Part shown: one piece after another, positions 1 through 64,000 of the stretch
Position numbering within the stretch: the stretch's first letter is position 1
Layout: the number at the start of each line of letters is the position of its first letter
NCBI GenBank assembly: GCA_947085765.1
Contig: CAMTXZ010000031.1
Span: 30,283 to 94,282, forward strand
From: an uncultured Chromatiaceae bacterium
Lineage (GTDB): Bacteria > Pseudomonadota > Gammaproteobacteria > Tenderiales > Tenderiaceae
Reading direction: 5' to 3'
Length of the DNA: 64,000 nucleotides
Notes under the pieces: model-generated
What the model was told of the DNA's origin: nothing
The model's input: only the letters and a program-made list of their open reading frames with translations
The model's database searches: none
Program-made: the position numbers and the translations under genes

Positions 1-1
1 A

Positions 2-643
2 AGACCCAATAATGACGATGGCTACATTGTCAGATACCGTCACAACGGCACAGAGCAGCTCTGCGAGACGGGTTTCATCATCAACGCCGCTGGCCCCTGG
101 GGCAATCAGGTGCTGAGTCGCATCAGCCCCACTGTCAACAAACTCGCGATGGATTTGGTGCAGGGCACACACATCATTATTGAAGGAGAGGTGACGCAAG
201 GCATCTATTACGTTGAGGCGCCGCAGGACAAACGCGCCGTCTTTGTCATGCCCTGGCAAGACAAACTGATGGTCGGCACCACCGAAACCGTCTATCAGGG
301 TGACCCCGCTAAGGTGGTACCGCTGCCCAACGAAATCAGTTATCTGTGTCAGACACTCGCGCACTACTTTCCAAGTTATCACCACATCAACAGCGAAAAC
401 GTGCTCTCCGCCTTTGCCGGGCTGCGGGTACTGCCCAAGAGCATGGGCACTGCCTTCTCACGTCCGCGCGATACCATCTTCCATGTCGACAACCGCGACC
501 GGCCCCGCCTCGTCACCATTTACGGTGGCAAACTCACCGCCTATCGCGCCACCGCCGAACGACTGCTGCATCAGTTCAAAGATATGTTGCCCAAACGCAA
601 GGCCGTCGCCGATACCCGCACGCTGCCACTGCTACCAGAGTAA
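2..643 (+). CDS. FAD-dependent glycerol-3-phosphate dehydrogenase-like oxidoreductase, C-terminal part (5' end outside window)
   Basis: Open frame from position 2; motifs NAAGPWG and GGKLTAYR are typical of the GlpD/GlpA FAD oxidoreductase C-terminal region. Stop at 641-643. Confidence 0.6.
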   Translation, partial: RPNNDDGYIVRYRHNGTEQLCETGFIINAAGPWGNQVLSRISPTVNKLAMDLVQGTHIIIEGEVTQGIYYVEAPQDKRAVFVMPWQDKLMVGTTETVYQGDPAKVVPLPNEISYLCQTLAHYFPSYHHINSENVLSAFAGLRVLPKSMGTAFSRPRDTIFHVDNRDRPRLVTIYGGKLTAYRATAERLLHQFKDMLPKRKAVADTRTLPLLPE

Positions 644-714
644 GGTCGCCAACCCGTACCAAAGCCAGTAAAATGGCGATCCTCTTTCATCACCATCAAC
701 AGGTCCACACCCCT

Positions 715-2685
715 ATGAAAAGCCTCTGGGACGATAACGAAGCCAAACAGTACAGCGACGAGCTCGGCCTGCGTGTCTACAGCTCACGGCTATTAGGGCG
801 TGATGCCACCCTGGTACTGCATGGTGGTGGTAATACCTCCGTCAAAATCACGCAAAAAAATATCGTCGGCGAAGAGCAGCAACTGCTGTGTGTCAAAGGC
901 AGCGGCTGGGATCTGGAGACCATCGACCGCCCCGGCTTTCCCGCCGTCAAACTCGACCACCTGATCAAACTGGCAAAACTCGAATCACTCAGCGATCCGC
1001 AGATGGTCAACGAACTGCGCACCCACATGACCGATGCTGGCGCGCCGACACCCTCAGTCGAAGCGATCCTGCACGCCACCCTGCCCTACAAGTTTGTCGA
1101 TCACACCCACGCCGATGCGCTGGTCACCATCACCAACACACCGGGCGGACTCGAAAAAATCAAACAGATCTACGGCGACACAATTGTTATCGTGCCTTAC
1201 ATCATGCCCGGCTTCGACCTCGCCCGCCTCTGCGCCATCGAGTTCGAGAAGCAGCACAACGCCAATACCATCGGCATGGTGCTGATGAACCACGGCATCT
1301 TCTCGTTTGCCGACGATGCCAAGAGCTCTTACGAACGTATGATCCAACTGGTCGGCATGGCCGAGGAGTACATCAAGTCACAGAGCGCCTGGGAGTTGGA
1401 TTACGACACAGCTGCCAACAACAGTGCCGATGCTCTTGCACTCGCCGCACTGCGCCGCGACATTTCAAAGGCCGCTGGTTTCCCGGTAGTACTGCGCAGC
1501 CAACGTGATGCCAAGGCGATGAGCTTCTGCAACCGTTCAGACGTTGCCAAGGTTGCCCAGCAAGGCCCCGCTACCCCTGATCATGTGATTCGCACTAAAC
1601 GACTGCCACAGATTGGCCGTGATGTTGCGGGTTATGTCGAGACATACAAAAACTATTTCAATCAACACGCCTCCGATGCACGTGAACCGAAGACGATGGT
1701 CGATCCCGCACCGCGTGTCATACTCGACAAAACACTGGGCATGATCAGCATTGGCAAGAGCGCCAAAGAGGCGCAGATTGTCACCGACATCTACGACCAC
1801 ACCATGGATATCATCGCCCGCGCCGAGTTGATGGGCGGCTGGCAGGCGCTCTCGGCAAAACATATCTTCGACATGGAGTACTGGGATCTGGAACAGGCCA
1901 AACTGCGCAAGGGCGGCAGCGCACCGCAGTTCCAGGGCGAGATCGCACTCATCACCGGTGCCGCCTCTGGCATCGGTAAGGCGTGTGTCGAGTCGATGCT
2001 CAAACGCGGCGCTGCCGTGATCGCCATCGACATCGATGCCAAGATCGAAACGCTCTTCAAACGCGCCGACTATCTCGGCATCACCTGTGATGTGGCCGAC
2101 GAAACAACACTGATCGCCGCGATCAAACAGGGCGTCGCCCACTTCGGCGGGCTCGACATGGTCGTGCTCAACGCCGGCATCTTCCCCGGCGGCAAACGCA
2201 TCGACAATCTCAGCAGTGACGAGTGGCGCAAGGTGATGCAAATCAACCTCGACCCCAACCTGGTGTTGATGCGCGAGACCTATCCATTCCTGAAACTGGC
2301 ACCGAAAGGTGGCCGCGTCGTCGCCATGGGTTCCAAAAACGTCCCCGCCCCCGGCCCCGGCGCAGCCGCCTACTCCGCCACCAAAGCCGCGCTGACCCAG
2401 ATGACCCGCATCGCCGCGCTCGAATGGGGAGCAGAGAACATCCGCATCAACACACTGCATCCCGATTGTGTATTTGATACCGGCATCTGGACCGACGAAG
2501 TACTCGCTGCACGCGCCAAACACTACGGTCTGACAGTGGAGCAGTACAAACGCAAGAATATATTGAAGACCGAAGTCACCAGCCATGATGTAGCCGAACT
2601 TACCTGCGAACTCTGCGGACCGCTATTCGCAAAAACCACAGCTGCGCAGATCCCCATCGACGGTGGCAATGAGAGGGTGATTTAA
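715..2685 (+). CDS. Bifunctional class II aldolase (rhamnulose-1-phosphate aldolase-like) / short-chain dehydrogenase
   Basis: N-terminal class II aldolase/adducin-like domain (HGGGNTSVK, HTHAD) fused to an SDR domain (TGAASGIGKA, YSATKAA). The ORF track begins at 346 but overlaps the upstream gene; ATG at 715 (MKSLWDD) or 673 is the likely start. Confidence 0.8.
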   Translation: MKSLWDDNEAKQYSDELGLRVYSSRLLGRDATLVLHGGGNTSVKITQKNIVGEEQQLLCVKGSGWDLETIDRPGFPAVKLDHLIKLAKLESLSDPQMVNELRTHMTDAGAPTPSVEAILHATLPYKFVDHTHADALVTITNTPGGLEKIKQIYGDTIVIVPYIMPGFDLARLCAIEFEKQHNANTIGMVLMNHGIFSFADDAKSSYERMIQLVGMAEEYIKSQSAWELDYDTAANNSADALALAALRRDISKAAGFPVVLRSQRDAKAMSFCNRSDVAKVAQQGPATPDHVIRTKRLPQIGRDVAGYVETYKNYFNQHASDAREPKTMVDPAPRVILDKTLGMISIGKSAKEAQIVTDIYDHTMDIIARAELMGGWQALSAKHIFDMEYWDLEQAKLRKGGSAPQFQGEIALITGAASGIGKACVESMLKRGAAVIAIDIDAKIETLFKRADYLGITCDVADETTLIAAIKQGVAHFGGLDMVVLNAGIFPGGKRIDNLSSDEWRKVMQINLDPNLVLMRETYPFLKLAPKGGRVVAMGSKNVPAPGPGAAAYSATKAALTQMTRIAALEWGAENIRINTLHPDCVFDTGIWTDEVLAARAKHYGLTVEQYKRKNILKTEVTSHDVAELTCELCGPLFAKTTAAQIPIDGGNERVI

Positions 2686-2783
2686 GCGACCACACCATCG
2701 AATCAATGGGCGGGCTCATTCTCACATTCGTAGGGTGCGTATAATCGTGGCAGGGGAACCAATCCTTTAAGGGACTTGTATTG

Positions 2784-4193
2784 ATGCTGAAGCACCTATT
2801 TCTTAGACCAGAAATGCTTGGTCGCCTGATATTTTCTAAACCAGACGGACAGTCCTATTACGTTCAAGCAACTTCTGAGCAGAAAACCAGACGCGCGCTC
2901 CCCGAGGAGATCGTTCGACAATTGTTCGTGCTGTCTCTACTTCATGATTATAAATACCCGGAGGGGTTAATCCGCTTGGAATTACCTATCCAGATGGGTA
3001 GAGAAAAAAAGCGTGCTGATATTGCTGTATTGGAGGCTAATGGCAATGTCAAAATTATCATAGAGGTCAAGGTAGAGCATGACAAAGACTCTATGCCGCA
3101 GCTTATGTCATACATGGCAATTACGGGGGCTTTGTATGGAGCAATCGTTTCCAGTGCTGAAATTATTTGCGTCAAACGGCTATCAACCCAGGATATAGTA
3201 CCGATAAGTGACTTACCTATTTTCTTGGGAAATGACACCTTGTCTGAGCCTGAAATACAGGCGAAGCACAATCCACAACCAAGTTTTCCAGGCACCCCGT
3301 GCGCCTCCATTGAAGTAGAAGGCTTTGAGCGAAATACTCCAACCCACGCCAAGATCACAATCAAAGGGCACACACTTCAACTCTCTAACGTAGAGCTAGA
3401 GTCATACAAAAAACTTAGGCAGAAGTTTCTGATAGCAGGTGTAGCCCTTAACCCGAACGTCAAACAGGCGGAGTGGTTTGATATGTTTAGTCAGCTGCTA
3501 GAGACCACGCCGATAAATGCCATGCCTATTTTAGTGGAAAGTGACACCTCGTCTGAGCCTGAAATACAGACGGATTACAATCCACAACCAAGTCTGCCAG
3601 GCACTCCGTGCGCCTCCATTGAAGTAGAAGGCTTTGAGCGAAATACCCCAACCCACGCCAAGATCACAATCAAAGGTCACACACTTCAACTCTCCAACGT
3701 AGAGCTAGAGTCATACAAAAAACTTAGACAGAAGTTTTTGATAGCGGGCGCGGCCCTTAACCCGAATGTCAAACAGGCAGAGTGGTTTGAGATATTTAGT
3801 CAGCTGCTAGAGCATACACCGATTACTTATCTGTCCAGTCCACAGCGGGGTAGTGCTGTTGATGAGAAGGCACTGGCAGCTATCGAGGAAGCATTGGGGC
3901 AAGGGCAGCCTGGATTCTCGGGTGGTTGGATCAGTTCATTTGCGCTGGATAGGTTGCTGGATAGACTCAAGATCAGTGTTCCGCGCACTAATCGCAAAAA
4001 ATTATTAAACGCGCTTGGCTATGAGTGGCACCCTAACCTCCCTGATGGGCGTTTGAACAACCCGATCAATGACCCTTCTGGCGATTTCGGCAGACCGAGA
4101 TTGTTTATTTCTAAGGAGCATATGACTGCAAGATGGGTTAATGGTAGTGATATCGCCAGGGCGTATCTTGCAGATCAAGTTTCGGGGAGTTGA
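2784..4193 (+). CDS. HsdR_N-like (PD-(D/E)xK nuclease-fold) domain protein with internally duplicated C-terminal domain
   Basis: N-terminal segment ADIAVLEANGNVKIIIEVK resembles the type I restriction HsdR N-terminal / PD-(D/E)xK motif (D...EVK). RBS-like aaggga sits 8 nt upstream of ATG 2784. The gene lies in an AT-rich island. Confidence 0.55.
   Translation: MLKHLFLRPEMLGRLIFSKPDGQSYYVQATSEQKTRRALPEEIVRQLFVLSLLHDYKYPEGLIRLELPIQMGREKKRADIAVLEANGNVKIIIEVKVEHDKDSMPQLMSYMAITGALYGAIVSSAEIICVKRLSTQDIVPISDLPIFLGNDTLSEPEIQAKHNPQPSFPGTPCASIEVEGFERNTPTHAKITIKGHTLQLSNVELESYKKLRQKFLIAGVALNPNVKQAEWFDMFSQLLETTPINAMPILVESDTSSEPEIQTDYNPQPSLPGTPCASIEVEGFERNTPTHAKITIKGHTLQLSNVELESYKKLRQKFLIAGAALNPNVKQAEWFEIFSQLLEHTPITYLSSPQRGSAVDEKALAAIEEALGQGQPGFSGGWISSFALDRLLDRLKISVPRTNRKKLLNALGYEWHPNLPDGRLNNPINDPSGDFGRPRLFISKEHMTARWVNGSDIARAYLADQVSGS
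3234..3851. repeat. Tandem direct repeat, 2 x 309 bp (about 93% identical), inside CDS 2784-4193
   Basis: Copy 1 begins gacaccttgtctgagcctgaaatacag at 3234; copy 2 begins gacacctcgtctgagcctgaaatacag at 3543. The protein shows two near-identical 103-aa units (…PGTPCASIEVEGFERNTPTHAKITIKGHTLQLSNVELESYKKLRQKFLIAG…). Confidence 0.9.
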
Positions 4194-4322
4194 GGTTGGT
4201 GCCAATAACGTCAATGAGACAAACCACGTTACCGGCTTGTCTCCGAGCAGCAAGTAGGCTGGACTTGGAGTTTTTCGAAAAAACTGGGGCATTTGATTGA
4301 ACAATATCTATGGGTGGTGTTT

Positions 4323-5003
4323 ATGACTGAATTGAAAGATCGAATTGAAGATGTTCTTTCCTTGGTGGAACAGAATTTTGAATTTTTCCATGTTGGGATG
4401 TTTTTTGATGATTACGCAAAGCGTAATGATCTCTCATCAAAGGTTGTACCAATCGAACTATCTCTTGAAGATGAAAAAGTGTTTAGGCCGGGTGATATAG
4501 TCAAAGATTCATTGCGTGACTATTTTATAAAAGACAGATCGACCGTCTTTGGTTACATGGTCGCATGGAATGCATTTCGTGGAATCGGCATGGCAATGAA
4601 GGAGGGACTGCAAGACAATCCAAACCTTAAGGATTTCATAAAGAAAAAGCTCGGGAACAGATATGAACATTATCACGCCATTTTGAGTTTTATTAGAAAT
4701 GTGTTGTCGCACAACATACACGACGAAACACAGCTGAAAGAACAAAACTACAAAGATACCCGCACATATTTTGTGAGGGATGTTTGTTCAACAGGAGTTG
4801 CAACACTTTCCATTAACTATGCCGATGATTTTCCAGGAACGAATCTTCCAAGTGGCTATGGATTCAATCTTGAAGTTAATTTCAATTTATTAAATCCTGG
4901 AAAACGTTTTATTGAGGTTATTTCTGAATCGCATTTATATATGTTTTCTGAACTTTGCTTCATTTTAGTTAAAGCATTTCGGAACGAAGCGCAGCCAAGC
5001 TGA
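4323..5003 (+). CDS. Hypothetical protein with HEPN-like Rx4H motif (candidate Abi/RNase-type effector)
   Basis: ORF 4293-5003 (TTG at 4293, ATG at 4323). Motifs NRYEHYH and FIRNVLSHN (R-x4-H) flanked by hydrophobic residues, at about nt 4691-4711. AT-rich codon usage unlike flanking core genes. Confidence 0.4.
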   Translation: MTELKDRIEDVLSLVEQNFEFFHVGMFFDDYAKRNDLSSKVVPIELSLEDEKVFRPGDIVKDSLRDYFIKDRSTVFGYMVAWNAFRGIGMAMKEGLQDNPNLKDFIKKKLGNRYEHYHAILSFIRNVLSHNIHDETQLKEQNYKDTRTYFVRDVCSTGVATLSINYADDFPGTNLPSGYGFNLEVNFNLLNPGKRFIEVISESHLYMFSELCFILVKAFRNEAQPS

Positions 5004-5107
5004 GGTGCATTCCATGCACCAATGACAACTGAAGCATAGACCATCGAATACAGAGATTGATGCCGGATATTTTTTGGATCGCAAAGGTAAAAATTGGAGC
5101 TGATCTT

Positions 5108-5341
5108 ATGAACATCAACCTGAACCTAGAGGCTTTGGAAGCGGAGGTTCTTAAACTCTCCTCTGCTGATCGTTCCCATCTTTTAGAGCGGCTCATTGGC
5201 AGCCTTGATGCAGATGCTGCAATCGATGCGGCATGGGAACAAGAGGCCGAGCGCCGTCAGATGGATATCGAATCCGGGAAGGTCACCCTGGTTTCTGGTG
5301 AAGAGGCGATGCCCCGTTTAAGAGAGAAGTTGAAACGGTGA
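5108..5341 (+). CDS. Type II toxin-antitoxin antitoxin, putative addiction module component (TIGR02574 family)
   Basis: MNINLNLEALEAEVLKLSSADRSHLLERLIGSLD… matches the conserved N-terminus of the TIGR02574 antitoxin family. Its stop overlaps the GTG start of the downstream toxin (GTGA). Confidence 0.7.
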   Translation: MNINLNLEALEAEVLKLSSADRSHLLERLIGSLDADAAIDAAWEQEAERRQMDIESGKVTLVSGEEAMPRLREKLKR

Positions 5342-5631
5342 CTTTTTCACTGCACCCGGAGGCAGAAAGAGACATTGCCGATGCAATTGATTTTTATCTT
5401 CGGAATGCAGGCTTGATTGTCGCCGAGAGGTTTTTGGATGAGTTTTACAGGGCGGCCCGCTTTCTCGTAGAGAATCCTGAGGCTGGTACACCATCGTTGC
5501 GTGATCGCCGCACGTTTCCTCTCCATATTTTTCCGTATTCAATTGTGTATGTACCATCACGTGGAGAGATCTGTATTCTAGTCGTCAGACATCAGCGCCG
5601 TCAGCCAAGTTACGGTGCAGAACGACAGTAA
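5338..5631 (+). CDS. Type II toxin RelE/ParE family (plasmid stabilization system protein)
   Basis: 97 aa. MTFSLHPEAERDIADAIDFY…VYVP…ILVVRHQRR is the RelE/ParE fold pattern. Translationally coupled to the upstream antitoxin. Confidence 0.75.
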   Translation: MTFSLHPEAERDIADAIDFYLRNAGLIVAERFLDEFYRAARFLVENPEAGTPSLRDRRTFPLHIFPYSIVYVPSRGEICILVVRHQRRQPSYGAERQ

Positions 5632-5732
5632 CGAGGGCATTTGAGTAAATCCACCCAACATTAATAGGCTGTGTCCGCATGAGCGAGCATGGCAATAAAC
5701 AAAACACTTAAACAACGGAAACTAAAAACACC

Positions 5733-7403
<1,671 letters not shown>

Positions 7404-7472
7404 TGCCGCGCTGGGCCGTTGTTTGAAGGTGGATTAAAACCACACCACCCGATCATTGGCCAGAGACAACAA

Positions 7473-7508
7473 AGCCCCTTTGGCATACCGTCAAAGGGGC
7501 TTTTTTAT
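7473..7508 (+). terminator. Rho-independent terminator after ettA
   Basis: Hairpin gcccctttg-gcataccgt-caaaggggc followed by tttttt. Confidence 0.7.
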
Positions 7509-7622
7509 TACACTGCAATACCGTTGGTCCGGCGATTTTAAAACGCATCAGAAGATAGTTTTATCTCTTCACACCACCCTCTACCGATGCTGGCTGACAA
7601 GCGCTTAATCGCTCTTTCACTG

Positions 7623-10037
7623 CTACGACGTGACGCCACGCTGTGCAAAGCGTGCGTGCGCCTGTGTCTTTAACCACACATCCAGCTCATCGGCAGGCAC
7701 TGGGTAACTGATCCAGTAGCCTTGCGCCTGATCGCACCCCAGCTCGGCCAGTTTTTTCATCACTGCAAAACTCTCCACCCCCTCCGCTACCACCCGCAAA
7801 CCCATATTGTGACCAAGATCAATTGTCGAGCGCACGATCACCAGGTCTTCGCCGTTATCGAGCATGTCGATGACAAAGGATTTGTCGATCTTGATCTCCA
7901 CCACTGGCAACTGCTTGAGATAAACAAGCGACGAGTACCCTGTGCCAAAGTCATCAATCGATAGCCCTACCCCCATCTCATTGAGTTTTTTCAGGGTATC
8001 CATGGCACGCAGTGGATCGGCCATGATGGCGCTTTCGGTGATTTCAAAGAGCAGCTGGCTAGCCGGCACTTGCCACTCACTAATGACTTTACCGATCTGA
8101 TCAGCGAGTTGTTGATCCTGCAGGTGGGTGGCGGAAAGATTAATCGCCATGATGAGATTGACCCCGGCTTGTTGCCATAGATGCGACTGCCGCAACGCCT
8201 CCTCCAGAACATATAGAGTAAGTGGTCGGATAAGGCCGGTCTGCTCTGCCAGCGGAATAAACTCATCTGAAAACAACAGACCACGTTGTGGGTGTTGCCA
8301 ACGTACCAGCGCCTCGACGCCGGTAACAATATTCAATTTGAGATCCACTTTTGGCTGGTAACAGAGCATCAGCTCGTTGTTCTCAATAGCACGCCGCAAC
8401 TCACCCGCCAGGGCGAGACGCATGACGCTGTGCTGATCCTGCTCCGGGCTGTAGATAACAAAATCTTTGGCGGCGCGTTTGGCAACATACATCGCCACAT
8501 CGGCATGGCGCATCAACGTCGAGCTGTCGGTGCCGTGCTCGGGAAACAGCGCAATGCCGATGCTGATGCCAACATGCAGGCTATGGTCATCAACGATGAT
8601 AGGTTCATCAAGGACCGCCGCCAGCTTACGGGCGGCATTGATGGCGTCATGCTCGCCGGTGATGGCTGGCAGTACCACTGCAAATTCGTCACCACCCAGG
8701 CGCGATATTGTGTCCGATTCACGCAGTGCCGCACACATACGGATGGCCACCTGCTGCAGCACCACATCACCATAGTGATGACCGAGTGTATCGTTGATCT
8801 CTTTGAAACGATCCAGATCGGCAATGAATAACGCAACCGGCTGTTGTTTGCGTTGTGCTGTCATGACGGCATGGCGCAAACGGTCGTTCAGCAGCAGGCG
8901 ATTGGGCAATTCGGTAAGCGAATCATGCAGCGCCTGATGTTCAAGTTGCTGATTGAGCAGTGCCAATTCACGGGTACGTTTGGCAACACGCTGCTCCAGC
9001 TCCTCCTGCATCGCCTTGATGCCAACCTCATAATGTTTACGTTCGGTGATGTCGCGAACGATGGCGATATATAACACTCCTTCATCGCGCCAGAGTTCGC
9101 TCACCGCCATCTCAACAGGAAAGGTGTGGCCGTCGCGATGCCGCCCAACACTCTCCTGGGTGATGGCGCTTGTGCGTGGCGGAAAGGTGGAGTGGATGCC
9201 GTGGACCAGTAGTCCGGTCAACGGCCGGCCTATCACCTCGCTGGCTTGATAACCAAACAGCTCCTCAGCCGCCGGGTTCATCGATTCAATATCGCCCCAG
9301 CCACGAATGGTAATAATGCCATTGACCACATTGTCCATAATGGCGCGAATATGGGTTTCACCTACCACCAGCTTGGTGCGCATCAACTCCAGATCCTCGG
9401 CGAGACCGACAATCTCATCAACACTTGAACTGACCTCCAGATGCTCACCAGTACGCCCGGCAATGATTTTGCGTGCAGCACGACGCAGTTGTTGCAACGG
9501 CCGGGTCACTTGTGGCGCAATAACCGCCAGCAGTAACAGTGACAAAATTATGTAGCCGCCCGCCAACAGCATGCCACGTTGATAAGTACTCTGAATCTGC
9601 TCTTGGGTAGACGCCTCGTCATAGCCTAATTGCAGCAATGCATCCCTCCCCTCGAAGGGAACACGCAGGGCGATGTAATAAACGTTATCGCCATGATCAC
9701 CAAAAAAGAAATCTTCTTGAAATAACACATTTGCAGCGGCTCTATTGCCGGAGGAAGAGAGCGTCCGGCCCCCCTCCAGGATGAGCTTGGCATAAACAAT
9801 CCGCCCGTCGATGAGGTTCTCATCCAGGGTATCGACAATCTGCCTGGTACCACTGGTTGTAGAAAGATGGTTGGCTAGTTGATGCGCGCTATGACGCGCG
9901 GCATTAATAAACTGCTCTTGATAACCGTGTTCAACAAGCTTGAGCACCCAGCTGAACAGGATGGAGATGAGCACAGCATGAATCAGCACACCGCCAATCA
10001 CAATGTAACTCGCAAACCCCCAGCGCCAGCGTTTCAA
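7623..10037 (-). CDS. Membrane sensor with periplasmic domain, HAMP, PAS, GGDEF and EAL domains (diguanylate cyclase/phosphodiesterase)
   Basis: 804 aa. Two TM segments flank a roughly 130-aa periplasmic domain. GGDEF motif RLGGDEF, EAL region (ELMLCYQP…, DDFGTGYSSL). Confidence 0.9.
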   Translation of the reverse strand: MKRWRWGFASYIVIGGVLIHAVLISILFSWVLKLVEHGYQEQFINAARHSAHQLANHLSTTSGTRQIVDTLDENLIDGRIVYAKLILEGGRTLSSSGNRAAANVLFQEDFFFGDHGDNVYYIALRVPFEGRDALLQLGYDEASTQEQIQSTYQRGMLLAGGYIILSLLLLAVIAPQVTRPLQQLRRAARKIIAGRTGEHLEVSSSVDEIVGLAEDLELMRTKLVVGETHIRAIMDNVVNGIITIRGWGDIESMNPAAEELFGYQASEVIGRPLTGLLVHGIHSTFPPRTSAITQESVGRHRDGHTFPVEMAVSELWRDEGVLYIAIVRDITERKHYEVGIKAMQEELEQRVAKRTRELALLNQQLEHQALHDSLTELPNRLLLNDRLRHAVMTAQRKQQPVALFIADLDRFKEINDTLGHHYGDVVLQQVAIRMCAALRESDTISRLGGDEFAVVLPAITGEHDAINAARKLAAVLDEPIIVDDHSLHVGISIGIALFPEHGTDSSTLMRHADVAMYVAKRAAKDFVIYSPEQDQHSVMRLALAGELRRAIENNELMLCYQPKVDLKLNIVTGVEALVRWQHPQRGLLFSDEFIPLAEQTGLIRPLTLYVLEEALRQSHLWQQAGVNLIMAINLSATHLQDQQLADQIGKVISEWQVPASQLLFEITESAIMADPLRAMDTLKKLNEMGVGLSIDDFGTGYSSLVYLKQLPVVEIKIDKSFVIDMLDNGEDLVIVRSTIDLGHNMGLRVVAEGVESFAVMKKLAELGCDQAQGYWISYPVPADELDVWLKTQAHARFAQRGVTS

Positions 10038-10492
10038 TGGACGCTACCTTGCCAGATCACAGCAATTACCACTACGCCAGAACCAGCACTTATTTGATCC
10101 TGCCACATAAACGTGACCGTACTGGGCTGCGTACGCAGGACGCGTAACAGCGCTTGCTGATCTGTATAGACTGGCGGCTGGATACCGCTCTGACGTACCA
10201 CATTGGCAAGCAGTTGGCGTTCATACAGGGGAGCGGACATAAACAGAACTTTTTGTAAAAACACTTGGTATAGCAACGATTCAGTACGGTTGATAACTGC
10301 AATCAGGCGGCGTTGTTGCTGGGCAACTGGCAGTCCCAAAAACAGCCGACGGATTTCAATGTTGGTCAGGTTAATATTATTAGCTCCGACGTGAGTCACC
10401 AACACCAGTGAGCGGACCTCGTTTGCCACGCCGGAGGGACTGATTAGCGTCACGAACAGGATCATCACAAAGCGTGCTACAAGCCGGCTCAT
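10034..10492 (-). CDS. Hypothetical secreted/periplasmic protein co-transcribed with the GGDEF/EAL sensor
   Basis: MSRLVARFVMILFVTLISPSGVANE… has a signal-peptide-like N-terminus. Its stop overlaps the sensor start (ATGA at 10034-10037) and its start overlaps the stop of the upstream outer-membrane protein frame (ATGA at 10489-10492). Confidence 0.5.
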   Translation of the reverse strand: MSRLVARFVMILFVTLISPSGVANEVRSLVLVTHVGANNINLTNIEIRRLFLGLPVAQQQRRLIAVINRTESLLYQVFLQKVLFMSAPLYERQLLANVVRQSGIQPPVYTDQQALLRVLRTQPSTVTFMWQDQISAGSGVVVIAVIWQGSVH

Positions 10493-11564
10493 GGCAGCGC
10501 TGCACTCCATTGCAGCGCCACCTGATTAAAGCGCCGACCAAACTGATCCATGCTGGCCAGTTCAAACTTTAACGCCTGGCTGCCAGAAAGCTGGTAACGC
10601 GCTCCAACAAGATTACGATGACGCACAAACCCTGGAAGCTGTTGCAGGAAGAGACTCGCCTGCCCCTGATAACTCCCTTCGCTGCGACCATAGAGTATCC
10701 AATCATGGTTGAGCCAGTATTCTGGTTGCAGGTAGGCGTAACCGAAACCTTCGTTTTTATTATCACCGGAGGTCAGATCAAGGCGCAGATCAATCCATGT
10801 CGCCGACAGGCTCAGATGCCAAGCCCGTAACGAGGTATTGATATAACCGCCGAATATTTTTTGCGCCACATCAGTGATTCCACTAACAGACGAGGGGATC
10901 TGTACGTAACCTGCATACAGACCACTATCATCAAAAATGGCGTCTATGTTACGTCTGGATATGGCGCTGACAATCGAAAGTCGGTAATCACCCTCTTGAG
11001 GATGAAGAACATCCAACGCCTTGATGTAGCCAGGCGTCAGCTCTGGACCCAGACCGACATTCAGGGTGTAGTGAGTAATATAGGCTGCATCTTCATAGGC
11101 CGCCTCAATCACCGCGCCAGTAAGATGAGTCGGAATCACACCGCCACTATCCTCAAACTCAATCAGGCCCGGGCGATAAATGGTCGTTTGCAGATAGGCG
11201 CCATGATGGTACTTGCGATTCCATGGGTCCAGCGCACTATGCAAACGGCCGAACCATATCTGGCTACCTTGCGGGCTGACCCAACCGACCGCCAGACGTT
11301 CCAGGTCTCGCTCCTCGCCATTCGCAAGCAGCTCTGCCAGCAAGCGGGTCTGTTGATACGCAGCAGTGTAGAAAAAATTGACGGCAACAGAGGAGGCCTG
11401 CTGCTCCAGGGGGGGGGCTGTTTGCTATTCTGAGGCAGCAGGACCTCGGGAAAAACGATCATCTGCCCTTTGTAATCAGCGCAGGCAGGAGCGCTGCACA
11501 GCAGCGTCGCTGCTATACAGGCAACTACCTGCGTTAACCATTGGCAACAGACGGGGCTTTTCAT
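10489..11564 (-). pseudogene. Outer-membrane-type protein gene split by a frameshift at a G9 (C9 on the coding strand) homopolymer
   Basis: The signal-peptide ORF (MKSPVCCQWLTQVVACIAATLLCSAPACA…SKQPPPW, 11564 down to the tract) and the 284-aa ORF (to 10489) are in different frames. The downstream frame is open through the tract (…APPLEQQASSVAVNFFYTAAYQQTRLLAELLANGEER…) and closed by TAG 3 codons upstream of it. One extra G (10) or two fewer (7) would give a single roughly 358-aa secreted protein rich in aromatic/β-strand-like segments. Confidence 0.55.
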
Positions 11565-11727
11565 GCTTTAAAGAAACTGCCTCTTTAATTTTTAGGGCAC
11601 TGACAGAAAAAGCCGTGATGCAGCAACGATACTAAAACGCTGATCACCAGGGTTATGTCGCCTGCTAGGAAGACAAACCCCAACATCACAAAGTTACAGC
11701 CTCTCCAAAGAGAAAAATCTGCCGTAA

Positions 11728-11764
11728 ACAAAGCGGACAAGACATCCATGCCTTGTCCGCTTTA
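11728..11764. terminator. GC-rich hairpin downstream of the VWA lipoprotein gene (possible bidirectional terminator)
   Basis: aaagcggacaag-acatccatgc-cttgtccgcttta, a perfect 11-bp stem. U-tract is weak. Confidence 0.4.
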
Positions 11765-11777
11765 TGACGTTAAATAA

Positions 11778-12953
11778 CTACAGTGGAGCGGTGATGACCT
11801 TTGCGTCTGGACCACCGGCACGAATTTTGAAGTTGTACTGTCCCGCCTGTCCTGTGGCCTTATTGGTCACCACCAGAGTGATCTTGTAGTCACCCGGTGG
11901 CAAAGGGATCTCTGCGCCACGCGTCTGGAGTGTGGTGAACTCTTTCATAACACTCTGGAAAAGCTGGGCAACATTTTCACTGCTGGGATTGGATTGGAAG
12001 GTTCCGTGGCCGGCTGTGGCGATCTGCTGTAACTCATCTTTATTAATGGCAGAACCCAGACCAATCACGTGAGTGGTCAGACGTGGATGGTTGGCGATGC
12101 TCTGTTTAGCCGCCTCCAGCGTGGTGGCCAGTGTGCCAAACTGATTGTAACTGGCGCTGGTATCGGTAATAAGTGGCTGGCTAGGTCTGCTGCTACTATT
12201 GTCAACCCAGCTGTAATTATCGGCACCGTCAGAAAAGACCAGCATCACGTACTGGTCACGTGCGCCGCTGAAGACACCTTTGTCATATTGCGATTTCATG
12301 TTTTTGGCCATCACATCCACTGCCGAATAGAGCTTGGTGAACGCACCCGGCGTGGGGGTGGGAATGGCAAGGATATCCGCTGGCTGCCAATAACGCGCTG
12401 CGCTGGGCACATCCTGACTTTGATTGAGTACCGCATCAAACCATACCATCGAAAATTTAACTTCGCCGGGACGGTTTTTCCAGAGATCAAGAACCTCTTG
12501 ATAGCTGTCACGCGCAGCGTTTTTCATTGGCACAAATGCTGGCGGGGTGTGCTGGGTCATGGAGTAGCTGGCGTCCAGCACCATGCCAAAATAGAGGTTG
12601 ACCTTAAGATCTTCGGCAGACTGGCTGAGCAGTGATTCTGTATCCGGGGGACCATCATTGACACGAATCTGAACATCAAACTCATTGGCCGCGAGTGGCT
12701 GCCCGGCATTATCCCGTACCGAGAACTGCATGATCATCTGGGTAGTACTGTTAGAGGATTTCCACGACACCGTCGGCGGTATCGGTACGCTCAGTTGCAG
12801 GCCAGATTTTGTCCCTGCACCACCCGGTGTGCCGGTGTTGCCTGGGGTGCCTGGGGCATCGGGGTTGTAACCGCCACCACAGCTGGCGAGAAGCGGCAGC
12901 ACTAACAGCGACAAAATAGATACGGGATATTTAAAACGTGATACTACAGACAT
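11778..12953 (-). CDS. Lipoprotein with von Willebrand factor type A (VWA) domain
   Basis: Lipobox LLASCGGG. Gly/Pro-rich linker (PGTPGNTGTPGGAGT). MIDAS-like motif VLDASYSM. Confidence 0.75.
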   Translation of the reverse strand: MSVVSRFKYPVSILSLLVLPLLASCGGGYNPDAPGTPGNTGTPGGAGTKSGLQLSVPIPPTVSWKSSNSTTQMIMQFSVRDNAGQPLAANEFDVQIRVNDGPPDTESLLSQSAEDLKVNLYFGMVLDASYSMTQHTPPAFVPMKNAARDSYQEVLDLWKNRPGEVKFSMVWFDAVLNQSQDVPSAARYWQPADILAIPTPTPGAFTKLYSAVDVMAKNMKSQYDKGVFSGARDQYVMLVFSDGADNYSWVDNSSSRPSQPLITDTSASYNQFGTLATTLEAAKQSIANHPRLTTHVIGLGSAINKDELQQIATAGHGTFQSNPSSENVAQLFQSVMKEFTTLQTRGAEIPLPPGDYKITLVVTNKATGQAGQYNFKIRAGGPDAKVITAPL

Positions 12954-13113
12954 GGGGGAGCCTCACTACAAAACTGTCTTGCGGAATGGTTGTTGTAGAG
13001 TACCCCAAATACCCCCTGATACAAAGCCCCGGAGGTCAGTGGTAAGGCATTAATTCACCTCCGTGCAACTGTTTTTACACTCTTTATTATTAATTAACAT
13101 TGAAGGACAAAAC

Positions 13114-13713
13114 TCACTCCCCTGCCAGCAGCCGTTTTACATCGGGAAGGATCTCTTTAGGTCCGGCGATCACCTTGAAAAAGGCACGAATACGCCCCTT
13201 TTGATCGAGCAGATAGATAACTCCCGTATGGGCAATGCTGTACTCCCCGTTATCATCAACAGCCTCTTTTTCAAAACGGGTGCCATACTGCTTAGCCACC
13301 TTGCCAATCTCATCCAGGTTACCGCTGAAGGCGATAAAACCGGGGTTGAAATAGTCCATGTAGGCACGCAGCCGCTCCTGGGTGTCACGTTCGGGGTCAA
13401 GGGTGATGAAGAGCACCTGCACCTTGTCAGCCTCATCACCCAATAATTTAAGCAGTCGCTGCATAGTCAGCATGGTGGTGGGGCAGATATCGGGGCAGTG
13501 GGTATAACCAAAACTCAGCAGCACCACCTTGCCCCGAAAATCGGCAAGGCTTAGGGCGTTGCCGTGCTGGTCAGTCAAGGTGAAATCACCACCCCACTTA
13601 TCATAAACCTTGAGTGGCTCCACAGCGGCCACAGGGCGCAGCAATAAAATGAACAGTGACAGGGCAACTGTTATGACCGAAAAATAAAACGAGATCTTGC
13701 GTGGTTTATACAT
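13114..13713 (-). CDS. SCO1/SenC family copper chaperone (thioredoxin fold)
   Basis: 199 aa. N-terminal TM anchor; CxxxC motif in FGYTHCPDICP and a conserved His downstream (EYSIAHTG). Confidence 0.85.
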   Translation of the reverse strand: MYKPRKISFYFSVITVALSLFILLLRPVAAVEPLKVYDKWGGDFTLTDQHGNALSLADFRGKVVLLSFGYTHCPDICPTTMLTMQRLLKLLGDEADKVQVLFITLDPERDTQERLRAYMDYFNPGFIAFSGNLDEIGKVAKQYGTRFEKEAVDDNGEYSIAHTGVIYLLDQKGRIRAFFKVIAGPKEILPDVKRLLAGE

Positions 13714-13782
13714 GCTGACTCTATCGGATAGATGGCGCTGAAGTTAAGGTGAGCTAGATCGGCAAACAGATCACTCCCCGGC

Positions 13783-14247
13783 TTATACCACTGGCGGCCA
13801 ACCCGCACTAAAGAGCTGTCGTGCCATGATTAACGCATCCTCGCGACCGTGTGCGGCAGGATAGTAATCTTTACGCCGCCCCAGCTCATTAAACCCCAAC
13901 GAGTCGTAAAGGCAGATGGCACTGCTATTGGAGGGTCGCACCTCCAGCAACACCATATCAACATCACACTCAGCCAGTGCATCCAACTGCTCCTGCAACA
14001 GCAGACGACCATAACCCTTGCCACGAAGTGCCGGATGGATGCAAAGGTTAAGAATATGGGCCTCCCCTGCCCCCATCGAGACCAGTGAGTAACCCTGTAT
14101 CACGCCGTCGATTTCAAAGATACGGCAACGATGCCCAGCGTCAAGGCAGCCGCGAAAATTACCCAAGCTCCAGGGAAAGGGGTAGGAGCTTTTCTCAATC
14201 GCCATCACAGCTGGCAAGTCTGCCTCGTGCATAAAACGGTATGACAT
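13783..14247 (-). CDS. rimI: Ribosomal-protein-alanine N-acetyltransferase RimI (GNAT)
   Basis: MSYRFMHEADLPAVMAIEKSSYPFPWS…, GNAT motif LRGKGYGRLLL. The ORF track extends upstream, but the conserved start is ATG at 14245-14247. Confidence 0.8.
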   Translation of the reverse strand: MSYRFMHEADLPAVMAIEKSSYPFPWSLGNFRGCLDAGHRCRIFEIDGVIQGYSLVSMGAGEAHILNLCIHPALRGKGYGRLLLQEQLDALAECDVDMVLLEVRPSNSSAICLYDSLGFNELGRRKDYYPAAHGREDALIMARQLFSAGWPPVV

Positions 14248-14248
14248 T

Positions 14249-15010
14249 TTAACTGGCGTCGACAAGCTTGCGGGCAAAGAGCAGATCTTCCCACGCCTTG
14301 CGTTTCTCCTGCGGCGCACGCAACAGGTAGGCGGGATGATAGGTGACAACAACAGGAATATTGCTATCGCCATAACTATGTTTAGTACCGCGCAGCACAC
14401 CTACGGCCTGGTCATTTTTAAGTAGATTATGAGCGGCGATCCGACCAACGGCGATGATGATACGGGGTTTGATCAGTGCAATCTGGCGCTGGAGATACTG
14501 TTCACAACAGGCCGCCTCAGCCAGATGTGGGTCGCGATTGCCCGGCGGCCGGCACTTGACGATGTTGGTGATGTAGACCTCTTGCCGCGCCAGCCCCACG
14601 GAGTTGAGCATCAGATTGAAAAGCTGGCCCGCCTTATCAACAAAAGGCTCGCCTTGCTGATCTTCGTCGGCGCCTGGGGCTTCACCGACGAACATCCAGG
14701 CGGCGTTGCGGTTGCCGGCACCAAAGACGGCGTTGGTACGCTGCTGGTGCAGTTCACAACTGCTGCAACTGACAACCTCCGCCTCCAGCGCCGCCCACCC
14801 TGGCGACGGCGTGACAGCAACTGCTACTGGAATAACCACTTGAGCAGCCACAGGTTCGGGTGCTGCTGCTAACTCTAGCGCTGGCGTTGGGAGCGGGAGT
14901 GATGAGGATACTTGCGATGCGGGCTGAGAGAGCTGCCGCCTTTGCCACACCTGAATGCCCATGGCATCCAGATAGGCGTGGTGTGTCGCAGCCCGCTCTT
15001 TATCGCTCAC
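14249..15010 (-). CDS. Uracil-DNA glycosylase, family 4 (phage SPO1 DNA polymerase-related type) with N-terminal extension
   Basis: Motifs GEAPGADED, FVGEAPG and HPAYLLR are characteristic of family 4 UDG; there is a C-x2-C-containing region. Confidence 0.75.
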   Translation of the reverse strand: MSDKERAATHHAYLDAMGIQVWQRRQLSQPASQVSSSLPLPTPALELAAAPEPVAAQVVIPVAVAVTPSPGWAALEAEVVSCSSCELHQQRTNAVFGAGNRNAAWMFVGEAPGADEDQQGEPFVDKAGQLFNLMLNSVGLARQEVYITNIVKCRPPGNRDPHLAEAACCEQYLQRQIALIKPRIIIAVGRIAAHNLLKNDQAVGVLRGTKHSYGDSNIPVVVTYHPAYLLRAPQEKRKAWEDLLFARKLVDAS

Positions 15011-15012
15011 GA

Positions 15013-16548
15013 TTACAGCTGCGGATGGGCCCGCTCGGCGGCGGTCAAGAGTTTGTTCAGGGCGTTAATGTAGGCCTTGGCAGAGGCGATGACAATATCG
15101 ACATCAGCCCCCTGGCCATTGACGATACGACCACCTTTCTCCAACCGTACCGTCACCTCACCCTGCGCATCGGTACCACTGGTAATGTTGTTGACGGAGT
15201 AGAGCTGTAGCTTGGTGCCACTATTGGCAATCGCCTCGATCGCTTGATAGGAGGCATCTACAGGACCGCTGCCTTCAGACTCAGCCTGCCGCTCTTCACC
15301 ATCCACCCAAAGAGTAACTTTCGACAATGGGATTTCGCCGGTCTCCGAACAGACCTTCAGCGCCACCAGTTTGATGTGTTCATTATCCGCCTCGGTGCTG
15401 GCCTCGGAGACCAATGCTTGAAGATCCTCGTCAAAGATCTCATGTTTCTTGTCAGCCAGCTCTTTAAAGCGGGCAAAGGCAGCGTTAAGCTCATCTTCGG
15501 TAGCAAAGTTAATGCTCAGCTCCAGCAAACGGGTGCGGAAGGCGTTACGCCCCGAATGTTTGCCCAACACCATGCGATTGTCACTCCAGCCCACATCCTG
15601 GGCGCGCATGATCTCATAGGTCTCGCGACTCTTGAGCACACCATCCTGATGAATGCCGGACTCATGAGCAAAGGCATTCACGCCCACAATCGCCTTGTTG
15701 GGCTGCACCGGAAAACCGGTGATGCCGGAGACCAGACGGCTACAGGTGACAATCTGAGTAGCGTCGAGAGTGGTATCACAACTGAAAAGATCCTGGCGGG
15801 TCCGCACCGCCATCACAATCTCTTCCAGCGCAGCATTGCCAGCGCGCTCACCCAGACCATTAATGGTGCACTCCACCTGCCGAGCACCGTTCAGCACCGC
15901 CGCCAACGAATTGGCCACCGCAAGGCCGAGGTCATTATGGCAATGGACCGAAAAAACCGCCTTGTCAGAATTAGGAACTCGTTCGATCAACTGCTTGACC
16001 AGCTCGCCAAACTGGTGTGGCAGGTTATAACCCACTGTATCGGGAATATTGATGGTGGTGGCGCCGGCATTGATCACCGCCTCCAGCACACGACAGAGAA
16101 AGTCCAACTCAGAACGGCCTGCATCCTCGGGGGAAAATTCGACATTATCAGTGTGCTGACGGGCGCGTTTGACCGCCTTGACCGCCTGCTCCACCACCTG
16201 ATCCGGGGTCATGCGTAACTTCATCTGCATATGGATCGGCGAGGTGGCTATAAAGGTATGGATACGTCCGGAGTTGGCCCCTTTAAGCGCCTCACCAGCG
16301 CGATCGATATCTTTATCAAGGGCGCGGGCCAGCGCACAAACGGTACTATCCTGCACCACCTTTGCCACCGCTCGTACCGCCTCAAAATCGCCCGGGCTGG
16401 CGACAGGAAAACCGGCCTCGATAACGTCAACCCGCATCTTCTCCAATGCCTTGGCAATACGAACCTTCTCATCCTTGGTCATGGAGGCGCCAGGACTCTG
16501 TTCGCCATCGCGCAGGGTGGTATCAAATATGATTAATTTGCTGCTCAT
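15013..16548 (-). CDS. leuA: 2-isopropylmalate synthase
   Basis: [23 protein letters not shown]…[17 protein letters not shown]…, with the full LeuA C-terminal regulatory domain. Confidence 0.95.
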
Positions 16549-16772
16549 TTTTCCGCTCCGATCCATGCACCGATGTTAACAGCAGCGCTACGCAAGCAGC
16601 ACAGCCGTACTGGGAAAGCTGATGACTGACCATGAGTGCTCGTTACTCAAGTAAACGCAGAGCAATCACAAAGGGTAAAAAAGTGACTATCCACCCTGAC
16701 AACAGTGACAGGTCAGACGATAATTACATTTTGCGATCGAGGTCAACAACTCCCGCAAAAGAGTCGTGACTC

Positions 16773-17546
16773 TCAATCACCATTCAAATCCCGCTCCTGC
16801 TCCTGTGCAGCATGCAGCTTGCGCTCAGCACGATGGCGACGCAACTGTAAGAGTGTCATGCCAATGCCAAACGCAGAGTAACCAAACACAATCAAAAAGA
16901 TCATGCGCGGCGGGTCCATGGCGATCAACACAAAAACAGCCACCACCAGCAACATTTTAAAAAATGGCACCTTCCCCTTAAGGTCCAGGTCCTTGAAGCT
17001 GGAGTAACGAACCGTGCTTACCATTAAAACCCCGGCAAAAACCGAAAGAAAAGCAGCAACCCAGGAGAGGTCATGTCGTGACCAGCCCGCGTCATCACCC
17101 CACCAGACAAAACTCACCAACAGGGCAGCAGCAGCGGGGCTGGCCAGCCCCTGGAAATAGCGTTTGTCGACAATGCCAACCTGGGTATTAAAACGGGCCA
17201 GGCGCAAAGCGGCGCCGGCAGCGTACATAAACGCAGCGGCGAATCCCACTTTACCCAACGGCGCCAGCGCCCAGGTATACATCACCAGTGCCGGGGCCAC
17301 GCCAAAGGAGACCATATCAGCAAGACTGTCATACTCCTTACCAAAATCACTTTGGGTGTTGGTCATACGCGCCAAACGACCGTCCATGCCATCCATAAAC
17401 ATAGCAATAAAGATAGCAATAGCCGCCGCTTCAAAGCGACCATTCATGGCGGCGATGATGGCGTAGAAACCCGCAAACAACCCTGCGGTTGTAAATAGAT
17501 TGGGCAACAGGTAGATGCCACGACTACGCTTTTTTTCCGTTTCCAT
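16773..17546 (-). CDS. pssA: CDP-diacylglycerol--serine O-phosphatidyltransferase (CDP-alcohol phosphatidyltransferase family)
   Basis: 257 aa. Motif DGMDGRLAR…DSLAD, multiple TM segments. Confidence 0.85.
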   Translation of the reverse strand: METEKKRSRGIYLLPNLFTTAGLFAGFYAIIAAMNGRFEAAAIAIFIAMFMDGMDGRLARMTNTQSDFGKEYDSLADMVSFGVAPALVMYTWALAPLGKVGFAAAFMYAAGAALRLARFNTQVGIVDKRYFQGLASPAAAALLVSFVWWGDDAGWSRHDLSWVAAFLSVFAGVLMVSTVRYSSFKDLDLKGKVPFFKMLLVVAVFVLIAMDPPRMIFLIVFGYSAFGIGMTLLQLRRHRAERKLHAAQEQERDLNGD

Positions 17547-17801
17547 CAGTTCCGTTACTCCCTTAAATCCATCACATCTTTACAGTGCAACTCTTCAACT
17601 CACCATCAAGACGCGCCATCGTAAAATTACGATAAATCATGGTACCAACACAACTTGTTCGTACCATTATAGTGAATGCCTTTTCAAGACAGAGTGCCCG
17701 TCATGTTTAACGCTGGTGCTCTATTGGCATACCGCTGATAGCAAGCAGGGACGGGGGCATCAGTGCCTCCGTCCCTGCTGAGACCTACAAACAAGAGAGG
17801 A

Positions 17802-18821
<1,020 letters not shown>

Positions 18822-18891
18822 CTATATTCCTTCTTACGCTATTTTAATGTCTTTCAATGTAAGCACTAAGTCAAAAATTCAATCGGGCAGG

Positions 18892-19389
18892 CTACAGGGT
18901 GAGGCTCTTCTCGCCACGAGAAATACCGGAGACACCGGAACGGACCGTTTCCAGGATGGCATCGCGACTGATCGCCTCGATAAAGGCATCAAGCTTATCA
19001 CCGGTACCTGTCAATTCGATGGTGTAGGTGCTGGTAGTAACGTCGATGATGTGGCCGCGGAAAATATCAGCCAGACGTTTGATCTCATTACGCGGCTCAC
19101 TCTCGGCGGCTTTTACCTTGACCATCATCATCTCCCGCTCGATATGCGGCCCCTCCGTCAAATCGATCAACTTCACCACATCTATCAGTTTATTGAGCTG
19201 CTTGATGATCTGCTCGATGATCTGATCGGAACCACGTGTCACCACTGTCATGCGCGACAATGTCGGATCCTCAGTCGGGGCCACCGTCAGGGACTCAATA
19301 TTATAGCCGCGCGCAGAAAAAAGGCCCGCCACACGTGACAGGGCGCCCGCTTCATTTTCCATCAGAATTGAGATTATATGACGCATCAA
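18892..19389 (-). CDS. ilvH: Acetolactate synthase small (regulatory) subunit
   Basis: 165 aa. ACT domain MRHIISILMENEAGALSRVAGLFSARGYNIESLTV. Immediately downstream of the large subunit. Confidence 0.9.
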   Translation of the reverse strand: MMRHIISILMENEAGALSRVAGLFSARGYNIESLTVAPTEDPTLSRMTVVTRGSDQIIEQIIKQLNKLIDVVKLIDLTEGPHIEREMMMVKVKAAESEPRNEIKRLADIFRGHIIDVTTSTYTIELTGTGDKLDAFIEAISRDAILETVRSGVSGISRGEKSLTL

Positions 19390-19390
19390 A

Positions 19391-21088
19391 TTACACCAGA
19401 ATCATTTCGTTCAGACCCGCACCGTGGGGAATCATCGGGTAGACATTTTCGGTCTGATCAGTAACAAAGTCGATAAATACCAGACGATCCTTATATTTAC
19501 CTACCGCATCTTCCAGGGCAGGTATCACGTCTTCATTCTTTTCGACACGAATACCAATATGACCATAGGCCTCCGTCAATTTGACAAAATCGGGCAAGGC
19601 CTCCATGTAGGACATGGCATAACGTCCCTGATAGAAAAACTCCTGCCACTGGCGCACCATACCGAGGACGCGGTTGTTCAAACAGATAATTTTGATTGGC
19701 AGACCGTACTGCAGACAGGTAGACAGCTCCTGAATGCACATCTGAATACTACCCTCGCCCGTTATACAAGTAACCGTGGCGCCGGGATTAGCAAACTGGG
19801 CCCCCATCGCCGCCGGCAGACCAAACCCCATAGTACCGAGACCACCGGAGTTGATCCAGCGATAGGGCTTGTCAAACTTATAGAACTGGGCAGCCCACAT
19901 CTGGTGCTGACCAACATCCGAAGTCACAAAGGCGTCGCCCTTGGTTACCTTGTAGAGGCTTTCGACCACATATTGAGGTTTTATGATGTCGCTGGTGCGA
20001 TCAAACTTCAGGCAATCAACGGCGCGCCACTCTTCTATCTGCTGCCACCATTCGGCAAGTGCTGCTTTATCTGGCTTTTCGTCAGACTCCGCCAGAAGCG
20101 CCAACATATCTTTAATGACACTGCTAACGCCGCCAACAATGGGCACGTCGACTTTGACATTTTTGGAGATAGAGGCCGGATCAATATCAACGTGAATGAT
20201 TCGAGCGGTAGGGCAAAACTTCTCGATATTACCGGTAACACGGTCATCAAAACGGGCGCCAATGGCGATCAAAACATCGCAGTGATGCATGGCCATGTTT
20301 GCTTCGTAATTTCCGTGCATACCCAACATGCCAAGAAATTGTTTATCCGTGGCCGGGTAACCACCCAGCCCCATCAGGGTATTGGTGATCGGATAACCAA
20401 GTTTACGAACCATCTCTGTCAATGGCTTGGCACCACGATCGAGGATTACACCGCCACCGGTGTAGACCATGGGGCGCTTAGCCGAGAGCATCAGCTCTAC
20501 CGCCTTCTGTATCTGGCGTTTGTTGCCTTTCTCTACAGGGCTATAGGAGCGCATTTTGACACGCTTGGGATAGCTATATTCACACTTGGCGGCAGTGACA
20601 TCCTTAGGAATATCAACCACAACGGGGCCAGGACGACCGGTAGTAGCGATATAAAACGCCTTTTTGATCGTCTCAGCCAGCTTTGTAACATCTTTAACGA
20701 GAAAATTATGTTTGACACAAGGGCGGGTAATGCCGATGGAATCAACTTCCTGAAAGGCATCATTGCCGATCATGTCAGTGGGTACCTGGCCGGTAAAGAC
20801 CACCATTGGAATGGAATCCATATAAGCAGTAGCGATACCCGTTACCGCGTTGGTGGCGCCGGGACCAGAGGTCACCAGCACCACTCCGGGCTTGCCGGAT
20901 GAGCGGGCATAACCATCCGCAGCATGGGTCGCCGCCTGTTCATGACGTACCAATACATGCTTCACCGCATCCTGTCGATACATCGCATCGTATATATGCA
21001 GCACGGCTCCGCCGGGGTAGCCAAACACGTATTCGACACCTTCATCCTTTAAACAATGGGTGAAGATCTCGGCACCAGTCAGTTCCAC
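19391..21088 (-). CDS. ilvI: Acetolactate synthase large subunit (ThDP-dependent)
   Basis: 565 aa. MELTGAEIFTHCLKDEGVEYVFGYPGGAVLHIYDA… with the ThDP-binding GDG…N motif region. Confidence 0.9.
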   Translation of the reverse strand: MELTGAEIFTHCLKDEGVEYVFGYPGGAVLHIYDAMYRQDAVKHVLVRHEQAATHAADGYARSSGKPGVVLVTSGPGATNAVTGIATAYMDSIPMVVFTGQVPTDMIGNDAFQEVDSIGITRPCVKHNFLVKDVTKLAETIKKAFYIATTGRPGPVVVDIPKDVTAAKCEYSYPKRVKMRSYSPVEKGNKRQIQKAVELMLSAKRPMVYTGGGVILDRGAKPLTEMVRKLGYPITNTLMGLGGYPATDKQFLGMLGMHGNYEANMAMHHCDVLIAIGARFDDRVTGNIEKFCPTARIIHVDIDPASISKNVKVDVPIVGGVSSVIKDMLALLAESDEKPDKAALAEWWQQIEEWRAVDCLKFDRTSDIIKPQYVVESLYKVTKGDAFVTSDVGQHQMWAAQFYKFDKPYRWINSGGLGTMGFGLPAAMGAQFANPGATVTCITGEGSIQMCIQELSTCLQYGLPIKIICLNNRVLGMVRQWQEFFYQGRYAMSYMEALPDFVKLTEAYGHIGIRVEKNEDVIPALEDAVGKYKDRLVFIDFVTDQTENVYPMIPHGAGLNEMILV

Positions 21089-21327
21089 TTATACATCTCC
21101 TAAAAAAGTCCTGCTCTTAACAGAAAAAGGCACCTTTACATGGCGCTCTTGTGAACACAGTCTATTTTTACCATTAAAGCCAGGAAGTACTTAGATATAA
21201 ATCTCGCTCAGGCCTAGTCAAAACATGGAAAACAAGGGGCCAAGTATAGCAGAACTTCCAGAAAAACGACCAGCTCAGAAATTCTATGCCGCTATAATGG
21301 CGCTCTTCAATCTTGAGTGAAAAGCCG

Positions 21328-21672
21328 ATGCCCTATCTCATGTTACAAACCAATATTGAAATTCCTGCAGATGGAATCCATACGCTGCTGGAGAATCTGT
21401 CAGCCGCGGTCGCCAAGGCGTTGGGAAAGCCGGAAAGCTACGTCATGGTGGCGCTGGATGATGGTCGACCGATGTTTTTTGCTGGCAGTGATGAACCCAC
21501 CGCCTATATAGAGCTGAAAAGTCTGGGATTGCCAGACTCGATGACGCCAGCACTCTCCCGAACCCTCTGCGGTCTCATAGAACAACAGCTGGAGATCGAC
21601 CAGGAGCGCATTTATATTGAATTTTCCAGCCCCGCCAATCACCTCTGGGGCTGGAACGGCGAAACCTTTTAA
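21328..21672 (+). CDS. MIF/tautomerase family protein (N-terminal Pro1)
   Basis: MPYLMLQTNIEIP…: a Pro right after the initiator Met is the catalytic hallmark of the MIF/phenylpyruvate tautomerase superfamily, and the size is about 114 aa. The ORF track starts 15 nt earlier, at 21313. Confidence 0.65.
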   Translation: MPYLMLQTNIEIPADGIHTLLENLSAAVAKALGKPESYVMVALDDGRPMFFAGSDEPTAYIELKSLGLPDSMTPALSRTLCGLIEQQLEIDQERIYIEFSSPANHLWGWNGETF

Positions 21673-21675
21673 ACG

Positions 21676-22416
21676 TTAAATATCGCCAATATTGGCCGAC
21701 AAAAAGCGCTCAACCTGCTCCCAGGTCTCTTGCGCCTGGACCGGACTGTAACCGGGGGAGTGCGGATCCATGAAGCCGTGGCTGGCAGCAACCGTAACAA
21801 AGCGATTGATCGCATCGGATTTTTTCAACGCCAGTTGATACTGATTCACCATGCTGGTGCTGATTTCGCGGTCACTGGCAGCAAAAATCGCCAATACCGG
21901 GGCGCGCACTCTACTCACCTCCTTGGCCACAGTGCTCATTTCGCCATATATCACCACCGTCGCCGCCACCTGTTCAGGTGCCAGCAGTGCCGCCTGGAAT
22001 GACTGCCAGCCACCCAACCCGGCGCCCACAGTGGCGATAGCACGCCGCGGCGCTGCCAGATACTTCAGCCCCGCCAATACATCCTGCTTGATCCATTCTG
22101 GGTCGACGCTACCCATAATCTCGGTTGCCAACTTCATGTTGTTCGAAGCACGGCCATCAAAAACATCAATAGCCAGCACCCGATAACCCTTGGCCGCCCA
22201 CTGGTCCGCCCACTGGCGCATGGTCTCATTAAACCCCCAACGATCGTGGAGCAGCAAAATGGCTCGGCTGGCATCTTCCGGCCCGGCCACATACCCTTGC
22301 AGGGTAGTGCCCATAGCCGAGGTAATCGTGACAGATTCGCCACCCTCTGCCGCCGTTCCTACATTCATAAATAGAGAAACAGACAACAGTCCCCACATAA
22401 AAACAGATCGCAACAT
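21676..22416 (-). CDS. Dienelactone hydrolase family protein (secreted α/β hydrolase)
   Basis: Signal peptide MLRSVFMWGLLSVSLFMNVGTAA. ILLLHDRWGFN and GAGLGGW (nucleophile elbow). Confidence 0.75.
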   Translation of the reverse strand: MLRSVFMWGLLSVSLFMNVGTAAEGGESVTITSAMGTTLQGYVAGPEDASRAILLLHDRWGFNETMRQWADQWAAKGYRVLAIDVFDGRASNNMKLATEIMGSVDPEWIKQDVLAGLKYLAAPRRAIATVGAGLGGWQSFQAALLAPEQVAATVVIYGEMSTVAKEVSRVRAPVLAIFAASDREISTSMVNQYQLALKKSDAINRFVTVAASHGFMDPHSPGYSPVQAQETWEQVERFLSANIGDI

Positions 22417-22679
22417 GTAACACTCTCCCGTAATTGAGCTGAACATAGCAACAACCACCCACCATCTCAAGTTGAAATGGCCATACCCCACTGCGCGGCA
22501 CAGGCCCGACTGCAAACCCATGCAGACCAATTTCATCCAGACTCAGCTTGCCACCGCCGTATAAACAGCCGCTCCACTCAATACATCACCCCGGCCTTAT
22601 TTCATGCTAGAGTTTCCCCGCCTACCGCGCTTACAGGGACATTCCGACCCAACCAAGAATAAGAAAGGAAACCTTCCAT

Positions 22680-23984
22680 ATGAACAAGCTCACATTCGCT
22701 GCCGCTCTCACCGCGCTATCAACCACTCTTTTTTTACCAGCCGCCTCAGCCCATGAGAACAGCAGCGACTGGCAACGCATCAACGCACCGCAACAGGCCA
22801 CCGTTAAACTCAACGGGGTGGCTCGCGAGATCCACCCCGGCTGCGCCTTTGCCGGTGACGACTACTCCTTTTATTTCAAAAAGGGTAAAAGTGACAAGCT
22901 GGTCATTCTATTTAATGGTGGTGGCGCCTGCTGGAACAGCACAACATGTTTAGCTTCACTCAATTCGCCGGCGCCTAGCTACGTGCCATCTGATGAGTTT
23001 CCAAACAGCAACCCAATGTTGCAAGACGGGATTCTAAACCTCGCCAATCCTGATAATCCGTATAAAGACTGGAGCATCGCCTTTCTCCCTTATTGTACTG
23101 GCGACATCCATTTTGGCTCTAAAGACACTGTCTATCCAGCCGGCCCAGGCCTCACTCAAACCATTCGTCACCACGGTTTTGACAACTTTCTTTACGCTCG
23201 GGAGTGGCTCAAAAACCGCCTTGAAACTACGCCCAAAAACAAACACCGGCGTAACCATGAAAATAAGCGCAAAAACAAACACGAGAAGGATGGTAAGAAT
23301 GATGGTGTAGAACAGGTTCTGGTAGCCGGCGCCAGTGCCGGGGCCTACGGTGCGATACTCAACTACCCCTACATTAAAGATGCATTCCCCAACGCCCAGG
23401 GCTATCTGCTTGCCGATGGTGGCAATGGCGTGTTCATTGACAGCATGTTGCAGGAGGCTATACGCGGCCCCAACTCCGCCTGGAATTTTGACGCCAACCT
23501 ATCCCCATCAGTACCGGGTTTAAGCACTGTCACCTCACTCAACGCCAACGGCTTTGCACCCGCCGTCTACTCACTCATAACCAACCACTATCCCGAGGAC
23601 AGATTTGGCCAATATACAACCGTGCATGACGTGATCCAGACCCTGTTTTATAGCGTCATGCTCAACAGCAGTGACATCACTCAGTGGAGCAACCTTACGC
23701 CCTCGATATTTGCCACCTGGACAACCGGCATGTTGACCAACAGCTATACCCAGGCCGCCTCGCCCAACTACCGCTTTTTTATCGCCCCTGGTTGCCAGCA
23801 TACAATCGTGCGTTCGCCAGCCATGTACTCCCCCCAGACTGTTAACGGCACCACATTCCTGACGTGGTTAAACGGGTTGACCAACGACAAAAACAGTTGG
23901 GACAACCTGAGCTGTACCGATACTGGCTGTCAGTTTCAGCCGTTAACCCCAGCACAGATCAACAGCTGCGCCTCCGCTCCTTAA
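22680..23984 (+). CDS. Secreted pectin-acetylesterase/Notum-family (PAE) hydrolase with a basic low-complexity insertion
   Basis: Signal peptide. Motifs FNGGGACWNSTTC, PYCTGD and GASAGAYG are typical of PF03283. It carries an insertion, TPKNKHRRNHENKRKNKHEKDGKND. Confidence 0.6.
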   Translation: MNKLTFAAALTALSTTLFLPAASAHENSSDWQRINAPQQATVKLNGVAREIHPGCAFAGDDYSFYFKKGKSDKLVILFNGGGACWNSTTCLASLNSPAPSYVPSDEFPNSNPMLQDGILNLANPDNPYKDWSIAFLPYCTGDIHFGSKDTVYPAGPGLTQTIRHHGFDNFLYAREWLKNRLETTPKNKHRRNHENKRKNKHEKDGKNDGVEQVLVAGASAGAYGAILNYPYIKDAFPNAQGYLLADGGNGVFIDSMLQEAIRGPNSAWNFDANLSPSVPGLSTVTSLNANGFAPAVYSLITNHYPEDRFGQYTTVHDVIQTLFYSVMLNSSDITQWSNLTPSIFATWTTGMLTNSYTQAASPNYRFFIAPGCQHTIVRSPAMYSPQTVNGTTFLTWLNGLTNDKNSWDNLSCTDTGCQFQPLTPAQINSCASAP

Positions 23985-24024
23985 CCAGACGGGCGGGCGC
24001 ACTCTTGCGCCCGCCCGCTTCCCG

Positions 24025-26322
24025 TCAAATCGCCTTTTTATAACCATACTCCTGGCGCAAACTATGGGCCGCCGCCACCATCCGTTGCAGCGCCTCATCA
24101 ACCTCGGGCCACTGCCGCGTCTTCAGACCACAATCGGGATTCACCCAGAGCCGCTCCACTGCGATGTGTGCGGTCGCTTTTTGCATTAACAAAACCATCT
24201 CGGCGATTGTAGGCACATTGGGCGTATGGATGTCGTACACCCCCGGGCCGATGCCATTGGGATAATGAAACCGCTCAAATACCTCCAGCAACTCCATGTC
24301 AGAGCGTGATGTCTCGATGGTGATCACATCCGCATCCATCGCCGCAATGGCCGCCATGATGTCGTTGAACTCCGAGTAACACATGTGGGTATGGATCTGT
24401 GTCTCATCGACCACCACCGCCGCCGTGACCTTAAAGGCCCGCACCGCCCAGTCAAGATAATGCTTCCAGTCCGCCTGACGTAGCGGCAACCCCTCGCGCA
24501 GGGCCGCCTCATCGATCTGAATCACCTTGATGCCCGCCCGTTCAAGATCGGCCACCTCATCACGCAGGGCAAAGGCAATCTGCAGACAGCTCGTGGCGCG
24601 GGGCTGGTCATCACGCACAAAGGACCAGTTGAGGATCGTCACCGGCCCGGTCAACATCCCCTTCATCGGCTTTTTAGTCAGCGACTGGGCATAACGCGCC
24701 CACTCTACGGTCATGGCGGCGGGACGACTCACATCACCATAGATGATCGGGGGTTTAACACAGCGTGAACCGTAGGATTGCACCCAGCCGTTCTGGGTGA
24801 AGGCAAACCCCTCCAGCTGCTCGCCAAAGTATTCCACCATGTCATTACGTTCCGCCTCACCATGGACCAGCACATCCAGCCCCAGTTGTTCCTGTGCACC
24901 CACAGCAAAGGCGATCTCCTCACGCATGCTCGCCTGATAAACAGCGGGGGTGACAACCCCCTGTTTGTACTGCTGGCGAATCTGACGTATCGCCGCCGTC
25001 TGCGGGAAGGAGCCAATAGTAGTGGTCGGAAACAGCGGCAGTTTGAGCCACGCCTGCTGCACAACACTCCTGACAGAATAGGGTGAATCGCGCTCGGTCA
25101 ACGCCTCATCAAACGCCGCCAGCCGTGCCTTGACCTCAGCTTTATGGATCCGCCCCGACGCTTTGCGTGCCTGACAGAGGCGGGCTGAATGGTCCAGCGC
25201 CTCAGCCACCGCTGTCACACCCTCGCACAAGGCCCGTTTGATCACTGCCAGCTCGTCCAGCTTCTGCAGTGCAAAGGCGAGCCATGACTTGATCTCCGGT
25301 TCCAGCTTAACCTCATGAGCAAGATCCACCGGCACATGCAGCAGCGAGCAAGAGGGGGCGATCCAGAGCCGCTCCCCGAGCTGCGCCTTAAGCGGGGCCA
25401 GCCACTGCACCAGCTGCGCCAGATCACTGCGCCAGATGTTGCGACCATCCACCACCCCCAGCGAGAGCACCTTGTAGTTGGGCAACCAACTCAATACCGC
25501 CGCCACCTCCTCCGGCGCCCGGACCGCATCAATATGGATGCCCGCCACCGGCAGACGACAGAGGGTGGTGAGGTTGTCACGCAACGGTCCAAAATAGGTG
25601 GTCAGCAGCTGTTTTATCCCGCGTGACTGCAACCGTGTATAGACTGCCTCAAACGCCGTCTTCCACGCCTGCGGCAGATCCAGCGCCAGGATAGGTTCAT
25701 CAATCTGCACCCACTCGACACCGCTGCGCTCCAGCCGTTGCAGGATCTCGCCATAGACCGGCAGCAACGCCTCCAGCAGCTGCAACTTGTCAAAATCCGC
25801 CCCCTTGCCCTTCGCCAGCCAGAGATAACTCAAAGGCCCCAGCAAGACCGGCTTGACGCGAAACCCCAACGCCTGCGCCTCCGCCACCTCATTAAACAGC
25901 TTGTTTGATGAGAGCTTAAATTTCTGCTCTGCCACCAGCTCCGGCACAATGTAGTGGTAGTTGGTATCAAACCACTTGGTCATCTCGCAGGCGTTGACCG
26001 GCTCACCGCCTGGGGCGCGACCCCGCGCCATGCGAAAATAGGTGGTGATGTCGACCTCCGCACCAAACCAGTGAAAACGCTGCGGCACAACCCCCAGGGT
26101 GGCCGACATATCCAGCACCTGGTCATACCAGGAGAAGTCGCCCACCGGCAGTAGCTCCACCCCCGCTGCCGCCTGCTGCTGCCAGTGCTGCGCCCGCAAC
26201 CGCCGCCCCAGCTGCTCGAGCTCGGCAAACTCACTATCGCCGCGCCAATACTGCTCCAGCGCCCGCTTCAACTCACGCTGTGCACCAATGCGCGGAAAAC
26301 CCAAATTGTGTTGAATCGTCAT
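24025..26322 (-). CDS. metE: Cobalamin-independent methionine synthase (5-methyltetrahydropteroyltriglutamate--homocysteine methyltransferase)
   Basis: 765 aa. [26 protein letters not shown]…, two UroD-like MetE domains. Confidence 0.95.
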
Positions 26323-26377
26323 TCCCTGCTCCTATGGCCATGATTAAGTTGCAGTGAGTATGGAGCGCCGATAGAAT

Positions 26378-26390
26378 TGAATCAATTTCA
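26378..26390. promoter_or_regulatory. Candidate MetR binding site in the metE-metR divergent intergenic region
   Basis: TGAATCAATTTCA matches the MetR consensus TGAA-N5-TTCA and sits between the divergent metE and metR starts. Confidence 0.45.
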
Positions 26391-26423
26391 CAATACTTGT
26401 AATTATCATTAGAGAATCTAATA

Positions 26424-27314
26424 ATGTTTATCGAAATTCGCCACCTGCGTAGCCTCCAGGCGATCGAGCAGAGCGGCAGTCTGGCACGGGCTGCCGAGAC
26501 CCTGCACCTCACCCAGTCGGCCCTCTCACACCAGATCAAAGCGCTTGAAAACTACTTGGATACCGCGCTGTTTCTTCGTAGCACCAAGCCGCTCAAGCTC
26601 ACCCATGCCGGGCAAAAGCTGGTGGATATGGCCCATCAGGTGCTGCCCGATATCGCCACACTAGAGGCCGATCTGCACCGCATGGCCAAGGGCGAGGCGG
26701 GACGGCTCCATATCGCAATCGAGTGCCACGCCTGTTTTGAGTGGCTGCTGCCGGTGCTCGACAGCTACCGCCAGCAGTGGCCCGAGGTCGAGGTGGATAT
26801 CCGCATCGATGTCAGTTTTAACCCCATCCCCGCGATTCAGAAGGGCGAGATCGACCTGCTCATCAGCTCCGACCCCATCACCACCCCTGACATCGTCTTC
26901 AAACCACTCTTTGCCTACGCCCCGCTGCTGGTGGCCGCCGCTGGCCACCCGCTGGCCGGCAAAAAATTCATCGAACCGGCGGATCTGGCCGACCAGACCC
27001 TGATCACCTACCCGGTAAAACGGGAGCGTCTGGATATCTTTACCCGTTTTCTCCAACCCGCCGGCATCGAACCCGCCACCATCCGCCAGAGCGAACTCAC
27101 CGCCGTGATCCTGCTGCTGGTGGCCAGCCAGCGTGGTGTGGCCGTTCTGCCCGATTGGGTGCTGCGCGAGTCGCTGCAAAAAAACAGCCTGATCACCCGA
27201 CCCCTGGGCAAAAACGGCATGTCAGGGCAGCTCTACGCGGCCGTTCGCAGCAGTGACCAGCACGCCAGATTTATCACCGACTTCATCGCTTTGGCGCAAC
27301 AAGGCAACCCATAA
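26424..27314 (+). CDS. metR: LysR-family transcriptional activator MetR
   Basis: MFIEIRHLRSLQAIEQSGSLARAAETLHLTQSALSHQIKALE…; divergent from metE, as in enterobacteria. Confidence 0.85.
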   Translation: MFIEIRHLRSLQAIEQSGSLARAAETLHLTQSALSHQIKALENYLDTALFLRSTKPLKLTHAGQKLVDMAHQVLPDIATLEADLHRMAKGEAGRLHIAIECHACFEWLLPVLDSYRQQWPEVEVDIRIDVSFNPIPAIQKGEIDLLISSDPITTPDIVFKPLFAYAPLLVAAAGHPLAGKKFIEPADLADQTLITYPVKRERLDIFTRFLQPAGIEPATIRQSELTAVILLLVASQRGVAVLPDWVLRESLQKNSLITRPLGKNGMSGQLYAAVRSSDQHARFITDFIALAQQGNP

Positions 27315-27389
27315 ACGGCGCTGAAATAGCACTTGCTCCCCGCTTTTTTATCGTATATCTTGTGCCAAGGCTTCGGTTGAGACACAAGA

Positions 27390-27580
27390 TGTTGTGCTCA
27401 TGTCCATAGGGAACCCGGTGTAAATCCGGGACTGTCGCGCAGCGGTAAAGGGGAACAGAGACCACCGGCATTATGCCAGGCACCGTCCAGATAGACGGCA
27501 AGCTGTGGTCCGAGGTGAATCACTATCAGTGGTTCGTGCCCCTAAGTCCGAATACCTGCCGAGGCCGTCATCACAACCGT
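27390..27580 (+). ncRNA. Cobalamin (AdoCbl) riboswitch in the 5' leader of nrdAB
   Basis: …AUAGGGAACCCGGUGUAAAUCCGGGACUGUCGCGCAGCGGUAAAGGGGAAC… and the B12-box AAGUCCGAAUACCUGCCGAGGCC closely match the E. coli btuB riboswitch core (…AAUAGGGAAUCCAGUGCGAAUCUGGAGCUGACGCGCAGCGGUAAGGAAAGG…CCCGAAGACCUGCCGGCC). Confidence 0.85.
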
Positions 27581-27708
27581 GATGTAACACCCGGATCTCG
27601 CGTCAAGGTCACAGGGTGGAGAGCAGCCACACCTTCTGATCGGGGCCCTCCCCTTTTTGCTCTCCCCTCTCACTTTGCGCGGTCCCCTAACTTACTGACG
27701 AGGGAACC

Positions 27709-30510
27709 ATGCAGACAGAACAGACAACCCGCCATACCCCCCAACCACGCCCGGACAACAGCGCACAGCTCTGCCATTGCGAGGTGATTCGCCGCAACGG
27801 CACACTCACCCATTTTAATGCCGACAAAATCAGCATCGCCCTCAGCCGTGCCTTTCTTGCCGTTGAAGGCCCGCAGGGCGAAGGGTCACGGCGCATCCAT
27901 GAGATTGTCGAACAGCTCAGCGACGAGATTGTTGCCGCGCTATTTCGCCGTCTGCCACACGGCGGCACACTGCACATCGAGGCGATTCAGGATCAGGTCG
28001 AACTGGCGCTGATGCGTAACGGCCACCACAAGATCGCCCGCGCTTACGTGCTCTACCGCGAGGAGCACGCCCGCCAGCGCGCCACGCAACAGCCCCCCGC
28101 GCAAGCGGCCCCCCTGCCTAACATCATTGGTAGCGACGGCAGCCGCGCCCCTCTCAACTTGGCACGACTCACCACGCTGATTGACGAGGCGTGCAGCGGC
28201 CTGGCCGATATCTCCAGCGAGCCGATTCTGCAGGCGACCCTGCACAACCTCTTTGATGGCATCACGGAAAAAGAGCTGGCGCAGGTGCTGGTGATGAGTG
28301 GCCGCAGCCTGATCGAACAGGAGCCAAACTACACCTTTGCCGCCGCCCGGCTACTGCTCGACAGCCTGCGTCAGGAGGCGTTGAGCTTTCTTGCCGGCCA
28401 CGCCGAGCGCGCCACCCAGGCTGAGATGACCAACCGCTACGCCGACTACTTCAGCAGCTACATCCACCGTGCCGCCGAACTGGAGCTGCTCGACAAGAGC
28501 CTGACCCGTTACGACCTGAAACGGTTAGGTGCGGCGCTACAGCCGGAGCGTGACCAGCAGTTCACCTATCTGGGACTGCAAACCCTTTATGACCGCTACT
28601 TTATTCACGCCGGCATCCACGGCAACAATAGCCGTTTTGAACTGCCACAAGCCTTTTTCATGCGGGTTGCCATGGGGCTGGCGATCAACGAAATCGACCG
28701 TGAGGCGCGGGCCATTGAGTTCTATGAGCTGCTCTCCTCGTTTGATTTCATCTGCTCAACCCCCACGCTGTTCAACTCGGGCACCCTGCGCCCGCAGCTC
28801 TCCTCCTGCTATCTCACCCACGTGCCCGACGACCTGGATGGCATCTACAGCGCCATCAAAGATAACGCCCTGCTCTCAAAATTTGCCGGCGGCCTGGGCA
28901 ATGACTGGAGCGCCGTGCGCGGTCTGGGCGCCGCCATCAAGGGGACCAACGGCACCTCGCAAGGGGTGGTGCCGTTTCTCAAGGTGGCCAACGACACCGC
29001 CGTGGCGGTCAACCAGGGTGGCAAACGTAAAGGGGCCGTCTGTGCCTACCTGGAGACGTGGCACATCGACATTGAGGAGTTTCTGGATCTGCGTAAAAAC
29101 ACCGGTGACGAACGGCGACGCACCCACGACATGAATACCGCCAACTGGATTCCTGACCTGTTTATGGAACGTGTCGGCGACGAAGCGCAGTGGACTCTCT
29201 TCTCCCCCGACGAGACCCCCGATCTGCATGACCTCTATGGCCAGCCATTCAAAAAACGCTACGAAGAGTACGAGGCCAAGGCCGACCGGGGCGAGATGAA
29301 GATCTGGAAACGACTGCCCGCCCTGGCGCTGTGGCGCAAGCTGCTCGGCCAACTGTTTGAGACCGGCCACCCCTGGATCACCTTCAAAGATAGCTGCAAC
29401 CTGCGCTATACCAATCAACACGCCGGGGTGGTGCACTCATCCAACCTCTGTACCGAGATCACGTTGCATACCAATAACAACGAGATTGCGGTCTGCAACC
29501 TCGGCTCCATCAACCTTGCCACCCATACCGGCGAGCATGGCATCGACCGCGAAAAGCTCGAACAGACCATCGACATCGCCATGCGTATGCTCGACAACGT
29601 CATCGACTACAACTACTACTCCGTACCCCAAGCACGCAACTCCAACCTGCGCCACCGCCCGGTGGGGCTGGGGCTGATGGGGTTTCAGGATGCCCTTTAT
29701 ATACAGAACATCCCCTACGCCTCAGAGGCGGCCATCGAGTTTGCCGACCACTCCATGGAGCTGATCGCCTACTACGCCATCCAGGCCTCAACCGATCTGG
29801 CGCAGGAGCGTGGCTGTTACTCCAGCTTTGCCGGCTCGCTCTGGAGCCGTGGCATCCTGCCGCTCGACTCGATTGAACTACAGGCCGCCGCCCGTGGCGA
29901 CTCGCTGGAGATGGATCGCAGCAGCCAGCTCGACTGGCACTCCCTGCGGCAGCGGGTGCAGACCGTTGGCATGCGTAACAGCAACTGTCTCGCCATCGCC
30001 CCCACGGCCACCATCGCCAACATCTGCGGCGTCTCGCAGTCGATTGAACCGGCCTTCCAGAACCTGTTTGTAAAATCCAACCTCTCCGGTGAGTTCACCG
30101 TGGTCAACCCCTATCTGGTCAAGGATCTGAAGGCGCTGGGGCTGTGGGACGAGGTAATGGTCAATGACCTGAAATATTTCGACGGTTCACTCCAGGCCAT
30201 CGACCGCATTCCCGCCCACCTGAAAGAGCGTTACGCCACCGCCTTCGAGATCGACCAGCGCTGGCTGATCGAGGCCGCCTCACGCCGCCAGAAGTGGATC
30301 GACCAGTCCCAGTCACTCAACCTCTACCTGGCGCAAGCCAGCGGCCCCACACTCGACAAGCTCTACAAACTGGCGTGGCGGCGTGGTCTGAAGACCACCT
30401 ACTACCTGCGCACACTCGGCGCCACCAAGATGGAGGGCAACAACCGTCAGACAGTGGCCGAACCAGCAGCCTGTTCGATCCTGGACCCCTCCTGCGAGGC
30501 GTGCCAGTAA
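27709..30510 (+). CDS. nrdA: Class Ia ribonucleoside-diphosphate reductase α subunit with extended N-terminus (two ATP-cone-like regions)
   Basis: 933 aa. An N-terminal ATP cone (VIRRNGTLTHFNADKISIALSRAF…) is followed by a second degenerate cone, then the RNR catalytic barrel (…NLCTEI…). Confidence 0.95.
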   Translation: MQTEQTTRHTPQPRPDNSAQLCHCEVIRRNGTLTHFNADKISIALSRAFLAVEGPQGEGSRRIHEIVEQLSDEIVAALFRRLPHGGTLHIEAIQDQVELALMRNGHHKIARAYVLYREEHARQRATQQPPAQAAPLPNIIGSDGSRAPLNLARLTTLIDEACSGLADISSEPILQATLHNLFDGITEKELAQVLVMSGRSLIEQEPNYTFAAARLLLDSLRQEALSFLAGHAERATQAEMTNRYADYFSSYIHRAAELELLDKSLTRYDLKRLGAALQPERDQQFTYLGLQTLYDRYFIHAGIHGNNSRFELPQAFFMRVAMGLAINEIDREARAIEFYELLSSFDFICSTPTLFNSGTLRPQLSSCYLTHVPDDLDGIYSAIKDNALLSKFAGGLGNDWSAVRGLGAAIKGTNGTSQGVVPFLKVANDTAVAVNQGGKRKGAVCAYLETWHIDIEEFLDLRKNTGDERRRTHDMNTANWIPDLFMERVGDEAQWTLFSPDETPDLHDLYGQPFKKRYEEYEAKADRGEMKIWKRLPALALWRKLLGQLFETGHPWITFKDSCNLRYTNQHAGVVHSSNLCTEITLHTNNNEIAVCNLGSINLATHTGEHGIDREKLEQTIDIAMRMLDNVIDYNYYSVPQARNSNLRHRPVGLGLMGFQDALYIQNIPYASEAAIEFADHSMELIAYYAIQASTDLAQERGCYSSFAGSLWSRGILPLDSIELQAAARGDSLEMDRSSQLDWHSLRQRVQTVGMRNSNCLAIAPTATIANICGVSQSIEPAFQNLFVKSNLSGEFTVVNPYLVKDLKALGLWDEVMVNDLKYFDGSLQAIDRIPAHLKERYATAFEIDQRWLIEAASRRQKWIDQSQSLNLYLAQASGPTLDKLYKLAWRRGLKTTYYLRTLGATKMEGNNRQTVAEPAACSILDPSCEACQ

Positions 30511-30603
30511 GACATATCAGTAGCATTTTATTAACCACCACACGCTGGTCTCTGCCCGGCAGGGCCAGCGTCATCATCCGTATTCATATTTAAGGAGAGC
30601 ATC

Positions 30604-31731
<1,128 letters not shown>

Positions 31732-31892
31732 CGGGAGAATACCCAGCAAGAATATCGCCAGGCTATTCTCACCATCGACATCCGCTCAAACACAGCAAGA
31801 TCCGGGTCGCGGATGCGTGTTTAACTTTTTATATTTAATCGGTACAACACATTTTTGTTGTGCGGAAAATAAACTATGAGAGGTTTCGTACA

Positions 31893-32039
31893 ATGTCTGC
31901 ACTATCAAACAAGGTTGCCATTATCACTGGGGCAAGCTCCGGGATCGGTTATGCAACAGCCAAGCTGTTCGCCCGAGAGGGCGCCAACCGCAACTTGACA
32001 CACTCGTTGAAGAGATCATCCATCGGCGCTTCTTGCTGA
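31893..32039 (+). pseudogene. Remnant of a short-chain dehydrogenase/reductase gene (N-terminal 30 aa intact, then frameshift/deletion)
   Basis: MSALSNKVAIITGASSGIGYATAKLFAREGA is a canonical SDR TGxxxGIG start; the frame then derails (NRNLTHSLKRSSIGASC*). The adjacent +1 frame reads …LDTLVEEI…, typical of the next SDR segment. This indicates an internal deletion. Confidence 0.5.
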
Positions 32040-32101
32040 CGGCGGGGTCTCCATCAACCGGACCTAAACAGGTACGGTCAATAGATTTATGGAGAATATA
32101 G

Positions 32102-32929
32102 ATGTCTGACTATGACCGCATAGCTGAAGCAATTGGTTTTATCTCCAGCCGGCTAAAGAGCCAACCGACTCTGAATGAAATTGCGGCTCACTTACATCTG
32201 AGTCCCTTTCACTTCCAACGTCTGTTCTGCCGCTGGGCCGATGTGACCCCCAAAAGATTCCTGCAAGTACTCACGCTGGAGCGTGCCAAGCAACTGCTGA
32301 GCGAAGCGAAACCCCTGCTTGAGGTATCGGACTCCCTGGGGTTGAGCAGCGGTTCGCGGTTGTATGAGCATTTCATTCACCTGGAAGCTGTCACCCCTGG
32401 GGAGTACAAAATGGACGGCGCGGGTTTAACGATTGAATATGCTGTACATGACACCCCCTTTGGAAAAGCGTTTATTGCCACCACTCCCAGGGGTATCTGT
32501 AGTTTTACATTTTTGGAGCATGCGGAGATCGACAGGGATCTAACTGGTTTACACAAAAAGTGGCCCCATGCGATGGTGCGTGAAAACCATCAACGAACAC
32601 TGGTGGTTATCAAGGCCATGTTCGGCGCAGAGAAGCGCTTGAAGCTGCCTCTCTCTTTGCATGTTTCCGGAACCAACTTTCAGATCAGTGTCTGGAAAGC
32701 GCTGTTACAGATACCCCCCGCAACAGTGACAAGTTACTCCCAAGTGGCAGCCGCAATCGGCCATGCAAGCGCTGCAAGAGCAGTGGGGACGGCTATAGGT
32801 GCAAACCCCGTCGCGCTGCTGATACCCTGCCACCGCGTTATTCAACAAAACGGAAAACTGGGCGGCTACCATTGGGGTGAAACCCGGAAACAGGCGATCC
32901 ATACATGGGAGTCGGCAAGGTATGAGTAA
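32102..32929 (+). CDS. AraC-HTH / O6-methylguanine-DNA methyltransferase fusion (Ada-like regulator/repair protein)
   Basis: N-terminal AraC-type HTH (…LNEIAAHLHLSPFHFQRLF…) and C-terminal MGMT domain with PCHRVI active-site motif. Confidence 0.8.
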   Translation: MSDYDRIAEAIGFISSRLKSQPTLNEIAAHLHLSPFHFQRLFCRWADVTPKRFLQVLTLERAKQLLSEAKPLLEVSDSLGLSSGSRLYEHFIHLEAVTPGEYKMDGAGLTIEYAVHDTPFGKAFIATTPRGICSFTFLEHAEIDRDLTGLHKKWPHAMVRENHQRTLVVIKAMFGAEKRLKLPLSLHVSGTNFQISVWKALLQIPPATVTSYSQVAAAIGHASAARAVGTAIGANPVALLIPCHRVIQQNGKLGGYHWGETRKQAIHTWESARYE

Positions 32930-33172
32930 CCGCAGCGTTAGCATCAAGTTTAAGAGGCACGCAGCAAAAGCGGTGTCCCCCAACTTTACATTCAACTTTA
33001 CATTGAGGTTATAAGAGAGCCTCTAAACCAATAGCTGAATTCATATGTCAGGTGCAACACCCCAACGGCCTCACATCTACCCTGTCAATCCACTCATACA
33101 AACGAGATCAGCGGCCGTTACAGTCAGCATTACTATTGTTCCAATAGTGTGGAAGGGTGCATTCTCAAAGTC

Positions 33173-34318
33173 ATGGCAGATAACGACAACAGCTACACTC
33201 ACCAGGATACTTTTGCCTTTCTCAACCAAGGCGGCTCACTCAAAGAGAAGCTGATTGCCGTGCATAGATCGGTGCAGAAAAACCTGCCCTTCATCGCCCG
33301 CATCGCCATCGCCCTCTACGATCCCGAGACCAAAGTCCTCAAAACCTACCTGCACAGCAGTGGCGAGGACAATCCACTGGAGCATTACCAAACCCTTATC
33401 GATAATGCGCCATCGCTGAAGGAGATCCTCCACCGCGGTCAGCCACGTGTCATCAACAACATGCTCACCTTTGAGGAGGACAATAAGGAGCACCATCAAC
33501 GGCTGGGACGCCAGGGGTACGCCGCCAGCTACACCCTGCCACTCTTCAATAACGGTCTCTTCTTCGGCTTCATGTTTTTCAACTCGTACGAAAAAGAGGT
33601 CTTCACTGAAAAGCATCTGGAGGAGCTGGACCTGCACGGCCACCTGATTGCGCTGATGGTGATCAATGAACTCAACGCCATCAAGACGCTGAGCGCCGCC
33701 GTCAAGACCACCGGCCATATGACCCACCACCGGGACCCGGAGACCGGCAGCCATCTCGACCGCATGTCGCGCTATAGCCGCCTGATCGCCAAGGCGCTGG
33801 CCGAGAAATACCAGCTGGATGATGACTACATCGAACATGTATTTATGTTCGCGCCGCTGCACGACATCGGCAAGATCGCCATCCCCGACAACATCCTGCT
33901 CAAGCCCGGCAAGTTGACCGATGCCGAGATGGAGATCATGAAAACCCACGCCCAGAAGGGCAAAGAGATCATCGACGAGCTACTGCTGAACTTCAGCCTG
34001 GAAAACCTCAACCACGCCGACATTCTGCGCAACATCGCCATCTGCCACCATGAAAACGTCAATGGTACGGGCTACCCCTTTGGCCGCTCCGGTGACGACA
34101 TACCACTCGAGGCCCGCATCGTCGCCGTTGCCGACATCTTCGACGCCCTCACCAGCCGTCGCCCTTACAAAATAGCCTGGAGCAATGCAAATGCCTTTGC
34201 CGCGCTACGCCAGATGGTGGGCGAGAAGCTCGACCGCGACTGTGTTGAGGCACTGCTGGCGCACCGCGAGGAGATTGAGGCGATACAAGAGCAGTTTAAG
34301 GAGAGCCTCTTGGGCTAA
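33173..34318 (+). CDS. HD-GYP domain c-di-GMP phosphodiesterase with N-terminal sensor (GAF-like) region
   Basis: Motifs HH…HDIGK and HHENVNGTGYPFG (HD-GYP signature). Confidence 0.85.
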   Translation: MADNDNSYTHQDTFAFLNQGGSLKEKLIAVHRSVQKNLPFIARIAIALYDPETKVLKTYLHSSGEDNPLEHYQTLIDNAPSLKEILHRGQPRVINNMLTFEEDNKEHHQRLGRQGYAASYTLPLFNNGLFFGFMFFNSYEKEVFTEKHLEELDLHGHLIALMVINELNAIKTLSAAVKTTGHMTHHRDPETGSHLDRMSRYSRLIAKALAEKYQLDDDYIEHVFMFAPLHDIGKIAIPDNILLKPGKLTDAEMEIMKTHAQKGKEIIDELLLNFSLENLNHADILRNIAICHHENVNGTGYPFGRSGDDIPLEARIVAVADIFDALTSRRPYKIAWSNANAFAALRQMVGEKLDRDCVEALLAHREEIEAIQEQFKESLLG

Positions 34319-34379
34319 CGCCAGATACGCTGATACTACACAGCAGATCAAATGCAACAGCGGAAGACGCCATCTTTTC

Positions 34380-34967
34380 TCAGCTATCTATCAAAGCCCC
34401 ACCCACGTTACGACATGCTGCCAGCAATCTCTTGACTGCCGCATCATCATTCAAGGCCCGCCCCAGTGCTACACCGCCAATCATTAATGCCGTCAGCGCC
34501 AGGACAGTATCGGCATGCCCCCCGTCCTCCTCTGCCAACAGCTTGCCAATCCGTTTGTTGAATCCTTTATAGACTTTGGTATAGGTATTGCGGACCTGCG
34601 GTTCCCGATTGGCGATATCAGTTACCAGAAAGGCCAGCGGGCAGGGTGAGGCCTGATTATCCAGATGGGCCTGACTGAGATAGCCGTGCAAAAGAGATGT
34701 CACTTTTTGCCGCCCAGTGCAGTCACTCATCTGGTCATTGATCTTGTCATTGACAAGGGGGCTCCGCAGCGCCGCCATCACAATCGCCTCGGAGTAGAGC
34801 TGCTGCTTGGAGCTGAAGTGGGAATAAAAGGCACCGCGTGTCATACCGGCATCTGCCATGACCGTATCGATGGTTACATTGTCATAACCACGCCCTGAAA
34901 AGAGCTCGACAGCGCTGGAGAGGATTTTTTCACGGCTATTGGATTTGTGCGTACTCGAATAGGGCAT
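34380..34967 (-). CDS. TetR/AcrR family transcriptional regulator
   Basis: 195 aa. N-terminal TetR HTH (EKILSSAVELFSGRGYDNVTIDTVMADAGMTRGAFYSHFSSKQQLY). Confidence 0.85.
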   Translation of the reverse strand: MPYSSTHKSNSREKILSSAVELFSGRGYDNVTIDTVMADAGMTRGAFYSHFSSKQQLYSEAIVMAALRSPLVNDKINDQMSDCTGRQKVTSLLHGYLSQAHLDNQASPCPLAFLVTDIANREPQVRNTYTKVYKGFNKRIGKLLAEEDGGHADTVLALTALMIGGVALGRALNDDAAVKRLLAACRNVGGALIDS

Positions 34968-35047
34968 AGCGAACTCCAGAATATGTTCTTGAACATATTC
35001 TGGCCATCTCTATTCTGGAAAGCAATTCAGATCAGGAGCAGCACATC

Positions 35048-35686
35048 ATGGAAGACTCTCTCACACTCTACGGCCCCGCCTTCAGCAGCTATCTACGCAG
35101 CGTCAGACTCTGTTGCGAAGAGAAGGGGGTGACCTACACACTCCAGGAACACATCAGCCAGGCAGACTGGGCCATGCTCAACTCACCCTTCCAGAAAGTG
35201 CCCATCCTGAAACATGGTGACTTTGTACTGTTTGAGAGCGCCGCCATCTGCCGTTACATCGACCGCGCCTTTGATGGCCCACCTCTTAGCCCAGCCAACC
35301 TTCAGGAGCTGGCGCAGATGGATCAATGGATCAGTGCCGCCAACTGCTATTTTGATCTCGCCTTCATCCGCCACTTTGTGCTTGAGTATGCCTTTCCTAA
35401 AACCGCCGATGGCAAACCCGATCAGGGGAAGATCGTAGCGGCACTGCCAGAGGTAAACAAACAGCTTGAGGTCGCCAACAAGGCGCTGCAACACTCAAAT
35501 TACTTCTCTGGCAGAGAGGCGGGCATTGCCGACTACCTTATCATCCCCATGATCGATTATCTGGCACGTGGCATAGCTGGCAATGGACTCCTAAATGAGT
35601 TCCAGAACGTCGCTGAATATCTGGCCAGAATGAAAGATCGCCACAGCTGCAAGAAGATATTGATTGCGCCGCAAATAAGTTCGTAG
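35048..35686 (+). CDS. Glutathione S-transferase
   Basis: 212 aa. N-terminal thioredoxin-like GST domain (LTLYGPAFSSY…VPILKHGDFVLFESAAICRYI). Confidence 0.8.
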   Translation: MEDSLTLYGPAFSSYLRSVRLCCEEKGVTYTLQEHISQADWAMLNSPFQKVPILKHGDFVLFESAAICRYIDRAFDGPPLSPANLQELAQMDQWISAANCYFDLAFIRHFVLEYAFPKTADGKPDQGKIVAALPEVNKQLEVANKALQHSNYFSGREAGIADYLIIPMIDYLARGIAGNGLLNEFQNVAEYLARMKDRHSCKKILIAPQISS

Positions 35687-35706
35687 CCCCTGAATCATCT
35701 GTGGCC

Positions 35707-38190
35707 TCATCCACCCTGGAGACTCTGCAACGGTGGCTGATTGATCACAAAACGCAACCCAAGAGTACCCGCCACACCAATACCAACCGCCCCCACCACC
35801 ATGCCCGCCAGCCACAACGTGGGGCCGGGCACATAACCAAGATCAAAAAAGCGCTGCGCCACCACCATGCCCACCGCACCGGCGCTGAGCGCCGCCACCA
35901 GACCTGACAACAGCCCCAGGCCGACATACTCAACAATAATTGCCCCCAGCAACTGGCCGCGCCGTGCCCCCAGTGTTCGCATGATCGCCGCCTCCTGGAT
36001 GCGCTCATCAAGCGTGGCGTGGATCGCCGCATACATCACCACCAGCCCGGCAAACAGGGTGAAGATAAAGACATACTCCACCGCCTGGGTGACACGCGTG
36101 ATAATGGCCCGCACCTGATTCAGCACAGCGGCAACATCGATCACCGTGATATTGGGAAACTGCCTCACCAACTGGTTTAACAACTCATGTTGCGCCGTCG
36201 GCAGATAAAACGCCGTGATGTAACTGACAGGATATCCCGTCAGCAGCCCCGGCGGCGTGACAACAAAAAAGTTCGGTTGAAAGCTGTCCCACTCAACGCT
36301 GCGCAGACTGCTGATCGGCGCCGTAAACTGCTGCCCGGCGACGCTGTAGGTCAGGGTGTCACCGAGCTTTAACCCCAGCTCCTTGGCGATCCCCTCCTCC
36401 AGTGACAGCGCTGGTTTATCGACATCGGCCACCGACCACCAGTGACCCGCCACAATTTTATTGTCGGACTGCATTTGCAGCGCCGAGGAGAGATTAAATT
36501 CACGACTCAACAGCTGTTTGGCGCGTTGATCCTCAAACTCATCCACCATCACCGGCTGGCCGTTGATCTCGGTCAGCCGCGCCCGCACCATCGGGTAGAG
36601 TGCTGGTGTCGCCAATCCCTGCGTTGCAAAAAACTGTTGCAGCGCGGGCAACTGTTCAGACTGAATGTTGATCAGAAAACGGTTCGGTGCATCTTCCGGT
36701 AAGCGCCCCTGCCAGGCATCGAGCAGATCGGTACGCACCACCGCCAACAACAGCAGCGCCATCAGGCCAATACTAAAACCGATCATCTGAATCAGGGTAT
36801 GGTTGCCACGCCGCGCCAGATTCACCAACCCCAAGCGCCAGGCCGAACCGCCCTTGCTGCGCACCAGACGCAGCAGTCGCAACACCCCCCACGCCAGCAG
36901 CGTCAACACCAACAGCAGTGCCGCCACACCCGCCACCACCGCCAGCGCCAAGGTCAGACTCTGCGCCTGCATGATCGCCAGCAGCAGAAAGGCGCCGCCG
37001 CCAACACCATAGGCCAGCAGCGTATTGCCCTGCACTCCACCAAGGTCACGGCGCAGCACCCGCAGGGTGGAGACATTTTTCAGTTGCAGGATCGGCGGCA
37101 GCGCAAAACCGAGCAGGGTGACCAACCCCGTGAGCAGTCCATAGAGGATAGGTGTTGCCGTGGGCGGTGGCAGCGCCACCCCCACCAGCGGCCCGAGCAG
37201 TGCCGCCAACCCCCACTGCGCCACGTAACCGAGCGCCACACCGATGCCACTGGCTATCAGTCCGAGCAGCACCATCTGTTGCAGATAGAGTCGGTTGATA
37301 AACTCCTGTTCAGCCCCCAGGCAACGCATCACCGCACAGCTATCGAGATGACGACTGACAAAATGGCGCGCCGCCATCGCCACCGCGGCGGCCGCCAGCA
37401 GCACACTCACCAGCGCCGCCAGGCCGAGAAAACTCTCGCCCCGCTCCAGCGCCGTGCGTACCTCGGGGCGGCTATCACGCACATCGCGCAAAGACTCGCC
37501 GGGCAACAGCGCATCCTGCCACTGCCCACGAAGCGCCTCGATCTGTTTGGGCGCACCGGCCAGCAACAGTGAATAACGGATGCGACTGGCGGGCTGGATC
37601 AACCCCGTCGCCGGCAGATCGGCTGCACTCATCAGCAGTCGCGGTGCCACACTAAACATCATGCCACCGGAGCTGTCCGGCTCTGTCACCAACAGCGCTG
37701 CCACCCTGAACTGGGCATTGCCCACACTGATCAGATCACCCACATCAATGGCAAGTGCCGTCAGCAGTTGCGCCGCCGCCCAGACCGTGCCCGACTCAGG
37801 CCCACCTGCCACCTCCCGATCCGCCGCAAACAGTTGTGTGGCGATGCGGTACTGACCACGCAGTGGATAGTTGCTACCCACCGCCTTAAGTGCCACCAGC
37901 TGACTGCCATCACCGGCCACCACCATGGTGGGGAACTCAAGGGTCTCGGCCAGCTGCAACCCCAACGCAGTGGCCTGCGCCTTGCGTTCGGCACTGGTGG
38001 GATCGCTGCTGAGCAGGGCCAAATCGCCGCCCAGCAGATCGCTCGCCTGGCTCGACAGCGCCAGATGGATGCGGCTGGTAAAAAAATTAACCGAACTGAC
38101 ACTGGCCACCGCCACAATCAGCGCCAGCAACAGCACCCGCAGCTCACCAGAGCGCCAGTCACGTCGCAACATGCGCAGCGCCAATCTCAT
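35707..38190 (-). CDS. ybbP: ABC transporter permease with two FtsX/MacB-like domains (YbbP family)
   Basis: About 827 aa with multiple TM segments. Start likely at [18 protein letters not shown] (38190), overlapping the ybbA stop. The conserved tesA-ybbA-ybbP synteny is preserved. Confidence 0.85.
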   Translation of the reverse strand: MRLALRMLRRDWRSGELRVLLLALIVAVASVSSVNFFTSRIHLALSSQASDLLGGDLALLSSDPTSAERKAQATALGLQLAETLEFPTMVVAGDGSQLVALKAVGSNYPLRGQYRIATQLFAADREVAGGPESGTVWAAAQLLTALAIDVGDLISVGNAQFRVAALLVTEPDSSGGMMFSVAPRLLMSAADLPATGLIQPASRIRYSLLLAGAPKQIEALRGQWQDALLPGESLRDVRDSRPEVRTALERGESFLGLAALVSVLLAAAAVAMAARHFVSRHLDSCAVMRCLGAEQEFINRLYLQQMVLLGLIASGIGVALGYVAQWGLAALLGPLVGVALPPPTATPILYGLLTGLVTLLGFALPPILQLKNVSTLRVLRRDLGGVQGNTLLAYGVGGGAFLLLAIMQAQSLTLALAVVAGVAALLLVLTLLAWGVLRLLRLVRSKGGSAWRLGLVNLARRGNHTLIQMIGFSIGLMALLLLAVVRTDLLDAWQGRLPEDAPNRFLINIQSEQLPALQQFFATQGLATPALYPMVRARLTEINGQPVMVDEFEDQRAKQLLSREFNLSSALQMQSDNKIVAGHWWSVADVDKPALSLEEGIAKELGLKLGDTLTYSVAGQQFTAPISSLRSVEWDSFQPNFFVVTPPGLLTGYPVSYITAFYLPTAQHELLNQLVRQFPNITVIDVAAVLNQVRAIITRVTQAVEYVFIFTLFAGLVVMYAAIHATLDERIQEAAIMRTLGARRGQLLGAIIVEYVGLGLLSGLVAALSAGAVGMVVAQRFFDLGYVPGPTLWLAGMVVGAVGIGVAGTLGLRFVINQPPLQSLQGG

Positions 38191-38867
38191 ACTGAACTCC
38201 TGAGCCGTCCCTCTTCCAACTCCAGGGTGCGCTGACAACGGCTCGCTAGCTGTGCATCGTGCGTCACCAAGACCAGGGTGGTGCCGTGTTCGGCATTGAG
38301 CTGGAACAGCAGGTCGATGATGCGGGCGCCGGTTTTACTGTCGAGGTTACCGGTGGGTTCATCGGCAAACAGCACGGCGGGGTGGGTGGCAAAGGCGCGG
38401 GCGATGGCAACACGCTGCTGCTCACCGCCGGAGAGCTGTTTTGGATAGTGCTGCACCCGCGCCGCCAGACCGACACGCTCCAGCACCTGCTGCGCCGTAT
38501 GCTGCGCATCACCACGCCCGGCCAGCTCCAGCGGCAGCATCACATTCTCCAGCGCCGTCAGGTTGGGCAGCAGCTGAAACGCCTGAAAGATAAAACCCAC
38601 CTTGGTGGCGCGCAGCCGGGCGCGGCCATCTTCATCCAGCGCAAAGAGCTGTTCGCCAGCCAGCGAGACCGCACCTGAACTCGGGGTATCCAGCCCCGCC
38701 AGCAGCCCCAGCAGCGTCGACTTACCGGCGCCAGAGCTGCCGACAATCGCCACCGTCTCGCCCGCGCCAATCTCCAGATTGATCTCATGCAATAGTGTTA
38801 GCTGCCCTTCGGGACTGACCACCTGTTTAGTAAGATTCTGCACAACGAGCACGGCATTGTTATTCAT
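38187..38867 (-). CDS. ybbA: ABC transporter ATP-binding protein (YbbA/LolD-like)
   Basis: 226 aa. Walker [10 protein letters not shown], signature LSGGEQQR, Walker B LFADEPTG. Confidence 0.9.
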
Positions 38868-38928
38868 ATTAAATGTCTCAGGCTAAGATGGGGTCTGATC
38901 ACTCATAACAGAGGCAAAAGTATCTTTA

Positions 38929-39540
38929 ATGAAAACAGCATACCAGCTCCTGCTCACCATCTCTCTGCTGCTGGCGGCCCCCGCCACCACACTCGCCGCC
39001 ACCCTTCTGGTCATGGGCGATAGTCTGAGCGCCGCCTACGGCATTCCATCACAAGCAGGCTGGGTCAGTCTGCTGCAACAGCAGCTGCAACCAGAGCACA
39101 ACGTGATCAACGCCAGCATCAGCGGCGAAACCACCGCCGGTGGAGCCGCACGACTCTCTCCGCTGCTGCAGCGACACCGGCCAGAGGTTGTCATTATCGA
39201 GCTGGGGGCCAACGATGGCCTGCGAGGTTTGCCGATCAAGGAGATGCGCAAAAATCTGGCGCAGATGATTCAGCAGAGCCAGGCGGCAGGCGCAGAGGTG
39301 CTGCTGATCGGGCTACGCCTACCACCCAACTACGGCCCAGCCTATACCCGCGCCTTTGAAGAGAGCTACAGCGCGCTGGCCAAACAGTACCGGGCCAGAC
39401 TGCTGCCATTTCTGTTTGCTGGACTTGAGGATTCATCACGTGACTTTCAGGCTGACAACCTTCACCCAACGGCAGCAGCACAACCGATTCTGCTGAATAA
39501 CGTCTGGCAGCCGTTGGCACCACTGCTCGGCATGAAGTGA
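38929..39540 (+). CDS. tesA: Acyl-CoA thioesterase I / lysophospholipase L1 (SGNH hydrolase)
   Basis: Signal peptide. GDSLSA (SGNH motif I), DGLHP-type C-terminal motif (DNLHPT). Confidence 0.85.
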   Translation: MKTAYQLLLTISLLLAAPATTLAATLLVMGDSLSAAYGIPSQAGWVSLLQQQLQPEHNVINASISGETTAGGAARLSPLLQRHRPEVVIIELGANDGLRGLPIKEMRKNLAQMIQQSQAAGAEVLLIGLRLPPNYGPAYTRAFEESYSALAKQYRARLLPFLFAGLEDSSRDFQADNLHPTAAAQPILLNNVWQPLAPLLGMK

Positions 39541-39549
39541 CCGGAGGGT

Positions 39550-40068
39550 TTAGCCACCCTGCTCTTTGTTCTGATAAACCTTGCGCCGAAACAGGTCGTT
39601 ACGGCGGCTGACAAGCCGGTCGAGAAACAACAGACCGTCGAGATGATCCATCTCATGCTGAATCGCGCGCGCCTCAAAGCCGCTGGTATTGAGGCTCTGT
39701 TTTTCGCCCTGGGCATCCTGGTATTCAAGGGTGATAGTCTCGGCGCGCATCACATTGCCGGTAAAGTCGGGCACCGACATACACCCCTCGCGCCCTTTAA
39801 CAAAGCCGCTGTATTCGACGATCTCGGGATTGATCAGCGCCAGAAAACCGTGCTGTTCGATCTTCGGTTTGCTCGACACATCGACCAGGGCGATGCGTTG
39901 AAAGCGCCCCACCTGTGGCGCGGCGATACCGACTCCTCCAGGACCGGCGCGCATAGTCTCCTCAAGGTCGGCCAGGAACTGGCGCAGCTCATCATCAAAG
40001 CACGCAACCGCTTCGCTGAGCTGCTTCAGCCGCTCATCGGGATAGGTAAGAATCCCCAGCTTCGCCAT
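39550..40068 (-). CDS. def: Peptide deformylase
   Basis: Motifs GVGIAAPQVG, EGCMS, HEMDHL. Confidence 0.9.
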   Translation of the reverse strand: MAKLGILTYPDERLKQLSEAVACFDDELRQFLADLEETMRAGPGGVGIAAPQVGRFQRIALVDVSSKPKIEQHGFLALINPEIVEYSGFVKGREGCMSVPDFTGNVMRAETITLEYQDAQGEKQSLNTSGFEARAIQHEMDHLDGLLFLDRLVSRRNDLFRRKVYQNKEQGG

Positions 40069-40073
40069 TACCT

Positions 40074-40595
40074 TTACCCAATCATCGTTTCAATAGGGGT
40101 GAGCTTGGCGTCTATCCCCTCTTTGATCACAATCTGCAAGGCCGACTCCAGCGCCGCGATCCCCTCGCCCGCCACGCCGTCGATATGCATGATGTAGATC
40201 GGTTTGGCCGCAGTGCCACCGACATCCGAATCGAGATTGACGATATTGAGACCCGCCTCGGCCAGGGCGCCAGTGACGTGGGCGACGATGCCGGGGCGAT
40301 CGGCGCCATAAACGGTGATCTGCACATCGGGTTCAACATGGTGATGCAGATCGCCATCCATCTTATCGATATGGATGTGCAACCCCATGGAGTCGGCCAC
40401 GGTAGAGAGCAGCTGTTGCAGCGAATGAACGTTCCCCTCATGGCGCACCATCATCATGATGGTAAAGCTGCCACCCATACGGATCATGGAGGCCTCGCCG
40501 AGATTGCAGCCGCCGTCGTAAAGCGCCTGGGTGACGTGGGCAACGATGCCAGAACGGTCTTTACCGACCAGTGAAAGAATGTACCAGTGAGACAT
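40074..40595 (-). CDS. gcvR: Glycine cleavage system transcriptional repressor-like protein (two ACT domains)
   Basis: MSHWYILSLVGKDRSGIV… and a second ACT repeat (ITVYGADRPGIVAHV). Confidence 0.7.
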   Translation of the reverse strand: MSHWYILSLVGKDRSGIVAHVTQALYDGGCNLGEASMIRMGGSFTIMMMVRHEGNVHSLQQLLSTVADSMGLHIHIDKMDGDLHHHVEPDVQITVYGADRPGIVAHVTGALAEAGLNIVNLDSDVGGTAAKPIYIMHIDGVAGEGIAALESALQIVIKEGIDAKLTPIETMIG

Positions 40596-40612
40596 AAACA
40601 CTCCTCAAATTA

Positions 40613-41383
40613 TTATTGATTCTCTGCAATCCAGATCAGCGACGCCATACGCCCCGTCACACCATCACGACGATAGGAGTAGAAGCGCTCGGTATCGCTA
40701 TAAGTGCAGCAACCACCACCGTAGACCGCCGTCACACCGACCACTTCAAGCCGCTGCCGCGCCAGCTGGTAAATATCTGCCAACCAACGGCCACCAGGTG
40801 ATGGCTTGAATGCTGCGGCGGCAACGGCATCATGGGCGATAAAGGCATCACGCACCTCATTGCCCACTTCAAACGCAGAGGGGCCAATGGCCGGACCAAG
40901 CCAGACCAGCAGGTCGGTAGCGGCCACCCCCATGCGCAATAGCGTCGCCTCGATCACACCATCGAGCAGCCCGCGCCAACCGGCATGGGCAGCGGCGACC
41001 ACTGTGCCCTGCCGGTTACAGAAGAGCAGTGGCAGACAGTCCGCCGTCATCACGGCACAGACCACATCTATAGAGTGAGTAAAACTGGCATCGGCCGCAG
41101 CCGCAACCCCGGGCACCGTGGCGGCGTTGACCACCGCCACACCGTGAACCTGCTGCAACCATACCGGCTCACCGGGCAGCTGCTGGCGCAGACGGCTGCG
41201 GTTTTCTACCACCGCCGCAGGCAGATCACCTACATGGTCACCCAGATTGAGGCTTGTATAGGGGGCCAGACTAACGCCGCCCTGACGGGTGGTGCTGGCG
41301 GCCCGGATTGAGGCAGGGGCGGGCCAGTCAGGCACAATCCAGCCAAAATCCGTTAGGTCAGTCACGCTGCTCGGCATCCTCAT
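40613..41383 (-). CDS. pgeF: YfiH/PgeF family purine nucleoside phosphorylase (laccase-domain protein)
   Basis: 256 aa. Conserved motifs …ADCLPLLF… and …AHAGWRG…. It lies downstream of rluD, as in E. coli. Confidence 0.85.
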   Translation of the reverse strand: MRMPSSVTDLTDFGWIVPDWPAPASIRAASTTRQGGVSLAPYTSLNLGDHVGDLPAAVVENRSRLRQQLPGEPVWLQQVHGVAVVNAATVPGVAAAADASFTHSIDVVCAVMTADCLPLLFCNRQGTVVAAAHAGWRGLLDGVIEATLLRMGVAATDLLVWLGPAIGPSAFEVGNEVRDAFIAHDAVAAAAFKPSPGGRWLADIYQLARQRLEVVGVTAVYGGGCCTYSDTERFYSYRRDGVTGRMASLIWIAENQ

Positions 41384-42317
41384 GCAACAGCGCGATCAGC
41401 TGCTGCATGTCGTCGGGCAGCGGCGCCTCCCACTCCATGATCTTGCCAGTAGTGGGGTGCTCCAGTCCGAGACGGGCGGCGTGCAGCGCCTGACGTTTGA
41501 AGTTACGCAGAAAGTCGCTCAGCTCGGCACTGCAATCACGCGGTAGCCGCAGCCGCTGACCGTAGACCGGATCACCGACCAGTGGATAGTGGATGTGGGC
41601 CATGTGCACACGGATCTGATGGGTGCGGCCGGTTTCAAGATCAACACGGATGTGGGTGTGGATACGGAACCGCTGCATCACCCGGTAGTGGGTCACCGCC
41701 GGTTTACCGTTGGAGACCACCGCCATCCGTTTGCGATCAACGGGGTGGCGGGCGATCGGCGCCTCCACCGTACCGCCCGCCGTCATCACCCCGTAGGCCA
41801 CCGCTTGGTACTGACGCTTCATCACCCGCGCCTGCAAAATATCCACCAGATGTTTTTGCGCCTTGAGGTTACGCGCCACCGCCAGCAGGCCGCTGGTCTC
41901 TTTGTCCAGGCGATGCACGATACCGGCACGCGGCACCTCGTTGAGTTCCGGGGCGTGATACAACAGGGCGTTGACCAGGGTGCCATCGTAGTTACCCGCC
42001 GCCGGGTGCACCACCATGCCAGCCGGCTTGTTGACGATGATGATGTCGTCATCTTCGTAGACGATGGTGAGCGGGATATCCTCGCCCTGCCAGCTCACCT
42101 CCTCCTCCGAGGTCGCCTCCAGCTCAATCAGCTCGCCGCCCTCCAGTTTGTCCTTGGCGCGCCGCTGCTGGCCGTTGACAGAGACCTGCCCCGCCTTGAT
42201 CCACTGCTGCAGGCGGGCGCGTGAATAATCCGGGAACAGTTGGGCGAGGATCTGGTCCAACCGTTGGCCAAAACAGTCGGCCGGGACTTTAATTGTTAGA
42301 TGTTCTGAAGATGGCAT
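41358..42317 (-). CDS. rluD: 23S rRNA pseudouridine(1911/1915/1917) synthase
   Basis: 319 aa. N-terminal S4 domain and the RluA-family catalytic motif (HRLDKETSG). Confidence 0.9.
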   Translation of the reverse strand: MPSSEHLTIKVPADCFGQRLDQILAQLFPDYSRARLQQWIKAGQVSVNGQQRRAKDKLEGGELIELEATSEEEVSWQGEDIPLTIVYEDDDIIIVNKPAGMVVHPAAGNYDGTLVNALLYHAPELNEVPRAGIVHRLDKETSGLLAVARNLKAQKHLVDILQARVMKRQYQAVAYGVMTAGGTVEAPIARHPVDRKRMAVVSNGKPAVTHYRVMQRFRIHTHIRVDLETGRTHQIRVHMAHIHYPLVGDPVYGQRLRLPRDCSAELSDFLRNFKRQALHAARLGLEHPTTGKIMEWEAPLPDDMQQLIALLHEDAEQRD

Positions 42318-42402
42318 TGGTTTTCACACAAAACAGGGCAATATGCCGTGCTAAAAAGGGGATCCATGCTAACAGATTTGAACCGCATTCCCCTGCAAAA
42401 TA

Positions 42403-43761
42403 GTGGCATACTGGCGCGATATTGATTCACCATTGATGGTTAACTTAATAATGCAGATACGCAGACAGCTGTCCGCCTTACTCCTCACAGCCGGGTTAAG
42501 CTTCTCCAGCTATGCCGCAGATAACGGGATACTGGCCGAGTACAACTACTACGAAAGCGGCAAAATCGAACTCAATGCCGGCAACTATCAGCAGGCCATC
42601 ACCCACTTCATCAACCTGCAAAAGCTCTACCCCAACAGCCCCTATATTCCCCAGGCCAAATTGGAGAGCGCCTACGCCCATTACAAACTGGGTGAAGCTC
42701 AGGCCGCCATCGACCTGCTACAGGAGTTTTTACTGGCCGAGAATAAACATCCACAAAAACCCTACGCCTTCTATCTCGCTGGCTTGGCCAGGTATCAGCA
42801 GGCACTCGATCTGATGGATAGCCCTACCTCTGCTGAAGATACCACTAGCGCCCGCACCGCCACCCAACAGGCCATCGGCTACTTTACTCAGTTGCTGGAC
42901 AGTTTCCCCGGCAGTCAGTACGGCGAGGATATTGGTAAAAAGACCACCTACCTGCTGGAAAAACTGGTACAGCAACGCATTAAGCTGGAGAAGAAGGATA
43001 CCGACCGCAGCCGCCTGCAACAGATTCAGGTCGAAAGCGACCAAGCCATAGTCTGGCTGCTGAAACAGCCTGCCAACCACTACACACTGCAACTGGTGCG
43101 CAGCCCTGACTACAACACCACCTTTATGGTCTCACTCCAGTATAAATTGGAAAAAAACGCCTTTATCATCGAGACACAGACCAGCGACGGCACAGGTTAC
43201 ACACTGCTTTACGGCGTCTACCCCAGCAAAAACGAGGCGCTGCAGGCAGGCGCCAATCTGCCCCAAGCCATCCTTGAGACCCAGCCGCTGGTGCGCGAAC
43301 TCAGCTCGGTGCAGACAGAGATCGTCGATAGCCGCGTGATTGCGGGCGACAGCACGCTACAAGCCCCGCCTCCCACCACAGCAGAAACAGCACCAGCGAG
43401 CCAGGAGTTCGTCAAGCCACCCCCAAGCAACAGCGCCACGCAGATGTCGGACGAAGAGTGGCTGTTGTCACAACACCCCATGGACTACACGGTGCAACTG
43501 TTGGGAGCGCCTAACGAAGCTAGCCTGACCAAATTCATCAACGACCACAATCTTGCCGGCCAAACCGTCCGCTACCGCAGTCTGCGCCGGGATGGCAGCA
43601 GCTGGTACTCACTGCTGTATGGCAGTTATCCCGACAATATCACCGCCATCGAAGCCGCGCGCCAGATCGGCATCAGCCTCCGTATCGATCAACCCTGGAT
43701 CAGACGTTTCCAGAGTGTGCAGAACGAAATCGACAGCAGCAAAAGCAGTAAACGCCAGTGA
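42403..43761 (+). CDS. BamD-like TPR protein fused to two C-terminal SPOR (peptidoglycan-binding) domains
   Basis: The N-terminal roughly 200 aa are homologous to BamD (…YPNSPYIPQAKLESAYAHYKLGE…). The C-terminus carries two SPOR-like repeats (…HYTLQLVRSPD…GYTLLYGVYPSKNEA…; …DYTVQLLGAPNEASL…WYSLLYGSYPD…). Signal peptide but no lipobox. It is divergent from rluD, the canonical bamD position. Confidence 0.65.
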   Translation: MAYWRDIDSPLMVNLIMQIRRQLSALLLTAGLSFSSYAADNGILAEYNYYESGKIELNAGNYQQAITHFINLQKLYPNSPYIPQAKLESAYAHYKLGEAQAAIDLLQEFLLAENKHPQKPYAFYLAGLARYQQALDLMDSPTSAEDTTSARTATQQAIGYFTQLLDSFPGSQYGEDIGKKTTYLLEKLVQQRIKLEKKDTDRSRLQQIQVESDQAIVWLLKQPANHYTLQLVRSPDYNTTFMVSLQYKLEKNAFIIETQTSDGTGYTLLYGVYPSKNEALQAGANLPQAILETQPLVRELSSVQTEIVDSRVIAGDSTLQAPPPTTAETAPASQEFVKPPPSNSATQMSDEEWLLSQHPMDYTVQLLGAPNEASLTKFINDHNLAGQTVRYRSLRRDGSSWYSLLYGSYPDNITAIEAARQIGISLRIDQPWIRRFQSVQNEIDSSKSSKRQ

Positions 43762-44765
43762 GCAAACCTCTCTGCCGTTCACTCATCACCCTGCTCTTTG
43801 GCATCACCCTACTCACTGGCTGCGTCACCGTACCTCCACAACCAGATGCCACACCAGCGCCACAACCCGACATCTGGTCCGCGCAACGCTACTACGACGA
43901 AGCGCGTCAGGCCCAGGCCAATGGCGATTTCAGCAGCGCACTCACGCAACTTGCCGAACTTCAACAGCGCTACCCCGACAGCGCTTACACCAAACTGGTC
44001 GCGCTGGAGAGTAGCTACGCCCATTACAAAATCGCAGATTATCCGGCCGCCATCCAGGCCGCTGACCGGTTCATTGCCCAACAAGCAAACGCCAGCGCTG
44101 CGGATTACGCCTGGTACCTGAAGGGCATGGCCCACCTCAACCTTGCTGGCCAAAACAGTACAAACAGCGCCACATTTGATTCCGACAACAGCCGCACGGC
44201 CTACCAGAGCCTGCTCCATTTGGCGCAAGCGTTTCCCAACAGCCCGTATCGAACCGAGGCACTGCAACAGCTACAGCCGCTGCGCACCCAGCTGGCGGAA
44301 CACGAACTCGACATCACCTATGCCCTGCTGCAACAGGGCAACCAACAGGGTGCGCGTGATCGCGCCGCCTATCTGCTCAAGAGTTACCCGGAGACAACGG
44401 CCGCCAATACAGCACAGCTCATCCTGCAAAGTGGCAATGCCAACACCATCCACCCCGAGGGGTTGCAGCACGAAAAGTGGCTGATGCAGCAGAACCCTAA
44501 CCACTTCACCCTCCAGATTGCCGGTAGCCACGACAAACAGTGGCTTGATAAGTTAGTCGCCCAGCACTCCCAACAGATCGTCTGGTTCCAGCGCCTCTGG
44601 CAAGGACAACCGTGGTATACCGTGCTCTATGGCCACTACAACAGCGCCGCTGAAGCAGAGGCGGCCATGCCTGCTGTCAAATCAACCCTGGTGGTTAACG
44701 AAGCCTGGGTACAGCCATTTTCGACCATACAACAGCGCCTTCACGACACCGATGCCAACCGCTGA
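43758..44765 (+). CDS. BamD-like lipoprotein with one C-terminal SPOR-like domain
   Basis: Lipobox LLTGC. BamD-homologous TPR region (…YPDSAYTKLVALESSYAHYKIAD…). C-terminal …HFTLQIAGSHD…WYTVLYGHYNSAAEAE…. The start overlaps the upstream stop. Confidence 0.65.
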   Translation: MSKPLCRSLITLLFGITLLTGCVTVPPQPDATPAPQPDIWSAQRYYDEARQAQANGDFSSALTQLAELQQRYPDSAYTKLVALESSYAHYKIADYPAAIQAADRFIAQQANASAADYAWYLKGMAHLNLAGQNSTNSATFDSDNSRTAYQSLLHLAQAFPNSPYRTEALQQLQPLRTQLAEHELDITYALLQQGNQQGARDRAAYLLKSYPETTAANTAQLILQSGNANTIHPEGLQHEKWLMQQNPNHFTLQIAGSHDKQWLDKLVAQHSQQIVWFQRLWQGQPWYTVLYGHYNSAAEAEAAMPAVKSTLVVNEAWVQPFSTIQQRLHDTDANR

Positions 44766-44841
44766 AGCTGCGACAAGCCAACCCCGGTTATGCTAGGCTA
44801 CGACACCAATAATCAAGACCATCACAACACTGAAACAGCCG

Positions 44842-45594
44842 ATGTCACTCATAAAATCACTCACCTCACTGTTCCTCATCACCCTGCTGCTGGTCGGTTG
44901 CGCCACCACCGACCTCGACCCCAGCACATGGCCCGCCGAGCGCTTTTACAAAGAGGCCAAACAGGCCCTTAATGACCGCGACTACGAAATCGCCATCAAG
45001 CGTTATGAAGACCTGGAGATCCACCACCCCTTCAGCCCTTATACCCAACAGGCACAGCTGGAGGTGGGTTACGCCTACTTCAAATATGACGAGCCGGACT
45101 CTGCCATCGCCGCCGCCGAGCGCTACATCAAACTCTACCCACGTGCCGACAATGTCGACTACGCCTACTATCTGCGCGGACTGGTAAGCTTCGAACGCGG
45201 CCTCAGCACGTTCGACCTCGCACTGGGTCTCGACATCACCAAACGGGAACCCAAATCAGCCAAAAATGCCTTTTTCTATTTTGAAGAGCTGGTCAAACGT
45301 TACCCCAATAGCCCATATGCCGAAGATGCCAAACGGCGCATGGTCGATCTGCGCAACCGCCTCGCCACCTATGAGATGCACGTTGCCGACTACTACATGC
45401 GCCGTGGTGCCTATCTCTCCGCCGCCAACCGCTGCCAGGAGGTGCTGGAAAACTACCCGCAGACCCCAGCCATTCCCGACGCCCTGGTGATGATGGTGCA
45501 GGCCTACCGCGAACTCGGCATTGACGACCTGGCCGAAGATACACGCAAGGTGCTCCAGCTCAACTATCCCGACAGGCTCAGTGCATTAAAGTGA
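44842..45594 (+). CDS. bamD: Outer membrane protein assembly factor BamD (canonical length)
   Basis: 250 aa. Lipobox LLVGC; TPR lipoprotein with …HPFSPYTQQAQLEVGYAYFKYDE… and …YPNSPYAEDAKRRMVDLRNRLA…. Confidence 0.8.
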   Translation: MSLIKSLTSLFLITLLLVGCATTDLDPSTWPAERFYKEAKQALNDRDYEIAIKRYEDLEIHHPFSPYTQQAQLEVGYAYFKYDEPDSAIAAAERYIKLYPRADNVDYAYYLRGLVSFERGLSTFDLALGLDITKREPKSAKNAFFYFEELVKRYPNSPYAEDAKRRMVDLRNRLATYEMHVADYYMRRGAYLSAANRCQEVLENYPQTPAIPDALVMMVQAYRELGIDDLAEDTRKVLQLNYPDRLSALK

Positions 45595-45668
45595 AAGTCC
45601 GATTAAAGTGTTGATATAGAGACGAAGCACAAGTAGCAAATTCAGATAAAAGCAGAGGAGAACAATCT

Positions 45669-46193
45669 ATGTGGGATTTTTTTGAAACCGTTCGTCACCG
45701 CCACTCCGTCCGCTGTTACCAGAGCGACATGCCGGTAGAAAAAGAAAAACTGCACGCCATCCTTGAAACCGCCTGCAGCGCTCCATCAGCCGGCGACTTG
45801 CAGGCCTATAAAATCATCGTTGTCAGCAACCCGGAAAAGCGCCAGGCGCTCGCCAATGCCGCCGAAGGGCAGAGCTTCATCTCCGCAGCGCCAGTCTGTC
45901 TTGTCTTCTGCGCTGATCCACAACGCTCCGCCACCCAGTATGGCGAACGCGGCCAGAAACTCTACGCCGTCCAGGACACCACCATCGCCGCCGCCTACGC
46001 CCAACTCGCCGTTGTTGCTGCGGGCATGGGCTCCACCTGGGTCGGTTACTTCGATGAAGAGAAGGTCCGGACTATTCTCCAGATCGACAGCAACCTCAAC
46101 CCCATCGCCATGCTCAGCCTCGGCTACCCGGCCGAACTGCCCGAGCCAACCAAACGCCGCCGGCTGGACGAGATCGTCAGCCATATCGAATAA
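45669..46193 (+). CDS. Nitroreductase family protein
   Basis: 174 aa. …RHSVRCY…SAPSAGDLQAYKIIVV… is the FMN-dependent nitroreductase fold signature. Confidence 0.8.
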   Translation: MWDFFETVRHRHSVRCYQSDMPVEKEKLHAILETACSAPSAGDLQAYKIIVVSNPEKRQALANAAEGQSFISAAPVCLVFCADPQRSATQYGERGQKLYAVQDTTIAAAYAQLAVVAAGMGSTWVGYFDEEKVRTILQIDSNLNPIAMLSLGYPAELPEPTKRRRLDEIVSHIE

Positions 46194-46285
46194 AGCCAAA
46201 CACGCTTCACCATCCCCCATCCCCCACCACCAGAGCCGTGAGGATGGTGAAGCGCTACAAATGCAAAGCACTACACTACACTACA

Positions 46286-47185
46286 CTACAGCGCCACAGC
46301 TTCCTCCACCTGGCGCATGTTTTTTACCTGTAAAGAATCACTCAGCGCATCCAGCGCAGCACCCACCTCATAATCAAACGCAATGGTCACGTAATCACCC
46401 GCACTCACCGCCATCGGCTCGGCAAGTGGAACAATCAGATACTGGTTATACCAATCAACCGTACGTTGCTCAGCCATCAATATTGCAAGGATGTTTTTTG
46501 TCACCATACGAATAGCGTTTAAGTTGCCATCCCTGGCAATCTTTATCGTTCCATCAAAACTGCATCGCTGCGGTAGCTCGGCATCATAAGTAAAACTCTG
46601 GAATAACGCCGGGTCACTCAACTCACGACTCTTTTCATGGGTAACGGTAGGCTCCTGAAACAGGATCGTCTGGGCGTAATAACCCTCAAAATTAAAATCC
46701 TGCTCAATCGGCTGCACCGCCTGGATACACGCCTCCGGCACAAAGATTGGCAATGGGCCGCCAAACCTCTCCAGATAGCGCTGTTTAAACTGAGCAATCA
46801 TCGCAACCTGTTTTTCACGCAGTAACCCCACATGTAACATTTCACAAATCACCACATCAACAGGCTCAGGCGGAAGATAACGGCTTGCATCCGCCTGAAC
46901 AATCTCCACCCTATCGCCATTTGTGTTCTGGCGCATAATGCGCCGTACAGCCGCCACCAGCTCGGGATTTCGCTCCACACACCAAACATGCCCCGCCTGC
47001 TGCGCCGCAAAAAAAGATAACACCCCGGTGCCGCCACCCAACTCCAACACCCGCGCACCTGGCCGCACCACCTCTTGCAAGGCACGCTTAAAACCCTGCA
47101 TCCGTGCAGTATCATTCAACATGTTGTAATGATATTGCAGCGGGATAAACTGACCCAACTCCAAGTGGTCATATCGGTTGTTCAT
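46286..47185 (-). CDS. PRMT-like class I SAM-dependent methyltransferase (protein arginine N-methyltransferase homolog)
   Basis: …YHYNMLNDTARMQGFKRAL…VLELGGGTGVLSFFAAQ…VDVVICEMLH… matches PRMT motifs (pre-I, I VLD/EVGxGxG, post-I, THW-like region). Likely start MNNRYDHLELG at 47185; the ORF track extends to 47302. Confidence 0.65.
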   Translation of the reverse strand: MNNRYDHLELGQFIPLQYHYNMLNDTARMQGFKRALQEVVRPGARVLELGGGTGVLSFFAAQQAGHVWCVERNPELVAAVRRIMRQNTNGDRVEIVQADASRYLPPEPVDVVICEMLHVGLLREKQVAMIAQFKQRYLERFGGPLPIFVPEACIQAVQPIEQDFNFEGYYAQTILFQEPTVTHEKSRELSDPALFQSFTYDAELPQRCSFDGTIKIARDGNLNAIRMVTKNILAILMAEQRTVDWYNQYLIVPLAEPMAVSAGDYVTIAFDYEVGAALDALSDSLQVKNMRQVEEAVAL

Positions 47186-47433
47186 ACACACTCCTCGATC
47201 AGATTGATTGCAAACAGCCATCACCAGCGGAGTCGTTCGACTCACCACCACATGCCGGCCATCGTCTTCATAACGCAAGGTGCGGGCCAACCAGAAAAAC
47301 ATGCTGGATCGAGGGTGTAACCGCCTTATGACGGCAAGTAGTTGCCGTAACGATTAAAGAAGGATGGCAAGGGCGGAGAAGAGTTGCCTAATCAAGAGAG
47401 CGCTTCAAGGGTAAATACACCTCACAATACCGA

Positions 47434-47679
47434 ATGAGATCACCGCAGACCAATAGTACCTGTGAACGTTTCCATCAGACCATCTTGCAGGGGTTCTATC
47501 AAATCACCTCCCGCAAGAAGATCTATGCTGATCTGGAAACACTACAGGCCGATCTGGACATCTGGCTGACGCACTACAACAATGAACAGAGACATCAGGG
47601 CAAGATGTGCTGTGGCCAAACGCCGATGGCAACGTTGAAGGAGAGTAAAAAAATCTGGCAGGAAAAATCTGTGAACTGA
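47434..47679 (+). mobile_element. C-terminal fragment of a DDE transposase/integrase (IS481/IS3-like rve core remnant)
   Basis: 81 aa. …SPQTNSTCERFHQTILQGFYQ…WLTHYNNEQRHQGKMCCGQTP… matches the conserved C-terminal end of rve-family transposases (SPQTNGxxERFxxTL…YNxxRxHxxL…TP). The N-terminal catalytic part is absent. Confidence 0.6.
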
Positions 47680-47848
47680 ATTTGACCTGACAGTCACTTC
47701 CGAAAAATCGGTAACTGTCAGATCAGGTCGCGACTACTACAAATGAGGGAAGGCAGCTTGCGGCCAGGAGCGGACTTCAAAACTGACAAGAATACGACTC
47801 GCAAGCCTTTTTGACTTACAATCAACCTGTGGAACTAGCCAATAATAT

Positions 47849-48757
47849 TTACAGCTTCAATGTAAAATTAACCTCGACACCACTAGCAGGCCTATCAACA
47901 GGCACCTCACTATACCCTGAAGAAACACGCCAAACTGGTAGGTTAGGATATAACTCTTTTCCTAAAATGACAGAAAGTACTGCAAGTATTTTGGGACCCA
48001 ATGGAATAATCAGTGGTCGTGAGAATTTATTTAGTGATTGAACCAATGACTTTAAATCTAAATATGTAGAATATGGCTGACATACATCATAGAAAAACAC
48101 ATTATCACTTGATATTGAATCTAATAGGTCTTTGTTATTATCTACAACATCGGTTTCAAATTTGGTAACAGGGCTTTTAGGAATAAAGGTATAAATAAAA
48201 CCTGAATCCAAGAAGTTAGCAACCCCAAGGGCCTTGCTCTTTTCATAACCAAGACCGAATATCACCGAAGTAGGAAGAGATGGATCACCAATGGATCCTC
48301 CAAGCTGAGAAGTTATCTCACAAAGATACTTTATTGGCGTATCTTCATTTGGCGGCGGGATATAATCAGACAAGGTGTACACAACACTTAAAGTGGAATG
48401 TTCAGGGAGCGAATCCATTAAGCTGCAAATAATACAAGCCAACCTATGTCGACTCATAACAGTAATGTCTAACAACACATTTACTGGCCCATCAAAATTT
48501 TTTCCGAATAAAAATCCATCAACATGCCTGCTAACAGACTCATCACCATGCTCTATAATATTAGCTTTAGACTCCAAGTATTTGGATTTATTTACTTGGT
48601 AAGAAAATTTATCGGTATTAATATCATAACCAATGACCAATAATTCTGAGCAATCACTGCCATATTTATCAAATGCAGATATAGCTCTAGACTCAAAGCC
48701 AAGCCCAAAAATTGCCAAATCAAACTCCCCACCAATGAATGATTTTAATATTTTCAT
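47849..48757 (-). CDS. Hypothetical protein, last gene of a four-gene island operon (no family recognised)
   Basis: 302-aa ORF, AT-rich codon usage. The start overlaps the upstream gene stop (48754-48757). Confidence 0.6.
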   Translation of the reverse strand: MKILKSFIGGEFDLAIFGLGFESRAISAFDKYGSDCSELLVIGYDINTDKFSYQVNKSKYLESKANIIEHGDESVSRHVDGFLFGKNFDGPVNVLLDITVMSRHRLACIICSLMDSLPEHSTLSVVYTLSDYIPPPNEDTPIKYLCEITSQLGGSIGDPSLPTSVIFGLGYEKSKALGVANFLDSGFIYTFIPKSPVTKFETDVVDNNKDLLDSISSDNVFFYDVCQPYSTYLDLKSLVQSLNKFSRPLIIPLGPKILAVLSVILGKELYPNLPVWRVSSGYSEVPVDRPASGVEVNFTLKL

Positions 48758-50571
48758 AGCAAGTCTATTTGTTTATTGTTTTCGGCTAGGTCAACGACCT
48801 TAATCACAGAAGACCGTGGATTACTCCTCTTAAGCAGATCAACAAGTTCAATTTCTCTAGGTTTGGTAGTTAATAAGCCAAAACGATGTGAAAATAAGTA
48901 TGACAACCTGCACCGTGCCTTTCTAAGGTCCTTGAAATCATGAAATGGCTCATCAGAATTTTTAACAATAATCAACGCGCCGGCATTCAATGCAAAGCCA
49001 ACAGCGGCTAAATAGCCGATATTTTCATCTTTTTTAAAGGTAAGTGTCCCTTTTGGCTCAGGACAAAACTGTGCCCCTACAATTTCTTCTTTAAAAGATG
49101 TTGCGATAGTTTCAATCAGATCGAAAATCGTATTGTATGAGTTATCATCTGAAGAAATAGCAATTGTTCTTAACAAAGCATTGTAAGACCTGAATGTATC
49201 ATTTAAACATTCAAGCTGAGAGGTAATTGGAATCGTTTTCTTTTCCTTCACTATAGATATGAACTTATTAATAAGTCCGATAAGCATCCTAGGATTATAT
49301 TCCATTGCCTTGCATAAATTCGAAAAACCAACATAACTATCAGGGGGTCTCTTTCGGCTAGCTAATCCACTTTCTTTCCTGTAGTAATTTCTAAGATGGG
49401 CTACAAATTTAATCTTTCTAACTGTTGGCCCCTTGTTTTTATCGCCATAATTGCGGATGTCGTCAATATTTATTCTTTGATCATCCAGGTACTCTTTAAA
49501 GGTCAAATCTTTTTCTGAAAGCTCTCTAAAAGTGTCTTCTACGCTAAAAGGCTTAGGCTCTTCGAAGTAACTCTCAATATCATCGTTCAAATTGTTTTTC
49601 TTGAAAATGTTAGAGCAAAGCTTTTTAGAGAACTCAAGGCCCATTTTGTCAGAATTACCGGTGAGGTTAATAAAGGAGAGATCTTGATTGCTCATCGAGC
49701 TATCTGAGCACTTAGTCACCTCTAAATTCTTATGGTATGGCGATAATGATAATTTAAAAATAACATCTTCTGGCCCACCTCGCATCGAATCCACAAGAGG
49801 CTGGATAATCTCTTCAGGCGCCAGTTCTAATTCATCGAATAAAAAAGACCACTTATGACCGCACTCATTAAAATAAGAATTTACTATTCTAGTACTTGCC
49901 CCAAGAATAGATGATATTCCACCGGTGACAATGTCCGGTTTATTAATATGGCCTATAGTTTTTCTATCAAGCGACGAAGTTATATAGTCTGAAACTTCCT
50001 TTTTCTTATTTGTTACGGAAACCTCTAGACTTCGCAATGAACAGATCTTAGGACTCACATGCCACAACTGTGCTAACTCACCAACCAATTCAGCCTCATC
50101 AACCTTTTTTATGACTACAGACTTAAAATTATTCTTCTTCCTTGGTGCCTGAGCAACGCGATATCCAATAGTGGAAGCCATTCTTTCAAGTGTGTGGTAG
50201 ACAAAAATCGACTCAAGTAAACGTCCTCCTTCCTCTATGCTTCCTACTTTATCTTTTATAATATCAAACTGCGTTTTCCAAAACCGATCGGTAGGAATGA
50301 AAACACCAGAAAAAGATATTGAGTTCCTGAATTTCGGGGCACTTGAATCATTCCAGATTTCCAACGCCTCAACTTGAAGCATCCGCATCAGAGTGGTTTT
50401 TCCACTACCTCTAGGTCCAATCATTATTGTATGATTGGATGAAGCTAAATTCTGGAAGTGCTCACTAACGATAAAAGAATCGCACAGCTCTTGAGTTGTA
50501 AGCGTTCGAGCATTAAATGATTCATATATTGATGGTGCTTTTTCAAACATTACGCTTACCCACCTCAACAA
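48754..50571 (-). CDS. Large P-loop NTPase (Walker A GPRGSGKTT, candidate Walker B LFDELE), third gene of island operon
   Basis: 605 aa. Walker A at residues 52-59. An hhhhDE motif about 190 aa downstream suggests ABC/RecF-like rather than AAA+ spacing. Long C-terminal region of unknown function. It overlaps the upstream gene by 29 nt. Confidence 0.7.
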   Translation of the reverse strand: MLRWVSVMFEKAPSIYESFNARTLTTQELCDSFIVSEHFQNLASSNHTIMIGPRGSGKTTLMRMLQVEALEIWNDSSAPKFRNSISFSGVFIPTDRFWKTQFDIIKDKVGSIEEGGRLLESIFVYHTLERMASTIGYRVAQAPRKKNNFKSVVIKKVDEAELVGELAQLWHVSPKICSLRSLEVSVTNKKKEVSDYITSSLDRKTIGHINKPDIVTGGISSILGASTRIVNSYFNECGHKWSFLFDELELAPEEIIQPLVDSMRGGPEDVIFKLSLSPYHKNLEVTKCSDSSMSNQDLSFINLTGNSDKMGLEFSKKLCSNIFKKNNLNDDIESYFEEPKPFSVEDTFRELSEKDLTFKEYLDDQRINIDDIRNYGDKNKGPTVRKIKFVAHLRNYYRKESGLASRKRPPDSYVGFSNLCKAMEYNPRMLIGLINKFISIVKEKKTIPITSQLECLNDTFRSYNALLRTIAISSDDNSYNTIFDLIETIATSFKEEIVGAQFCPEPKGTLTFKKDENIGYLAAVGFALNAGALIIVKNSDEPFHDFKDLRKARCRLSYLFSHRFGLLTTKPREIELVDLLKRSNPRSSVIKVVDLAENNKQIDLL

Positions 50572-51733
50572 TTACATTGCACTTATGGTCTACAGACAAT
50601 CCATTTTCTTCAAGCTCTCTCACAAGACTATTGAAATCATGCGGCGTGAAGTTGGCTGCCAGGTCATGAAATTGAGATAAGTCTTGTTCATTTAGGTAAG
50701 GATTGCTTTCAGATATTAAGGCAGTAATTTTGTCAGCTACGGCCTTTGGTGTTATGGCACTCCCAAATCCACTTTTAGCAGGAAGGTTTGATGATGTTGA
50801 CTCCCCCCATTTTAACCCTCTAAGGCGTTCATGTGTCTCAAGTGTTCCAACTGCTTTTCCTTCAGAAATACATTTATCCAAATCAATCTCAATTATGTAA
50901 AATTGATTTGAAGTACGGTCTTCAATTCCGCCATGCAATCTTGCTGAAATGCTTCCGGATGAAAATATTACATATGGATTCATGCCTGGCGCAGGAGCAT
51001 ATGTAACATCTGCAAAATGCTTGTGCCCATGAATTACTAGCCACGGCCCTTTGTTTGCACCATGTAATTTATGGAGTAGATATTGTCCACCTTGCATGCA
51101 CTCATTATCTTCTGACCTGTCTACATGTTCCATTTTTTGTGGGTGATGGTGACATAAAAGAATATTGATTGGCTTTTTCACAAAAAATTGTGAAGAAATG
51201 AATTTACTAATTTGATCGGCAACGTCACTGGAAATTCGACCATGTGCTCCTTCATCATTAAAGCCATGATATGCGCTGGTATTTAATGATATGGCGTTGT
51301 AGCTTAGGATCTTTCCTTCTGAATGACACCAATGCCAAGCCCAAAAATGTGTATTTTTTTCACTGCAATCGAATGGGAAGCTAGGTTGAATAAACTGTAA
51401 TTGGTGCTTGGGATCATAAATGCTTTCTGTTCTCGACTGGTGATCATGATTTCCTGGCACACACAAGAGCTCAGGAATATTCAACTCATCTTTTACTCTT
51501 CTGACAAAATTCCATCCAGCAATAAAACAATCTTGTTCAGCTTGATTTGCTATATCACCAGCACAAATTAGAACGTCAATATCATGATCTAGTTTTTTCA
51601 CGTAATTTATGAATGCATTTCCATATTCGCTTTCGCCATTGTTAAAATAAAGATGTGAGTCTGTTTTTTTTGACGAGTCAACAATTGCGTGAAGATCGGA
51701 AATTACCAGCAGCCTTAATTTGTTATTATTCAT
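50543..51733 (-). CDS. Calcineurin-like metallophosphoesterase (Mre11/SbcD-like motif set), second gene of island operon
   Basis: 396 aa. Motifs ISDLHA (I), CAGDIAN (II), VPGNHDH (III), CHHHP (IV), IHGHKH (V). C-terminal extension of about 120 aa. Confidence 0.8.
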   Translation of the reverse strand: MNNNKLRLLVISDLHAIVDSSKKTDSHLYFNNGESEYGNAFINYVKKLDHDIDVLICAGDIANQAEQDCFIAGWNFVRRVKDELNIPELLCVPGNHDHQSRTESIYDPKHQLQFIQPSFPFDCSEKNTHFWAWHWCHSEGKILSYNAISLNTSAYHGFNDEGAHGRISSDVADQISKFISSQFFVKKPINILLCHHHPQKMEHVDRSEDNECMQGGQYLLHKLHGANKGPWLVIHGHKHFADVTYAPAPGMNPYVIFSSGSISARLHGGIEDRTSNQFYIIEIDLDKCISEGKAVGTLETHERLRGLKWGESTSSNLPAKSGFGSAITPKAVADKITALISESNPYLNEQDLSQFHDLAANFTPHDFNSLVRELEENGLSVDHKCNVIVEVGKRNV

Positions 51734-52520
51734 AATTTTTCACTAAGATCTCTTCAACCTCATTCCATGTGGTTTTGAAGCCTGAGATATGACGCTTCAC
51801 TGATAATGTTTGGACTGTAAAGTCTTTTGATAATAATTCGATGACGTCTTTGCAGGCACGATATGAGAACAGGAATTTAACACCTTTGCTATTCAAGTCA
51901 TACAAGCCTTTAAAGAGGACTGGTAAATTTTCAATATTAAAACTCCCAGGACCATATTCGCCAGTAAACTTCTCTGACTTTGAATACGGTGGGTCTATAT
52001 ATACAAAATCCCCTTCCTTTAGTTTTCGCAAGGTTTCAGTATAATCAGCAACAATTATCTCAGTGTTATAAAGCTTTTTTCTTGCCAAGTTAAACACATC
52101 TTGGGAGGGAAATCCGCCAGTTCTAGAGCCTCTTGGCACATTAAATTTACCTGCTTTATTTGTGCGATACACACCATTAAAACAGTAACGATTAAGATAT
52201 AAGAAACGCACCGCACGTTCTGCTTTACTCAGCGCATCCGGATCAAGCCCTCTTATCCTATAATATTCATCATCAGTATCAGGAATTTGGATCAGACTCT
52301 CCCGAATATTTTGATTGACCTTTATCTCACTCAAAGCATTAATCAATTCAAAGTTTATATCTGACAATAAAGCCTCGTAGACATTCACCTCAAAAAACAG
52401 ACATGCCGAACCGCAGAATGGCTCAACATAACGTTCGAAAGTTTTTGGAATACTTTGTGTTAACACAGGCAGAAGCTTTCGTTTACTACCTGCCCATCTT
52501 ATTAACGGTTTACTTTGCAA
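51726..52520 (-). CDS. Dam-family (D12 class) DNA N6-adenine methyltransferase, first gene of island operon
   Basis: 264 aa. IRWAGSKRKLLPVL, EPFCGSACLFF (motif I), YIDPPY (motif IV DPPY). Confidence 0.85.
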   Translation of the reverse strand: MQSKPLIRWAGSKRKLLPVLTQSIPKTFERYVEPFCGSACLFFEVNVYEALLSDINFELINALSEIKVNQNIRESLIQIPDTDDEYYRIRGLDPDALSKAERAVRFLYLNRYCFNGVYRTNKAGKFNVPRGSRTGGFPSQDVFNLARKKLYNTEIIVADYTETLRKLKEGDFVYIDPPYSKSEKFTGEYGPGSFNIENLPVLFKGLYDLNSKGVKFLFSYRACKDVIELLSKDFTVQTLSVKRHISGFKTTWNEVEEILVKNYE

Positions 52521-52771
52521 TCAGTAACCACCTTATTATTTTTGTTTAACTGATATATAAGTGTGACTCAGTCCAAACTTCCCCATAGACTGACTACTTC
52601 TAAAATAAGAGTTCAATAATACTCTTATCTAATGTTTGTGTTCCCACCCTAAATGAGGCAATTTTAACACCGAAGGTTAAGTCTGACACTTTTTGTTGAC
52701 TGTCCGCTCAGGGTCATAGCCCGCCGCCTGTTGCAACAAAAGACGCAAACTGTCGCGCCACTCAGCCTTGA

Positions 52772-54202
52772 TCAAAAATGAATCGCGCGTTTATCCACTG
52801 CCAATGCGGCTTCGTGCATCGCCTCTGCCAGTGATGGATGGGCGTGAATGGTGCGGGCGATATCTTCGCTGCTGGCGGAGAACTCCATGGCCAGCACTGC
52901 TTCTGCAATCAACTCTGAGGCGTTTGGCCCCATGATGTGTACACCAAGAATGGTGTCGTCTTTGGCATCGCTAAGAATCTTAACCATGCCCACCATGTCG
53001 CCCATGGCGCGGGCGCGGCCGTTGGCCATGAAGGGGAATACCCCCTGTTTAAAACCGACGCCGGATTCGGTTAGCTCTTGTGATGTTTTGCCAACCCAGG
53101 CGATCTCGGGCCAGGTGTAGATGACCCAGGGGATAGTGTTGTAGTTGATGTGGCTGGCCTCTCCGGCGATATGTTCGGCGACGGAGACACCCTCTTCCGA
53201 TGCCTTGTGGGCGAGCATCGGGCCACGTACCACATCACCTACGGCGTAGACATTGGGCACGTTGGTGCGGCAGCGTTCGTCCACCTCTATAAAACCACCA
53301 TTGTCTAACGTTAGGCCAATGCCTGCGGCGTTTAATCCTTCGGTATTGGGTTTGCGGCCTGTGGCAACTAACACTCTGTCGAACTTGAGTTCCTGCTCAC
53401 CCTTTTCATCTTCAATAGTGACAACGACATGGCGCGCGCTAGCCTTGGCTGATTTTGTTTTGGTATTGAGACGGATATCGAGCCCTTGTGCCCGCAGCTC
53501 TTTAAGTGCGGCATCGGCCAACTGTTTGTCGACGGCGGGCAGAAATTGATTACGTCGAATCAGCACAGTGACCTCGCTGCCCAGACGACTCCAGAGACTG
53601 CCCAGCTCCAGGCCGATTACACCACCACCAATCACGGCAAGACTCTTGGGCACTGCGCTGAAACTCAGGGCGCCGCTAGAGTCGACTATGCGGTCACCAT
53701 CCAGCGGCAGCGATTCGACGCTGGCGGGCACGGAACCGGTGGCGATGATGATGTGGTCAGACTCGACCATCTGCGGCTTGGCTTTGCTTTTGCCTTTGCT
53801 GTGCGGGGTAAATTCGATCTGCCCTTCTCCCAGCAGTTTGCCGTGGCCCTGTAACCAGGTGACTCTGTTTTTCATGAAGAGCGCGGCGACACCGCCGGTA
53901 AGCCTTTTGACCACCTCGTCCTTGCGCACCATCATCTGCGCCACATCCAGCGTGGCGCCTTTGGTCATGATGCCGTGGTTGGCAAACTCATGTTGCAGGC
54001 GATGGTAGTGGTGCGAGGTATCAAGCAGCGCCTTGGAGGGGATGCAGCCAACGTTGAGACAGGTACCGCCCAGCGATGGTTTGTTATCCTGGTCGAGCCA
54101 CATGTCGATGCAGGCGGTCTCCAGTCCCAACTGGGCGCAACGAATCGCGGCCACATAACCACCCGGTCCACCACCAATCACAACAACATCATAACGATCC
54201 AT
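52772..54202 (-). CDS. lpdA: Dihydrolipoyl dehydrogenase (E3)
   Basis: 476 aa. MDRYDVVVIGGGPGGYVAAIRCAQLGL…, redox-active GGTCLNVGCIPSK. Confidence 0.95.
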   Translation of the reverse strand: MDRYDVVVIGGGPGGYVAAIRCAQLGLETACIDMWLDQDNKPSLGGTCLNVGCIPSKALLDTSHHYHRLQHEFANHGIMTKGATLDVAQMMVRKDEVVKRLTGGVAALFMKNRVTWLQGHGKLLGEGQIEFTPHSKGKSKAKPQMVESDHIIIATGSVPASVESLPLDGDRIVDSSGALSFSAVPKSLAVIGGGVIGLELGSLWSRLGSEVTVLIRRNQFLPAVDKQLADAALKELRAQGLDIRLNTKTKSAKASARHVVVTIEDEKGEQELKFDRVLVATGRKPNTEGLNAAGIGLTLDNGGFIEVDERCRTNVPNVYAVGDVVRGPMLAHKASEEGVSVAEHIAGEASHINYNTIPWVIYTWPEIAWVGKTSQELTESGVGFKQGVFPFMANGRARAMGDMVGMVKILSDAKDDTILGVHIMGPNASELIAEAVLAMEFSASSEDIARTIHAHPSLAEAMHEAALAVDKRAIHF

Positions 54203-54286
54203 ACTTAAGCTCCTTGGCCACGCCCCGCTGTTATGGGTTACGCGCGGATGTTGATTGTTAACTGCCTCTGGTACGCATGGCGCACC

Positions 54287-55504
54287 CTACACCTGTAACA
54301 ACATCCGCGCCGGGTCCTCCAGCACCTCTTTTACCTTCACCAGGAACGAGACCGCCTCGCGACCGTCGATGATGCGGTGGTCGTAGGAGATCGCCACATA
54401 CATCATGGGACGAGCGACGATCTGGCCATCCTCGACCACGGCACGCTGTTCGATCTTGTGCATGCCGAGGATCGCGCTCTGTGGTGGATTGAGGATCGGT
54501 GTTGAGAGCAGCGAACCGAAGGTGCCGCCGTTGGTGATACTGAAAGTACCGCCACTCAGATCCTCCATCGACAGCTTGCCTTCCCGCGCCTTGCCGGCAA
54601 AGTCAGTCACCGCCTGCTCCATCTCGGCTAGGCTGAGCTGATCGGCATCACGGATGATAGGCACTACCAGACCTCGCTCAGTACTCACCGCCACCCCCAT
54701 GTCGAAATAGCCGTGATAGATGATGTCGTTGCCATCGATGGAGGCGTTGACGGCAGGAAACTCTTTCAGCGCCTCGCAACACGCCTTGATAAAAAAGGAC
54801 ATGAAACCAAGTTTAATGCCGTGTTTTTTCTGGAACTGCTCCTGATATTTGCTGCGCAGATCCATCACCGGTTGCATGTTGATCTCGTTAAAGGTGGTCA
54901 ACATGGCGGTGGTATGTTGCGCTTCAAGCAGACGTTCGGCGATGCGGGTCCGCAGACGTGTCATTGGCACACGCTGTTCAGGACGGCCACCAGCGCCCAC
55001 TACACTCGTAGAGATCGTAACGCTAGCGGCTGGCTGGCTGGCCTGTTCGAGATGTTTGATAACGTCGGCCTTGGTGAGTCGACCATCGCGGCCCGTCGCC
55101 CGGATAGTGGCCGGATCAAGCTTGCTCTCCACCACCAGTTTGCGCACGGCGGGACTGAGCTCCATGGCGGCTGCGGCCGGTTCTGCTACAGGGGCAGCGG
55201 CCACTTTTGGCGCTTCAGCTTCAGCCTTTGTTTCACTCGCAACCGCAGCAACAGCGGGCGCCTTGGCATCCGTGTCGATGATCGCAATCAGCTCACTGCT
55301 GGTGACCACATCACCACTGTTTTTTTTGATCTCGGTCAGTTTGCCATCTTGTGGCGCCACCACTTCCAACATCACTTTGTCGGTTTCAAGATCGACCAGG
55401 TTCTCGTCACGATAGACGTAGTCGCCACTCTTTTTATGCCAGCGCGCCAGGGTGGCGTCGGGTATCGATTCAGACAGTACTGGCACTTTGACTTCAATCA
55501 GCAT
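54287..55504 (-). CDS. sucB: Dihydrolipoyllysine-residue succinyltransferase (2-oxoglutarate dehydrogenase E2)
   Basis: One lipoyl domain ([25 protein letters not shown]…ETDKV), Ala/Pro linker, catalytic domain with DHRIIDG. Confidence 0.9.
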
Positions 55505-55566
55505 TGTTGGACTCCCTTTCAAGCAATTCTGTGCCGCATGCGGCATTGGACAAAATAGATTTCAAA

Positions 55567-58458
55567 TCAATTCACCGGGCGCAAGGTGCGCTGGTTGGGT
55601 TCGGCCTTGCCATTGAGTGCGGCATCGACCAGCGCGGCCTGCGCCAATTGATGCAACCGCAACAGCCCTTCGGCAGGCGCCGCGTACTCTGAACGGCCGG
55701 CATAGAAGATCTCCTGTTTGGCACTGGCCAGATCACGCAGACGTGAATGGATAAAGTACCAGGCGCCCTGATTTTTTGGCTCTTCCTGACACCAGACAAT
55801 CTCGGTGGCCTTGCTGTAACGGGCAAAGACCTCAAGCAAGCGCTGCTCCGGAAAAGGATAGAGCTGTTCGATGCGCACAATCGCCACACCCTTGAGCGCC
55901 AGTTCACGGCGTTTCTCCAGCAGATCAAAATAGACCTTGCCACTACAGACAACAATACGTTTAATCTGCGCGGGTTTGATTGTATCGATCTCGTCGATCA
56001 CCACCTCAAACTGCCCTTCAGTAAGATCGTCCAGAGTCGACACCGAGAGTTTGTGGCGCAGCAGGCTCTTGGGCGACATGATGATCAGCGGTTTGCGGTA
56101 GGGGCGTATCACCTGACGCCGCAGCATGTGAAACATCTGCGCCGGGGTGGTGGGATAGACCACCTGCATGTTGTCTTCGGCGCAAAGTTGTAGATAACGT
56201 TCGAGGCGTGCTGAAGAGTGCTCCGGCCCCTGGCCGTCATAACCATGGGGCAGCATCATCACCAGGCCGCAAAGTCGTGCCCACTTCACCTCACCGGCAC
56301 TGATAAATTGATCGATCACCACCTGCGCGCCGTTGGCAAAATCACCAAACTGCGCCTCCCAGATCACCAGTGTCTCCGGTGAGGCGGTGGAGTAGCCATA
56401 TTCAAAACCAAGCACCGCCTCTTCCGACAACAGCGAGTCGATCACCCGGAAGTGGGCCTGATCCGGTCCCATATTTTGCAGCGGCACATAGGCACCGCGT
56501 TTCAGCTGGTTATGGAACACGGCATGACGATGGAAAAAAGTACCACGACCACTGTCCTGCCCCGTAAGGCGAATCGGATGTCCCTCCAGCAACAGACCAC
56601 CATAGGCGACATTCTCGGCAAAGCCCCAATCCAGCGGCAGCTCACCAGCGGCCATTTTGCGCCGATCGGCAACAATCTTGGCCGCGCGTGAATGGAGCTC
56701 AAAACCCTCCGGCATGGTGGTAAGGGTCTCGGTGATCGCCTTGATACTCTCGAGAGAGAGTTGGGTTTTGCAGACATGGGTCCAGTGAATCTGTTTGTAC
56801 GGACTCCAGTCAACCACAAACTCCTTCTCCGTCTCACTGGTGAGTTCACGCGATACCAGCTTGCCTGCATCCAGCATGGCGCGATAGTCGCGCAACATGG
56901 TATCGGCATCCTCCTGCGTCACCACCCCCTCAGCAATCAGGCGCTGAGTGTAGAGCTGCACGGTGGTGGGGTGTTTGCGAATCGCCTGATACATGATCGG
57001 CTGGGTCACGGCTGGCTCATCGGCCTCGTTGTGGCCGTGACGGCGATAACAGACCAGATCGATCACCACGTCACGTTTGTACTCCTGGCGATAGTCGAGC
57101 GCCAGCTGGGTGGCAAAGACCACCGCTTCGGGATCATCACTATTCACATGGAAGATCGGCGCCTGAATCATGCGCGCCACCTCGGTACAGTACATGGTGG
57201 AGCGGGCATCCAGCGGATTGCTGGTAGTAAAACCAATCTGGTTATTGATGATGATATGAACGGTGCCGCCGGTATTAAAACCGCGCGCCTGAGACATGTT
57301 CAACGTCTCCATCACCACCCCCTGGCCGGCAAAGGCGGCATCACCATGGATCAGGATCGGCAGCACCTGGCTGCCATCAAGATCGCGACGACGGTGCTGA
57401 CGGGCACGTACCGACCCCTCCACCACCGGATTTACAATCTCAAGATGGGAAGGGTTAAACGCCAGCGCCAGATGCACCACACCACCGGATGTTTTCATGT
57501 CGGAGGAGAACCCCTGGTGATATTTCACATCACCGCCACCGCCATTTTCAAGATCAAAAATCCCTTCAAACTCCTGAAACAGATGGGCCGGATTTTTACC
57601 CATGATGTTGACCAGCACATTGAGTCGGCCACGATGGGCCATGCCGATCACTACCTCTTTAACCTTTTGACCACCGCCACGCCACGCCAACTCATCCAGC
57701 AGCGGGATAAGGCTTTCACCACCCTCCAGTGAAAACCGTTTTTGGCCCACGTAACGGGTGTGCAGATACTGCTCCAACCCTTCGGCGGCGATCACTTTAC
57801 GCAGCAGGTGGCAGCGATACTCGGGGGAAAATTTGGGCAAACAACGGGTGCTCTCCAGCTGTTGCTGAATCCAGCGCTTCTGCACCGTATCGGTAATGTG
57901 CATGTACTCAGCACCAATGGAACCACAATAGGTCTCTTGCAGCTGCGTGAGGATATCGCGCAGTTTTGCCTGTGGCGAACCCACCAGAGAACCAGTGCTG
58001 AAGACGGTCTCCATATCCGCCTCCGTCAAGGCGTGATAGCTGGGATCAAGCTCCGACAGTGCCGTTGGCTCCTGCATCCCAAGCGGATCGAGACGCGCCT
58101 GCTGATGGCCACGCACACGGTAGGCGTTGACCAGCTGCAATACCGCCACCTGTTTGCTCTCGCTCACGGCGACAGAACTATTGGCAGTGGTTGTGGAAAG
58201 CACCCGTTGGTGTTGCGCCAGTTTAATAAACTCGGCACGAATCGCAGTGTGATCGACATCAGTCGCAATCGGACCGGGGGCGCTCTGCAACTGTTTAAAA
58301 TAGGCCTGCCATGTCGGCTCGACCAGCTCTGGATCTTCCAGATAACGCTGGTAGAGCTCTTCAATAAACGGCGCATTGCCGCCAAAGAGATGGCTCTGTT
58401 CTAAAAAGTGCTGGTAACGCTGTCCCTTTGAGTTGCTCTGGGAATTATCCTGGCTCAT
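55567..58458 (-). CDS. sucA: 2-oxoglutarate dehydrogenase E1 component
   Basis: 963 aa. …LFGGNAPFIEELYQRYLEDP…, ThDP-binding transketolase-like domains. Confidence 0.95.
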   Translation of the reverse strand: MSQDNSQSNSKGQRYQHFLEQSHLFGGNAPFIEELYQRYLEDPELVEPTWQAYFKQLQSAPGPIATDVDHTAIRAEFIKLAQHQRVLSTTTANSSVAVSESKQVAVLQLVNAYRVRGHQQARLDPLGMQEPTALSELDPSYHALTEADMETVFSTGSLVGSPQAKLRDILTQLQETYCGSIGAEYMHITDTVQKRWIQQQLESTRCLPKFSPEYRCHLLRKVIAAEGLEQYLHTRYVGQKRFSLEGGESLIPLLDELAWRGGGQKVKEVVIGMAHRGRLNVLVNIMGKNPAHLFQEFEGIFDLENGGGGDVKYHQGFSSDMKTSGGVVHLALAFNPSHLEIVNPVVEGSVRARQHRRRDLDGSQVLPILIHGDAAFAGQGVVMETLNMSQARGFNTGGTVHIIINNQIGFTTSNPLDARSTMYCTEVARMIQAPIFHVNSDDPEAVVFATQLALDYRQEYKRDVVIDLVCYRRHGHNEADEPAVTQPIMYQAIRKHPTTVQLYTQRLIAEGVVTQEDADTMLRDYRAMLDAGKLVSRELTSETEKEFVVDWSPYKQIHWTHVCKTQLSLESIKAITETLTTMPEGFELHSRAAKIVADRRKMAAGELPLDWGFAENVAYGGLLLEGHPIRLTGQDSGRGTFFHRHAVFHNQLKRGAYVPLQNMGPDQAHFRVIDSLLSEEAVLGFEYGYSTASPETLVIWEAQFGDFANGAQVVIDQFISAGEVKWARLCGLVMMLPHGYDGQGPEHSSARLERYLQLCAEDNMQVVYPTTPAQMFHMLRRQVIRPYRKPLIIMSPKSLLRHKLSVSTLDDLTEGQFEVVIDEIDTIKPAQIKRIVVCSGKVYFDLLEKRRELALKGVAIVRIEQLYPFPEQRLLEVFARYSKATEIVWCQEEPKNQGAWYFIHSRLRDLASAKQEIFYAGRSEYAAPAEGLLRLHQLAQAALVDAALNGKAEPNQRTLRPVN

Positions 58459-58671
58459 CCTTTACACGCCCATTTCTTGTTATTCCGTATAGAGTTATGT
58501 CGTCAACGCCGACTAAAACTCAAGTATCAAGCGAATTTATTCTATCGCCCCGCCATCACGGCTCTGCCAAAACGTAGCAAACAATTTTTGCTGCGCTTAA
58601 CGCTTAAACACAAAGGCCCGGAACCACGTTAGGAACCAGGCCTGCTCTACACTTTGCAACCCACACTACGC

Positions 58672-59037
<366 letters not shown>

Positions 59038-59085
59038 CTATTCTGCCACTATTGGGATGATTTTCCAGTGACCATTTGTCAATTA

Positions 59086-60702
59086 TCATTTAAAGGCAGA
59101 GGTAATGGGGTAACGGCGATCACGGCCAAAGGCGCGGCGACTGATGCGCACCCCTGGCGGCGCCTGACGCCGTTTATATTCGTTAAGATTAACCAAATAA
59201 ACAGCGCGGTTTACATCTGCCGCGTTGTAACCGGCGGCGATAATCTCTTCGCTGCACATGTCCTGTTCGATATACATCTCCAGAATCGGGTCGAGCACTG
59301 AATAGGGCGGCAGGCTATCTTCATCTTTCTGATCTGGCGCCAACTCTGCCGACGGTGGCCGCTCCAGCACCCGCTGCGGGATCACCGGCGAGATCGAATT
59401 ACGGTATTCACAAAGACGATAGACCAGTGTCTTGGGCACATCCTTGATCGGCGCATAACCACCCGCCATGTCACCGTACAGGGTGCAATACCCCACCGCC
59501 ATCTCACTCTTGTTGCCGGTGGTCAGCACGATCTTACGCTTCTTGTTGGAGATCGCCATCAGCAAAATACCGCGACAGCGGGCCTGAATATTCTCCTCGG
59601 TGGTATCCCACGGTTTATCACCAAACTCATCTTTGAGCAGATCGAGAAAAGTATTAAAGGCCGGTTCGATCGGGATGGTGTGGCACTCGCTGCCGAGCGC
59701 CTGCGCCTCCAGCAACGCATCTTCCAGACTCATATCGGCGGTGTAGCGCGACGGCATGCGCACCCCCTCCACATGTTCGGCTCCGATAGCATCCGCAGCG
59801 ATGGCCAGCACCAGTGCTGAATCGATGCCACCAGAGAGACCAATCACCGCGCCGTTAAAACCGTTTTTGTGAATGTAGTCACGGGTGCCCAGCACCAGCG
59901 CCTGGTAGATACTCGCCTCAACCGAGAATGGCTCCATCAACGTGGCGGGCAGCGGCTCAAGCTGCGCACCCAAGGTAAACTCCACCAGATAGAGTCCTTC
60001 AACACACGCCTCGGCCCGTTGTGTCACTGTGCCATCGGCCGCCATCACAAACGACTGACCATCAAAGACCAGCTCATCCTGACCACCAACCAGATTGCAG
60101 TAGACAATCGGCAGCGCCGCCTCTTGCAGACGCTCACGCATCGCCACCTCACGCTCCTGCCACTTGTTGATGTGGAACGGTGAGGCGTTGAGATTGAGCA
60201 ACAGCTGCGCACCGGATGCAGCGGCCTGAGCCATCGCCCCAGGATGCCACATATCCTCGCAGACAGTCAGGCCGATACGCACACCCTTGCACTCAAAGAC
60301 GCAGGCCTGATCACCCGCTGCGAAATAACGTTTTTCATCAAAGACGCTGTAGTTGGGTAGCTGCTGCTTGTGGTAAACAGCGCGAATCTCACCCTCCTGA
60401 ATCAGCCCGGCACTATTGAACTGGTAGCCGCCAGCCACATCGGGATAACCAACCACCATCGCAATCCCCGTCACCTGTTTGAGCCGCGTCAACCCCTCAC
60501 GAACATAGCGTTGCAGGCCGGGGCGCAGCAGTAGATCTTCAGGCGGATAACCGGTGAGTGTCAGTTCGGGAAATAGAACAAGATCGGCGCGCAGCTCATC
60601 GCGGGCACGCTGGGCAGCTTCAATAACTTTGGAGACATTACCGGCAACATCACCCACTTTGAAATTGTATTGGGCAATGGCGATTCGCAACAGATCAGGC
60701 AT
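59086..60702 (-). CDS. nadE: Glutamine-dependent NAD+ synthetase (nitrilase + synthetase domains)
   Basis: 538 aa. N-terminal CN-hydrolase domain (…LVLFPELTLTGYP…CEDMWHP…) and C-terminal NAD synthetase with SGGIDS P-loop. Confidence 0.9.
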   Translation of the reverse strand: MPDLLRIAIAQYNFKVGDVAGNVSKVIEAAQRARDELRADLVLFPELTLTGYPPEDLLLRPGLQRYVREGLTRLKQVTGIAMVVGYPDVAGGYQFNSAGLIQEGEIRAVYHKQQLPNYSVFDEKRYFAAGDQACVFECKGVRIGLTVCEDMWHPGAMAQAAASGAQLLLNLNASPFHINKWQEREVAMRERLQEAALPIVYCNLVGGQDELVFDGQSFVMAADGTVTQRAEACVEGLYLVEFTLGAQLEPLPATLMEPFSVEASIYQALVLGTRDYIHKNGFNGAVIGLSGGIDSALVLAIAADAIGAEHVEGVRMPSRYTADMSLEDALLEAQALGSECHTIPIEPAFNTFLDLLKDEFGDKPWDTTEENIQARCRGILLMAISNKKRKIVLTTGNKSEMAVGYCTLYGDMAGGYAPIKDVPKTLVYRLCEYRNSISPVIPQRVLERPPSAELAPDQKDEDSLPPYSVLDPILEMYIEQDMCSEEIIAAGYNAADVNRAVYLVNLNEYKRRQAPPGVRISRRAFGRDRRYPITSAFK

Positions 60703-60813
60703 GAGTGAAAGCTCTTCTTCAGATAGGGCGGATGGTGCCTAGTATACCCGCTCCTCCCCCTTCCGGCCGCTACCGAAAGGGGGACGCTGCAACCATTTAC
60801 CTACGGAACAACA

Positions 60814-61686
60814 TCAGCCCTGCAAGGCTGCCAGCATCCTGCTGCCAATCTCGGCAGGTGAGCGGACCACATAGGCGCCCGCTGCTTCAAGGGCCTTGAA
60901 CTTCTCTTCCGCTGTACCCTTGCCACCGGCAATGATGGCGCCAGCGTGACCCATGCGTTTGCCAGGCGGCGCCGTGACACCGGCAATGTAAGCCACTACA
61001 GGCTTGGTGACATACTCTCTAATATATTCAGCGGCGGCCTCTTCGGCGGTACCACCGATCTCACCCACCATCACAATACCTTCGGTCTGTGGATCGTTCT
61101 GGAACAACTCAAGGCAGTCGATGAAATCCATACCTTGGATTGGATCACCACCGATACCGATGCAAGTGCTCTGCCCCAGTCCGTTGTTGGTGGTCTGGAA
61201 TACTGCCTCATAAGTGAGCGTGCCGGAGCGTGAGACGATGCCGATCTTGCCGGGCTTGTGGATGCTGCCCGGCATGATGCCGATCTTGCACTCACCGGGG
61301 GTGATCAGCCCCGGGCAGTTGGGGCCAATCAGGCGCACATCGCTGCCCGCCAGCGCATATTTCACCCTGAGCATATCCTGCACCGGAATCCCTTCGGTGA
61401 TACATGCAATCACACTAATGCCCGCATCGGCCGCTTCCAAGATTGCATCGGCAGCAAAGGCCGCAGGCACGTAGATCATGGTGGCATCGGCACCAGTCTC
61501 ACGCACCGCATCGTGTACGGTATCAAATACGGGAAGGTTGAGGTGCCGCTGGCCACCCTTGCCCGGCGTGACACCACCGACCATCTTGGTGCCGTAAGCA
61601 ATGCCCTGCTCAGAGTGAAACGTACCCTGCTTACCGGTGAATCCCTGGCAGATCACCTTGGTATTTTTGTTGATCAGAACCGCCAT
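60814..61686 (-). CDS. sucD: Succinyl-CoA synthetase α subunit
   Basis: 290 aa. [27 protein letters not shown]…, phospho-His loop …GHAGAII…. Confidence 0.95.
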
Positions 61687-61687
61687 C

Positions 61688-62857
61688 TCACTTCACTCCT
61701 TTGGAGGCTGCAACGGCCTTCTGCGCCGCATCGGTCAGATCCAGCGCGCTGGTGATCGCCAGACCGCTGTTATCCAGCAGTTCACGACCCAGTGCCGCAT
61801 TGGTCCCTTCAAGACGCACGATCACCGGGATCGACACCCCAACCTCTTTCACTGCCGCGATGATGCCTTCGGCAATCAGGTTGCAACGCACAATGCCACC
61901 AAAGATATTGACCAACACCGCCTTCACTTTTTTGTCACCGAGGATCAGCTTAAACGCCTCTGCCACCTTCTCTGCCGTCGTACCACCACCAACATCAAGG
62001 AAGTTGGCAGGGAAGCCGCCATGCAGTTTGATCAGGTCCATGGTCGCCATCGCCAGACCGGCGCCGTTGACCATGCAGCCGATCTCGCCATCGAGCGTCA
62101 CATAATTAAGGCCATGTTTTTCGGCTTCGTGTTCGGTGGGGTCTTCCTGCGAGGAATCCTGCATCTCCGCCACATGCTTTTGTCGATACAGCGCGCTGCC
62201 ATCAATACCAACCTTGGCATCCAGCGCCAGCAGCTCACCGGCCTTGGTGATTACCAGCGGATTGATCTCCACCATGCTGGCATCTTTTTCGGTAAACATT
62301 TTATAGAGTGACATGAGCAGCTTGGTCATCTGACCGGCCATCTCACCCGGCAGGCCGATACCAAAACTGATCTGGCGGCACTGGTAGGGCATCAGACCCA
62401 CAGCGGGATCAACAACCACCTTGATCAGCGCCTCGGGCTGGTTAGCAGCTACCTCTTCGATATCCATGCCACCCATGGCCGAGGCCATCACCACAATACG
62501 TTCGCTGGCACGATCCACCAGCAGACTGACATACAGCTCTTTTTCAATATCGCAGAGTGACTCGATCAGTACGGTGTTGATTGGCAAACCCTTGGCGTCG
62601 GTCTGGTGTGTCACCAAGCGTGTACCAAAATAGCCCAGCGCAGCAGCCTTGAGTTCATTAACACTCTTGACCAGCTTCACGCCACCCGCCTTGCCACGAC
62701 CACCGGCATGAACCTGCGCCTTGATCACCCAACCAGCACCACCCAGCGTTTTGGCGGCGGCCTCCACCTCGGCCACCGACTTGGCGGCGACACCTTTGAG
62801 TATCGGCACACCGTATTGCGAGAGGAGCTGTTTTGCTTGGTATTCGTGAAGATTCAT
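61688..62857 (-). CDS. sucC: Succinyl-CoA synthetase β subunit
   Basis: 389 aa. [18 protein letters not shown]…; ATP-grasp domain. Confidence 0.95.
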
Positions 62858-62972
62858 GCTGGCATCCTTCGCCTGAGCTGTGAGTTAATGCCCACTTTTT
62901 TGGGCCTGAGCAACCATGCTATCGACCGCTACTGACAGAGCCTTACCTTTTGATTTTGATCCCAATCGCAAA

Positions 62973-63001
62973 GCACCCCCCTCTCGCCGAGAGGGGGGTG
63001 C
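62973..63001 (-). terminator. GC-rich hairpin downstream of ssb (probable terminator)
   Basis: gcacccccctctc-gcc-gagaggggggtgc, a 13-bp perfect stem. On the minus strand it is followed by a U-rich stretch (tttgcgattgggatcaaaatcaaaa). Confidence 0.5.
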
Positions 63002-63038
63002 TGACAATGCTCATTACCAAAACACCCTGCGTTGACGC

Positions 63039-63545
63039 CTAGAACGGGATGTCATCATCAAAGTCGTCAAAGCCATTATTGTTGCTACCCGTGTTGGCCG
63101 CGGGGGCGGGAGCCTGCTGAGGGGGGGCATTAGACTGCGGCTGACCGCCGCTCTGGTAACCACTGTTCTGGGAGGCACCGCCAAAATCAGAACCTCCTGA
63201 ACCGCTGCGGCCACCCAACATCTGCATCTCATCAGCGACAATCTTGGTGGAAAAGCGCTCCTGGCCGGAGGTTTTGTCCTGATATTTCTCGGTCTTGAGC
63301 TTGCCTTCGATATAGACCTGCGACCCTTTTTTAAGATACTCACCAGCAATCTCGCCGAGACGGCCGAACATCACCACACGATGCCACTCAGTCAGCTCCT
63401 TCTGCTCACCCGTCGCCTTATCCTTCCAGCTCTCGGAAGTGGCGATTGTCAGATTGGCTACCGCACCACCGCTGGGCATGTAACGAACTTCAGGATCTTT
63501 ACCCAGATTGCCTACCAAAATTACTTTGTTAATGCCTCGTGCCAT
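63039..63545 (-). CDS. ssb: Single-stranded DNA-binding protein
   Basis: [40 protein letters not shown]…, Gly/Gln-rich tail and acidic C-terminus DFDDDIPF. Confidence 0.95.
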
Positions 63546-63793
63546 GGATAACTCCTAAACGCTGTTGATGGATACACGCCCGGTCAACGCACCGGGAAAT
63601 TGTAAGCTGCCTATGATCCCATTTTTCCAGCCGATTTGCACCTGCACACCAACCCCATCTCCCCTGCCCTCTATAGGCGAAGCTAAAAATAAAGCAGAAC
63701 ATCAACAAGTTATATAAAAATACAATATAAAACCAAGATGGCTCATCGTATTAAGCGCAAAACGCAAATATCACCACCTGTTAATATATAGAG

Positions 63794-64000
63794 TTAAATC
63801 GTGTTGGCCTGTAGCCGCCAATCATTGGCAAGACAGAAGCTCAGCCACTCCCCCAGGAACTCATTGACCCGCCGTTTTTCACGGCGCTGGCACATCGCAG
63901 GGTTAGGATAATCGTAGCGCGGCTGGAAACGGTGGTGATTCTGGTAGGAGAGGACTTCGGCTACACGTGCATCGTGGTAGATTCGCACCACCATCACCGG
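63794..64000 (-). CDS. Hypothetical protein, C-terminal part (gene continues beyond window end)
   Basis: Open frame on the minus strand to the window edge; no family recognised. Confidence 0.3.
   Translation of the reverse strand, partial: PVMVVRIYHDARVAEVLSYQNHHRFQPRYDYPNPAMCQRREKRRVNEFLGEWLSFCLANDWRLQANTI

Follow-up and report, generated by a model that had tools for sequence, protein, structure and literature searches.

HsdR of type I restriction systems has an SF2 translocase and hsdM and hsdS partners, and type IIG and IIL enzymes combine the nuclease with an N6_Mtase/Eco57I methyltransferase and a target-recognition domain in one polypeptide. In FokI, a type IIS enzyme, a non-specific cleavage domain is tethered to several helix-turn-helix/winged-helix recognition subdomains. 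ParDE-type type II toxin–antitoxin modules with TIGR02574 antitoxins place the antitoxin gene first and overlap the two genes by 4 nt, and HEPN/MNT (HepT/MntA) systems have an adjacent minimal nucleotidyltransferase antitoxin. In HEPN proteins, the motif closes a helix that leads into a loop, and the helix before it contains an acidic residue (PMC3710099). Combinations of nuclease, HEPN and toxin–antitoxin genes are common in defence islands, and integron arrays typically include ParE-type toxin–antitoxin cassettes (PMC3710099). The organisation of a primase and SF3 helicase with a C-terminal winged-helix origin-binding domain is found in P4 alpha and pRN1 ORF904 (PMC2777425).

The locus described here, in a Candidatus Tenderia genome, is probably a horizontally acquired islet of ~3 kb in which three independent, self-sufficient cassettes of a selfish or defensive kind have accreted at a hot spot between an aldolase/SDR gene and ettA.

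An inserted islet upstream of ettA

An AT-rich island between the aldolase/SDR gene and ettA had been recognised in the initial annotation, and both the GC trough and the four genes on one strand were confirmed. The islet and its genes are:

2686–5660, no strand, AT-rich insertion (the islet), lying after the aldolase/SDR stop (2685) and before the region upstream of ettA
2251–5617, no strand, near-identity tract relative to a second Ca. Tenderia MAG (JANOSY010000046), from a MAFFT pairwise mismatch profile
2784–4193, + strand, ORF1, chimeric protein of 469 aa from ATG
4323–5003, + strand, ORF2, 226 aa from ATG
5109–5341, + strand, antitoxin, Unstab_antitox/TIGR02574, 77 aa
5338–5631, + strand, ParE/RelE-superfamily toxin, 97 aa

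The four genes, all on the + strand, occupy 2784–5631, and the right edge of the islet is approximate, lying somewhere in 5632–5707. The GC content is 0.37–0.50 over 2800–5400 compared with 0.57–0.62 in the flanking aldolase/SDR gene and ettA, and when the window (the whole 64-kb stretch of DNA analysed) was divided into 1-kb bins, the islet was one of only two such troughs. In six related MAG species (L011, L012, L013, L014, L025 and L026) the site is empty, with a spacer of 17–490 nt. Because nothing but this spacer separates the aldolase/SDR gene from ettA in them, the islet is a true accessory insertion, as had been proposed with a comparison of the locus upstream of ettA across relatives in mind. 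The inserted DNA is mosaic in origin; the GC content is 0.47 for ORF1, 0.37 for ORF2 and 0.49–0.52 for the toxin–antitoxin genes.

The tract shared with JANOSY010000046 contains 1 mismatch in 3367 nt, against a divergence of 5–25% between the two genomes in the flanks, though these are MAG data and mixed-strain assembly or binning could affect the tract. At the protein level, ORF1, ORF2 and the antitoxin are 100% identical in the two genomes, the aldolase/SDR is 94.8% identical and a GGDEF-EAL protein 85.5%. The identity reaches 435 nt into the flanking gene, which fits homologous recombination rather than an element-encoded, site-specific insertion. As part of the explanation that we favour, the islet has probably been exchanged lately between diverged Tenderia lineages by homologous recombination and, read in this way, the tract clearly illustrates recent gene-specific transfer within an uncultured lineage related to electroautotrophs.

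Architecture and relatives of ORF1

ORF1 could also be read from a TTG at 2781, giving 470 aa, and its homologues begin at the ATG. Three parts can be distinguished:

2904–3221, + strand, HSDR_N_2 (PF13588) PD-(D/E)xK nuclease domain, ORF1 aa 41–146
3201–3812, + strand, 309-bp tandem duplication (TRF 2.0 copies, 90% identity)
3855–4178, + strand, C-terminal winged-helix-like domain, ORF1 aa 358–465

The PD-(D/E)xK head is followed by two copies of a beta3-alpha3 module and then by the C-terminal winged-helix domain. An AF2 model (mean pLDDT 84.7) contains four well-folded blocks with disordered linkers between them. The head had been assigned to the HsdR N-terminal/PD-(D/E)xK nucleases from the motif ADIAVLEANGNVKIIIEVK (aa 78–96), and this assignment was upheld. 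The match to HSDR_N_2 in Pfam covers the full-length profile (1–110) with E=1.5e-21 and 77 bits against a cut-off of 25, the putative catalytic residues E41, D79, E94 and K96 are invariant in 27/27 homologues, and the head has a restriction-endonuclease-like alpha/beta fold. With an N-terminus that matches so far above the cut-off, the accompanying statement that ORF1 belongs to no confident family was not sustained. In PADLOC, ORF1 matches only the N-terminal ~125 residues of the MTase_I and REase_MTase_IIG models, and, beyond its own family, the sequences nearest to it are N-terminal parts of N-6 DNA methylase fusions. No helicase/translocase or methylase domain and no hsdM or hsdS partners were found in ORF1 and its neighbours.

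The tandem duplication, which had been overlooked in the initial annotation, gives two copies of a 103-aa module made up of a linker and beta3-alpha3; most ORF1 homologues have a single copy. Comparison of the two copies gave a dS of 0.245 and a dN of 0.081 (dN/dS 0.33), and only four residues differ in the folded part. The duplication is recent, and both copies are under purifying selection.

The C-terminal domain is homologous to the extreme C-terminus (last ~110 residues) of phage prim-pol/DUF5906 primase-helicases, and elsewhere it is found as the C-terminus of phage primase-helicases in 83 sequenced phages. In a BLASTP comparison, ORF1 was 44% identical to P0066 over 169 residues, with the conservation concentrated in the C-terminal stretch, and the domain itself is 37–49% identical to its counterparts in phages, both sequenced and metagenomic. 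The domain has the topology alpha-beta-alpha-alpha-beta-beta, and it was likened to the origin- or DNA-binding winged helix of P4 alpha (1ka8), pRN1 ORF904 and DUF5906/NrS-1-like phage primases. This tail had also gone unnoticed.

We infer the enzymatic activities and targets of the islet proteins, and any anti-phage role, from features of this kind. As the first cassette, ORF1 would be a stand-alone DNA endonuclease with a type I/IIG-type head on flexible linkers. Its tail domains may bind DNA and so bring it to the nuclease head, with no methyltransferase needed, and the targets could be sites resembling phage replication origins or replicating phage DNA. The joining of a restriction-type head to a tail from phage replication proteins suggests a nuclease of the host or of a mobile element that recognises invaders via a domain from their own replication initiators. 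Such a targeting principle would be testable, and is so far uncatalogued.

Relatives of ORF1 sit in other small islets, where the neighbours include PemK, RES-Xre and HicAB toxin–antitoxin pairs, a PADLOC PDC-S31 candidate and a mobile-element edge. They tend to come first in small insertions between housekeeping genes, with variable cargo after them. One homologue is found with a DUF2971 gene between nadC and glcD (L180), two relatives have toxin–antitoxin cargo (L091 and L182), and another lies at the edge of an unannotated gene block (L008). This leading position, together with a C-terminal domain from replication-initiator proteins, would suit a protein that serves the movement or replication of a small mobile element with variable cargo downstream, for instance as a nickase recognising an origin or as a homing-type endonuclease; ORF1 would then not be a defence nuclease. 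We consider such a role improbable, given that terminal repeats and target duplications were not found at the Tenderia junctions, that the islet genes include no recombinase, transposase or helicase, that the extension of identity into the flank fits homologous recombination, and that the nuclease head most resembles those of restriction enzymes. IMG/VR and plasmids contain few or no relatives of ORF1 or of ORF2.

ORF2 and its HEPN-like family

The database copy of ORF2 (P0001) has the 226 aa predicted from the ATG; an alternative TTG start at 4293 would give 236 aa. ORF2 had been described as having HEPN-like Rx4H motifs, and two such strings are present. One of them, RNVLSH, is kept across the family and the other, RYEHYH, is not, and the description was retained for the former:

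4695–4712, + strand, R-N-V-L-S-H (R125...H130), predicted HEPN Rx4H catalytic motif

RNxLSH is invariant in 38 ORF2 homologues, and among 74 divergent members of the family only E94, R125 and H130 are conserved at ≥90%. The motif is at the end of a long helix, with a loop next, a position that agrees with the published description of HEPN domains (PMC3710099). Weak, sub-threshold Pfam matches of the family were to HEPN-clan families only, namely HEPN_Apea (0.0093), KEN (0.016), pEK499_p136 (0.018, two members) and Ymh (0.1, two members), and no curated HEPN model in Pfam reached threshold on the family. A Foldseek search of ORF2 against the PDB found nothing significant (best E=1.1), the only HEPN entries standing 8th and 30th in the list, and profile searches of PDB sequences with the ORF2 family found no HEPN protein. 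ORF2 defines a HEPN-like family that had no earlier classification. As the second cassette, it would be a solo, dimeric, metal-independent RNase using the R125/H130 dyad plus E94, and may serve as a growth-arresting or abortive-infection-type effector.

The clade holding the Tenderia ORF2 has a GC content that is low relative to every host, as in a solo relative located between ribE and ribBA (GC 0.30 compared with 0.42–0.45 in the flanks), and solo relatives were found in L103, L106, L144 and L186. In L100/L105, the relative is an integron cassette with an attC-like hairpin and adjoins IntI (TIGR02249, 3.5e-96). Toxin–antitoxin, recombinase and group II intron reverse transcriptase genes, read from sequence with no family search, are among the neighbours. 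From its composition and contexts, this clade is clearly mobile.

The largest clade of the family is found in Campylobacterota and has native GC. Here, the ORF2 relative is directly downstream of and overlaps a Mo-oxidoreductase-like gene in 38/77 loci, and an HlyD-like gene precedes the Mo-oxidoreductase-like gene. Genes resembling selB/selA, called from N-terminal sequences only, lie upstream in 6–8 loci, and there is conserved synteny with panE, amtB-glnK and metH. This pattern looks housekeeping-type rather than defensive, and the view that the HEPN part is typical of defence islands does not apply to the largest clade.

Alternatively, the ORF2 family may be neither a toxin nor a defence RNase, and may instead serve a Mo-bisPGD oxidoreductase-like enzyme or the selenoprotein machinery in a housekeeping or accessory capacity, such as RNA or nucleotide binding, maturation or regulation; the Tenderia copy would then be a stray transfer, possibly functionless. 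Besides the native GC, the operon and the synteny in Campylobacterota, this would account for the lack of an antitoxin-like partner at any ORF2-family locus and of the family in viral contigs or plasmids. We nevertheless think it unlikely, as the Tenderia clade is mobile by its low GC, its integron cassette next to IntI and its mobile-type neighbours, and as conservation confined to the Rx4H dyad and one glutamate is what a catalytic site would show and a binding scaffold would not. With a solo RNase as the preferred reading, ORF2 would add a rare family to the HEPN superfamily with two lifestyles, as a mobile cassette and as a conserved partner in a Mo-oxidoreductase-like operon, and the family could show how toxin-type RNase folds become domesticated.

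Three cassettes and their known counterparts

The third cassette is the toxin–antitoxin pair, for which the earlier call of a TIGR02574 antitoxin and a RelE/ParE toxin proved correct. The antitoxin matches Unstab_antitox in Pfam (1.7e-13, 50.8 bits against a cut-off of 23.3) and TIGR02574 in NCBIfam (6.8e-09, 35.6 bits against 31.9), the toxin matches ParE_toxin in Pfam (2.1e-13, 51 bits against 23), and the GTG start of the toxin gene overlaps the TGA of the antitoxin gene by 4 nt. The pair would stabilise the islet by post-segregational addiction, with gyrase or mRNA as the candidate target of the toxin.

The initial annotation had suggested a single abortive-infection or restriction-like module. 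In such a coordinated system, the nuclease would be a sensor/effector, the HEPN protein a second effector and the toxin–antitoxin pair a regulator. The genes share one orientation with short spacers of 98–129 nt, they were inherited and exchanged as a block between the two Tenderia lineages, and nuclease, HEPN and toxin–antitoxin genes often occur together in defence islands (PMC3710099). However, the cassettes are unlinked elsewhere. Outside Tenderia, an ORF1 relative was found at 0/85 ORF2-family loci and an ORF2 relative at 0/11 of the ORF1-family or C-terminal-domain loci examined, and each family occurs alone or with different neighbours. In addition, the cassettes differ in GC, ORF1 and ORF2 do not overlap or show any sign of translational coupling, and PADLOC-DB 2.0 recognised no system, with no match at all for ORF2, the antitoxin or the toxin. 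A single module is thus very unlikely.

A decayed remnant of an integron cassette array (CALIN), or junk DNA of some other kind without a present function, is less probable still. The bona fide integron cassette in L100/L105 is in its favour, as are the compact, same-strand, promoterless-looking genes (no sigma-70-like promoter was found in a scan of the + strand) and a ParE-type pair of the sort that fits integron arrays (PMC3710099). Against this, scans of 2500–5900 for attC sites (RYYYAAC...GTTRRRY imperfect hairpins following an ORF), with strict and with relaxed settings, found neither an attC-like core pair nor a long hairpin, all four ORFs are intact with catalytic residues retained, the ORF1 repeats are under purifying selection, and the block has recently moved intact between lineages.

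One difficulty for the independent cassettes that we favour is the toxicity to be expected of a constitutively active solo HEPN RNase, or of an endonuclease without a methylase, when neither an immunity partner nor a regulator was identified for ORF1 or ORF2. A more far-reaching proposal, which we regard as doubtful, is that the ORF1 family is an undescribed single-gene anti-phage or anti-satellite nuclease whose restriction-type head is guided to phage replication origins or replisomes by a captured origin/DNA-binding C-terminal domain of phage primase-helicases, without methylation self-marking, with the duplication tuning target spacing or valency, and that ORF2 represents a new integron-mobile family of HEPN RNases.

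Compared with described systems, the islet as a whole is unremarkable, a small collection of defence-like and addiction genes at a chromosomal hot spot. Set beside ParDE modules, which share its gene order, overlap and above-threshold models, the toxin–antitoxin pair has nothing unusual. ORF2 appears to share with HepT-type toxins an Rx4H motif that closes a core helix and an acidic residue one helix earlier, and the HEPN/MNT toxins 7ae2 and 5yep are its best structural matches, none of them significant; unlike those systems, no MNT gene is present in the islet or adjoins any ORF2 homologue examined. There is no detectable sequence relationship with the integron-cassette HEPN family Vpc_cass2 (3jrt), and ORF2 differs from Vpc_cass2 and from single-gene defence HEPNs such as ApeA in its length and in having a Campylobacterota clade that is chromosomal and syntenic. 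ORF1 shares the PD-(D/E)xK fold, the sequence family and the conserved E..D..ExK with BpuSI (3s1s), DrdV (7lo5) and HsdR (3h1t/2w00). It differs from HsdR in having no SF2 translocase or hsdM/hsdS, and from type IIG and IIL enzymes in having neither the methyltransferase nor the target-recognition domain, the head being fused instead to winged-helix-type modules. The likeness to FokI is an analogy only, as ORF1 has its domains in the opposite order, a nuclease of another subfamily and no cognate methylase. ORF1 and ORF2 are new variants of known nuclease superfamilies.

Gene content, limits and distribution of the islet

The AT-rich islet between the aldolase/SDR gene and ettA contains the four genes described in the initial annotation, all of them on the + strand of the window:

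2784–4193, + strand, ORF1, 469 aa (the 470 aa originally given result from an in-frame TTG one codon earlier)
4323–5003, + strand, ORF2, 226 aa (236 aa when translated from the TTG at 4293)
5109–5341, + strand, antitoxin, 77 aa
5338–5631, + strand, toxin, 97 aa, with a GTG start and a 4-nt overlap with the antitoxin stop

The GC content was 0.37–0.50 across the islet, compared with 0.57–0.62 in the aldolase/SDR and ettA genes on either side, and when examined in 1-kb bins the islet was one of only two such GC troughs in the 64-kb window. The composition is mosaic, with values of 0.47 for ORF1, 0.37 for ORF2, 0.52 for the antitoxin gene and 0.49 for the toxin gene. The antitoxin matched Unstab_antitox (1.7e-13) and, above cut-off, TIGR02574, and the toxin matched ParE_toxin (2.1e-13), in agreement with the earlier assignment to a TIGR02574 antitoxin and RelE/ParE toxin. 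As a ParDE-type module, the pair is unremarkable.

The locus comes from the metagenome-assembled genome (MAG) of a Candidatus Tenderia bacterium (Gammaproteobacteria), and the same arrangement was found in GCA_031416075.1. When the locus upstream of ettA was compared in relatives, the islet was absent from six related species-level genomes (L011, L012, L013, L014, L025 and L026), in all of which the aldolase/SDR stop codon is separated from ettA by a spacer of just 17–490 nt. In L026, the aldolase/SDR protein and EttA are 93% and 96% identical to those of the window. As six relatives lack it, the segment of approximately 3 kb from 2686 to about 5660 is a presence/absence polymorphism and not core, and its earlier description as an accessory island was upheld.

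Bases 2251–5617 of the window differ from the islet-bearing Tenderia MAG L023 (JANOSY010000046.1) at a single position in 3367 nt; both sequences are MAG contigs, and an assembly artefact is an alternative source of the near-identity. The left end of this tract is 435 nt inside aldolase/SDR, and its right end falls in the final codons of the toxin gene. On either side of it there are 9–62 mismatches per 250 nt (5–25% divergence), and the products of the next downstream gene are 85.5% identical in the two islet-bearing Tenderia MAGs. This suggests that the tract may be the trace of a recent transfer by homologous recombination between diverged lineages.

A search of the islet borders for terminal direct or inverted repeats or a target duplication revealed only short, chance-level repeats. 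An 18-nt direct repeat, CAGCCAAG(C/T)T(G/A)(A/C)GGTGCA, was found at 4992–5009 (3′ end of ORF2) and 5602–5619 (3′ end of parE). The near-identical tract has its right end at the latter copy, and the repeat may be due to chance. An uninformative promoter and terminator scan yielded fewer matches than were found in shuffled sequences, with none on the + strand.

The window has one more AT-rich island (47849–52520, − strand, GC 0.36–0.42). Its genes encode a D12-class N6-adenine DNA methyltransferase, a calcineurin-like phosphoesterase that carries a wHTH-Calcineurin_assc domain, an ORC-CDC6-like ATPase (2.7e-97) and a 302-aa protein with no family assignment, and together resemble an NTPase-based system for conflict or defence.

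The nuclease head and phage-derived tail of ORF1

Residues 41–146 of ORF1 matched the whole of the Pfam HSDR_N_2 profile (E=1.5e-21, 77 bits, cut-off 25), and E41, D79, E94 and K96 were invariant in all 27 full-length homologues. In PADLOC, ORF1 matched just the first approximately 125 residues of type I/IIG methyltransferase-fusion models, and the matches found in plasmids using tblastn were the N-termini of genes annotated as 'N-6 DNA methylase'. No methyltransferase, helicase or specificity subunit was found in ORF1 or nearby, and the nuclease head found no match in viral contigs. The AlphaFold2 model (mean pLDDT 84.7) contains four well-folded blocks with disordered linkers between them.

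A 309-bp in-frame tandem duplication (3201–3812, 90% nucleotide identity) that the initial annotation had missed was detected within ORF1. The duplicated unit is made up of a linker and a β3-α3 module. Between the copies, dS was 0.245 and dN 0.081 (dN/dS 0.33), and almost all of the amino acid changes lie in the disordered linker. As the folded part differs at only four residues, selection is taken to maintain both copies. Most ORF1 homologues have a single module, and at least one (P0047) has two diverged copies.

The C-terminal domain (residues 358–465, α-β-α-α-β-β) is shared with phage replication proteins. In a BLASTP comparison, ORF1 matched P0066, a 793-aa prim-pol/DUF5906 primase-helicase encoded in a phage-like replication module (TetR, primase, Dam, SSB), at 3e-37 with 44% identity over a 169-residue alignment, conservation being mainly in the final approximately 105 residues. 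A word-indexed protein search with this domain alone found no match, and its relatives were recovered using tblastn against phage genomes and viral contigs. In 83 sequenced phages, mostly Klebsiella jedunaviruses, a 'DNA primase' or DUF5906 protein ends with the ORF1-type tail, and the matches are located at the extreme 3′ end of the coding sequence. A 796-aa primase-helicase in a 57-kb IMG/VR contig ends in the same way. Three loci encoding prim-pol/DUF5906 primase-helicases with this domain were:

L089, 1622–4003
L184, 5967–8357
L185 (phage KpV52), 2099–4456

In L089 and L184 (two of the three) a DNA methyltransferase gene comes after the primase gene, and in L185 small hypothetical genes do. 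The GC content of L089 (0.55) is close to that of the Tenderia genome, and a 70-nt stretch of this locus has 81% nucleotide identity to part of the ORF1 region encoding the C-terminal domain.

The tail of ORF1 is therefore of phage origin, and the protein is chimeric, with a nuclease head of restriction type and the tail of a phage replication protein. Fold matches also included SCCmec Cch and a SaPI Rep helicase, as well as the winged-helix domains of RAP30, MCM8-WH, RFX5 and TFIIIC tau138. Weak matches to YjhX_toxin, WH_GTF3C1_N and a PHROG primase family are hints only. We infer that ORF1 would cut DNA bound by its own winged-helix-type tail modules. It is rather improbable that ORF1 serves a small element as a factor for its mobility or replication.

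The ORF2 family

ORF2 had no match in Pfam, NCBIfam, PADLOC or PHROGs, even with permissive thresholds, and none in viral contigs or plasmids. The family is rare, with 38 clusters found in a word-indexed search and 144 representatives at 50% identity among 1.84 billion proteins. The sequence ...SFIRNVLSHN... is common to all 38 close members. In an alignment of 74 members extending down to 15% identity, only E94, R125 and H130 were conserved in at least 90%, i.e. an Rx4H dyad and one glutamate. In the AlphaFold2 model (pLDDT 92.9) the motif ends a long helix and is followed by a loop, with E94 in the preceding helix; the Rx4-6H motif of HEPN proteins and a companion acidic residue have been described at the matching position (PMC3710099).

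The structure-search list also included kanamycin nucleotidyltransferase, LAS1L/Las1, the integron-cassette HEPN protein 3jrt, Csm6, AF0298 and Csx1. The only Pfam families matched by more than one divergent ORF2 member, or repeatedly across scans, were HEPN families (pEK499_p136, Ymh, KEN/Ribonuc_2-5A and HEPN_Apea), all sub-threshold. The dyad and its position in the model support the HEPN-like designation in the initial annotation, but a Foldseek search of the PDB returned nothing significant, and searches of the PDB with the ORF2 sequence and profiles found no HEPN protein or other relevant match. ORF2 is likely to be a HEPN protein, though it belongs to no curated HEPN family, and would act as a dimeric HEPN RNase serving as a toxin or abortive-infection effector.

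Independent contexts of the genes and proposed origin of the islet

Among 85 loci with an ORF2 relative, only the Tenderia locus also contains an ORF1 relative, and the 11 loci that carry either an ORF1 relative or the C-terminal domain contained no ORF2 relative, though the sample of ORF1-family contexts is small (seven independent loci). The lack of conserved linkage does not support the proposal that the nuclease, HEPN and toxin-antitoxin genes form one module, and a single coordinated system is improbable.

Within the ORF2 family, clade A genes have native GC content and are found in low-GC contigs that include the complete genome of Sulfurospirillum sp. 1612, and for this reason the clade is called Campylobacterota-type. 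At 38 of 77 loci the gene is directly downstream of, and overlaps, a gene for a Mo-bisPGD oxidoreductase-like protein, in an operon running from an HlyD-like adaptor to the oxidoreductase-like protein to the HEPN-like protein with overlapping stop and start codons (L104 2483–5663, L108, L110, L096, L093 and approximately 33 more). The oxidoreductase-like protein has an Fdh-alpha-like N-terminus that scores far below any equivalog cut-off. This conserved operon adjoins amtB-glnK, and at six to eight loci selB/selA-like genes, judged from N-terminal sequences only, are found upstream instead. The operon suggests that the ORF2 family may have a housekeeping function and no toxicity, a reading that we consider unlikely.

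Clade B includes the Tenderia gene, and its GC content is always well below that of the host (0.30 vs 0.42–0.45 between ribE and ribBA, and 0.36–0.38 vs 0.50–0.60 in L103, L106 and L144). The contexts are mutually unrelated, and the neighbours, as read from protein sequences and not family searches, include toxin-antitoxin genes, a tyrosine recombinase and a group II intron reverse transcriptase.

In L100, L105 and L099 a 53%-identical ORF2 relative is located 185 nt downstream of an integron integrase gene (TIGR02249, 3.5e-96), transcribed in the same direction in L100 (1303–3020). It is preceded by GTTAGGC/GTTAGGT cores and followed in L100 (2941–3020) by an 80-nt attC-like hairpin (GCCTAAC...GTTATGC, z −2.2), indicating that it is an integron gene cassette. 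The N-terminus of the L099 integrase appears to have been replaced by unrelated sequence.

The islet itself contains no attC-like site between 2500 and 5900 (RYYYAAC...GTTRRRY, strict and with one mismatch, hairpin required), and its four intergenic spacers fold no better than shuffled sequences (z −0.35 to +1.4) in a test for which the L100 attC (z −2.2) was the positive control. On these results we rejected an array of integron cassettes (or a CALIN) as an account of the region, and that the islet is a decayed array or junk is highly improbable.

ORF1 relatives were found in other small, low-GC insertions, adjacent to PemK, RES-Xre and HicAB toxin-antitoxin pairs or, in one case, at the edge of a block of unannotated genes. 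In L180 (6001–8033) the nadC and glcD-like genes are separated by an insertion with an ORF1 homologue (51% identical in alignment). The gene after this homologue, which it overlaps by 4 nt, encodes a DUF2971 protein with a match (1e-22) to PDC-S31, a candidate phage-defence entry of PADLOC.

With moderate confidence, we favour an origin in which three autonomous cassettes (ORF1, ORF2 and the toxin-antitoxin pair) accreted at one permissive intergenic site. The ParE module would stabilise the islet, and homologous recombination would carry it from one Tenderia lineage to another. ORF1 or ORF2 may confer protection against phage. Tentatively, the ORF1 family could represent a methylase-independent defence nuclease that finds phage DNA via an origin-binding domain captured from phage primase-helicases. 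Both ORF1 and ORF2 belong to known superfamilies, and islets of this type are common.

Follow-up and report, generated by a model that had tools for sequence, protein, structure and literature searches.

An in-frame tandem duplication of a linker-plus-domain unit in a solitary gene with a restriction-type nuclease head from an uncultured Tenderiaceae bacterium

Within the 64,000-nucleotide stretch of DNA analysed here (the window), one solitary gene, encoding a modular protein with a restriction-type nuclease head, contains two head-to-tail copies of a 309-nt unit that are in frame with each other and free of indels. Very probably this is a genuine and fixed in-frame tandem duplication of a cassette that consists of an acidic linker and a small domain, designated M. 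With regard to function, we propose only tentatively that the product is a lone, target-directed DNA endonuclease engaged in conflicts with mobile elements or phages. For the explanation as a whole, duplication and function together, our estimate of the probability is roughly 0.55.

The repeat array and the protein that carries it

The open reading frame spans positions 2781–4193 of the window, and its start was assigned to the ATG at 2784 because homologs begin MLKHLFLRPE. An identical protein is present in a public collection (P0001). The gene, the two repeat copies and the predicted modules of the protein, all on the + strand, are as follows.

2784–4193, + strand: host gene, 469 aa, a solitary modular PD-(D/E)xK (HSDR_N_2) protein (ORF list, Pfam, family alignment)
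2784–3218, + strand: N-terminal PD-(D/E)xK nuclease-like domain (N), aa 1–145 (Pfam, AlphaFold2, Foldseek, invariant columns)
3201–3509, + strand: repeat copy 1, 103 codons, disordered linker and M domain 1 (Tandem Repeats Finder, offset-309 comparison, repeat search)
3219–3314, + strand: acidic linker 1, aa 146–177 (pLDDT < 50 at 152–154 and 156–173; charge)
3315–3512, + strand: core of M domain 1, aa 178–243, three beta strands followed by three helices (AlphaFold2; HMM E = 1.3e-36)
3510–3818, + strand: repeat copy 2, 103 codons, disordered linker and M domain 2 (Tandem Repeats Finder, offset-309 comparison, repeat search)
3513–3623, + strand: acidic linker 2, aa 244–280 (pLDDT < 50 at 250–276; charge)
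3624–3821, + strand: core of M domain 2, aa 281–346, same fold as M domain 1 (AlphaFold2; HMM E = 1.8e-36)
3849–4190, + strand: C-terminal alpha/beta domain (C), aa 356–469 (BLASTP, IMG/VR, Pfam on relatives, AlphaFold2 pLDDT > 90)

Tandem Repeats Finder reports 3201–3812 as one array with a period of 309, 2.0 copies, 90% matches, 0% indels and a score of 1021, the sole array within the first 10 kb of the window. The same register was obtained from a base-by-base comparison at an offset of 309, in which similarity sets in at about 3201 and ends at about 3516, and from a second repeat search. Over the full unit, 276 of 309 positions are identical (89.3%; 89–90% overall), the copies differing by 33 substitutions and sharing identical runs of at most 41, 32 and 29 nt. 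Nucleotide identity is 91–92% over 3222–3504 and 3240–3500, ranges that omit the first 20–40 nt, and the domain core is 92–94% identical, with 94% at the protein level. A match of 309 nt at about 90% identity cannot have arisen by chance. An earlier note on this DNA had reported an in-frame tandem duplication of 309 bp with a 103-aa unit, and both points are borne out: all three approaches recover the array, the peptide quoted is right and the frame is intact. Its value of about 93% nucleotide identity is slightly high for the whole unit. The coordinates given there, 3234–3851, lie 33 nt too far to the right; 3234–3542 and 3543–3851 are only 86.4% identical, because this range begins 33 nt late and overruns the 3' end of the repeat.

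The structure of the 469-aa protein was modelled with AlphaFold2 from a family alignment of 29 sequences (mean pLDDT 85, pTM 0.40). The model contains four confident globular domains (N, M1, M2 and C) joined by segments with pLDDT below 50, the low-confidence stretches being residues 152–154, 156–173, 250–276 and 349–355. As modelled, the protein would resemble four beads on a string, with a PD-(D/E)xK nuclease-type head, two M domains and a C-terminal domain, and the repeat unit is predicted to comprise one acidic linker and one M domain. The latter, in the models, is a fold of about 66 aa in which three antiparallel strands are followed by three helices.

The nuclease head is recognized by the Pfam model HSDR_N_2 (PF13588) (77 bits, cut-off 25; E = 1.5e-21, residues 40–145, full model 1–110 covered), in agreement with the earlier assignment of the gene as HsdR_N-like. 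Its presumed catalytic residues, D79, E94 and K96, do not vary among the 29 family members aligned, pLDDT exceeds 90 for residues 11–140, and Foldseek matches include BsaXI, the HsdR fragment 3h1t, Cas4 and 3ijm with probabilities of 0.99–1.00, and also the nuclease domain of DrdV. On the basis of the model and the alignment, N is a predicted PD-(D/E)xK nuclease domain with a restriction-endonuclease-like alpha/beta fold and an intact D...ExK triad. It shares the Pfam family, the fold and the triad with HsdR and with the nuclease domains of Type IIB, IIG and IIL enzymes (BsaXI, 8w0p; DrdV, 7lvv; 3h1t). Unlike HsdR, the host protein has no SF2 translocase (no ResIII, DEAD or helicase Pfam match in its 469 aa) and its gene has no hsdM or hsdS neighbours; unlike the Type IIG, IIL and IIB enzymes (MmeI, DrdV, BsaXI), it has neither an N6-adenine methyltransferase (PF02384) nor a target-recognition domain. 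The methyltransferase domain PF02384 is present in the more distant HSDR_N_2 matches P0033–P0099.

The M and C domains, genomic setting and possible function

The M domain is very rare. When 1.84 billion representative proteins were scanned in full with HMMER, only 25 contained it; it begins at about residue 130–200 in most full-length matches and, in the aligned members of the family, lies behind the nuclease head. Neither Pfam, PHROGs nor the PDB contains a sequence relative of M; a profile search of the PDB with the M-domain alignment returned nothing meaningful by sequence, the best match in the BFVD fold library was not significant (E = 0.055), and a degenerate DNA pattern for FERNTPTHAKITIKG had no match in metagenome contigs. 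Pfam matches to YjhX_toxin and WH_GTF3C1_N were sub-threshold and were rejected, as was a PHROG 'primase' match (E = 0.009), likewise below threshold. M resembles a domain of self-loading Rep helicases, and the replication initiator helicases of this type from staphylococcal islands, SaPIbov Rep (8tch) and SCCmec Cch (5dgk), count among the closest known systems.

The C-terminal domain has numerous relatives. Over its ~115 residues, it is 43–62% identical to the very C-terminal end of P0031, P0032, P0038 and P0059 (BLASTP, E down to 1e-38), the best match being to residues 685–782 of P0031 (62% identity, E = 1e-38). These proteins of 770–950 aa carry NrS1-1_pol-like_HBD and DUF5906 (SF3 helicase) in Pfam searches. 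Relatives of the C domain also occur at 416 IMG/VR loci, of which 80 were kept. In 80 of these 80 the match ends 0–29 residues before the stop, the ORFs not cut by a contig end have 761–958 aa, and the Pfam architecture of the P0031-type proteins was found in all five viral ORFs tested. A profile of the P0031 group aligns by hhalign to residues 5–561 of NrS-1 polymerase with a probability of 99.7% and stops short of the tail; the C-domain profile itself did not match the NrS-1 Tail (hhalign probability 0.3%). No homology was detected between M or C and the Head or Tail of NrS-1 polymerase, nor between M and the P0031-type proteins. A PDB match of C, as a single sequence, to engineered multi-RecA chains (E = 2.7e-6) was rejected; it involved one short helix-like stretch and disappeared when the family profile was used.

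On these sequence comparisons, the C domain is the tail of a subgroup of NrS-1-like replicases, a positional equivalent of the NrS-1 'Tail' for which homology is not demonstrable. The Tail of NrS-1 polymerase is needed for hexamer formation and full DNA binding (PMC7102993), and in SaPI Rep and SCCmec Cch/Cch2 the origin iterons are bound by a C-terminal domain (PMC9371898, PMC7581432). In the AlphaFold2 model of the C domain, the secondary structure elements follow one another as helix, strand, helix, helix, strand, strand, helices, an order that would suit a winged-helix-like core. In the NrS-1-like phage primase-polymerase/SF3 helicases it is the last ~100 aa that are clearly homologous to the C-terminal ~100 aa of the host protein, which lacks the Prim/Pol, HBD, head and DUF5906 SF3 helicase, whereas the P0031-type proteins and the viral ORFs tested have the Pfam domains. 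The complete N + M + C architecture is absent from viral contigs. The host gene is neither HsdR, nor a fused Type IIG/IIL enzyme, nor a primase-helicase, and it shares one domain with the first and one with the last. None of Pfam, PADLOC, NCBIfam and PHROGs represents the combination of N, one or two M domains and the tail; with PADLOC-DB v2, only MTase_I models match the host gene (residues 21–145) and the neighbouring gene has no match, and NCBIfam likewise recognizes the nuclease head only. It is a very rare, uncharacterized architecture and a new variant among modular PD-(D/E)xK nucleases.

The gene lies in an islet with a GC content of 37–50%, compared with 55–62% in the flanks. Contig JANOSY010000046 of a Candidatus Tenderia MAG (GCA_031416075.1) encodes exactly the same 469-aa protein, and the sequence around the gene is nearly the same there over the following block.

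2152–5617, strand not applicable: near-identical block shared with the Candidatus Tenderia MAG, 3.47 kb with one mismatch (4763), including the low-GC islet

The flanks of the two genomes differ at 9–45 positions per 200 nt, so that the block points to a recent transfer or recombination of the islet. The host gene is horizontally acquired and solitary, and resides in accessory DNA. Its neighbours in the window are an aldolase/SDR gene, an orphan 226-aa gene, a parDE toxin-antitoxin pair and an ABC-F gene, and across the loci of the family no neighbour is conserved. The downstream 226-aa gene was considered as a functional partner and rejected, as it is confined to the two Tenderia genotypes and no other family member has it as a neighbour. 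The settings elsewhere are diverse: L005 adjoins PemK and RES-Xre toxin-antitoxin pairs, L002 is at the end of an integrase-bearing island, L176 is near an ISL3 transposase, L183 adjoins RhuM/Fic and DUF2971 genes, and L011–L013 lie between housekeeping genes. The PHROG annotation of the integrase island with the ortholog P0002 is almost empty.

As a target-directed endonuclease, the protein would have its nuclease head tethered by flexible acidic linkers, while the C domain, and probably M, would serve to target or assemble the protein on DNA or on a phage replication protein. With the cassette duplicated, each chain has two M modules in place of one and a tether that is about 100 residues longer, which would alter avidity (valency) or reach and would not constitute a switch.

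A role outside defence, which we regard as unlikely, would be that of a selfish free-standing homing-type endonuclease, or of a replication or maintenance accessory of a small mobile element, the M and C domains binding the DNA of that element. The distribution of the family would be compatible with such a role, being patchy and solitary and frequently bordering on DNA with an integrase or IS, or on toxin-antitoxin pairs, as would the derivation of the C domain from replication proteins and the similarity of M to a domain of self-loading Rep helicases. However, the repeat search detected no iterons, target repeats or other repeats near the gene, most loci are without replication genes, an integrase or element ends, and no intron or intein context was seen.

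Age, origin and retention of the duplication

The differences between the two copies are distributed unevenly along the unit, as summarized for the two segments below (coordinates are those of copy 1).

3201–3287, + strand: first 29 codons of the unit, copy versus copy, 12 non-synonymous and 0 synonymous codon changes; dN 0.23, dS 0.09
3288–3509, + strand: domain core, copy versus copy, 4 non-synonymous and 11 synonymous codon changes; dN 0.02–0.03, dS 0.27–0.31

The dN/dS ratio of the core is about 0.1. Between the core and that of the closest ortholog, L002, dS is about 0.9–1.0, and the copy-to-copy value is about one third of this distance, which places the duplication after the split from L002. 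The duplication had been called 'recent', a description that a core dS of this size does not support. Judged from these substitutions, both M cores have coexisted for a long time under purifying selection since the duplication, while the linkers diverged fast.

The boundaries of the unit suggest how it may have been copied. A short motif marks the left junction and recurs at the other boundaries.

3201–3207, + strand: microhomology CCGATAA at the left junction, repeated at 3510–3516, with CCGATTA at 3819–3825

The respective contexts are GTA-CCGATAA-GTG (3201), ACG-CCGATAA-ATG (3510) and ACA-CCGATTA-CTT (3819), and in the single-copy ortholog P0002 the module is bounded on either side by a corresponding 'PI' dipeptide. 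We infer a microhomology-mediated mechanism, in which 7 nt flanking an ancestral single module would have led, by illegitimate or unequal recombination or by replication slippage, to the tandem copy.

The N + M architecture is represented by about 30 sequence clusters, and the number of modules varies among them. The nearest relatives of the window protein (P0002–P0007) have one M each, with at least 67% identity in every shared module. A second M domain is present in P0009 and in L011, a Nitrosomonadales MAG (78% identity between the copies), in P0108 (45%) and in P0104 (42%), as well as in locus L183, whose lineage is not assigned. Each copy has its partner as nearest relative in the window protein, in P0009 and in P0108, and these duplications were therefore independent; P0104 differs in that one of its copies lies closer to the M of the single-copy protein P0029 than to the other copy. 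Two M domains are thus carried by at least three further lineages, mostly by independent duplication, which suggests that module number is an evolvable parameter of the N + M family. The stretch that separates N from C is variable in general: a WDxRIH...DGxWRYK motif characterizes inserts in P0009, P0010 and P0016, the insert of P0014 is MarR-like, P0008 has an additional helicase-associated (HA) domain, and P0021–P0026 and several others have different C-terminal domains.

It might be argued that the second module is a neutral passenger, tolerated without adding anything, in which case the low dN/dS would reflect selection against misfolding of an expressed domain. One M suffices in most family members and M has no known function, both in line with this reading. 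Nevertheless, a neutral direct repeat of 309 nt should be deleted before dS reaches about 0.3, and several lineages of this very small family have duplicated the same module and kept it; we consider neutrality improbable on these grounds.

A far less probable reading is that of an active copy-number switch, in which recombination between the repeats would toggle one, two or three modules within a population and thereby change specificity. The identical runs of 41, 32 and 29 nt could allow rare RecA-dependent unequal exchange, and module number does differ among lineages. However, there are just two copies, at about 90% identity, and their core dS of about 0.3 implies long coexistence without homogenization, rather than the near-identity that frequent recombination would maintain. 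Exactly two copies, the same in sequence, are present in each of the two genotypes seen, and no copy-number variant was found in these genotypes and four read-set contigs, a small sample. The 90%-identity cluster of P0001 consists of one sequence, with no one-copy or three-copy variant, and no invertase or recombinase adjoins the gene. The earlier suggestion of a repeat-number-variable domain therefore holds insofar as this is a true domain duplication whose number varies across the family; switching of specificity by recombination, which was part of the same suggestion, is not supported, given only two copies, a longest identical run of 41 nt and no copy-number difference between the two genotypes. 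In the HsdS subunits of the EcoR124 family, short spacer repeats are copy-number-variable and reset restriction specificity. The host gene is similar in that it also has an in-frame tandem repeat between functional modules of a restriction-related gene, one that could alter spacing. It differs in that its unit is a whole module of 103 aa, present twice, 90% identical, old and stable, with no observed polymorphism.

Finally, the earlier note had raised the possibility of an assembly artefact, which would require that a single unit was expanded, or two strain variants joined in tandem, by the assembler. The source genomes are metagenome-assembled, and short-read graphs do branch within the repeat, at a run that the copies share.

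3696–3727, + strand: 32-nt run identical to 3387–3418 in copy 1

The short-read Logan contigs of ERR3478689, ERR3478688 and SRR20217189 all start at exactly position 3698 of the window, inside this run, as would be expected from branching of the k-mer (de Bruijn) graph if the reads contain both copies. They run on with copy-2-specific bases, and the Logan contigs cover both Tenderia genotypes. With the two-copy structure shared by two genotypes whose flanks have diverged and recurring in independent read sets, the reading frame exactly kept, core changes mostly synonymous (13.0 versus 5.0 non-synonymous, Nei-Gojobori) and linker-end changes mostly non-synonymous, a pattern over 33 positions that reflects long independent evolution in one reading frame, and analogous two-copy family members whose copies are 78% and 45% identical, an artefact is largely refuted and can be considered excluded for practical purposes.

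Implications for the family

In-frame domain duplication is an ordinary phenomenon, and the present one is a textbook case of modular protein growth, in which a linker-plus-domain cassette would have been copied at a 7-nt microhomology and then kept by selection. Its main lesson is a cautionary one: tandem repeats whose copies have diverged are not necessarily artefacts when they turn up in metagenome-assembled genomes. Of greater interest is the host gene itself, which joins a restriction-type nuclease head to an orphan M domain and to a tail domain that is widespread in phage replication proteins. A bolder proposal, which we put forward as quite speculative, is that the family, with its ~30 clusters worldwide, represents an undescribed single-gene anti-phage system, in which a restriction-type nuclease would be delivered by a captured phage replicase tail to the replisome or origin of the invader, the number of M domains tuning reach or avidity. 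If it is true that a phage-derived tail targets the nuclease to the phage replication machinery, this would be a new logic of immunity or inter-element competition, and the one-M and two-M variants that nature already supplies would lend themselves to a study of how tether length and valency matter. This rare and uncharacterized family may merit experimental attention in its own right.

Domain exchange and insertion in the nuclease family

Across the nuclease family, the N-terminal HSDR_N_2 head and the M domain are conserved while the C-terminal domain has been exchanged among lineages, swapped tails being carried by the proteins P0021–P0026, P0006, P0018, P0019, P0027, P0029, P0030, P0104, P0107 and P0113. 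Several of these alternative tails end in motifs that may resemble the C-termini of other phage or plasmid primase-helicases. P0008 carries an extra helicase-associated (HA) domain.

In some family members, the M domain is separated from the nuclease head by one or two copies of an insert of ~45 aa, which has the motif (L/V)D..G(Y/L).WD.RIH(S/A)...(K/R)...DG.WR(Y/K)K(K/R)G and then a short helix (..IA..E.EL):

P0009, residues ~175–225: insert present
P0010, residues ~205–330: two copies
P0016: insert present

A MarR-like insert is present in P0014.

In the window protein, helix 1 of the C domain (DEKALAAIEEALGQGQ; window 3849–3900, residues ~356–372) matched the N-terminal helix region of RecA in engineered multi-RecA chains (phmmer, E = 2.7e-6). 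Since this match is lost with the family profile, we take it as chance.

At the homologous loci L014 (6001–6725), L180 and L181 (Elusimicrobia), the gene appears split, the M domain occupying its own 80-aa open frame (6447–6686) that is frame-shifted relative to the N-terminal part. These could be frameshifted pseudogenes, or the shift could be a sequencing error common to related assemblies.

Genomic neighborhoods

Within the low-GC islet of the nuclease gene, an overlapping antitoxin–toxin gene pair lies immediately downstream, and the islet also holds an orphan gene:

4323–5003: orphan gene, 226 aa, very low GC (37–40%)
5108–5341: ParD-type antitoxin (Pfam Unstab_antitox, E = 1.7e-13)
5338–5631: ParE toxin (E = 2.1e-13)

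The orphan has no match in Pfam, PHROG, PADLOC or NCBIfam; its relatives amount to just 17 clusters among 5.8 billion proteins, all 17 unnamed, and it was not found beside any of the other nuclease-family members. Elsewhere, family members adjoin PemK and RES-Xre toxin–antitoxin pairs (locus L005).

The closest ortholog with one M copy, P0002, comes from a betaproteobacterial MAG and stands last in a ~10-kb island (L002, 1–11191) that starts with a tyrosine integrase and otherwise consists of unannotated genes, a single one of which has a PHROG match, to a DNA-polymerase family.

Shared islet block

Window positions 2152–5617 (3,466 nt), comprising the 3' end of an aldolase/SDR gene, the nuclease gene, the orphan and parDE, are identical to contig JANOSY010000046 of the Candidatus Tenderia MAG (GCA_031416075.1) except for a single mismatch at 4763, whereas both flanks differ from that contig by 9–45 mismatches per 200 nt. 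The GC content of the block is low (37–50% versus 55–62%). Cross-assembly of co-occurring strains may account for the identity. A near-identical, low-GC block between diverged flanks suggests that the islet was recently exchanged horizontally between the two lineages.

Follow-up and report, generated by a model that had tools for sequence, protein, structure and literature searches.

The window analysed here, a stretch of 64,000 nucleotides (64 kb) from an uncultured proteobacterium, carries on its minus strand a three-gene operon whose first gene, encoding a protein of porin fold, is broken into two reading frames at a run of nine identical bases. The features of the locus are as follows.

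11778-12953, minus strand: upstream lipoprotein gene, 391 aa, with lipobox LLASCGG and faint VWA similarity
11731-11762, minus strand: strong terminator-like hairpin followed by UUUGUUU, just past the upstream lipoprotein gene
10489-11564, minus strand: whole porin-family gene, 358 aa with a C10 run, in two frames in the window
11163-11564, minus strand: first ORF as it stands, 133 aa, comprising a signal peptide, 22 native residues, the PPP codons and 81 out-of-frame codons
11409-11417, minus strand: C9 homopolymer, read as G9 on the plus strand, at which the frame breaks; C10 is the length that keeps the frame
10489-11424, minus strand: barrel-encoding frame, open from just past a TAG (11427-11425) to the TGA at 10491-10489
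10034-10492, minus strand: small secreted protein, second gene of the module, 152 aa, whose ATG overlaps the porin stop as ATGA
7623-10037, minus strand: membrane sensor, third gene of the module, with a conserved N-terminal (periplasmic) domain and HAMP, PAS, GGDEF and EAL domains (Pfam)

An initial annotation of this DNA had described a G9 tract at 11409-11417 that splits an outer-membrane protein gene into two frames, and the sequence bears this out: the plus strand reads GGGGGGGGG at these positions, hence C9 on the coding strand. A frame that begins with the ATG at 11564 encodes a typical Sec signal peptide (MKSPVCCQWLTQVVACIAATLLCSAPACA/DYKG) and translates the run as CCC CCC CCC, the three prolines named in that annotation, at codons 50-52. 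The frame had been said to terminate soon after the tract; in fact it continues through 81 further codons to 11163. The other frame is, as described, shut by the TAG at 11427-11425 and open across the tract to 10489. Its endpoint was thus given correctly, while the 284 codons assigned to the remainder are those of the ORF that gene callers place from the first TTG, at 11343 (P0054, 284 aa, lacking the signal peptide); from the run to the stop there are 306 codons. The earlier expectation that ten or seven Gs would fuse both frames into a protein of about 358 aa held when the run length was rebuilt in silico, with C10 yielding 358 aa and C7 357 aa, and with C8 and C11 yielding 99-100 aa as against the 133 aa of the C9 in the window. 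The tract is placed such that gain or loss of a single base toggles the frame, C10 and C7 being in frame and C8, C9 and C11 truncating the product at 99-133 aa.

In addition to its signal peptide, the 358-aa product has an antiparallel beta-barrel, closed and of about 16 strands, that can be superposed on porins of known structure. The porin fold is well established and places the product among the surface-exposed or surface-modifying determinants; a channel role is putative. Searches of Pfam and NCBIfam placed the protein in no porin family even at E-values up to 5, and compared with OprP and the general 16-strand porins (PDB 2o4v, 5mdo, 3a2s, 1e54) its sequence identity is only 8-10%. Unlike those proteins, the family to which it belongs has invariant motifs of its own (W..GR.H and WN.K.HHG.YLQ) and an unusual C-terminus, LQWSAALP, that lacks a terminal aromatic residue. 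The porin is encoded by 147 genome hits and 366 metagenome hits.

The 152-aa secreted protein encoded next to the porin matched no Pfam or NCBIfam entry and, in a sequence search of the PDB, returned spurious matches only; the fold predicted for it is similar to a single lobe of PstS-type phosphate-binding proteins. The sensor carries an N-terminal region of 225 aa that is conserved beside the porin and the small protein across loci, and its output varies among these loci, being a histidine kinase, a hybrid kinase or, as in the PAS-GGDEF-EAL protein of the window, a GGDEF-EAL module. In 77 of 80 distant loci the porin gene precedes those of the small protein and of a sensor that shares this N-terminal domain. 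This three-gene envelope module (window 7623-11564; loci L007-L086) is unannotated and occurs in uncultured Gamma- and Betaproteobacteria. At the far end of the operon, between the convergent GGDEF-EAL and ABC-F (EttA-like) genes, lies a 14-bp perfect hairpin with flanking A- and T-runs (7471-7503, AAAGCCCCTTTGG...CCAAAGGGGCTTT TTTATT) that resembles a bidirectional terminator.

Upstream of the porin, the hairpin at 11731-11762 folds with -28.2 kcal/mol (z = -6.7; none of 200 shuffles folds as well), a structure that a simple terminator scan had missed. As this hairpin, the ATGA overlap and the two genes that follow show, the porin gene is the first of its own transcription unit. The earlier description, in which the gene leads an operon that also encodes a periplasmic protein and a c-di-GMP sensor (here HAMP-PAS-GGDEF-EAL), accords with this arrangement. 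The lipoprotein beyond the hairpin, for which database searches returned faint VWA matches only, stands outside the conserved module: it is kept only in the closest relatives and is absent next to the porin in 80 of the 80 distant loci. Among the homologs collected, P0003 (438 aa) contains an internal near-duplicate of ...FLDHEERDIERLA.GWVTADDTRVWFG... when compared with its 391-aa relative P0004; the duplication probably arose in that record as an artefact of assembly or of a repeat.

When the hypothetical fusion made by C10 served as query, it recovered a protein (P0001) at 100% identity over all 358 residues. Two independent read-set assemblies of the same strain encode this protein, namely L001 (ERR3478689, 6730 bp) and L002 (ERR3478688, 1981 bp), which are identical to the window over 99.97% and 99.95% of their sequence, respectively, the sole gap in each being C10 versus C9. 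Across the three same-strain assemblies, then, the run is C9 in the window and C10 in both others. A third same-strain contig that covers another part of the window (L089, 5314 bp) differs from it by one SNP and no indel, and the same-strain comparison as a whole (L001, L002 and L089; about 12 kb) comprises 2 SNPs and 1 indel, with runs of 5-6 nt identical in 53 of 53 cases. The two SNPs fall at 10804, where the window agrees with ERR3478688 and not with ERR3478689, and at 29256, where the window differs from ERR3478688. From this pattern it follows that the consensus of the window is not simply the majority sequence of either sample, and that sub-strain diversity exists.

By exact look-up of flanking proteins of 391, 158, 933, 556 and 476 aa, the strain was found only in ERR3478688 and ERR3478689, and a scan of JGI metagenomes for the exact flanks with a tract of any length returned no match. 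The exact 133-aa product has no other occurrence among about 15 billion proteins, and the broken 284-aa product (P0054) was seen on one NCBI contig only, of 121,388 bp and presumably the one from which the window comes. The presence of C10 in two same-strain assemblies fits a simple indel error and a real length polymorphism alike.

The origin of the run can be traced through close relatives. Four sister sequences from four samples (L003-L006; 94-97% nucleotide identity) have CAG ACC CCA CCC CTG (QTPPL) at this place and read ACCCCACCCC, and the nearest outgroup (L172; 63% amino acid identity) has GTT CCA CCG CTG and reads GTTCCACCGC; all of these relatives encode intact 358-aa proteins. Orthologs had been proposed earlier as a check on the idea of a phase-variable switch, and this check speaks against a conserved switch, as the sisters combine ACCCCACCCC with unbroken genes. 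In the lineage of the window, two A-to-C substitutions in ACC CCA CCC C made the C10 run (QPPPL), the first (ACC to CCC) replacing Thr with Pro and the second (CCA to CCC) being synonymous. Since C10 matches the 10-nt length of the ancestral stretch, C9 is the derived state, a deletion of one base. The PPP sits in the least conserved segment of a 31-member family alignment, which links the first strand (GEFIPFP) to the strand DFFYSA, and CCC is an ordinary proline codon here, accounting for 29% of Pro codons. G/C runs longer than 7 nt are absent from 81 orthologous genes (87.7 kb). Neither the sisters nor the outgroup nor these 81 orthologs show any upkeep of the repeat across related lineages, and by these comparisons the poly-C run is evolutionarily young and private to the strain.

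Within the window, the run is unusual for its effect and not for its existence. It is the longest G/C run present, the next being G7 and C6, and it is the single G/C run of at least 8 nt in 64 kb, where dinucleotide-preserving shuffles lead one to expect 0.8 runs of nine; at least one G9/C9 occurred in 43 of 100 such shuffles (mean 0.8). By this measure the window has no excess of long repeats over compositional expectation, one G9/C9 run lacks significance in a sequence of 64 kb, and an argument from the improbability of the tract was dropped. The coincidence of the tract with a frame break in a conserved gene, on the other hand, is not chance: among the 16 runs of at least 7 nt in the window, the addition of one base substantially lengthens the open frame at the C9 only (from 311 to 359 codons).

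The other 15 of these runs break no frame, and apart from the C9 no homopolymer-linked gene break was found in the 64 kb; the runs of 5-8 nt in the window all look sound. A generally indel-prone assembly was rejected as an explanation, the sites flagged by a whole-window scan proving to be ordinary gene features. The candidate break at 27737 is a gene start, that at 31443-31852 is a spurious overlapping ORF within an intact RNR beta gene, and that at 51736 is an ordinary 8-nt gene overlap. On the plus strand at 31893-32039 lies a 48-codon remnant of the N-terminus of a short-chain dehydrogenase (MSALSNKVAIITGASSGIGYATAKLFAREGAN...) that ends prematurely; the identical sequence in the same-strain contig L089 marks it as real and not as an assembly error.

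Elsewhere in the family, G/C runs and frame breaks are found near the start of the porin gene in a handful of loci. An ortholog in an NCBI bin (L009, bin nzgw582, 5771-7011; SPAdes node coverage 4.6) is independently broken at a different poly-C run, a C7 (6015-6021) just ahead of the mature N-terminus (GCC CCC CCG AAT), and one extra C would repair the gene. Its counterpart on a JGI contig (L090, 268-1560), 96% identical to it, has C8 at 563-570 and an intact gene. The next relative of this pair (L008, 86% nucleotide identity) has no run at that place, which makes the run of L009 and L090 young as well. In a genome of 40% GC, L023 has a G9 (4835-4843) seven nucleotides 5′ of the porin ATG, in the ribosome-binding-site region, and in L086 a C11 (5582-5592), some 44 nt 5′ of the likely ATG, abuts a -10-like TACACT. 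In L093 a G8 (203-210) lies about 290 nt upstream of the porin ortholog. Among about 130 independent orthologs, the frame is broken in L009 and possibly in L170/L171, which share one sequence; by our own estimate of the background rate, one or two broken genes in such a number look unremarkable for draft metagenome bins. In L170 (1773-2961) and the identical L171 (SRR28401816/7), the ortholog P0014 (298 aa) has no in-frame start, and the frame of the N-terminal part (ATG at 1773 to TGA at 1988) is not that of the signal peptide and barrel, which is open from 1852. The zone of overlap contains no long homopolymer, and the arrangement may reflect a genuine frameshift at the 5′ end or else a start of an unusual kind.

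Counts of G/C runs within 300 bp on either side of the start, taken over de-duplicated loci, give these scattered cases a statistical frame, with the proviso that the hypothesis of recurrent tracts was formed after the data had been seen and that the p-values are nominal. Runs of at least 8 nt lie in the porin 5′ zone in 3 of 115 cases as compared with 1 of 826 for all other genes (p = 0.0065), and in 3 of 116 as compared with 1 of 423 when the control consists of operon-first genes (p = 0.033). With the latter control, p is 0.12 for runs of at least 9 nt and 0.09 for runs of at least 7 nt. In the discovery set, two of the three runs of at least 9 nt are near a porin start; the 80 JGI loci of the independent hold-out contain none of at least 9 nt and show no significant enrichment.

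A rival reading of these observations is that the gene is a true contingency locus, at which slipped-strand mispairing would reversibly and at high frequency flip the porin between ON (C10, C7) and OFF (C9, C8, C11) and would switch the envelope-sensing operon along with it, for example in escape from phages or toxic solutes that enter by the porin. We judge this improbable. A G/C run of 9-10 nt towards the 5′ end of the coding region of a gene for a surface protein, here a porin, is indeed placed as in evolved switches, assemblies of one strain do give both C9 and C10, and the two substitutions that built the run both extend it, one of them (CCA to CCC) without changing the protein; moreover, Neisseria genes for surface determinants with G/C tracts of at least 8 nt are typical strong candidates for phase variation (PMC5084427). 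Yet the run is missing in every sister, in the outgroup and, for the second case, in L008, so that nothing maintained it, and the window holds no excess of such runs. The initial annotation had found a phase-variable switch and a homopolymer indel equally compatible with the sequence; the comparative data support the one-base indel and do not support an evolved and maintained phase-variable locus. Evidence from across the family falls on both sides. The broken and intact genes at C7 and C8 in L009 and L090, the G9 at the ribosome-binding site of L023, the C11 beside TACACT in L086 and the nominal enrichment in the 5′ zone (runs of at least 8 nt, p = 0.0065 to 0.033) would suit a family of switches, but the hold-out of 80 JGI loci is without runs of at least 9 nt and without significant enrichment, the stricter control gives p = 0.12 (at least 9 nt) and p = 0.09 (at least 7 nt) for a hypothesis formed post hoc, and one or two broken genes in about 130 independent orthologs are, on our estimate, seemingly nothing out of the ordinary for draft bins. 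It is accordingly doubtful, and in our view a shade more so than for the window gene by itself, that the porin family repeatedly and independently gains 5′ G/C homopolymers acting as phase switches in free-living groundwater, soil and sediment bacteria, be it in coding sequence (the window strain, L009/L090), at the ribosome-binding site (L023) or in the promoter region (L086), for example under phage pressure. Recurrent phase variation is here a possibility, and an unlikely one, rather than a finding.

A quite different reading would have the frame restored in a fraction of the C9 products by recoding, either because tRNA-Pro slips by -1 on the ribosome at C CCC CCC or through stuttering of RNA polymerase, so that the split gene would be functional as it stands. 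In formal terms the C run matches the heptamer X XXY YYZ, and by the sequence a -1 shift at the last CCC would lead into the frame of the barrel. Recoding is nevertheless highly improbable. An ordinary C10 allele, in frame, exists in the same strain, no shift site is conserved, and the orthologs are single-frame genes without a slippery run, L009 and possibly L170/L171 excepted; transcriptional slippage documented in bacteria concerns A/T runs (PMC6260861). We consider it probable instead that the C9 is an incidental indel, a one-base contraction from C10 to C9 of a young, strain-private run in the variable linker directly behind the signal peptide of the porin gene, with no maintained phase-variation device behind it.

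A G/C run 10 bases long is by its nature liable to strand slippage, in living cells as well as during sequencing and assembly. For the incidental contraction we favour, the course of events would have been short. Two A-to-C substitutions turned ACC CCA CCC C (QTPPL) into the functional C10 allele (QPPPL), and a single slip at C10, either in the cell or during sequencing or assembly, would have produced C9. That the event was incidental rests on the lack of conservation of the run. An error in the assembly consensus is favoured by the occurrence of C9 in one of three assemblies and by the difficulty of consensus calling at runs of at least 10, homopolymers of this length being still error-prone in consensus sequences (PMC9262707). 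A real allele is favoured by a window that is otherwise not indel-prone, by the two SNPs, which represent real microdiversity, and by the finding that homopolymer tracts of at least 8 nt are typically variable in length in cells (PMC5084427). On balance, C9 may well be a real slippage allele, incidental in nature and coexisting with C10 in the natural population, and a consensus error seems the rather unlikely source.

In a cell carrying it, the C9 allele would be translated into the signal peptide, 22 native residues and PPP, followed by 81 junk codons, and translation would end about 670 nt before the next gene, the start of which overlaps the porin stop (ATGA). The predicted outcome is loss of the porin, the barrel ORF being left without a signal peptide. 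Lost translational coupling at the ATGA, together with polarity, would presumably also lower the amounts of the downstream PstS-like protein and of the GGDEF-EAL sensor.

Events of this type are already known, and the novelty of the present one is low. It resembles the homopolymer indels of draft and metagenome assemblies (Sereika et al. 2022, PMC9262707) in being a one-base contraction in the longest G/C run, in splitting a gene into adjacent frames and in having independent same-strain assemblies that carry the in-frame length. It differs from that error pattern in that the 64 kb hold no other homopolymer-linked break. Poly-G/C phase-variable surface genes have been described in Neisseria, Haemophilus and Campylobacter, including the coding tracts of nalP and mspA (PMC3723659), the contingency loci of C. 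jejuni (PMC3025981) and genome-wide predictions of phase variation (PMC5084427). Like these loci, the window gene encodes an outer-membrane protein and has a G/C tract of 8 nt or more towards the 5′ end of its coding region, a change of one nucleotide in either direction toggles its frame, and assemblies of one strain give two lengths. Unlike them, its tract is not conserved in sisters and has no companions in the form of a tract excess in the window, and the organism is an uncultured, apparently free-living proteobacterium. A further parallel lies in Mycobacterium tuberculosis, where homopolymer frameshift variants associated with ESX-1 arise often without classical contingency loci (PMC11898584). 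These variants would share with the window gene indels in ordinary tracts, coexisting ON and OFF alleles and the absence of a dedicated, conserved repeat architecture, and differ from it in the class of gene affected.

For annotation, the locus should be read as an intact 358-aa porin-family gene whose consensus is one C short, and neither as two genes nor as a decayed pseudogene. The most useful by-products of the analysis are this corrected gene model, the second case at C7/C8 and the recognition that the porin forms an unannotated module with the PstS-like protein and the sensor. Repeat-mediated phase variation is known mainly from host-adapted pathogens. If the C9 is real, a newly formed 10-base run would be sufficient for ON and OFF alleles of an outer-membrane channel to coexist in a natural population and, by polarity, the c-di-GMP signalling operon would be ON or OFF as well. 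If the recurrent 5′ runs of the family hold up, repeat-mediated phase variation would extend to uncultured environmental bacteria. The tract aside, the operon constitutes a widespread, unannotated envelope module, in which a porin-fold protein and a PstS-like protein of half size accompany a sensor of exchangeable output, and it is worth study in its own right.

Follow-up and report, generated by a model that had tools for sequence, protein, structure and literature searches.

The nrdAB operon in the 64-kb stretch of DNA analysed here (the window) is likely to be controlled by a functional long-form cobalamin riboswitch of the AdoCbl type in its 5' UTR, through which AdoCbl would lower the oxygen-dependent, B12-independent class Ia ribonucleotide reductase (RNR). 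We infer the identity of the ligand, the OFF direction of the switch and its action on translation rather than transcription; the predicted expression platform, made up of hairpin P13, an overlapping helix H2 and a sequestor hairpin, points to B12-dependent translational repression. A preliminary description of this DNA had already placed a cobalamin riboswitch on the nrdA strand of the nrdAB leader, and this central reading is supported by a covariance-model match, by residues of NrdB, by recurrence in relatives and by conservation of the leader. The coordinates of the features are collected in Table 1.

Scanning with Rfam (cmscan) gave a single gathering-level match in the window, to RF00174 (Cobalamin, clan CL00101). 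It spans the full model (1-189 of 189) with an E-value of 2.8e-16 and 73.7 bits, against a gathering score of 31.5 bits, and lies on the nrdA strand with a gap of 131 nt to the nrdA start. The AdoCbl riboswitch core and B12 box that the preliminary description had recognized in the metR-nrdA leader, together with its proposal to scan for RF00174, were thus borne out. Its interval, 27390-27708, had the right strand and place, but it started 33 nt late, so that P1 lost its 5' strand (27369-27377) and P2 one half, and only part of the interval is aptamer, its 3' part (27578-27708) being the expression platform. The conserved core GGGAACCCGGUGUAAAUCCGGGACUG begins at 27409 (GGGAA..GGUG..AAUCC pattern), and the B12 box AGUCCGAAUACCUGCC at 27545-27560 (AGYCNG..ACCUGCC pattern) closes onto P1, in which 27369-27377 pairs with 27558-27566 in the covariance-model alignment. 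Loop L5 has the sequence UCGCGC (27435-27440). In the RF00174 alignment, model positions 86-160 fall on 27449-27549, so that the P6 extension is present, with an inserted hairpin in it; L5 and the B12 box are 119 nt apart here, versus 39-53 nt in short-form relatives. By its architecture the aptamer is a long-form, AdoCbl-type (class I) element, with a selectivity that is predicted accordingly. The folding z-score of the whole leader, only -1.23, is uninformative for such a GC-rich leader.

Table 1. Features of the nrdAB locus and of the neighbouring metE-metR spacer (positions in the window; promoter, hairpins and helix are predictions)
Feature	Position	Strand	Basis or remark
MetR-type box TGAATCAATTTCA	26378-26390		metE-metR spacer; only TGAA-N5-TTCA site in 64 kb
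Putative sigma-70 promoter of nrdAB	27333-27361	+	candidate -35 TTGCTC 27333-27338, 17-nt spacer, -10 TATCTT 27356-27361
NrdR box 1, ATCGTATATCTTGTGC	27350-27365		overlaps -10 hexamer; 5/6 key positions
Cobalamin riboswitch aptamer, long form with P6 extension	27357-27577	+	RF00174, 73.7 bits
NrdR box 2, ACACAAGATGTTGTGC	27382-27397		within transcribed aptamer; 6/6 key positions
Small hairpin directly 3' of P1, AUCACaaccGUGAU	27570-27583	+	in all leader folds
P13 hairpin	27588-27618	+	loop CGCG 27599-27602, complementary to L5 CGCG 27436-27439
Helix H2	27614-27669	+	GGGUGGAGAGCA 27614-27625 pairs with UGCUCUCCCCUC 27658-27669
Sequestor hairpin	27675-27714	+	Shine-Dalgarno GAGGGA 27700-27705 and AUG 27709-27711 buried
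nrdA	27709-30510	+	NF005544, 1632 bits; PF03477 in two stretches, PF00317, PF02867
nrdB	30604-31731	+	NF005550, 350 bits; R2c/6y2n alignment

The genes behind this leader encode a Pseudomonas-type class I RNR. NrdA, the alpha subunit (933 aa), scores far above the NF005544 cutoff of 965 bits and carries the ATP cone (PF03477) in two stretches, PF00317 and the RNR barrel (PF02867); NrdB, the beta subunit (375 aa) encoded downstream, has the ferritin-like beta-subunit domain PF00268. In class Ic R2c proteins, Phe and Glu occupy the radical and the first metal-ligand positions, respectively. Aligned to the Chlamydia trachomatis R2c (1syy, 2ani) and to 6y2n, NrdB has Asp at the first metal-ligand position in place of R2c Glu89 and Tyr at the radical position in place of R2c Phe127, the motifs being ...TTSDIL... 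and ...HTWTYQH... where the C. trachomatis protein has ...STAESL... and ...HTHTFLY.... By these signature residues NrdAB is class Ia-like, with metal and radical predicted. The family matches and the Asp/Tyr pair agree with the preliminary description, which had called a class I, B12-independent nrdAB operon and had also identified nrdA, the metR-like gene and metE correctly. An ORF of 104 aa at 27473-27787, which shares sequence with both the aptamer and the start of nrdA but in a different frame, is regarded as spurious. Two further ORFs, of 963 aa and 419 aa (54287-58458, minus strand), were considered as a second RNR and are sucA and sucB.

How could ligand binding reach the start codon of nrdA? 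In the E. coli btuB AdoCbl riboswitch, which has a long-form aptamer, an L5-L13 kissing loop transmits ligand binding to the ribosome binding site, which becomes occluded. The window leader resembles it in the long-form aptamer and in a predicted L5-L13 kissing loop; the btuB ribosome binding site, however, lies near P13, whereas that of nrdA follows only some 85 nt later, after H2 and with a sequestor hairpin of its own. A hairpin enclosing an invariant CGCG loop was found by per-sequence folding in all 33 unique related leaders, on 26 different stems, and in the 90 nt that follow the B12 box no segment pairs better with L5 than the P13 loop. A MAFFT alignment of the P13 segments was dropped in favour of per-sequence folding; it was out of register because the loop lengths vary. 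Alphaproteobacterial leaders have L5 CCCCCGC and L13 GCGGGG instead, a second complementary class. The predicted pairing is only 4 bp long (-7.2 kcal/mol), and duplex energies across the two classes are non-discriminating for the L5 of the window. Between P1 and P13, leaders L003, L123, L148 and L193 have a hairpin of unrelated sequence in the same place as the small hairpin of the window.

Downstream of P13, the 5' strand of H2 is Shine-Dalgarno-like and its 3' strand anti-Shine-Dalgarno-like. H2 has a pairing probability of about 1 in the platform ensemble and is contained in the RNAalifold consensus of six platforms, where 14 of 22 pairs keep pairing despite changes on both sides. Because 27614-27618 belongs to both H2 and the outer stem of P13, the two are partly exclusive. 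In the sequestor, which appears in every predicted leader fold, CCCU (27685-27688) pairs with AGGG (27701-27704) and GGU (27681-27683) with ACC (27706-27708), and the lower stem extends into the first two nrdA codons; equivalent GGCCC:GGGCC hairpins are predicted for L003, L123 and L148. A strong Shine-Dalgarno stands 4-9 nt ahead of the AUG in 39/39 leaders, with a mean unpaired probability of 0.19-0.27 across them.

Based on these elements, we propose that transcription would begin at about 27367, from a promoter whose -10 region lies under NrdR box 1, with NrdR box 2 placed 16 bp downstream in the DNA that encodes P2. Given NrdR boxes and a riboswitch, the operon would therefore have two layers of control, NrdR acting at initiation in response to the nucleotide pool and B12 acting on the mRNA. 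Ligand binding would fold the aptamer (27369-27566), upon which L5 (27436-27439) would kiss L13 (27599-27602) and lock P13 (27588-27618). P13 would compete with H2 for 27614-27618, and in H2 the Shine-Dalgarno-like GGGUGGAGAGCA would hold the C-rich anti-Shine-Dalgarno strand; once P13 is locked, the C-rich strands may be freed to keep the Shine-Dalgarno (27700-27705) and the AUG in the sequestor (27675-27714), so that translation would be blocked. Gammaproteobacteria mostly use translational control, according to PMC12528414.

The thermodynamic models did not resolve two states clearly. In the window leader, the Shine-Dalgarno was unpaired with a probability of 0.21, against 0.31 with L13 blocked, and there is no convincing in-silico ON state because the Shine-Dalgarno/AUG hairpin forms with or without L13. 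A two-state model in which L13 is blocked or forced downstream changed accessibility by more than 0.1 in only 12/39 leaders and was not retained. Direct competition of L13 with the sequestor was likewise discarded for the window (z -0.3); it is significant in the CACCUUCGCG/CGCGAAGGUG sister subgroup, in which 20 of 38 leaders show L13-sequestor complementarity at or below 5% of shuffles.

Is the arrangement of aptamer and nrdA common among relatives? Among 42 genome loci tested with Rfam, 18 have a riboswitch upstream of the orthologous nrdA, and these span Gammaproteobacteria, Alphaproteobacteria and Acidobacteria. In addition, nrdA follows 235-670 nt downstream in 36 of 120 metagenome contigs with the L5 type of the window. 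Relative to the nearest genome (L002), identity reaches 98.7% over the whole leader, 99.1% in the aptamer and 131/131 positions in the platform, versus 95.7-96.2% in the flanking coding sequences and 91.6% in the nrdA-nrdB spacer. Judged by this comparison, in which it is better conserved than the flanking genes, the leader is probably under selection. In 201 related loci, no second RNR paralogue was found near nrdA (tblastn with NrdA), and no nrdJ was found in any related locus examined.

The nrdAB transcription start is probably located at about 27367-27369, just ahead of P1, as judged from the promoter-like hexamers, whose layout (TTGCyn-17 nt-TATnTT) recurs in leaders L003, L017 and L015. 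A consensus promoter scanner made no call on the nrdAB promoter because the -35 element matches at only 3/6 positions. An NrdR operator consists of two partially palindromic 16-bp boxes with a 15-16 bp linker and key positions C4, A6, A8, T9, T11 and G13 (PMC13584703). The two boxes of the window, which the preliminary description did not contain, are separated by a 16-bp linker and have 11/12 key positions together, box 1 having G at position 4. Box 2, whose palindrome is the P2 hairpin of the aptamer, is the only match to ACACWATATATWGTGT with up to 3 mismatches in 64 kb (chance expectation 0.37 per window). Box pairs scoring at least 10/12 occur in 39/39 related leaders versus 21 of 1950 shuffles (1.1%), and their placement relative to the aptamer is kept in all related leaders examined. 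No nrdR gene was found in the 64-kb window.

With box 1 over the -10 region, the 5' strand of P1 is specified by the 15-16 bp linker and P2 by box 2. Two regulators would therefore use the same 50 bp, a repressor responsive to nucleotides at the DNA level and a B12 sensor at the RNA level. Such interleaving is kept in nrdA leaders of Gammaproteobacteria, Alphaproteobacteria and Acidobacteria; no description of it was found in the literature searched, the key Streptomyces papers lying outside that search. It is possible that NrdR operator and cobalamin aptamer form one composite, co-evolving module. The interleaving of the NrdR boxes with P1 and P2 would make a compact natural system with DNA- and RNA-level control in a common sequence.

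B12 control of nrdAB is already established in Streptomyces and Propionibacterium, and the leader analysed here would be a further case of it. PMC545781 describes B12 elements ahead of B12-independent RNR genes in genomes that also have NrdJ. The statement in the preliminary description that B12 switches on nrdAB are known where NrdJ is also encoded agrees with that paper, with PMC3848588 and with Borovok 2006 (cited in PMC12528414). The Streptomyces coelicolor nrdABS riboswitch (Borovok et al. 2006, J Bacteriol 188:2512), as represented in PMC12528414 and PMC13584703, which cite it, shares with the window a cobalamin riboswitch in a class Ia nrdAB 5' UTR together with NrdR boxes, and the logic proposed here, in which a supply of coenzyme B12 leads to repression of a B12-independent RNR. 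In that actinobacterium, however, the citing text has control as transcriptional, whereas the platform of the window looks translational and lacks a terminator. For Propionibacterium acnes nrdAB, PMC3848588 likewise describes a promoter overlapped by an nrd-box and a 5' UTR with a cobalamin riboswitch, with nrdRJ in the same genome and most transcripts ending before nrdA. There, one nrd-box is reported from a search limited to -60..+15, whereas the window has two, with a 16-bp linker and the second inside the aptamer; interleaving of this kind may explain the single box seen at the P. acnes promoter. The B12 elements of delta-proteobacterial nrdDG follow the same logic under the 'B12-independent isozyme' rule of Rodionov/Vitreschak 2003, according to PMC545781, but concern a class III RNR with the presence of NrdJ shown, whereas the window has class Ia.

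If the riboswitch is real, it might still act on the level of the transcript, by premature termination (intrinsic or Rho-dependent) or by mRNA decay, which we consider rather unlikely. The unclear in-silico ON state for translation would fit such a mechanism, as would the RNA-seq data from P. acnes, in which most nrdAB transcription stops before the first gene (PMC3848588), and the title of Borovok 2006, which gives transcriptional control for Streptomyces nrdABS. The leader also contains a weak terminator-like motif, GGGGCCCUCCCC followed by UUUUU (27642-27658), and U-runs follow the platform helices in L123 and L148. The GGGGCCCUCCCC stem, however, is only 4 bp long and situated in the H2 loop, the U-run is not kept in L003, L017, L098 and L193, and a terminator scanner called no terminator-like site in 27200-27800; as an intrinsic terminator the motif was rejected, being weak and not conserved. 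What is conserved instead is a hairpin that buries the Shine-Dalgarno and AUG, which argues for translational repression. Rho-dependent effects could still follow secondarily from it.

Could the aptamer be an evolutionary relic whose B12 response has been lost? This was concluded for the long 5' UTR of P. aeruginosa nrdAB, which has an NrdA of the same orthologous family (62-66% identity between the window and Pseudomonas proteins), a long leader and NrdR control, and whose leader showed no B12 response (PMC12528414); the window aptamer also scores lower (73.7 bits) than alphaproteobacterial nrdA riboswitches (99-140 bits). We find a relic very improbable. The aptamer scores more than double the gathering threshold, core motifs and B12 box are all intact, aptamer and platform are better conserved than the flanking genes, and P13 and L13 are kept with covariation. 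The P. aeruginosa leader has no Rfam cobalamin match, in contrast to the strong match of the window, and no cobalamin match was found even at E<=10 in five Pseudomonas/Stutzerimonas leaders, so that the P. aeruginosa case is not comparable; the same result led us to reject decayed riboswitches in the nrdA leaders of Pseudomonas. A corrinoid switch that activates (ON), or a sensor of a non-adenosylated or other corrinoid, seems hardly credible, even though an activating corrinoid riboswitch is on record (Procknow 2023) and the selectivity of cobalamin riboswitches varies (Kennedy 2022), both as listed among the references of PMC12528414, and the leader family also includes short aptamers that lack the P6 extension. 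The architecture in the window is the long, AdoCbl-type one, its minimum-free-energy fold with aptamer and P13 also sequesters Shine-Dalgarno and AUG, which is an OFF geometry, and the described cases ahead of B12-independent RNRs are all repressing (PMC545781, PMC3848588).

The repressing AdoCbl riboswitch proposed here is a well-supported case in an uncultured gammaproteobacterial lineage related to the sulfur cycle. Together with the related loci, it suggests a wide distribution of B12 control over the Pseudomonas-type class Ia RNR, extending to Gammaproteobacteria, Alphaproteobacteria and Acidobacteria and to dozens of metagenome contigs. The comparison also puts the negative P. aeruginosa finding into sharper focus: the nrdAB 5' UTR of that species is without a detectable aptamer where orthologous leaders elsewhere have one. 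For the organism itself, the riboswitch implies that cobalamin can be obtained and that a B12-dependent reductase is probably there as an alternative, which helps the metabolic reconstruction of the MAG. Neither nrdJ nor metH, btuB or cob genes were found in the 64-kb window, and a weak 'corrinoid protein-associated methyltransferase' match at 46286-47302 proved to be a generic SAM methyltransferase.

Upstream of the nrdAB leader, metE (24025-26322, minus strand) and the gene of a MetR-like LysR regulator (26424-27314, plus strand) diverge from a 101-nt spacer. The preliminary description had assigned metE to a MetR-type box rather than to a B12 riboswitch. This assignment stands: the spacer gave no Rfam match to a riboswitch, and it holds the sole TGAA-N5-TTCA site.

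The metR-nrdA leader contains the only gathering-level match of the whole window to any of the 4227 Rfam families, RF00174 (Cobalamin riboswitch; plus strand, 27357-27577, 73.7 bits against a threshold of 31.5, E 2.8e-16, model positions 1-189). Judged by RF00174 sequence and structure, this leader element is a genuine riboswitch. The preliminary description had placed a cobalamin riboswitch with its core and B12 box on the nrdA strand here, and both parts are found in the alignment. Its interval, 27390-27708, was right in strand and place and wrong in its limits, since it leaves out the first 33 nt of the aptamer and ends with 131 nt that belong to the expression platform.

Features of the nrdAB leader, neighbouring genes, a defence-like cluster and second riboswitches in related loci (window positions unless a locus is named)
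Feature	Position	Strand	Remarks
metE	24025-26322	-	divergent from MetR-like regulator
MetR-like LysR regulator	26424-27314	+	upstream of leader; best match MetR equivalog, below cutoff
Putative -35, TTGCTC	27333-27338	+	putative promoter element with the -10
Predicted NrdR box 1, ATCGTATATCTTGTGC	27350-27365		NrdR definition, PMC13584703
Putative -10, TATCTT	27356-27361	+	overlapped by NrdR box 1
P1	27369-27377 with 27558-27566	+	RF00174 alignment
Predicted NrdR box 2, ACACAAGATGTTGTGC	27382-27397		NrdR definition, PMC13584703
Conserved core, GGGAACCCGGUGUAAAUCCGGGACUG		+	RF00174 alignment
L5 loop, UCGCGC	27435-27440	+	RF00174 alignment
P6 extension	within aptamer	+	RF00174 alignment; contains inserted hairpin
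B12 box, AGUCCGAAUACCUGCC	27545-27560	+	RF00174 alignment
Small hairpin	27570-27583	+	directly 3' of P1
P13 hairpin	27588-27618	+	after small hairpin; loop C-G-C-G-U-C-A
Helix H2, GGGUGGAGAGCA with UGCUCUCCCCUC	27614-27625 with 27658-27669	+	predicted fold
Sequestor hairpin	27675-27714	+	buries Shine-Dalgarno GAGGGA (27700-27705) and AUG
nrdA	27709-30510	+	933 aa; NF005544, 1632 bits
nrdB	30604-31731	+	375 aa; NF005550, 350 bits
CARF6-family protein	47849-48757	-	PADLOC PDLC01918, 388 bits
ORC/CDC6-like ATPase	48754-50571	-	PF24389, 327 bits
Calcineurin-like phosphoesterase with wHTH domain	50543-51733	-	weak match, DS9_1 anti-phage phosphoesterase
Dam-family methyltransferase	51726-52520	-	
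Second RF00174 element, L062	4250-4452	-	precedes metE
Second RF00174 element, L019	10068-10264	+	precedes metE
Second RF00174 element, L027	2888-3115	+	probably precedes metE
Second RF00174 element, L048	4300-4499	-	probably precedes metE

An identical NrdA protein has a single record, a 5.3-kb Logan contig (run ERR3478688), and the closest species-representative locus lies in the gammaproteobacterial MAG JAKFXL01 ND3_Bin_17 (NrdA 97%, DNA about 94% identical). In a pairwise, region-by-region comparison with this MAG, the metR-nrdA spacer is 98.7% identical (389/394), the aptamer 99.1% and the 131-nt platform 100%; the values are 95.7-96.2% for the metR, nrdA and nrdB coding sequences and 91.6% for the nrdA-nrdB spacer. 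The two differences within the aptamer, at 27402 and 27490, both fall on unpaired positions.

How widespread is this arrangement? The next NrdA relative belongs to Sulfuriflexus sp. (72%), followed at 62-70% by Thioalkalivibrio, Guyparkeria, Methylophaga, Pseudomonas and several Alphaproteobacteria. Rfam scans placed a cobalamin-clan riboswitch immediately 5' of nrdA in 18 of 42 related loci: the ND3 MAG and Sulfuriflexus (88.9 bits), one Chromatiales MAG, two gammaproteobacterial MAGs with a short form (L017 as RF01482; L015 as a short RF00174 match of 34.6 bits), Bradyrhizobium, Microvirga, Bosea, Kaistia, Xanthobacteraceae and Aestuariivirga, and one Acidobacteria MAG. The same scans found none upstream of nrdA in Thioalkalivibrio and Guyparkeria, and five Pseudomonas/Stutzerimonas loci (L047, L051, L061, L075, L056) gave no cobalamin-clan match there even at E<=10, in agreement with experiments on the long nrdAB 5' UTR of P. 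aeruginosa, which concluded that it is not a B12 riboswitch (PMC12528414). The arrangement is common but patchy, a distribution in keeping with a known regulatory theme.

A metagenome search with the window P4-L5 sequence, CCGGRACTGWCGCGCARCGGT, returned 120 contigs (L082-L201), with nrdA 235-670 nt downstream in 36. The other 84 carry P4-L5 (...ACUGWCGCGCARCGGU) and no nrdA within 900 nt downstream; therefore, this L5 type is not specific to nrdA leaders. The nrdA-leader family occurs in long and short aptamer forms that share NrdR boxes, L5, P13 and platform: L5 and B12 box are 105-134 nt apart in the long form (window, L003, L123, L193) and 39-53 nt apart in the short form, which lacks the P6 extension (L017, L015, L092, L128, L144, L148, L199). 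One metagenome contig, L084 (1931-2299), has 369 nt between the two, with a large palindromic insertion in the P6 extension.

All 39 nrdA leaders with the window L5 type have a YUCGCG motif 3' of the B12 box, and every one of the 33 unique segments places it in a hairpin loop, carried by 26 different stems (e.g. GAUC:GGUC, GGCC:GGUC, GAGUC:GACUC, CGCC:GGCG, ACC:GGU). In the window, CGCG of L13 (27599-27602) is complementary to CGCG of L5 (27436-27439), and L13 is the best L5 partner within 90 nt after the B12 box. Alphaproteobacterial nrdA riboswitches have GCCCCCGCA in L5 and GGCGGGGUG in L13 instead (-14.6 kcal/mol). Complementarity in both sequence classes is as predicted by the L5-L13 kissing loop of cobalamin riboswitches. 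The small hairpin is matched in position, in relatives, by hairpins whose sequences are unrelated. On its 3' side the outer P13 stem runs on into GGGUGGAGAGCA, so that 27614-27618 are common to P13 and H2. In the platform ensemble H2 forms at a probability near 1, and it is the consensus helix of six divergent platforms folded jointly, with 14 of 22 pairs kept through two-sided changes. The sequestor was predicted in every fold tried, and Sulfuriflexus and metagenome relatives have covarying equivalents of it (GGCCC:GGGCC).

On these modelled folds, the leader anatomy fits a standard translational OFF switch. Binding of B12 would promote L5-L13 kissing and lock P13, which would withdraw a Shine-Dalgarno-like strand from the C-rich anti-Shine-Dalgarno strand and leave Shine-Dalgarno and AUG sequestered. 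This three-element logic is clean in the related loci L098 and L030, where GGGGCGAGAG, CUCUUUCCCC and the Shine-Dalgarno GAGGAGAGG form alternative helices. For the largest metagenome subgroup, the 5' strand of P13 together with L13 (CACCUUCGCG) perfectly complements CGCGAAGGUG of the sequestor, and such complementarity is significant in 20 of 38 leaders. In the window, the Shine-Dalgarno is held regardless by a second C-rich strand, the proximal one at 27681-27688, and Shine-Dalgarno accessibility shifts only from 0.21 to 0.31 in equilibrium models; these models therefore show no clear ON state, which may depend on co-transcriptional folding. Alternatively, regulation may act partly through transcript level, a mode of control reported for Streptomyces and P. 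acnes nrdAB. No terminator-like site was called in the leader. Translational repression is judged the most likely mode of control.

The riboswitch appears to share its leader with an NrdR operator, defined as two 16-bp boxes with a 15-16 bp linker and key positions C4, A6, A8, T9, T11 and G13 (PMC13584703). The predicted boxes are 16 bp apart and together match 11 of the 12 key positions. When up to 3 mismatches to the consensus are allowed, box 2 is the sole match in the 64 kb (0.37 expected by chance). Operator and aptamer are interleaved, the linker encoding the P1 5' strand and box 2 encoding P2. All 39 related leaders have pairs in this layout that match at least 10 of 12 positions, versus 1.1% of shuffles, and such pairs are also present in 12 of 13 alphaproteobacterial, unclassified-proteobacterial and acidobacterial leaders (the exception, acidobacterial L062, has 9). 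Our literature search, outside which the key Streptomyces papers lay, found no description of NrdR boxes interleaved with P1/P2; this conserved composite layout adds modest interest.

Dual control of nrdAB by NrdR and a riboswitch, predicted for the window, is already known in Streptomyces and P. acnes (PMC3848588). As the preliminary description stated, B12 riboswitches before nrdAB are familiar from NrdJ genomes: B12 elements preceding B12-independent RNR genes were predicted in 2003, as restated in PMC545781, B12 control of Streptomyces nrdABS was shown experimentally (Borovok 2006, as cited in PMC12528414 and PMC13584703), and B12-element control of nrdAB was seen in P. acnes transcriptomes (PMC3848588). 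B12 control of nrdAB is an established theme, to which the window leader adds another predicted case.

NrdA comprises two ATP-cone stretches, an all-alpha domain and the barrel. The nearest solved R2 structures to NrdB are class Ic (6y2n and C. trachomatis 1syy/2ani/4d8f, E 1e-81 to 1e-66), and E. coli R2 is distant (E about 1e-14). The class Ia label proposed earlier is nevertheless reasonable on the alignment, because Asp and Tyr replace R2c Glu89 and Phe127. NrdB also has an unusual Trp in its HTWTY motif, compared with HTHTF in R2c.

The earlier assignment of metE to a MetR-type box rather than a riboswitch is borne out: the 101-nt metE-metR spacer holds the window's only TGAA-N5-TTCA site (26378-26390) and has no match among the 4227 Rfam families. 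In at least two other genomes with an nrdA riboswitch, metE adjoins nrdAB and has its own RF00174 element (L062 and L019 clearly, L027 and L048 probably). These two B12-independent enzymes are recurrently paired under riboswitches in other genomes; the window metE, though beside nrdAB, has lost its riboswitch, or never had one, and has the MetR box instead.

Other window genes include ilv/leu, ettA, a c-di-GMP phosphodiesterase, sucAB-lpd, sucD and nadE; nrdJ, metH, btuB, cob genes and nrdR are absent from the annotated 64-kb window. Several ORFs at 2781-5003 (+) and 10034-12953 (-) have minimal or no family assignment: those of 236, 158, 284 and 391 aa match nothing in Pfam or NCBIfam, and the sole domain assigned to a 470-aa protein is HSDR_N_2 (type I restriction R, N-terminal). 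A four-gene defence-like cluster (47849-52520, minus strand) lies beside sucAB-lpd. Three tandem BamD/YfiO-like lipoprotein paralogues of 452, 335 and 250 aa occupy 42403-45594 (+), the first two with a C-terminal SPOR domain, and such a triplication is unusual.

Follow-up and report, generated by a model that had tools for sequence, protein, structure and literature searches.

The bamD locus in the 64,000-nt stretch of DNA that was analysed (the window), which comes from a Tenderia-like gammaproteobacterium, raises the question of why a housekeeping BamD should be preceded by further BamD-like genes, and whether their products serve the BAM machinery or the division apparatus. The locus is an operon-like array in which the housekeeping BamD (P3) follows two diverged BamD paralogs (P1 and P2) carrying SPOR domains of the DamX type. 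The array and its neighbours are as follows:

41358..42317, minus strand: rluD, 23S rRNA pseudouridine synthase (Pfam PseudoU_synth_2 9e-34 and S4 3.2e-11)
42451..43761, plus strand: P1, a secreted protein of 436 aa consisting of half a BamD, SPOR1, a linker and SPOR2
43758..44765, plus strand: P2, a lipoprotein of 335 aa in which a short linker joins a five-TPR BamD fold to a SPOR domain
44842..45594, plus strand: P3, a canonical BamD lipoprotein of 250 aa with the lipobox LLVGC
45669..46193, plus strand: a nitroreductase-family gene (Pfam Nitroreductase 4.6e-27)

The trio P1, P2 and P3 is co-directional (all plus strand) and divergent from rluD (minus strand), which was a neighbour common to all related loci examined and is a marker of the canonical bamD locus. 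Three open reading frames were confirmed on the plus strand at 42403-43761, 43758-44765 and 44842-45594. The first is open from a GTG at 42403, and alignment of the orthologues placed the start at ATG 42451 or ATG 42436; the GTG start, which gives a 452-aa ORF, was set aside and ATG 42451 used, so that P1 is likely a protein of 436-441 aa. The GTG start of P2 overlaps the stop codon of P1 (GTGA), and no terminator-like sites were found on the plus strand between 42200 and 46300. The overlap and the terminator-free plus strand within the array suggest that P1-P2-P3 is operon-like. The nitroreductase-family gene, present in the same downstream position at L001, L011, L013, L015, L019, L020 and L022, possibly belongs to the same transcription unit as P1-P3 and has no evident functional link to the array. 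No BamA sequence was found within the window.

The original prediction that the canonical bamD locus has three genes of the BamD family, homologous to one another, was borne out. All three proteins scored above the cut-off of 81.4 bits for the NCBIfam BamD model TIGR03302 (102.8 for P1, 156.2 for P2 and 283.2 bits for P3) and the cut-off of 25 for PF13525 (100.6, 126.6 and 230.8 bits, respectively), and BLASTP between the paralogs gave E-values of 7e-19 (P1/P2), 8e-20 (P1/P3) and 2e-32 (P2/P3) at 25-30% identity. Matches to Pfam YfiO were found at 1.3e-28 for P1, 1.5e-36 for P2 and 1.7e-68 for P3, covering positions 7-155, 5-186 and 5-201 of the 203-position profile. The third gene is indeed the standard 250-aa BamD that had been proposed, while the claimed N-terminal BamD homology of P1 stood as to homology and has to be amended as to extent, the match being truncated. 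A tree resolved three clean orthogroups with 100% bootstrap each, and P3 grouped with canonical BamDs at 97% bootstrap.

P1 keeps just the N-terminal 3.5 or so TPRs, about half a BamD, and was divided into the following parts:

42451..42516, plus strand: signal peptide (aa 1-22), MQIRRQLSALLLTAGLSFSSYA followed by AD, SPase I type, without a lipobox Cys
42523..42990, plus strand: BamD-like TPR region (aa 25-180), TPR1-3 and one helix (AF2 helices 25-180)
43045..43323, plus strand: SPOR1 (aa 199-291), with DamX SPOR 2lfv as best PDB sequence match (E = 2e-08)
43351..43440, plus strand: disordered linker (aa 301-330), rich in Pro, Ala, Thr and Ser (AF2 pLDDT <50)
43450..43731, plus strand: SPOR2 (aa 334-427), DamX-type (DamX 2lfv E = 5.9e-05)

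The signal peptide ends between SYA and AD, where the N-termini of the orthologues, mostly without Cys, also align. P1 aligned to residues 34-189 only of E. coli BamD; it is without TPR4b-5, and SPOR1 stands where these would be. The linker differed in length and sequence between orthologues. Pfam SPOR (PF05036, cut-off 21) matched P1 in two stretches (7.5e-10, 39.5 bits), the best at 361-434 of the 452-aa ORF, and the AF2 model of P1 (pLDDT 81) had BamD chains and the DamX SPOR 2lfv (target-normalised TM 0.68) as its top Foldseek matches. Both of the SPOR-like repeats attributed to P1 were therefore recovered, by Pfam and by the DamX match, although the first is degenerate and the 452-aa length did not hold. 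SPOR1 has strands at 211-218, 237-244, 247-257 and 280-283 in the AF2 model and keeps the beta1 Gln. It has lost other conserved glycan-contact residues, with Arg and Leu at the positions of DamX 354 and 416 and no beta3 Trp in the whole orthogroup, and it falls into a clade of its own (100% bootstrap). SPOR2 keeps the Gln of YTVQL and a Trp on each of beta3 and beta4 (the latter in PWIRRF), with W and Q invariant across the P1 orthologue alignment.

P2 is closer to a complete BamD and includes the following features:

43812..43823, plus strand: lipobox L-T-G-C (aa 19-22), LLTGC
43881..44432, plus strand: BamD-like TPR domain (aa 42-225), ten helices in the AF2 model
44469..44741, plus strand: SPOR domain (aa 238-328), Pfam SPOR 34.1 bits, DamX 2lfv E = 3.4e-07

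Gly21 and Cys22 were invariant among the P2 orthologues, and the +2 residue after the lipobox Cys is Val, not Asp. A lipobox had been predicted to be absent from P1, behind its signal peptide, and present in P2 and P3, which agrees with these findings. P2 aligned to residues 34-219 of E. coli BamD, the R197 equivalent included, and its AF2 model (pLDDT 81) superposed on E. coli BamD 3q5m with an rmsd of 1.9 Å over 187 aligned columns (TM 0.79). The single SPOR domain expected in this 335-aa protein was identified by Pfam (3.5e-08) and keeps the Gln (FTLQI) and both Trp residues, on beta3 and on beta4 (AWVQPF), with AF2 strands at 250-257, 274-281, 284-294 and 316-320 and helices at 260-269 and 297-311. 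DamX SPOR was the best PDB sequence match for all three SPOR segments of P1 and P2, each of which AF2 gave the beta-alpha-beta-beta-alpha-beta (RNP-like) fold at a pLDDT of approximately 80-90, so the C-terminal regions fold as SPOR domains as first proposed. The linker between TPR5 and SPOR was about 0 by an HMM-based estimate in P0002, a close P2 orthologue, relative to a family median of 57 aa, and the peptidoglycan reach of an outer-membrane-tethered P2 is therefore uncertain.

E. coli BamD contacts BamA through Y184, R94, R97 and R197, of which Y184 is a measured BamA-binding hot spot and R197 forms a salt bridge to BamA E373 (PMC11592675), and Y62 and R197 are substrate-binding hot spots (PMC10945584). 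Residues conserved in BamD were kept at 84% in P3, 54% in P2 and 43% in P1 overall, and at 92%, 37% and 13%, respectively, in the BamA-facing C-terminal part (beyond position 175 in P1). The BamA-contact residues were found in P3, which keeps Y184/Y185, R94 and R197, and were incomplete in P2 and absent with their region from P1. The equivalents of Y184 and of Y185, the latter invariant in canonical BamDs, are Ala and Leu in P2; R94 is kept in the window's P2 and is Gln in most P2 orthologues, R197 is kept in this copy and in 80% of the P2 orthologues, and Y62 is kept in both P1 and P2. The loss of BamA-contact residues fits a function unrelated to BAM equally well.

These patterns bear on the possibility that some BAM complexes contain P2, and perhaps also P1, in the place of BamD as an alternative core subunit, which would yield peptidoglycan-anchored machines specific to the division site. 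The five-TPR BamD fold, the lipid anchor, the R197 equivalent and the above-cut-off TIGR03302 score of P2 would all suit such a role, as would its apparent co-transcription with bamD. Partners of the Pal/YiaD and RmpM type bind peptidoglycan through OmpA-like domains. Such peptidoglycan-binding BAM accessories, known from Caulobacter (Pal/YiaD, PMC3359395) and Neisseria (RmpM, PMC13067283), provide precedents in which a peptidoglycan-binding module is tied to outer-membrane protein assembly, and the extra periplasmic subunits of Bacteroidetes BAM were grouped with them under the same concept. These partners are, however, separate proteins, whereas P1 and P2 have a denuded-glycan-specific SPOR domain covalently fused to a BamD paralog and an association with BAM that is putative. 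We consider replacement improbable, given the low C-terminal conservation of P2 relative to P3, the Ala and Leu substitutions at Y184 and Y185 together with the Gln at R94 in most orthologues, the absence of both TPR4b-5 and a lipid anchor from P1, and the retention of a canonical BamD beside the fusion at all loci examined. Because most of the C-terminal BamA-facing signature residues have been lost, P1 and P2 probably supplement P3 instead of replacing it in the BamA-BamD core.

Relative to BamD (YfiO/ComL), the essential BAM lipoprotein defined by TIGR03302 and PF13525, P3 is typical; P2 shares the lipobox, the five-TPR fold, Y62 and R197; P1 shares TPR1-3; and the position divergent from rluD is common to them. 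P1 and P2 differ in bearing a C-terminal SPOR domain, which is described for no BamD, in lacking about half of the family-conserved residues, and in coexisting with a canonical BamD where a single copy is usual. In DamX, Q351, W416 and a small side chain at position 354 have been shown to matter for septal localisation (PMC6895207), and the equivalents of Q351, 354 and W416 are Q, G and W in both P1-SPOR2 and P2-SPOR, while P1-SPOR1 keeps the Q only.

The C-termini of P1 and P2 thus resemble those of the PF05036 proteins DamX, DedD, FtsN and RlpA, being DamX-type with an RNP-like fold and the Q351 and W416 equivalents, and the tandem layout of P1 recalls double-SPOR DamX-like proteins of related metagenomes, which matched its C-terminal half at 30-35% identity. 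Unlike P1 and P2 with their BamD-like TPRs, DamX, DedD and FtsN have a transmembrane or cytoplasmic N-terminal segment, and the DamX equivalog model NF008153 matched only the C-terminal SPOR part of P1 and P2 (56.2 and 26.5 bits), far under its cut-off of 256. RlpA is an outer-membrane lipoprotein and, as such, resembles P2 in placing a C-terminal SPOR domain on a lipoprotein of this membrane, although it carries a lytic transglycosylase domain instead of the BamD-like TPRs. CpoB (YbgF) coordinates peptidoglycan synthesis with outer-membrane constriction in the Tol-Pal system, and its gene lies in the tol-pal locus, unlike P1 and P2, which lie at the bamD locus. A short TPR protein of the periplasm, CpoB is recognised as similar in sequence to BamD (PMC3359395). 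Like P1, it is Sec-exported without a lipobox. It lacks a SPOR domain and is not a peptidoglycan binder (PMC9242858).

Such likenesses raise the alternative that P1 and P2 are BAM-independent division or envelope-tethering factors, in which a BamD-like TPR scaffold was recruited for peptidoglycan synthases or hydrolases or for Tol-Pal; P2 would be a septal link between outer membrane and peptidoglycan of the RlpA or the Pal/CpoB type, P1 a periplasmic factor of the DamX/DedD type, and the adjacency to bamD a relic of tandem duplication. Characterised SPOR proteins all act in division or morphogenesis (PMC6895207), and class A PBPs are stimulated by DamX and DedD (PMC7642682). The loss of 46-57% of BamD-conserved residues from P1 and P2, Y184/Y185 included, is in line with this explanation, as are the double-SPOR character of the C-terminal half of P1, a weak cross-match of P1 to the CpoB/YbgF model TIGR02795 (1.6e-09) and the appearance of YbgF TPR structures in the fold searches of P1 and P2. 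However, the TIGR02795 scores, 38.4 bits for P1 and 21.6 bits for P2, fell far short of the 90.1-bit cut-off and of the 102.8-156.2 bits for BamD, P2 preserves the BamD fold to 1.9 Å with hot-spot residues Y62 and R197, and the fusion remains next to bamD throughout the loci examined. On balance we regard BAM independence as possible and rather doubtful.

That the genes might instead be functionless decaying duplicates or mis-called ORFs was effectively refuted. Low identity among the paralogs, the truncated BamD part of P1 and the degenerate SPOR1 would be compatible with decay; against it, dN/dS relative to a Candidatus Tenderia sp. MAG was 0.17 (P1), 0.30 (P2) and 0.14 (P3), which shows purifying selection on each of the three genes, and intact orthologues of P1 and P2 were present on five or more further contigs, with identities falling to about 34-60%. 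The P2 lipobox and the P1 signal peptide were conserved among orthologues, and the AF2 folds of both proteins were confident. P1 and P2 are accordingly not pseudogenes, in keeping with the first description of the locus.

The three-gene array was found in L001, L011, L012, L013 and L015, with four distinct Tenderia-like loci represented besides the window's own. More distant uncultured bacteria (L019-L022) had a BamD-SPOR gene followed by BamD in the same rluD-adjacent position, while L017 showed a variant there with YfiO, BamD-SPOR and BamD, and the short contig L087 had a half-BamD with two SPOR domains followed by BamD. In public data, BamD-SPOR fusions formed at least 55 clusters at 50% identity, and P1 and P2 are old, conserved and part of a wider fusion family. 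Databases label these fusions merely "BamD", and no description of the arrangement was found in the searchable literature. The array had been called unusual, and a second BamD-like copy occurred in just one of the 80 control BamD loci, which also has SPOR domains; more than one BamD-like ORF was seen in none of the 29 control loci of at least 6 kb and in none of nine genome loci. The arrangement is more than chance would give. At every locus examined, down to about 25% identity, the fusion gene lay directly upstream of canonical bamD, and persistence of this order across deep divergence suggests selection for co-expression.

We tentatively favour a reading in which P1 and P2 are peptidoglycan-anchored BamD-like modules that sit at denuded septal glycan and aid outer-membrane protein assembly. 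P1-SPOR2 and P2-SPOR would bind denuded glycan strands, made by amidases chiefly at the septum; through this binding P2, with its lipid anchor, would bridge the outer membrane and septal peptidoglycan, and P1 would be a soluble periplasmic protein sitting on peptidoglycan. The N-terminal TPRs, the better conserved BamD half in both proteins, could bind unfolded segments of outer-membrane proteins or BAM components, and delivery or assembly of these proteins, or BAM itself, might in this way be concentrated where the wall is split. The first description of the locus had also put the coupling to septal peptidoglycan in guarded terms, speaking of a BAM-lipoprotein-like module. In E. coli, peptidoglycan is bound by components of BAM, and the insertion of outer-membrane proteins favours division sites (PMC9242858). 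The BamD-SPOR pair may tie the assembly of outer-membrane proteins to the cell wall at division.

A more elaborate version, which we think unlikely, gives outer-membrane protein biogenesis a branch of its own at the division site. In it P2, on or next to BamA, would pin some BAM machines to denuded septal glycan, and P1 would be a soluble receptor, bound to peptidoglycan, that catches outer-membrane protein precursors with the substrate-binding half of BamD and passes them on. If true, it would be a hard-wired, genetically encoded coupling of peptidoglycan and BAM that is indirect in E. coli. As regards the genomic setting, an adjoining bamD could also just reflect an origin by tandem duplication and not a shared function.

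Three consecutive genes encoding BamD-family proteins, referred to as P1, P2 and P3, were located divergently from rluD at the positions originally predicted. BamD is regarded as an essential subunit, present in one copy, at the core of BAM, the machine that assembles outer-membrane proteins. SPOR domains are specific for glycan in its denuded form, most of which is septal.

41358-42317, reverse strand: rluD, with PseudoU_synth_2 and S4 domains, divergent from P1-P2-P3
42403-43761 as an open reading frame, forward strand: P1, YfiO/BamD (1.3e-28) and SPOR in two stretches (Pfam)
43758-44765, forward strand: P2, YfiO/BamD (1.5e-36) and one SPOR stretch (Pfam)
44842-45594, forward strand: P3, YfiO/BamD (1.7e-68, Pfam)

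Homology of all three to BamD was confirmed with the NCBIfam model TIGR03302 (102.8, 156.2 and 283.2 bits for P1, P2 and P3, each exceeding the curated 81.4-bit cut-off), and their TPR parts were mutually homologous (pairwise BLASTP E values of 7e-19 to 2e-32, 25-30% identity). The P1 reading frame is open from GTG 42403, the first position originally given, but the N-termini of orthologues place its start at ATG 42451 or alternatively at ATG 42436. Export signals were called by inspection of the sequence and agreed with those described before: P1 has a Sec-type signal peptide without a cysteine (…LSFSSYA followed by AD), and lipoboxes were present in P2 (LLTGC) and P3 (LLVGC). The stop codon of P1 and the start codon of P2 overlap in the sequence GTGA, P2 and P3 are separated by 76 bp, and no terminator-like sites were found on the forward strand inside the array. 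The three genes therefore likely form a single transcription unit, giving an operon-like linkage of P1 and P2 to bamD.

The same array was present in the closest genome match, a Candidatus Tenderia sp. MAG (L001; Gammaproteobacteria, order Tenderiales), and in the related loci L011, L012, L013/L014 and L015/L016. The gene order across L001 and L011-L016 was rluD and, divergently, a half-BamD with two SPOR domains (~435 aa), a BamD-SPOR protein (~330 aa), a BamD (~250-260 aa) and a nitroreductase, with lowest identities of ~39% for P1 and ~35% for P2. A neighbor-joining tree of the shared TPR region separated three orthogroups with 100% bootstrap each and joined P3 to the canonical BamDs (97%). 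The P1 clade was tentatively sister to the first-gene fusions of simpler arrays (70-80%); such distance-based trees on short alignments are crude and only the 100%-supported orthogroups, not the deeper branching, are relied on. Relative to L001, dN/dS was 0.17 for P1, 0.30 for P2 and 0.14 for P3, showing purifying selection on each gene. These ratios, the conservation of orthologues and confident AF2 folds ruled out P1 and P2 as pseudogenes or chance reading frames, and it is extremely improbable that the two are duplicates without function.

AF2 models of P1 and P2 built on family alignments each had a mean pLDDT of 81. The P2 model consisted of a Pro-rich disordered tether after the lipidated Cys, ten helices (residues 42-225), a short linker that includes a single helix, and a beta-alpha-beta-beta-alpha-beta domain at residues 250-320. 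Its TPR part superposed on E. coli BamD (3q5m) with an rmsd of 1.9 Å over 187 aligned columns (TM 0.79, 30% identity). Helices in P1 spanned residues 25-180 with one more at 188-205, followed by the strands of SPOR1 (within 211-283), a disordered linker (301-330) and the strands of SPOR2 (within 346-419), and the top structural matches of this model were BamD chains and the DamX SPOR domain 2lfv. Sequence alignment covered E. coli BamD residues 34-219 for P2 and 34-189 only for P1. In an alignment of P1 with its orthologues and more distant fusions, SPOR1 of Tenderia-type P1 occupied the place of TPR4b-5 in the latter. P1 was rejected as a full BamD as it has no more than ~3.5 TPRs from the N-terminal side, and its designation as a BamD paralog stands for the homologous TPRs but extends no further than this N-terminal portion of the fold.

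The DamX SPOR domain was the best PDB sequence match of all three SPOR segments (E values of 2e-08 to 6e-05), which, together with the Pfam stretches and the modelled folds, upheld the count of two SPOR domains in P1 and one in P2. Residue Q351, position 354 and W416 have been reported as important for septal localisation of DamX (PMC6895207), and the equivalent positions were Gln, Gly and Trp in both P1-SPOR2 and P2-SPOR. Only the Gln was kept in P1-SPOR1, with Arg at 354 and Leu at 416, and the beta3 Trp was absent from SPOR1 in the entire orthogroup. SPOR1 was nevertheless well conserved among P1 orthologues, and it is probably functional, perhaps with an altered specificity. The C-terminal half of P1 also matched metagenome DamX-like and AAA-ATPase (PF13401) proteins with two tandem linker-separated SPOR domains (database proteins P0146, P0154-P0156, P0160-P0163, P0170 and P0176), and these families and the P1 type may have exchanged the cassette of two SPOR domains.

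A fusion-protein profile was searched against 1.84 billion representative proteins and the top matches were sorted with custom BamD and SPOR HMMs. At least 55 clusters (50% identity) combined BamD and SPOR in two architecture classes. Class 1, with 47 clusters among the matches listed, featured a full-length BamD part, a linker and SPOR, with one SPOR domain in 45 of the 47 and a lipobox in most. The linker had a median of 57 aa and a maximum of ~149 aa, compared with approximately zero between TPR5 and SPOR in P0002, a close P2 orthologue, by an HMM-based estimate. Class 2, the P1 type, included eight clusters among the matches listed with a truncated BamD part, two SPOR domains in seven of them and, in most, no lipobox. 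The array in the window contains one gene of each fusion class plus the canonical BamD.

A canonical-size BamD was located directly downstream of the fusion gene wherever the neighborhood was visible. Four loci (L019, L020, L021 and L022) had BamD-SPOR followed by BamD, with the fusion between rluD and the canonical gene, and L017/L018 had the order YfiO, BamD-SPOR, BamD (L017 5189-8128). The first gene of L017/L018 encodes a SPOR-less BamD paralog of 269 aa, and its TPR region and the TPR region of the neighboring fusion are sisters. Locus L087 (3-2069), on a contig too short to reach rluD, had a P1-type half-BamD with two SPOR domains followed by BamD and no P2-type gene. It was the only one of 80 control metagenome loci, fetched by the generic BamD motif DYA[YW]YL[KR]G, with more than one BamD-like reading frame; none was found with more than one among the 29 control loci of at least 6 kb or among nine genome loci, in keeping with the view that the array is unusual relative to single-copy bamD. 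A single-protein search of genome contigs returned one close relative, the Candidatus Tenderia sp. MAG, and ordinary BamDs only. The wider family comprised uncultured bacteria with a Tenderia-like gene order around rluD, for which this MAG is the sole organism-level anchor. The few public names attached to these proteins were "outer membrane protein assembly factor BamD" or "YfiO", and one P2 cluster member was named "BamD [Pseudomonadota bacterium]"; plain "BamD" naming conceals both fusion and paralogy. The single BamD reading frame of Saccharospirillum (L003-L008, about 7800-8810) was also long, at ~280-330 codons stop-to-stop, and aligned to the P2 query past the end of the TPR domain, as far as residue 277, and no SPOR match was found in its C-terminal extension.

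Retention of canonical residues was measured at 86 alignment columns, and the BamA-facing surface was selectively eroded in the paralogs.

Retention at columns with a conservation of 70% or more in a set of 163 canonical BamDs (all 86 columns; N-terminal, E. coli 34-175; C-terminal, E. coli 176-219)
P3 orthologues: 84%; 82%; 92%
P2 orthologues: 54%; 58%; 37%
Other fusions: 53%; 57%; 39%
P1 orthologues: 43%; 52%; 13%

Y184 of BamD is a measured hot spot for BamA binding (PMC11592675), and both Y184 and Y185, the latter invariant in canonical BamDs, were replaced in P2 and other fusions. Most P2 orthologues had Gln at R94, and 80% retained R197, which forms a salt bridge with BamA E373 and is also a hot spot for substrate (PMC10945584). 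Y62 was retained in P1 and P2, but residue-level inference from Y62, R49 and N60 is weak because canonical P3 itself differs at several of these positions. Judged from retention at the aligned columns, the N-terminal half of BamD is therefore preferentially preserved in the paralogs, and it is doubtful that they dock on BamA POTRA5 in the canonical way. That P1 and P2 serve as alternatives to BamD in BAM complexes specific to the septum, a role for which the retained R197 and the eroded BamA-facing surface point in opposite directions, is quite improbable. Division or tethering factors that re-use the BamD scaffold independently of BAM would accommodate the erosion, and are possible though less likely than not.

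Our tentative preference, with a probability somewhat short of even, is for peptidoglycan-bound BamD-like modules that supplement BamD. The intact SPOR domains (P1-SPOR2 and P2-SPOR) would bind denuded glycan, itself enriched at the septum, with P2 linking the outer membrane to septal peptidoglycan, if its short TPR5-SPOR linker allows this, and P1 coating peptidoglycan as a soluble periplasmic protein. The BamD-like TPRs of both may bind BAM components or segments of outer-membrane proteins, and the two would supplement rather than replace canonical BamD. The state of the peptidoglycan controls the sites of BAM activity (PMC9242858), a link made by BAM subunits that bind the wall weakly. A supplementary role would fit observations in E. 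coli, where subunits of BAM are in contact with peptidoglycan and outer-membrane proteins are inserted preferentially at division sites (PMC9242858). The paralogs are BamD-like modules fused straight to a denuded-glycan domain and kept beside bamD throughout an uncultured lineage of considerable size. If they work with BAM, they would offer a natural, dissectable case of wall splitting spatially coupled to outer-membrane biogenesis, and a ready-made tool in the form of septally tagged BamD halves; if not, the BamD fold would have been re-used for a new envelope function.

The nearest known entity is BamD itself, which is not described as carrying SPOR. DamX is nearest for the SPOR subtype and RlpA, a lipoprotein of the outer membrane with a SPOR domain, for the topology of P2, but neither has a BamD-family module. 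CpoB/YbgF is a related TPR protein, but P1 and P2 scored far below its family cut-off. Pal/YiaD and RmpM bind peptidoglycan and are BAM partners in other lineages as separate proteins, unlike the fused SPOR of the paralogs. None of BamD, the SPOR division proteins, CpoB/YbgF, Pal/YiaD and RmpM joins a BamD-family module and SPOR in one polypeptide or forms a maintained BamD paralog array. Literature searches on BamD with SPOR and on BamD paralogs, homologs or BamD-like proteins returned no description of a fusion or paralog; a systematic survey of BAM lipoproteins reported duplication for BamC only, and neither BamD-SPOR fusions nor BamD paralogs appear in a BAM review of 2026. The array is real, conserved and apparently undescribed, built from two well-known modules and with a function predicted from sequence.

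No other BAM or division genes were found within the 64-kb window, where the checks turned up housekeeping genes and a defence-type island but nothing else. This low-GC island (47434-52520; 35-45% GC, with flanks of ~58%) follows the bamD array and nitroreductase gene at a distance of ~1.2 kb and looks like a horizontally acquired, defence-type element. It includes an integrase-core fragment (rve_3), a CARF6-family protein (PADLOC PDLC01918, 4.7e-117), an ORC/CDC6-like ATPase (PF24389, 2.7e-97), a calcineurin-like phosphoesterase with a wHTH domain and a D12-class N6-adenine DNA methyltransferase. Between the nitroreductase gene and the island is a SAM-dependent methyltransferase of 338 aa (46286-47302, reverse strand) with a partial match to the PADLOC model mad2 (9.2e-18). 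No methyltransferase was found past the nitroreductase in related loci with gene lists reaching beyond it, and several related loci had P-II and NAD synthase genes in its place. Elsewhere in the window, a cobalamin riboswitch (RF00174, 73.7 bits; 27357-27577, forward strand) was located directly upstream of a ribonucleotide reductase large subunit gene (27709-30510; 933 aa, ATP-cone and RNR barrel), which suggests B12-dependent repression of this reductase.
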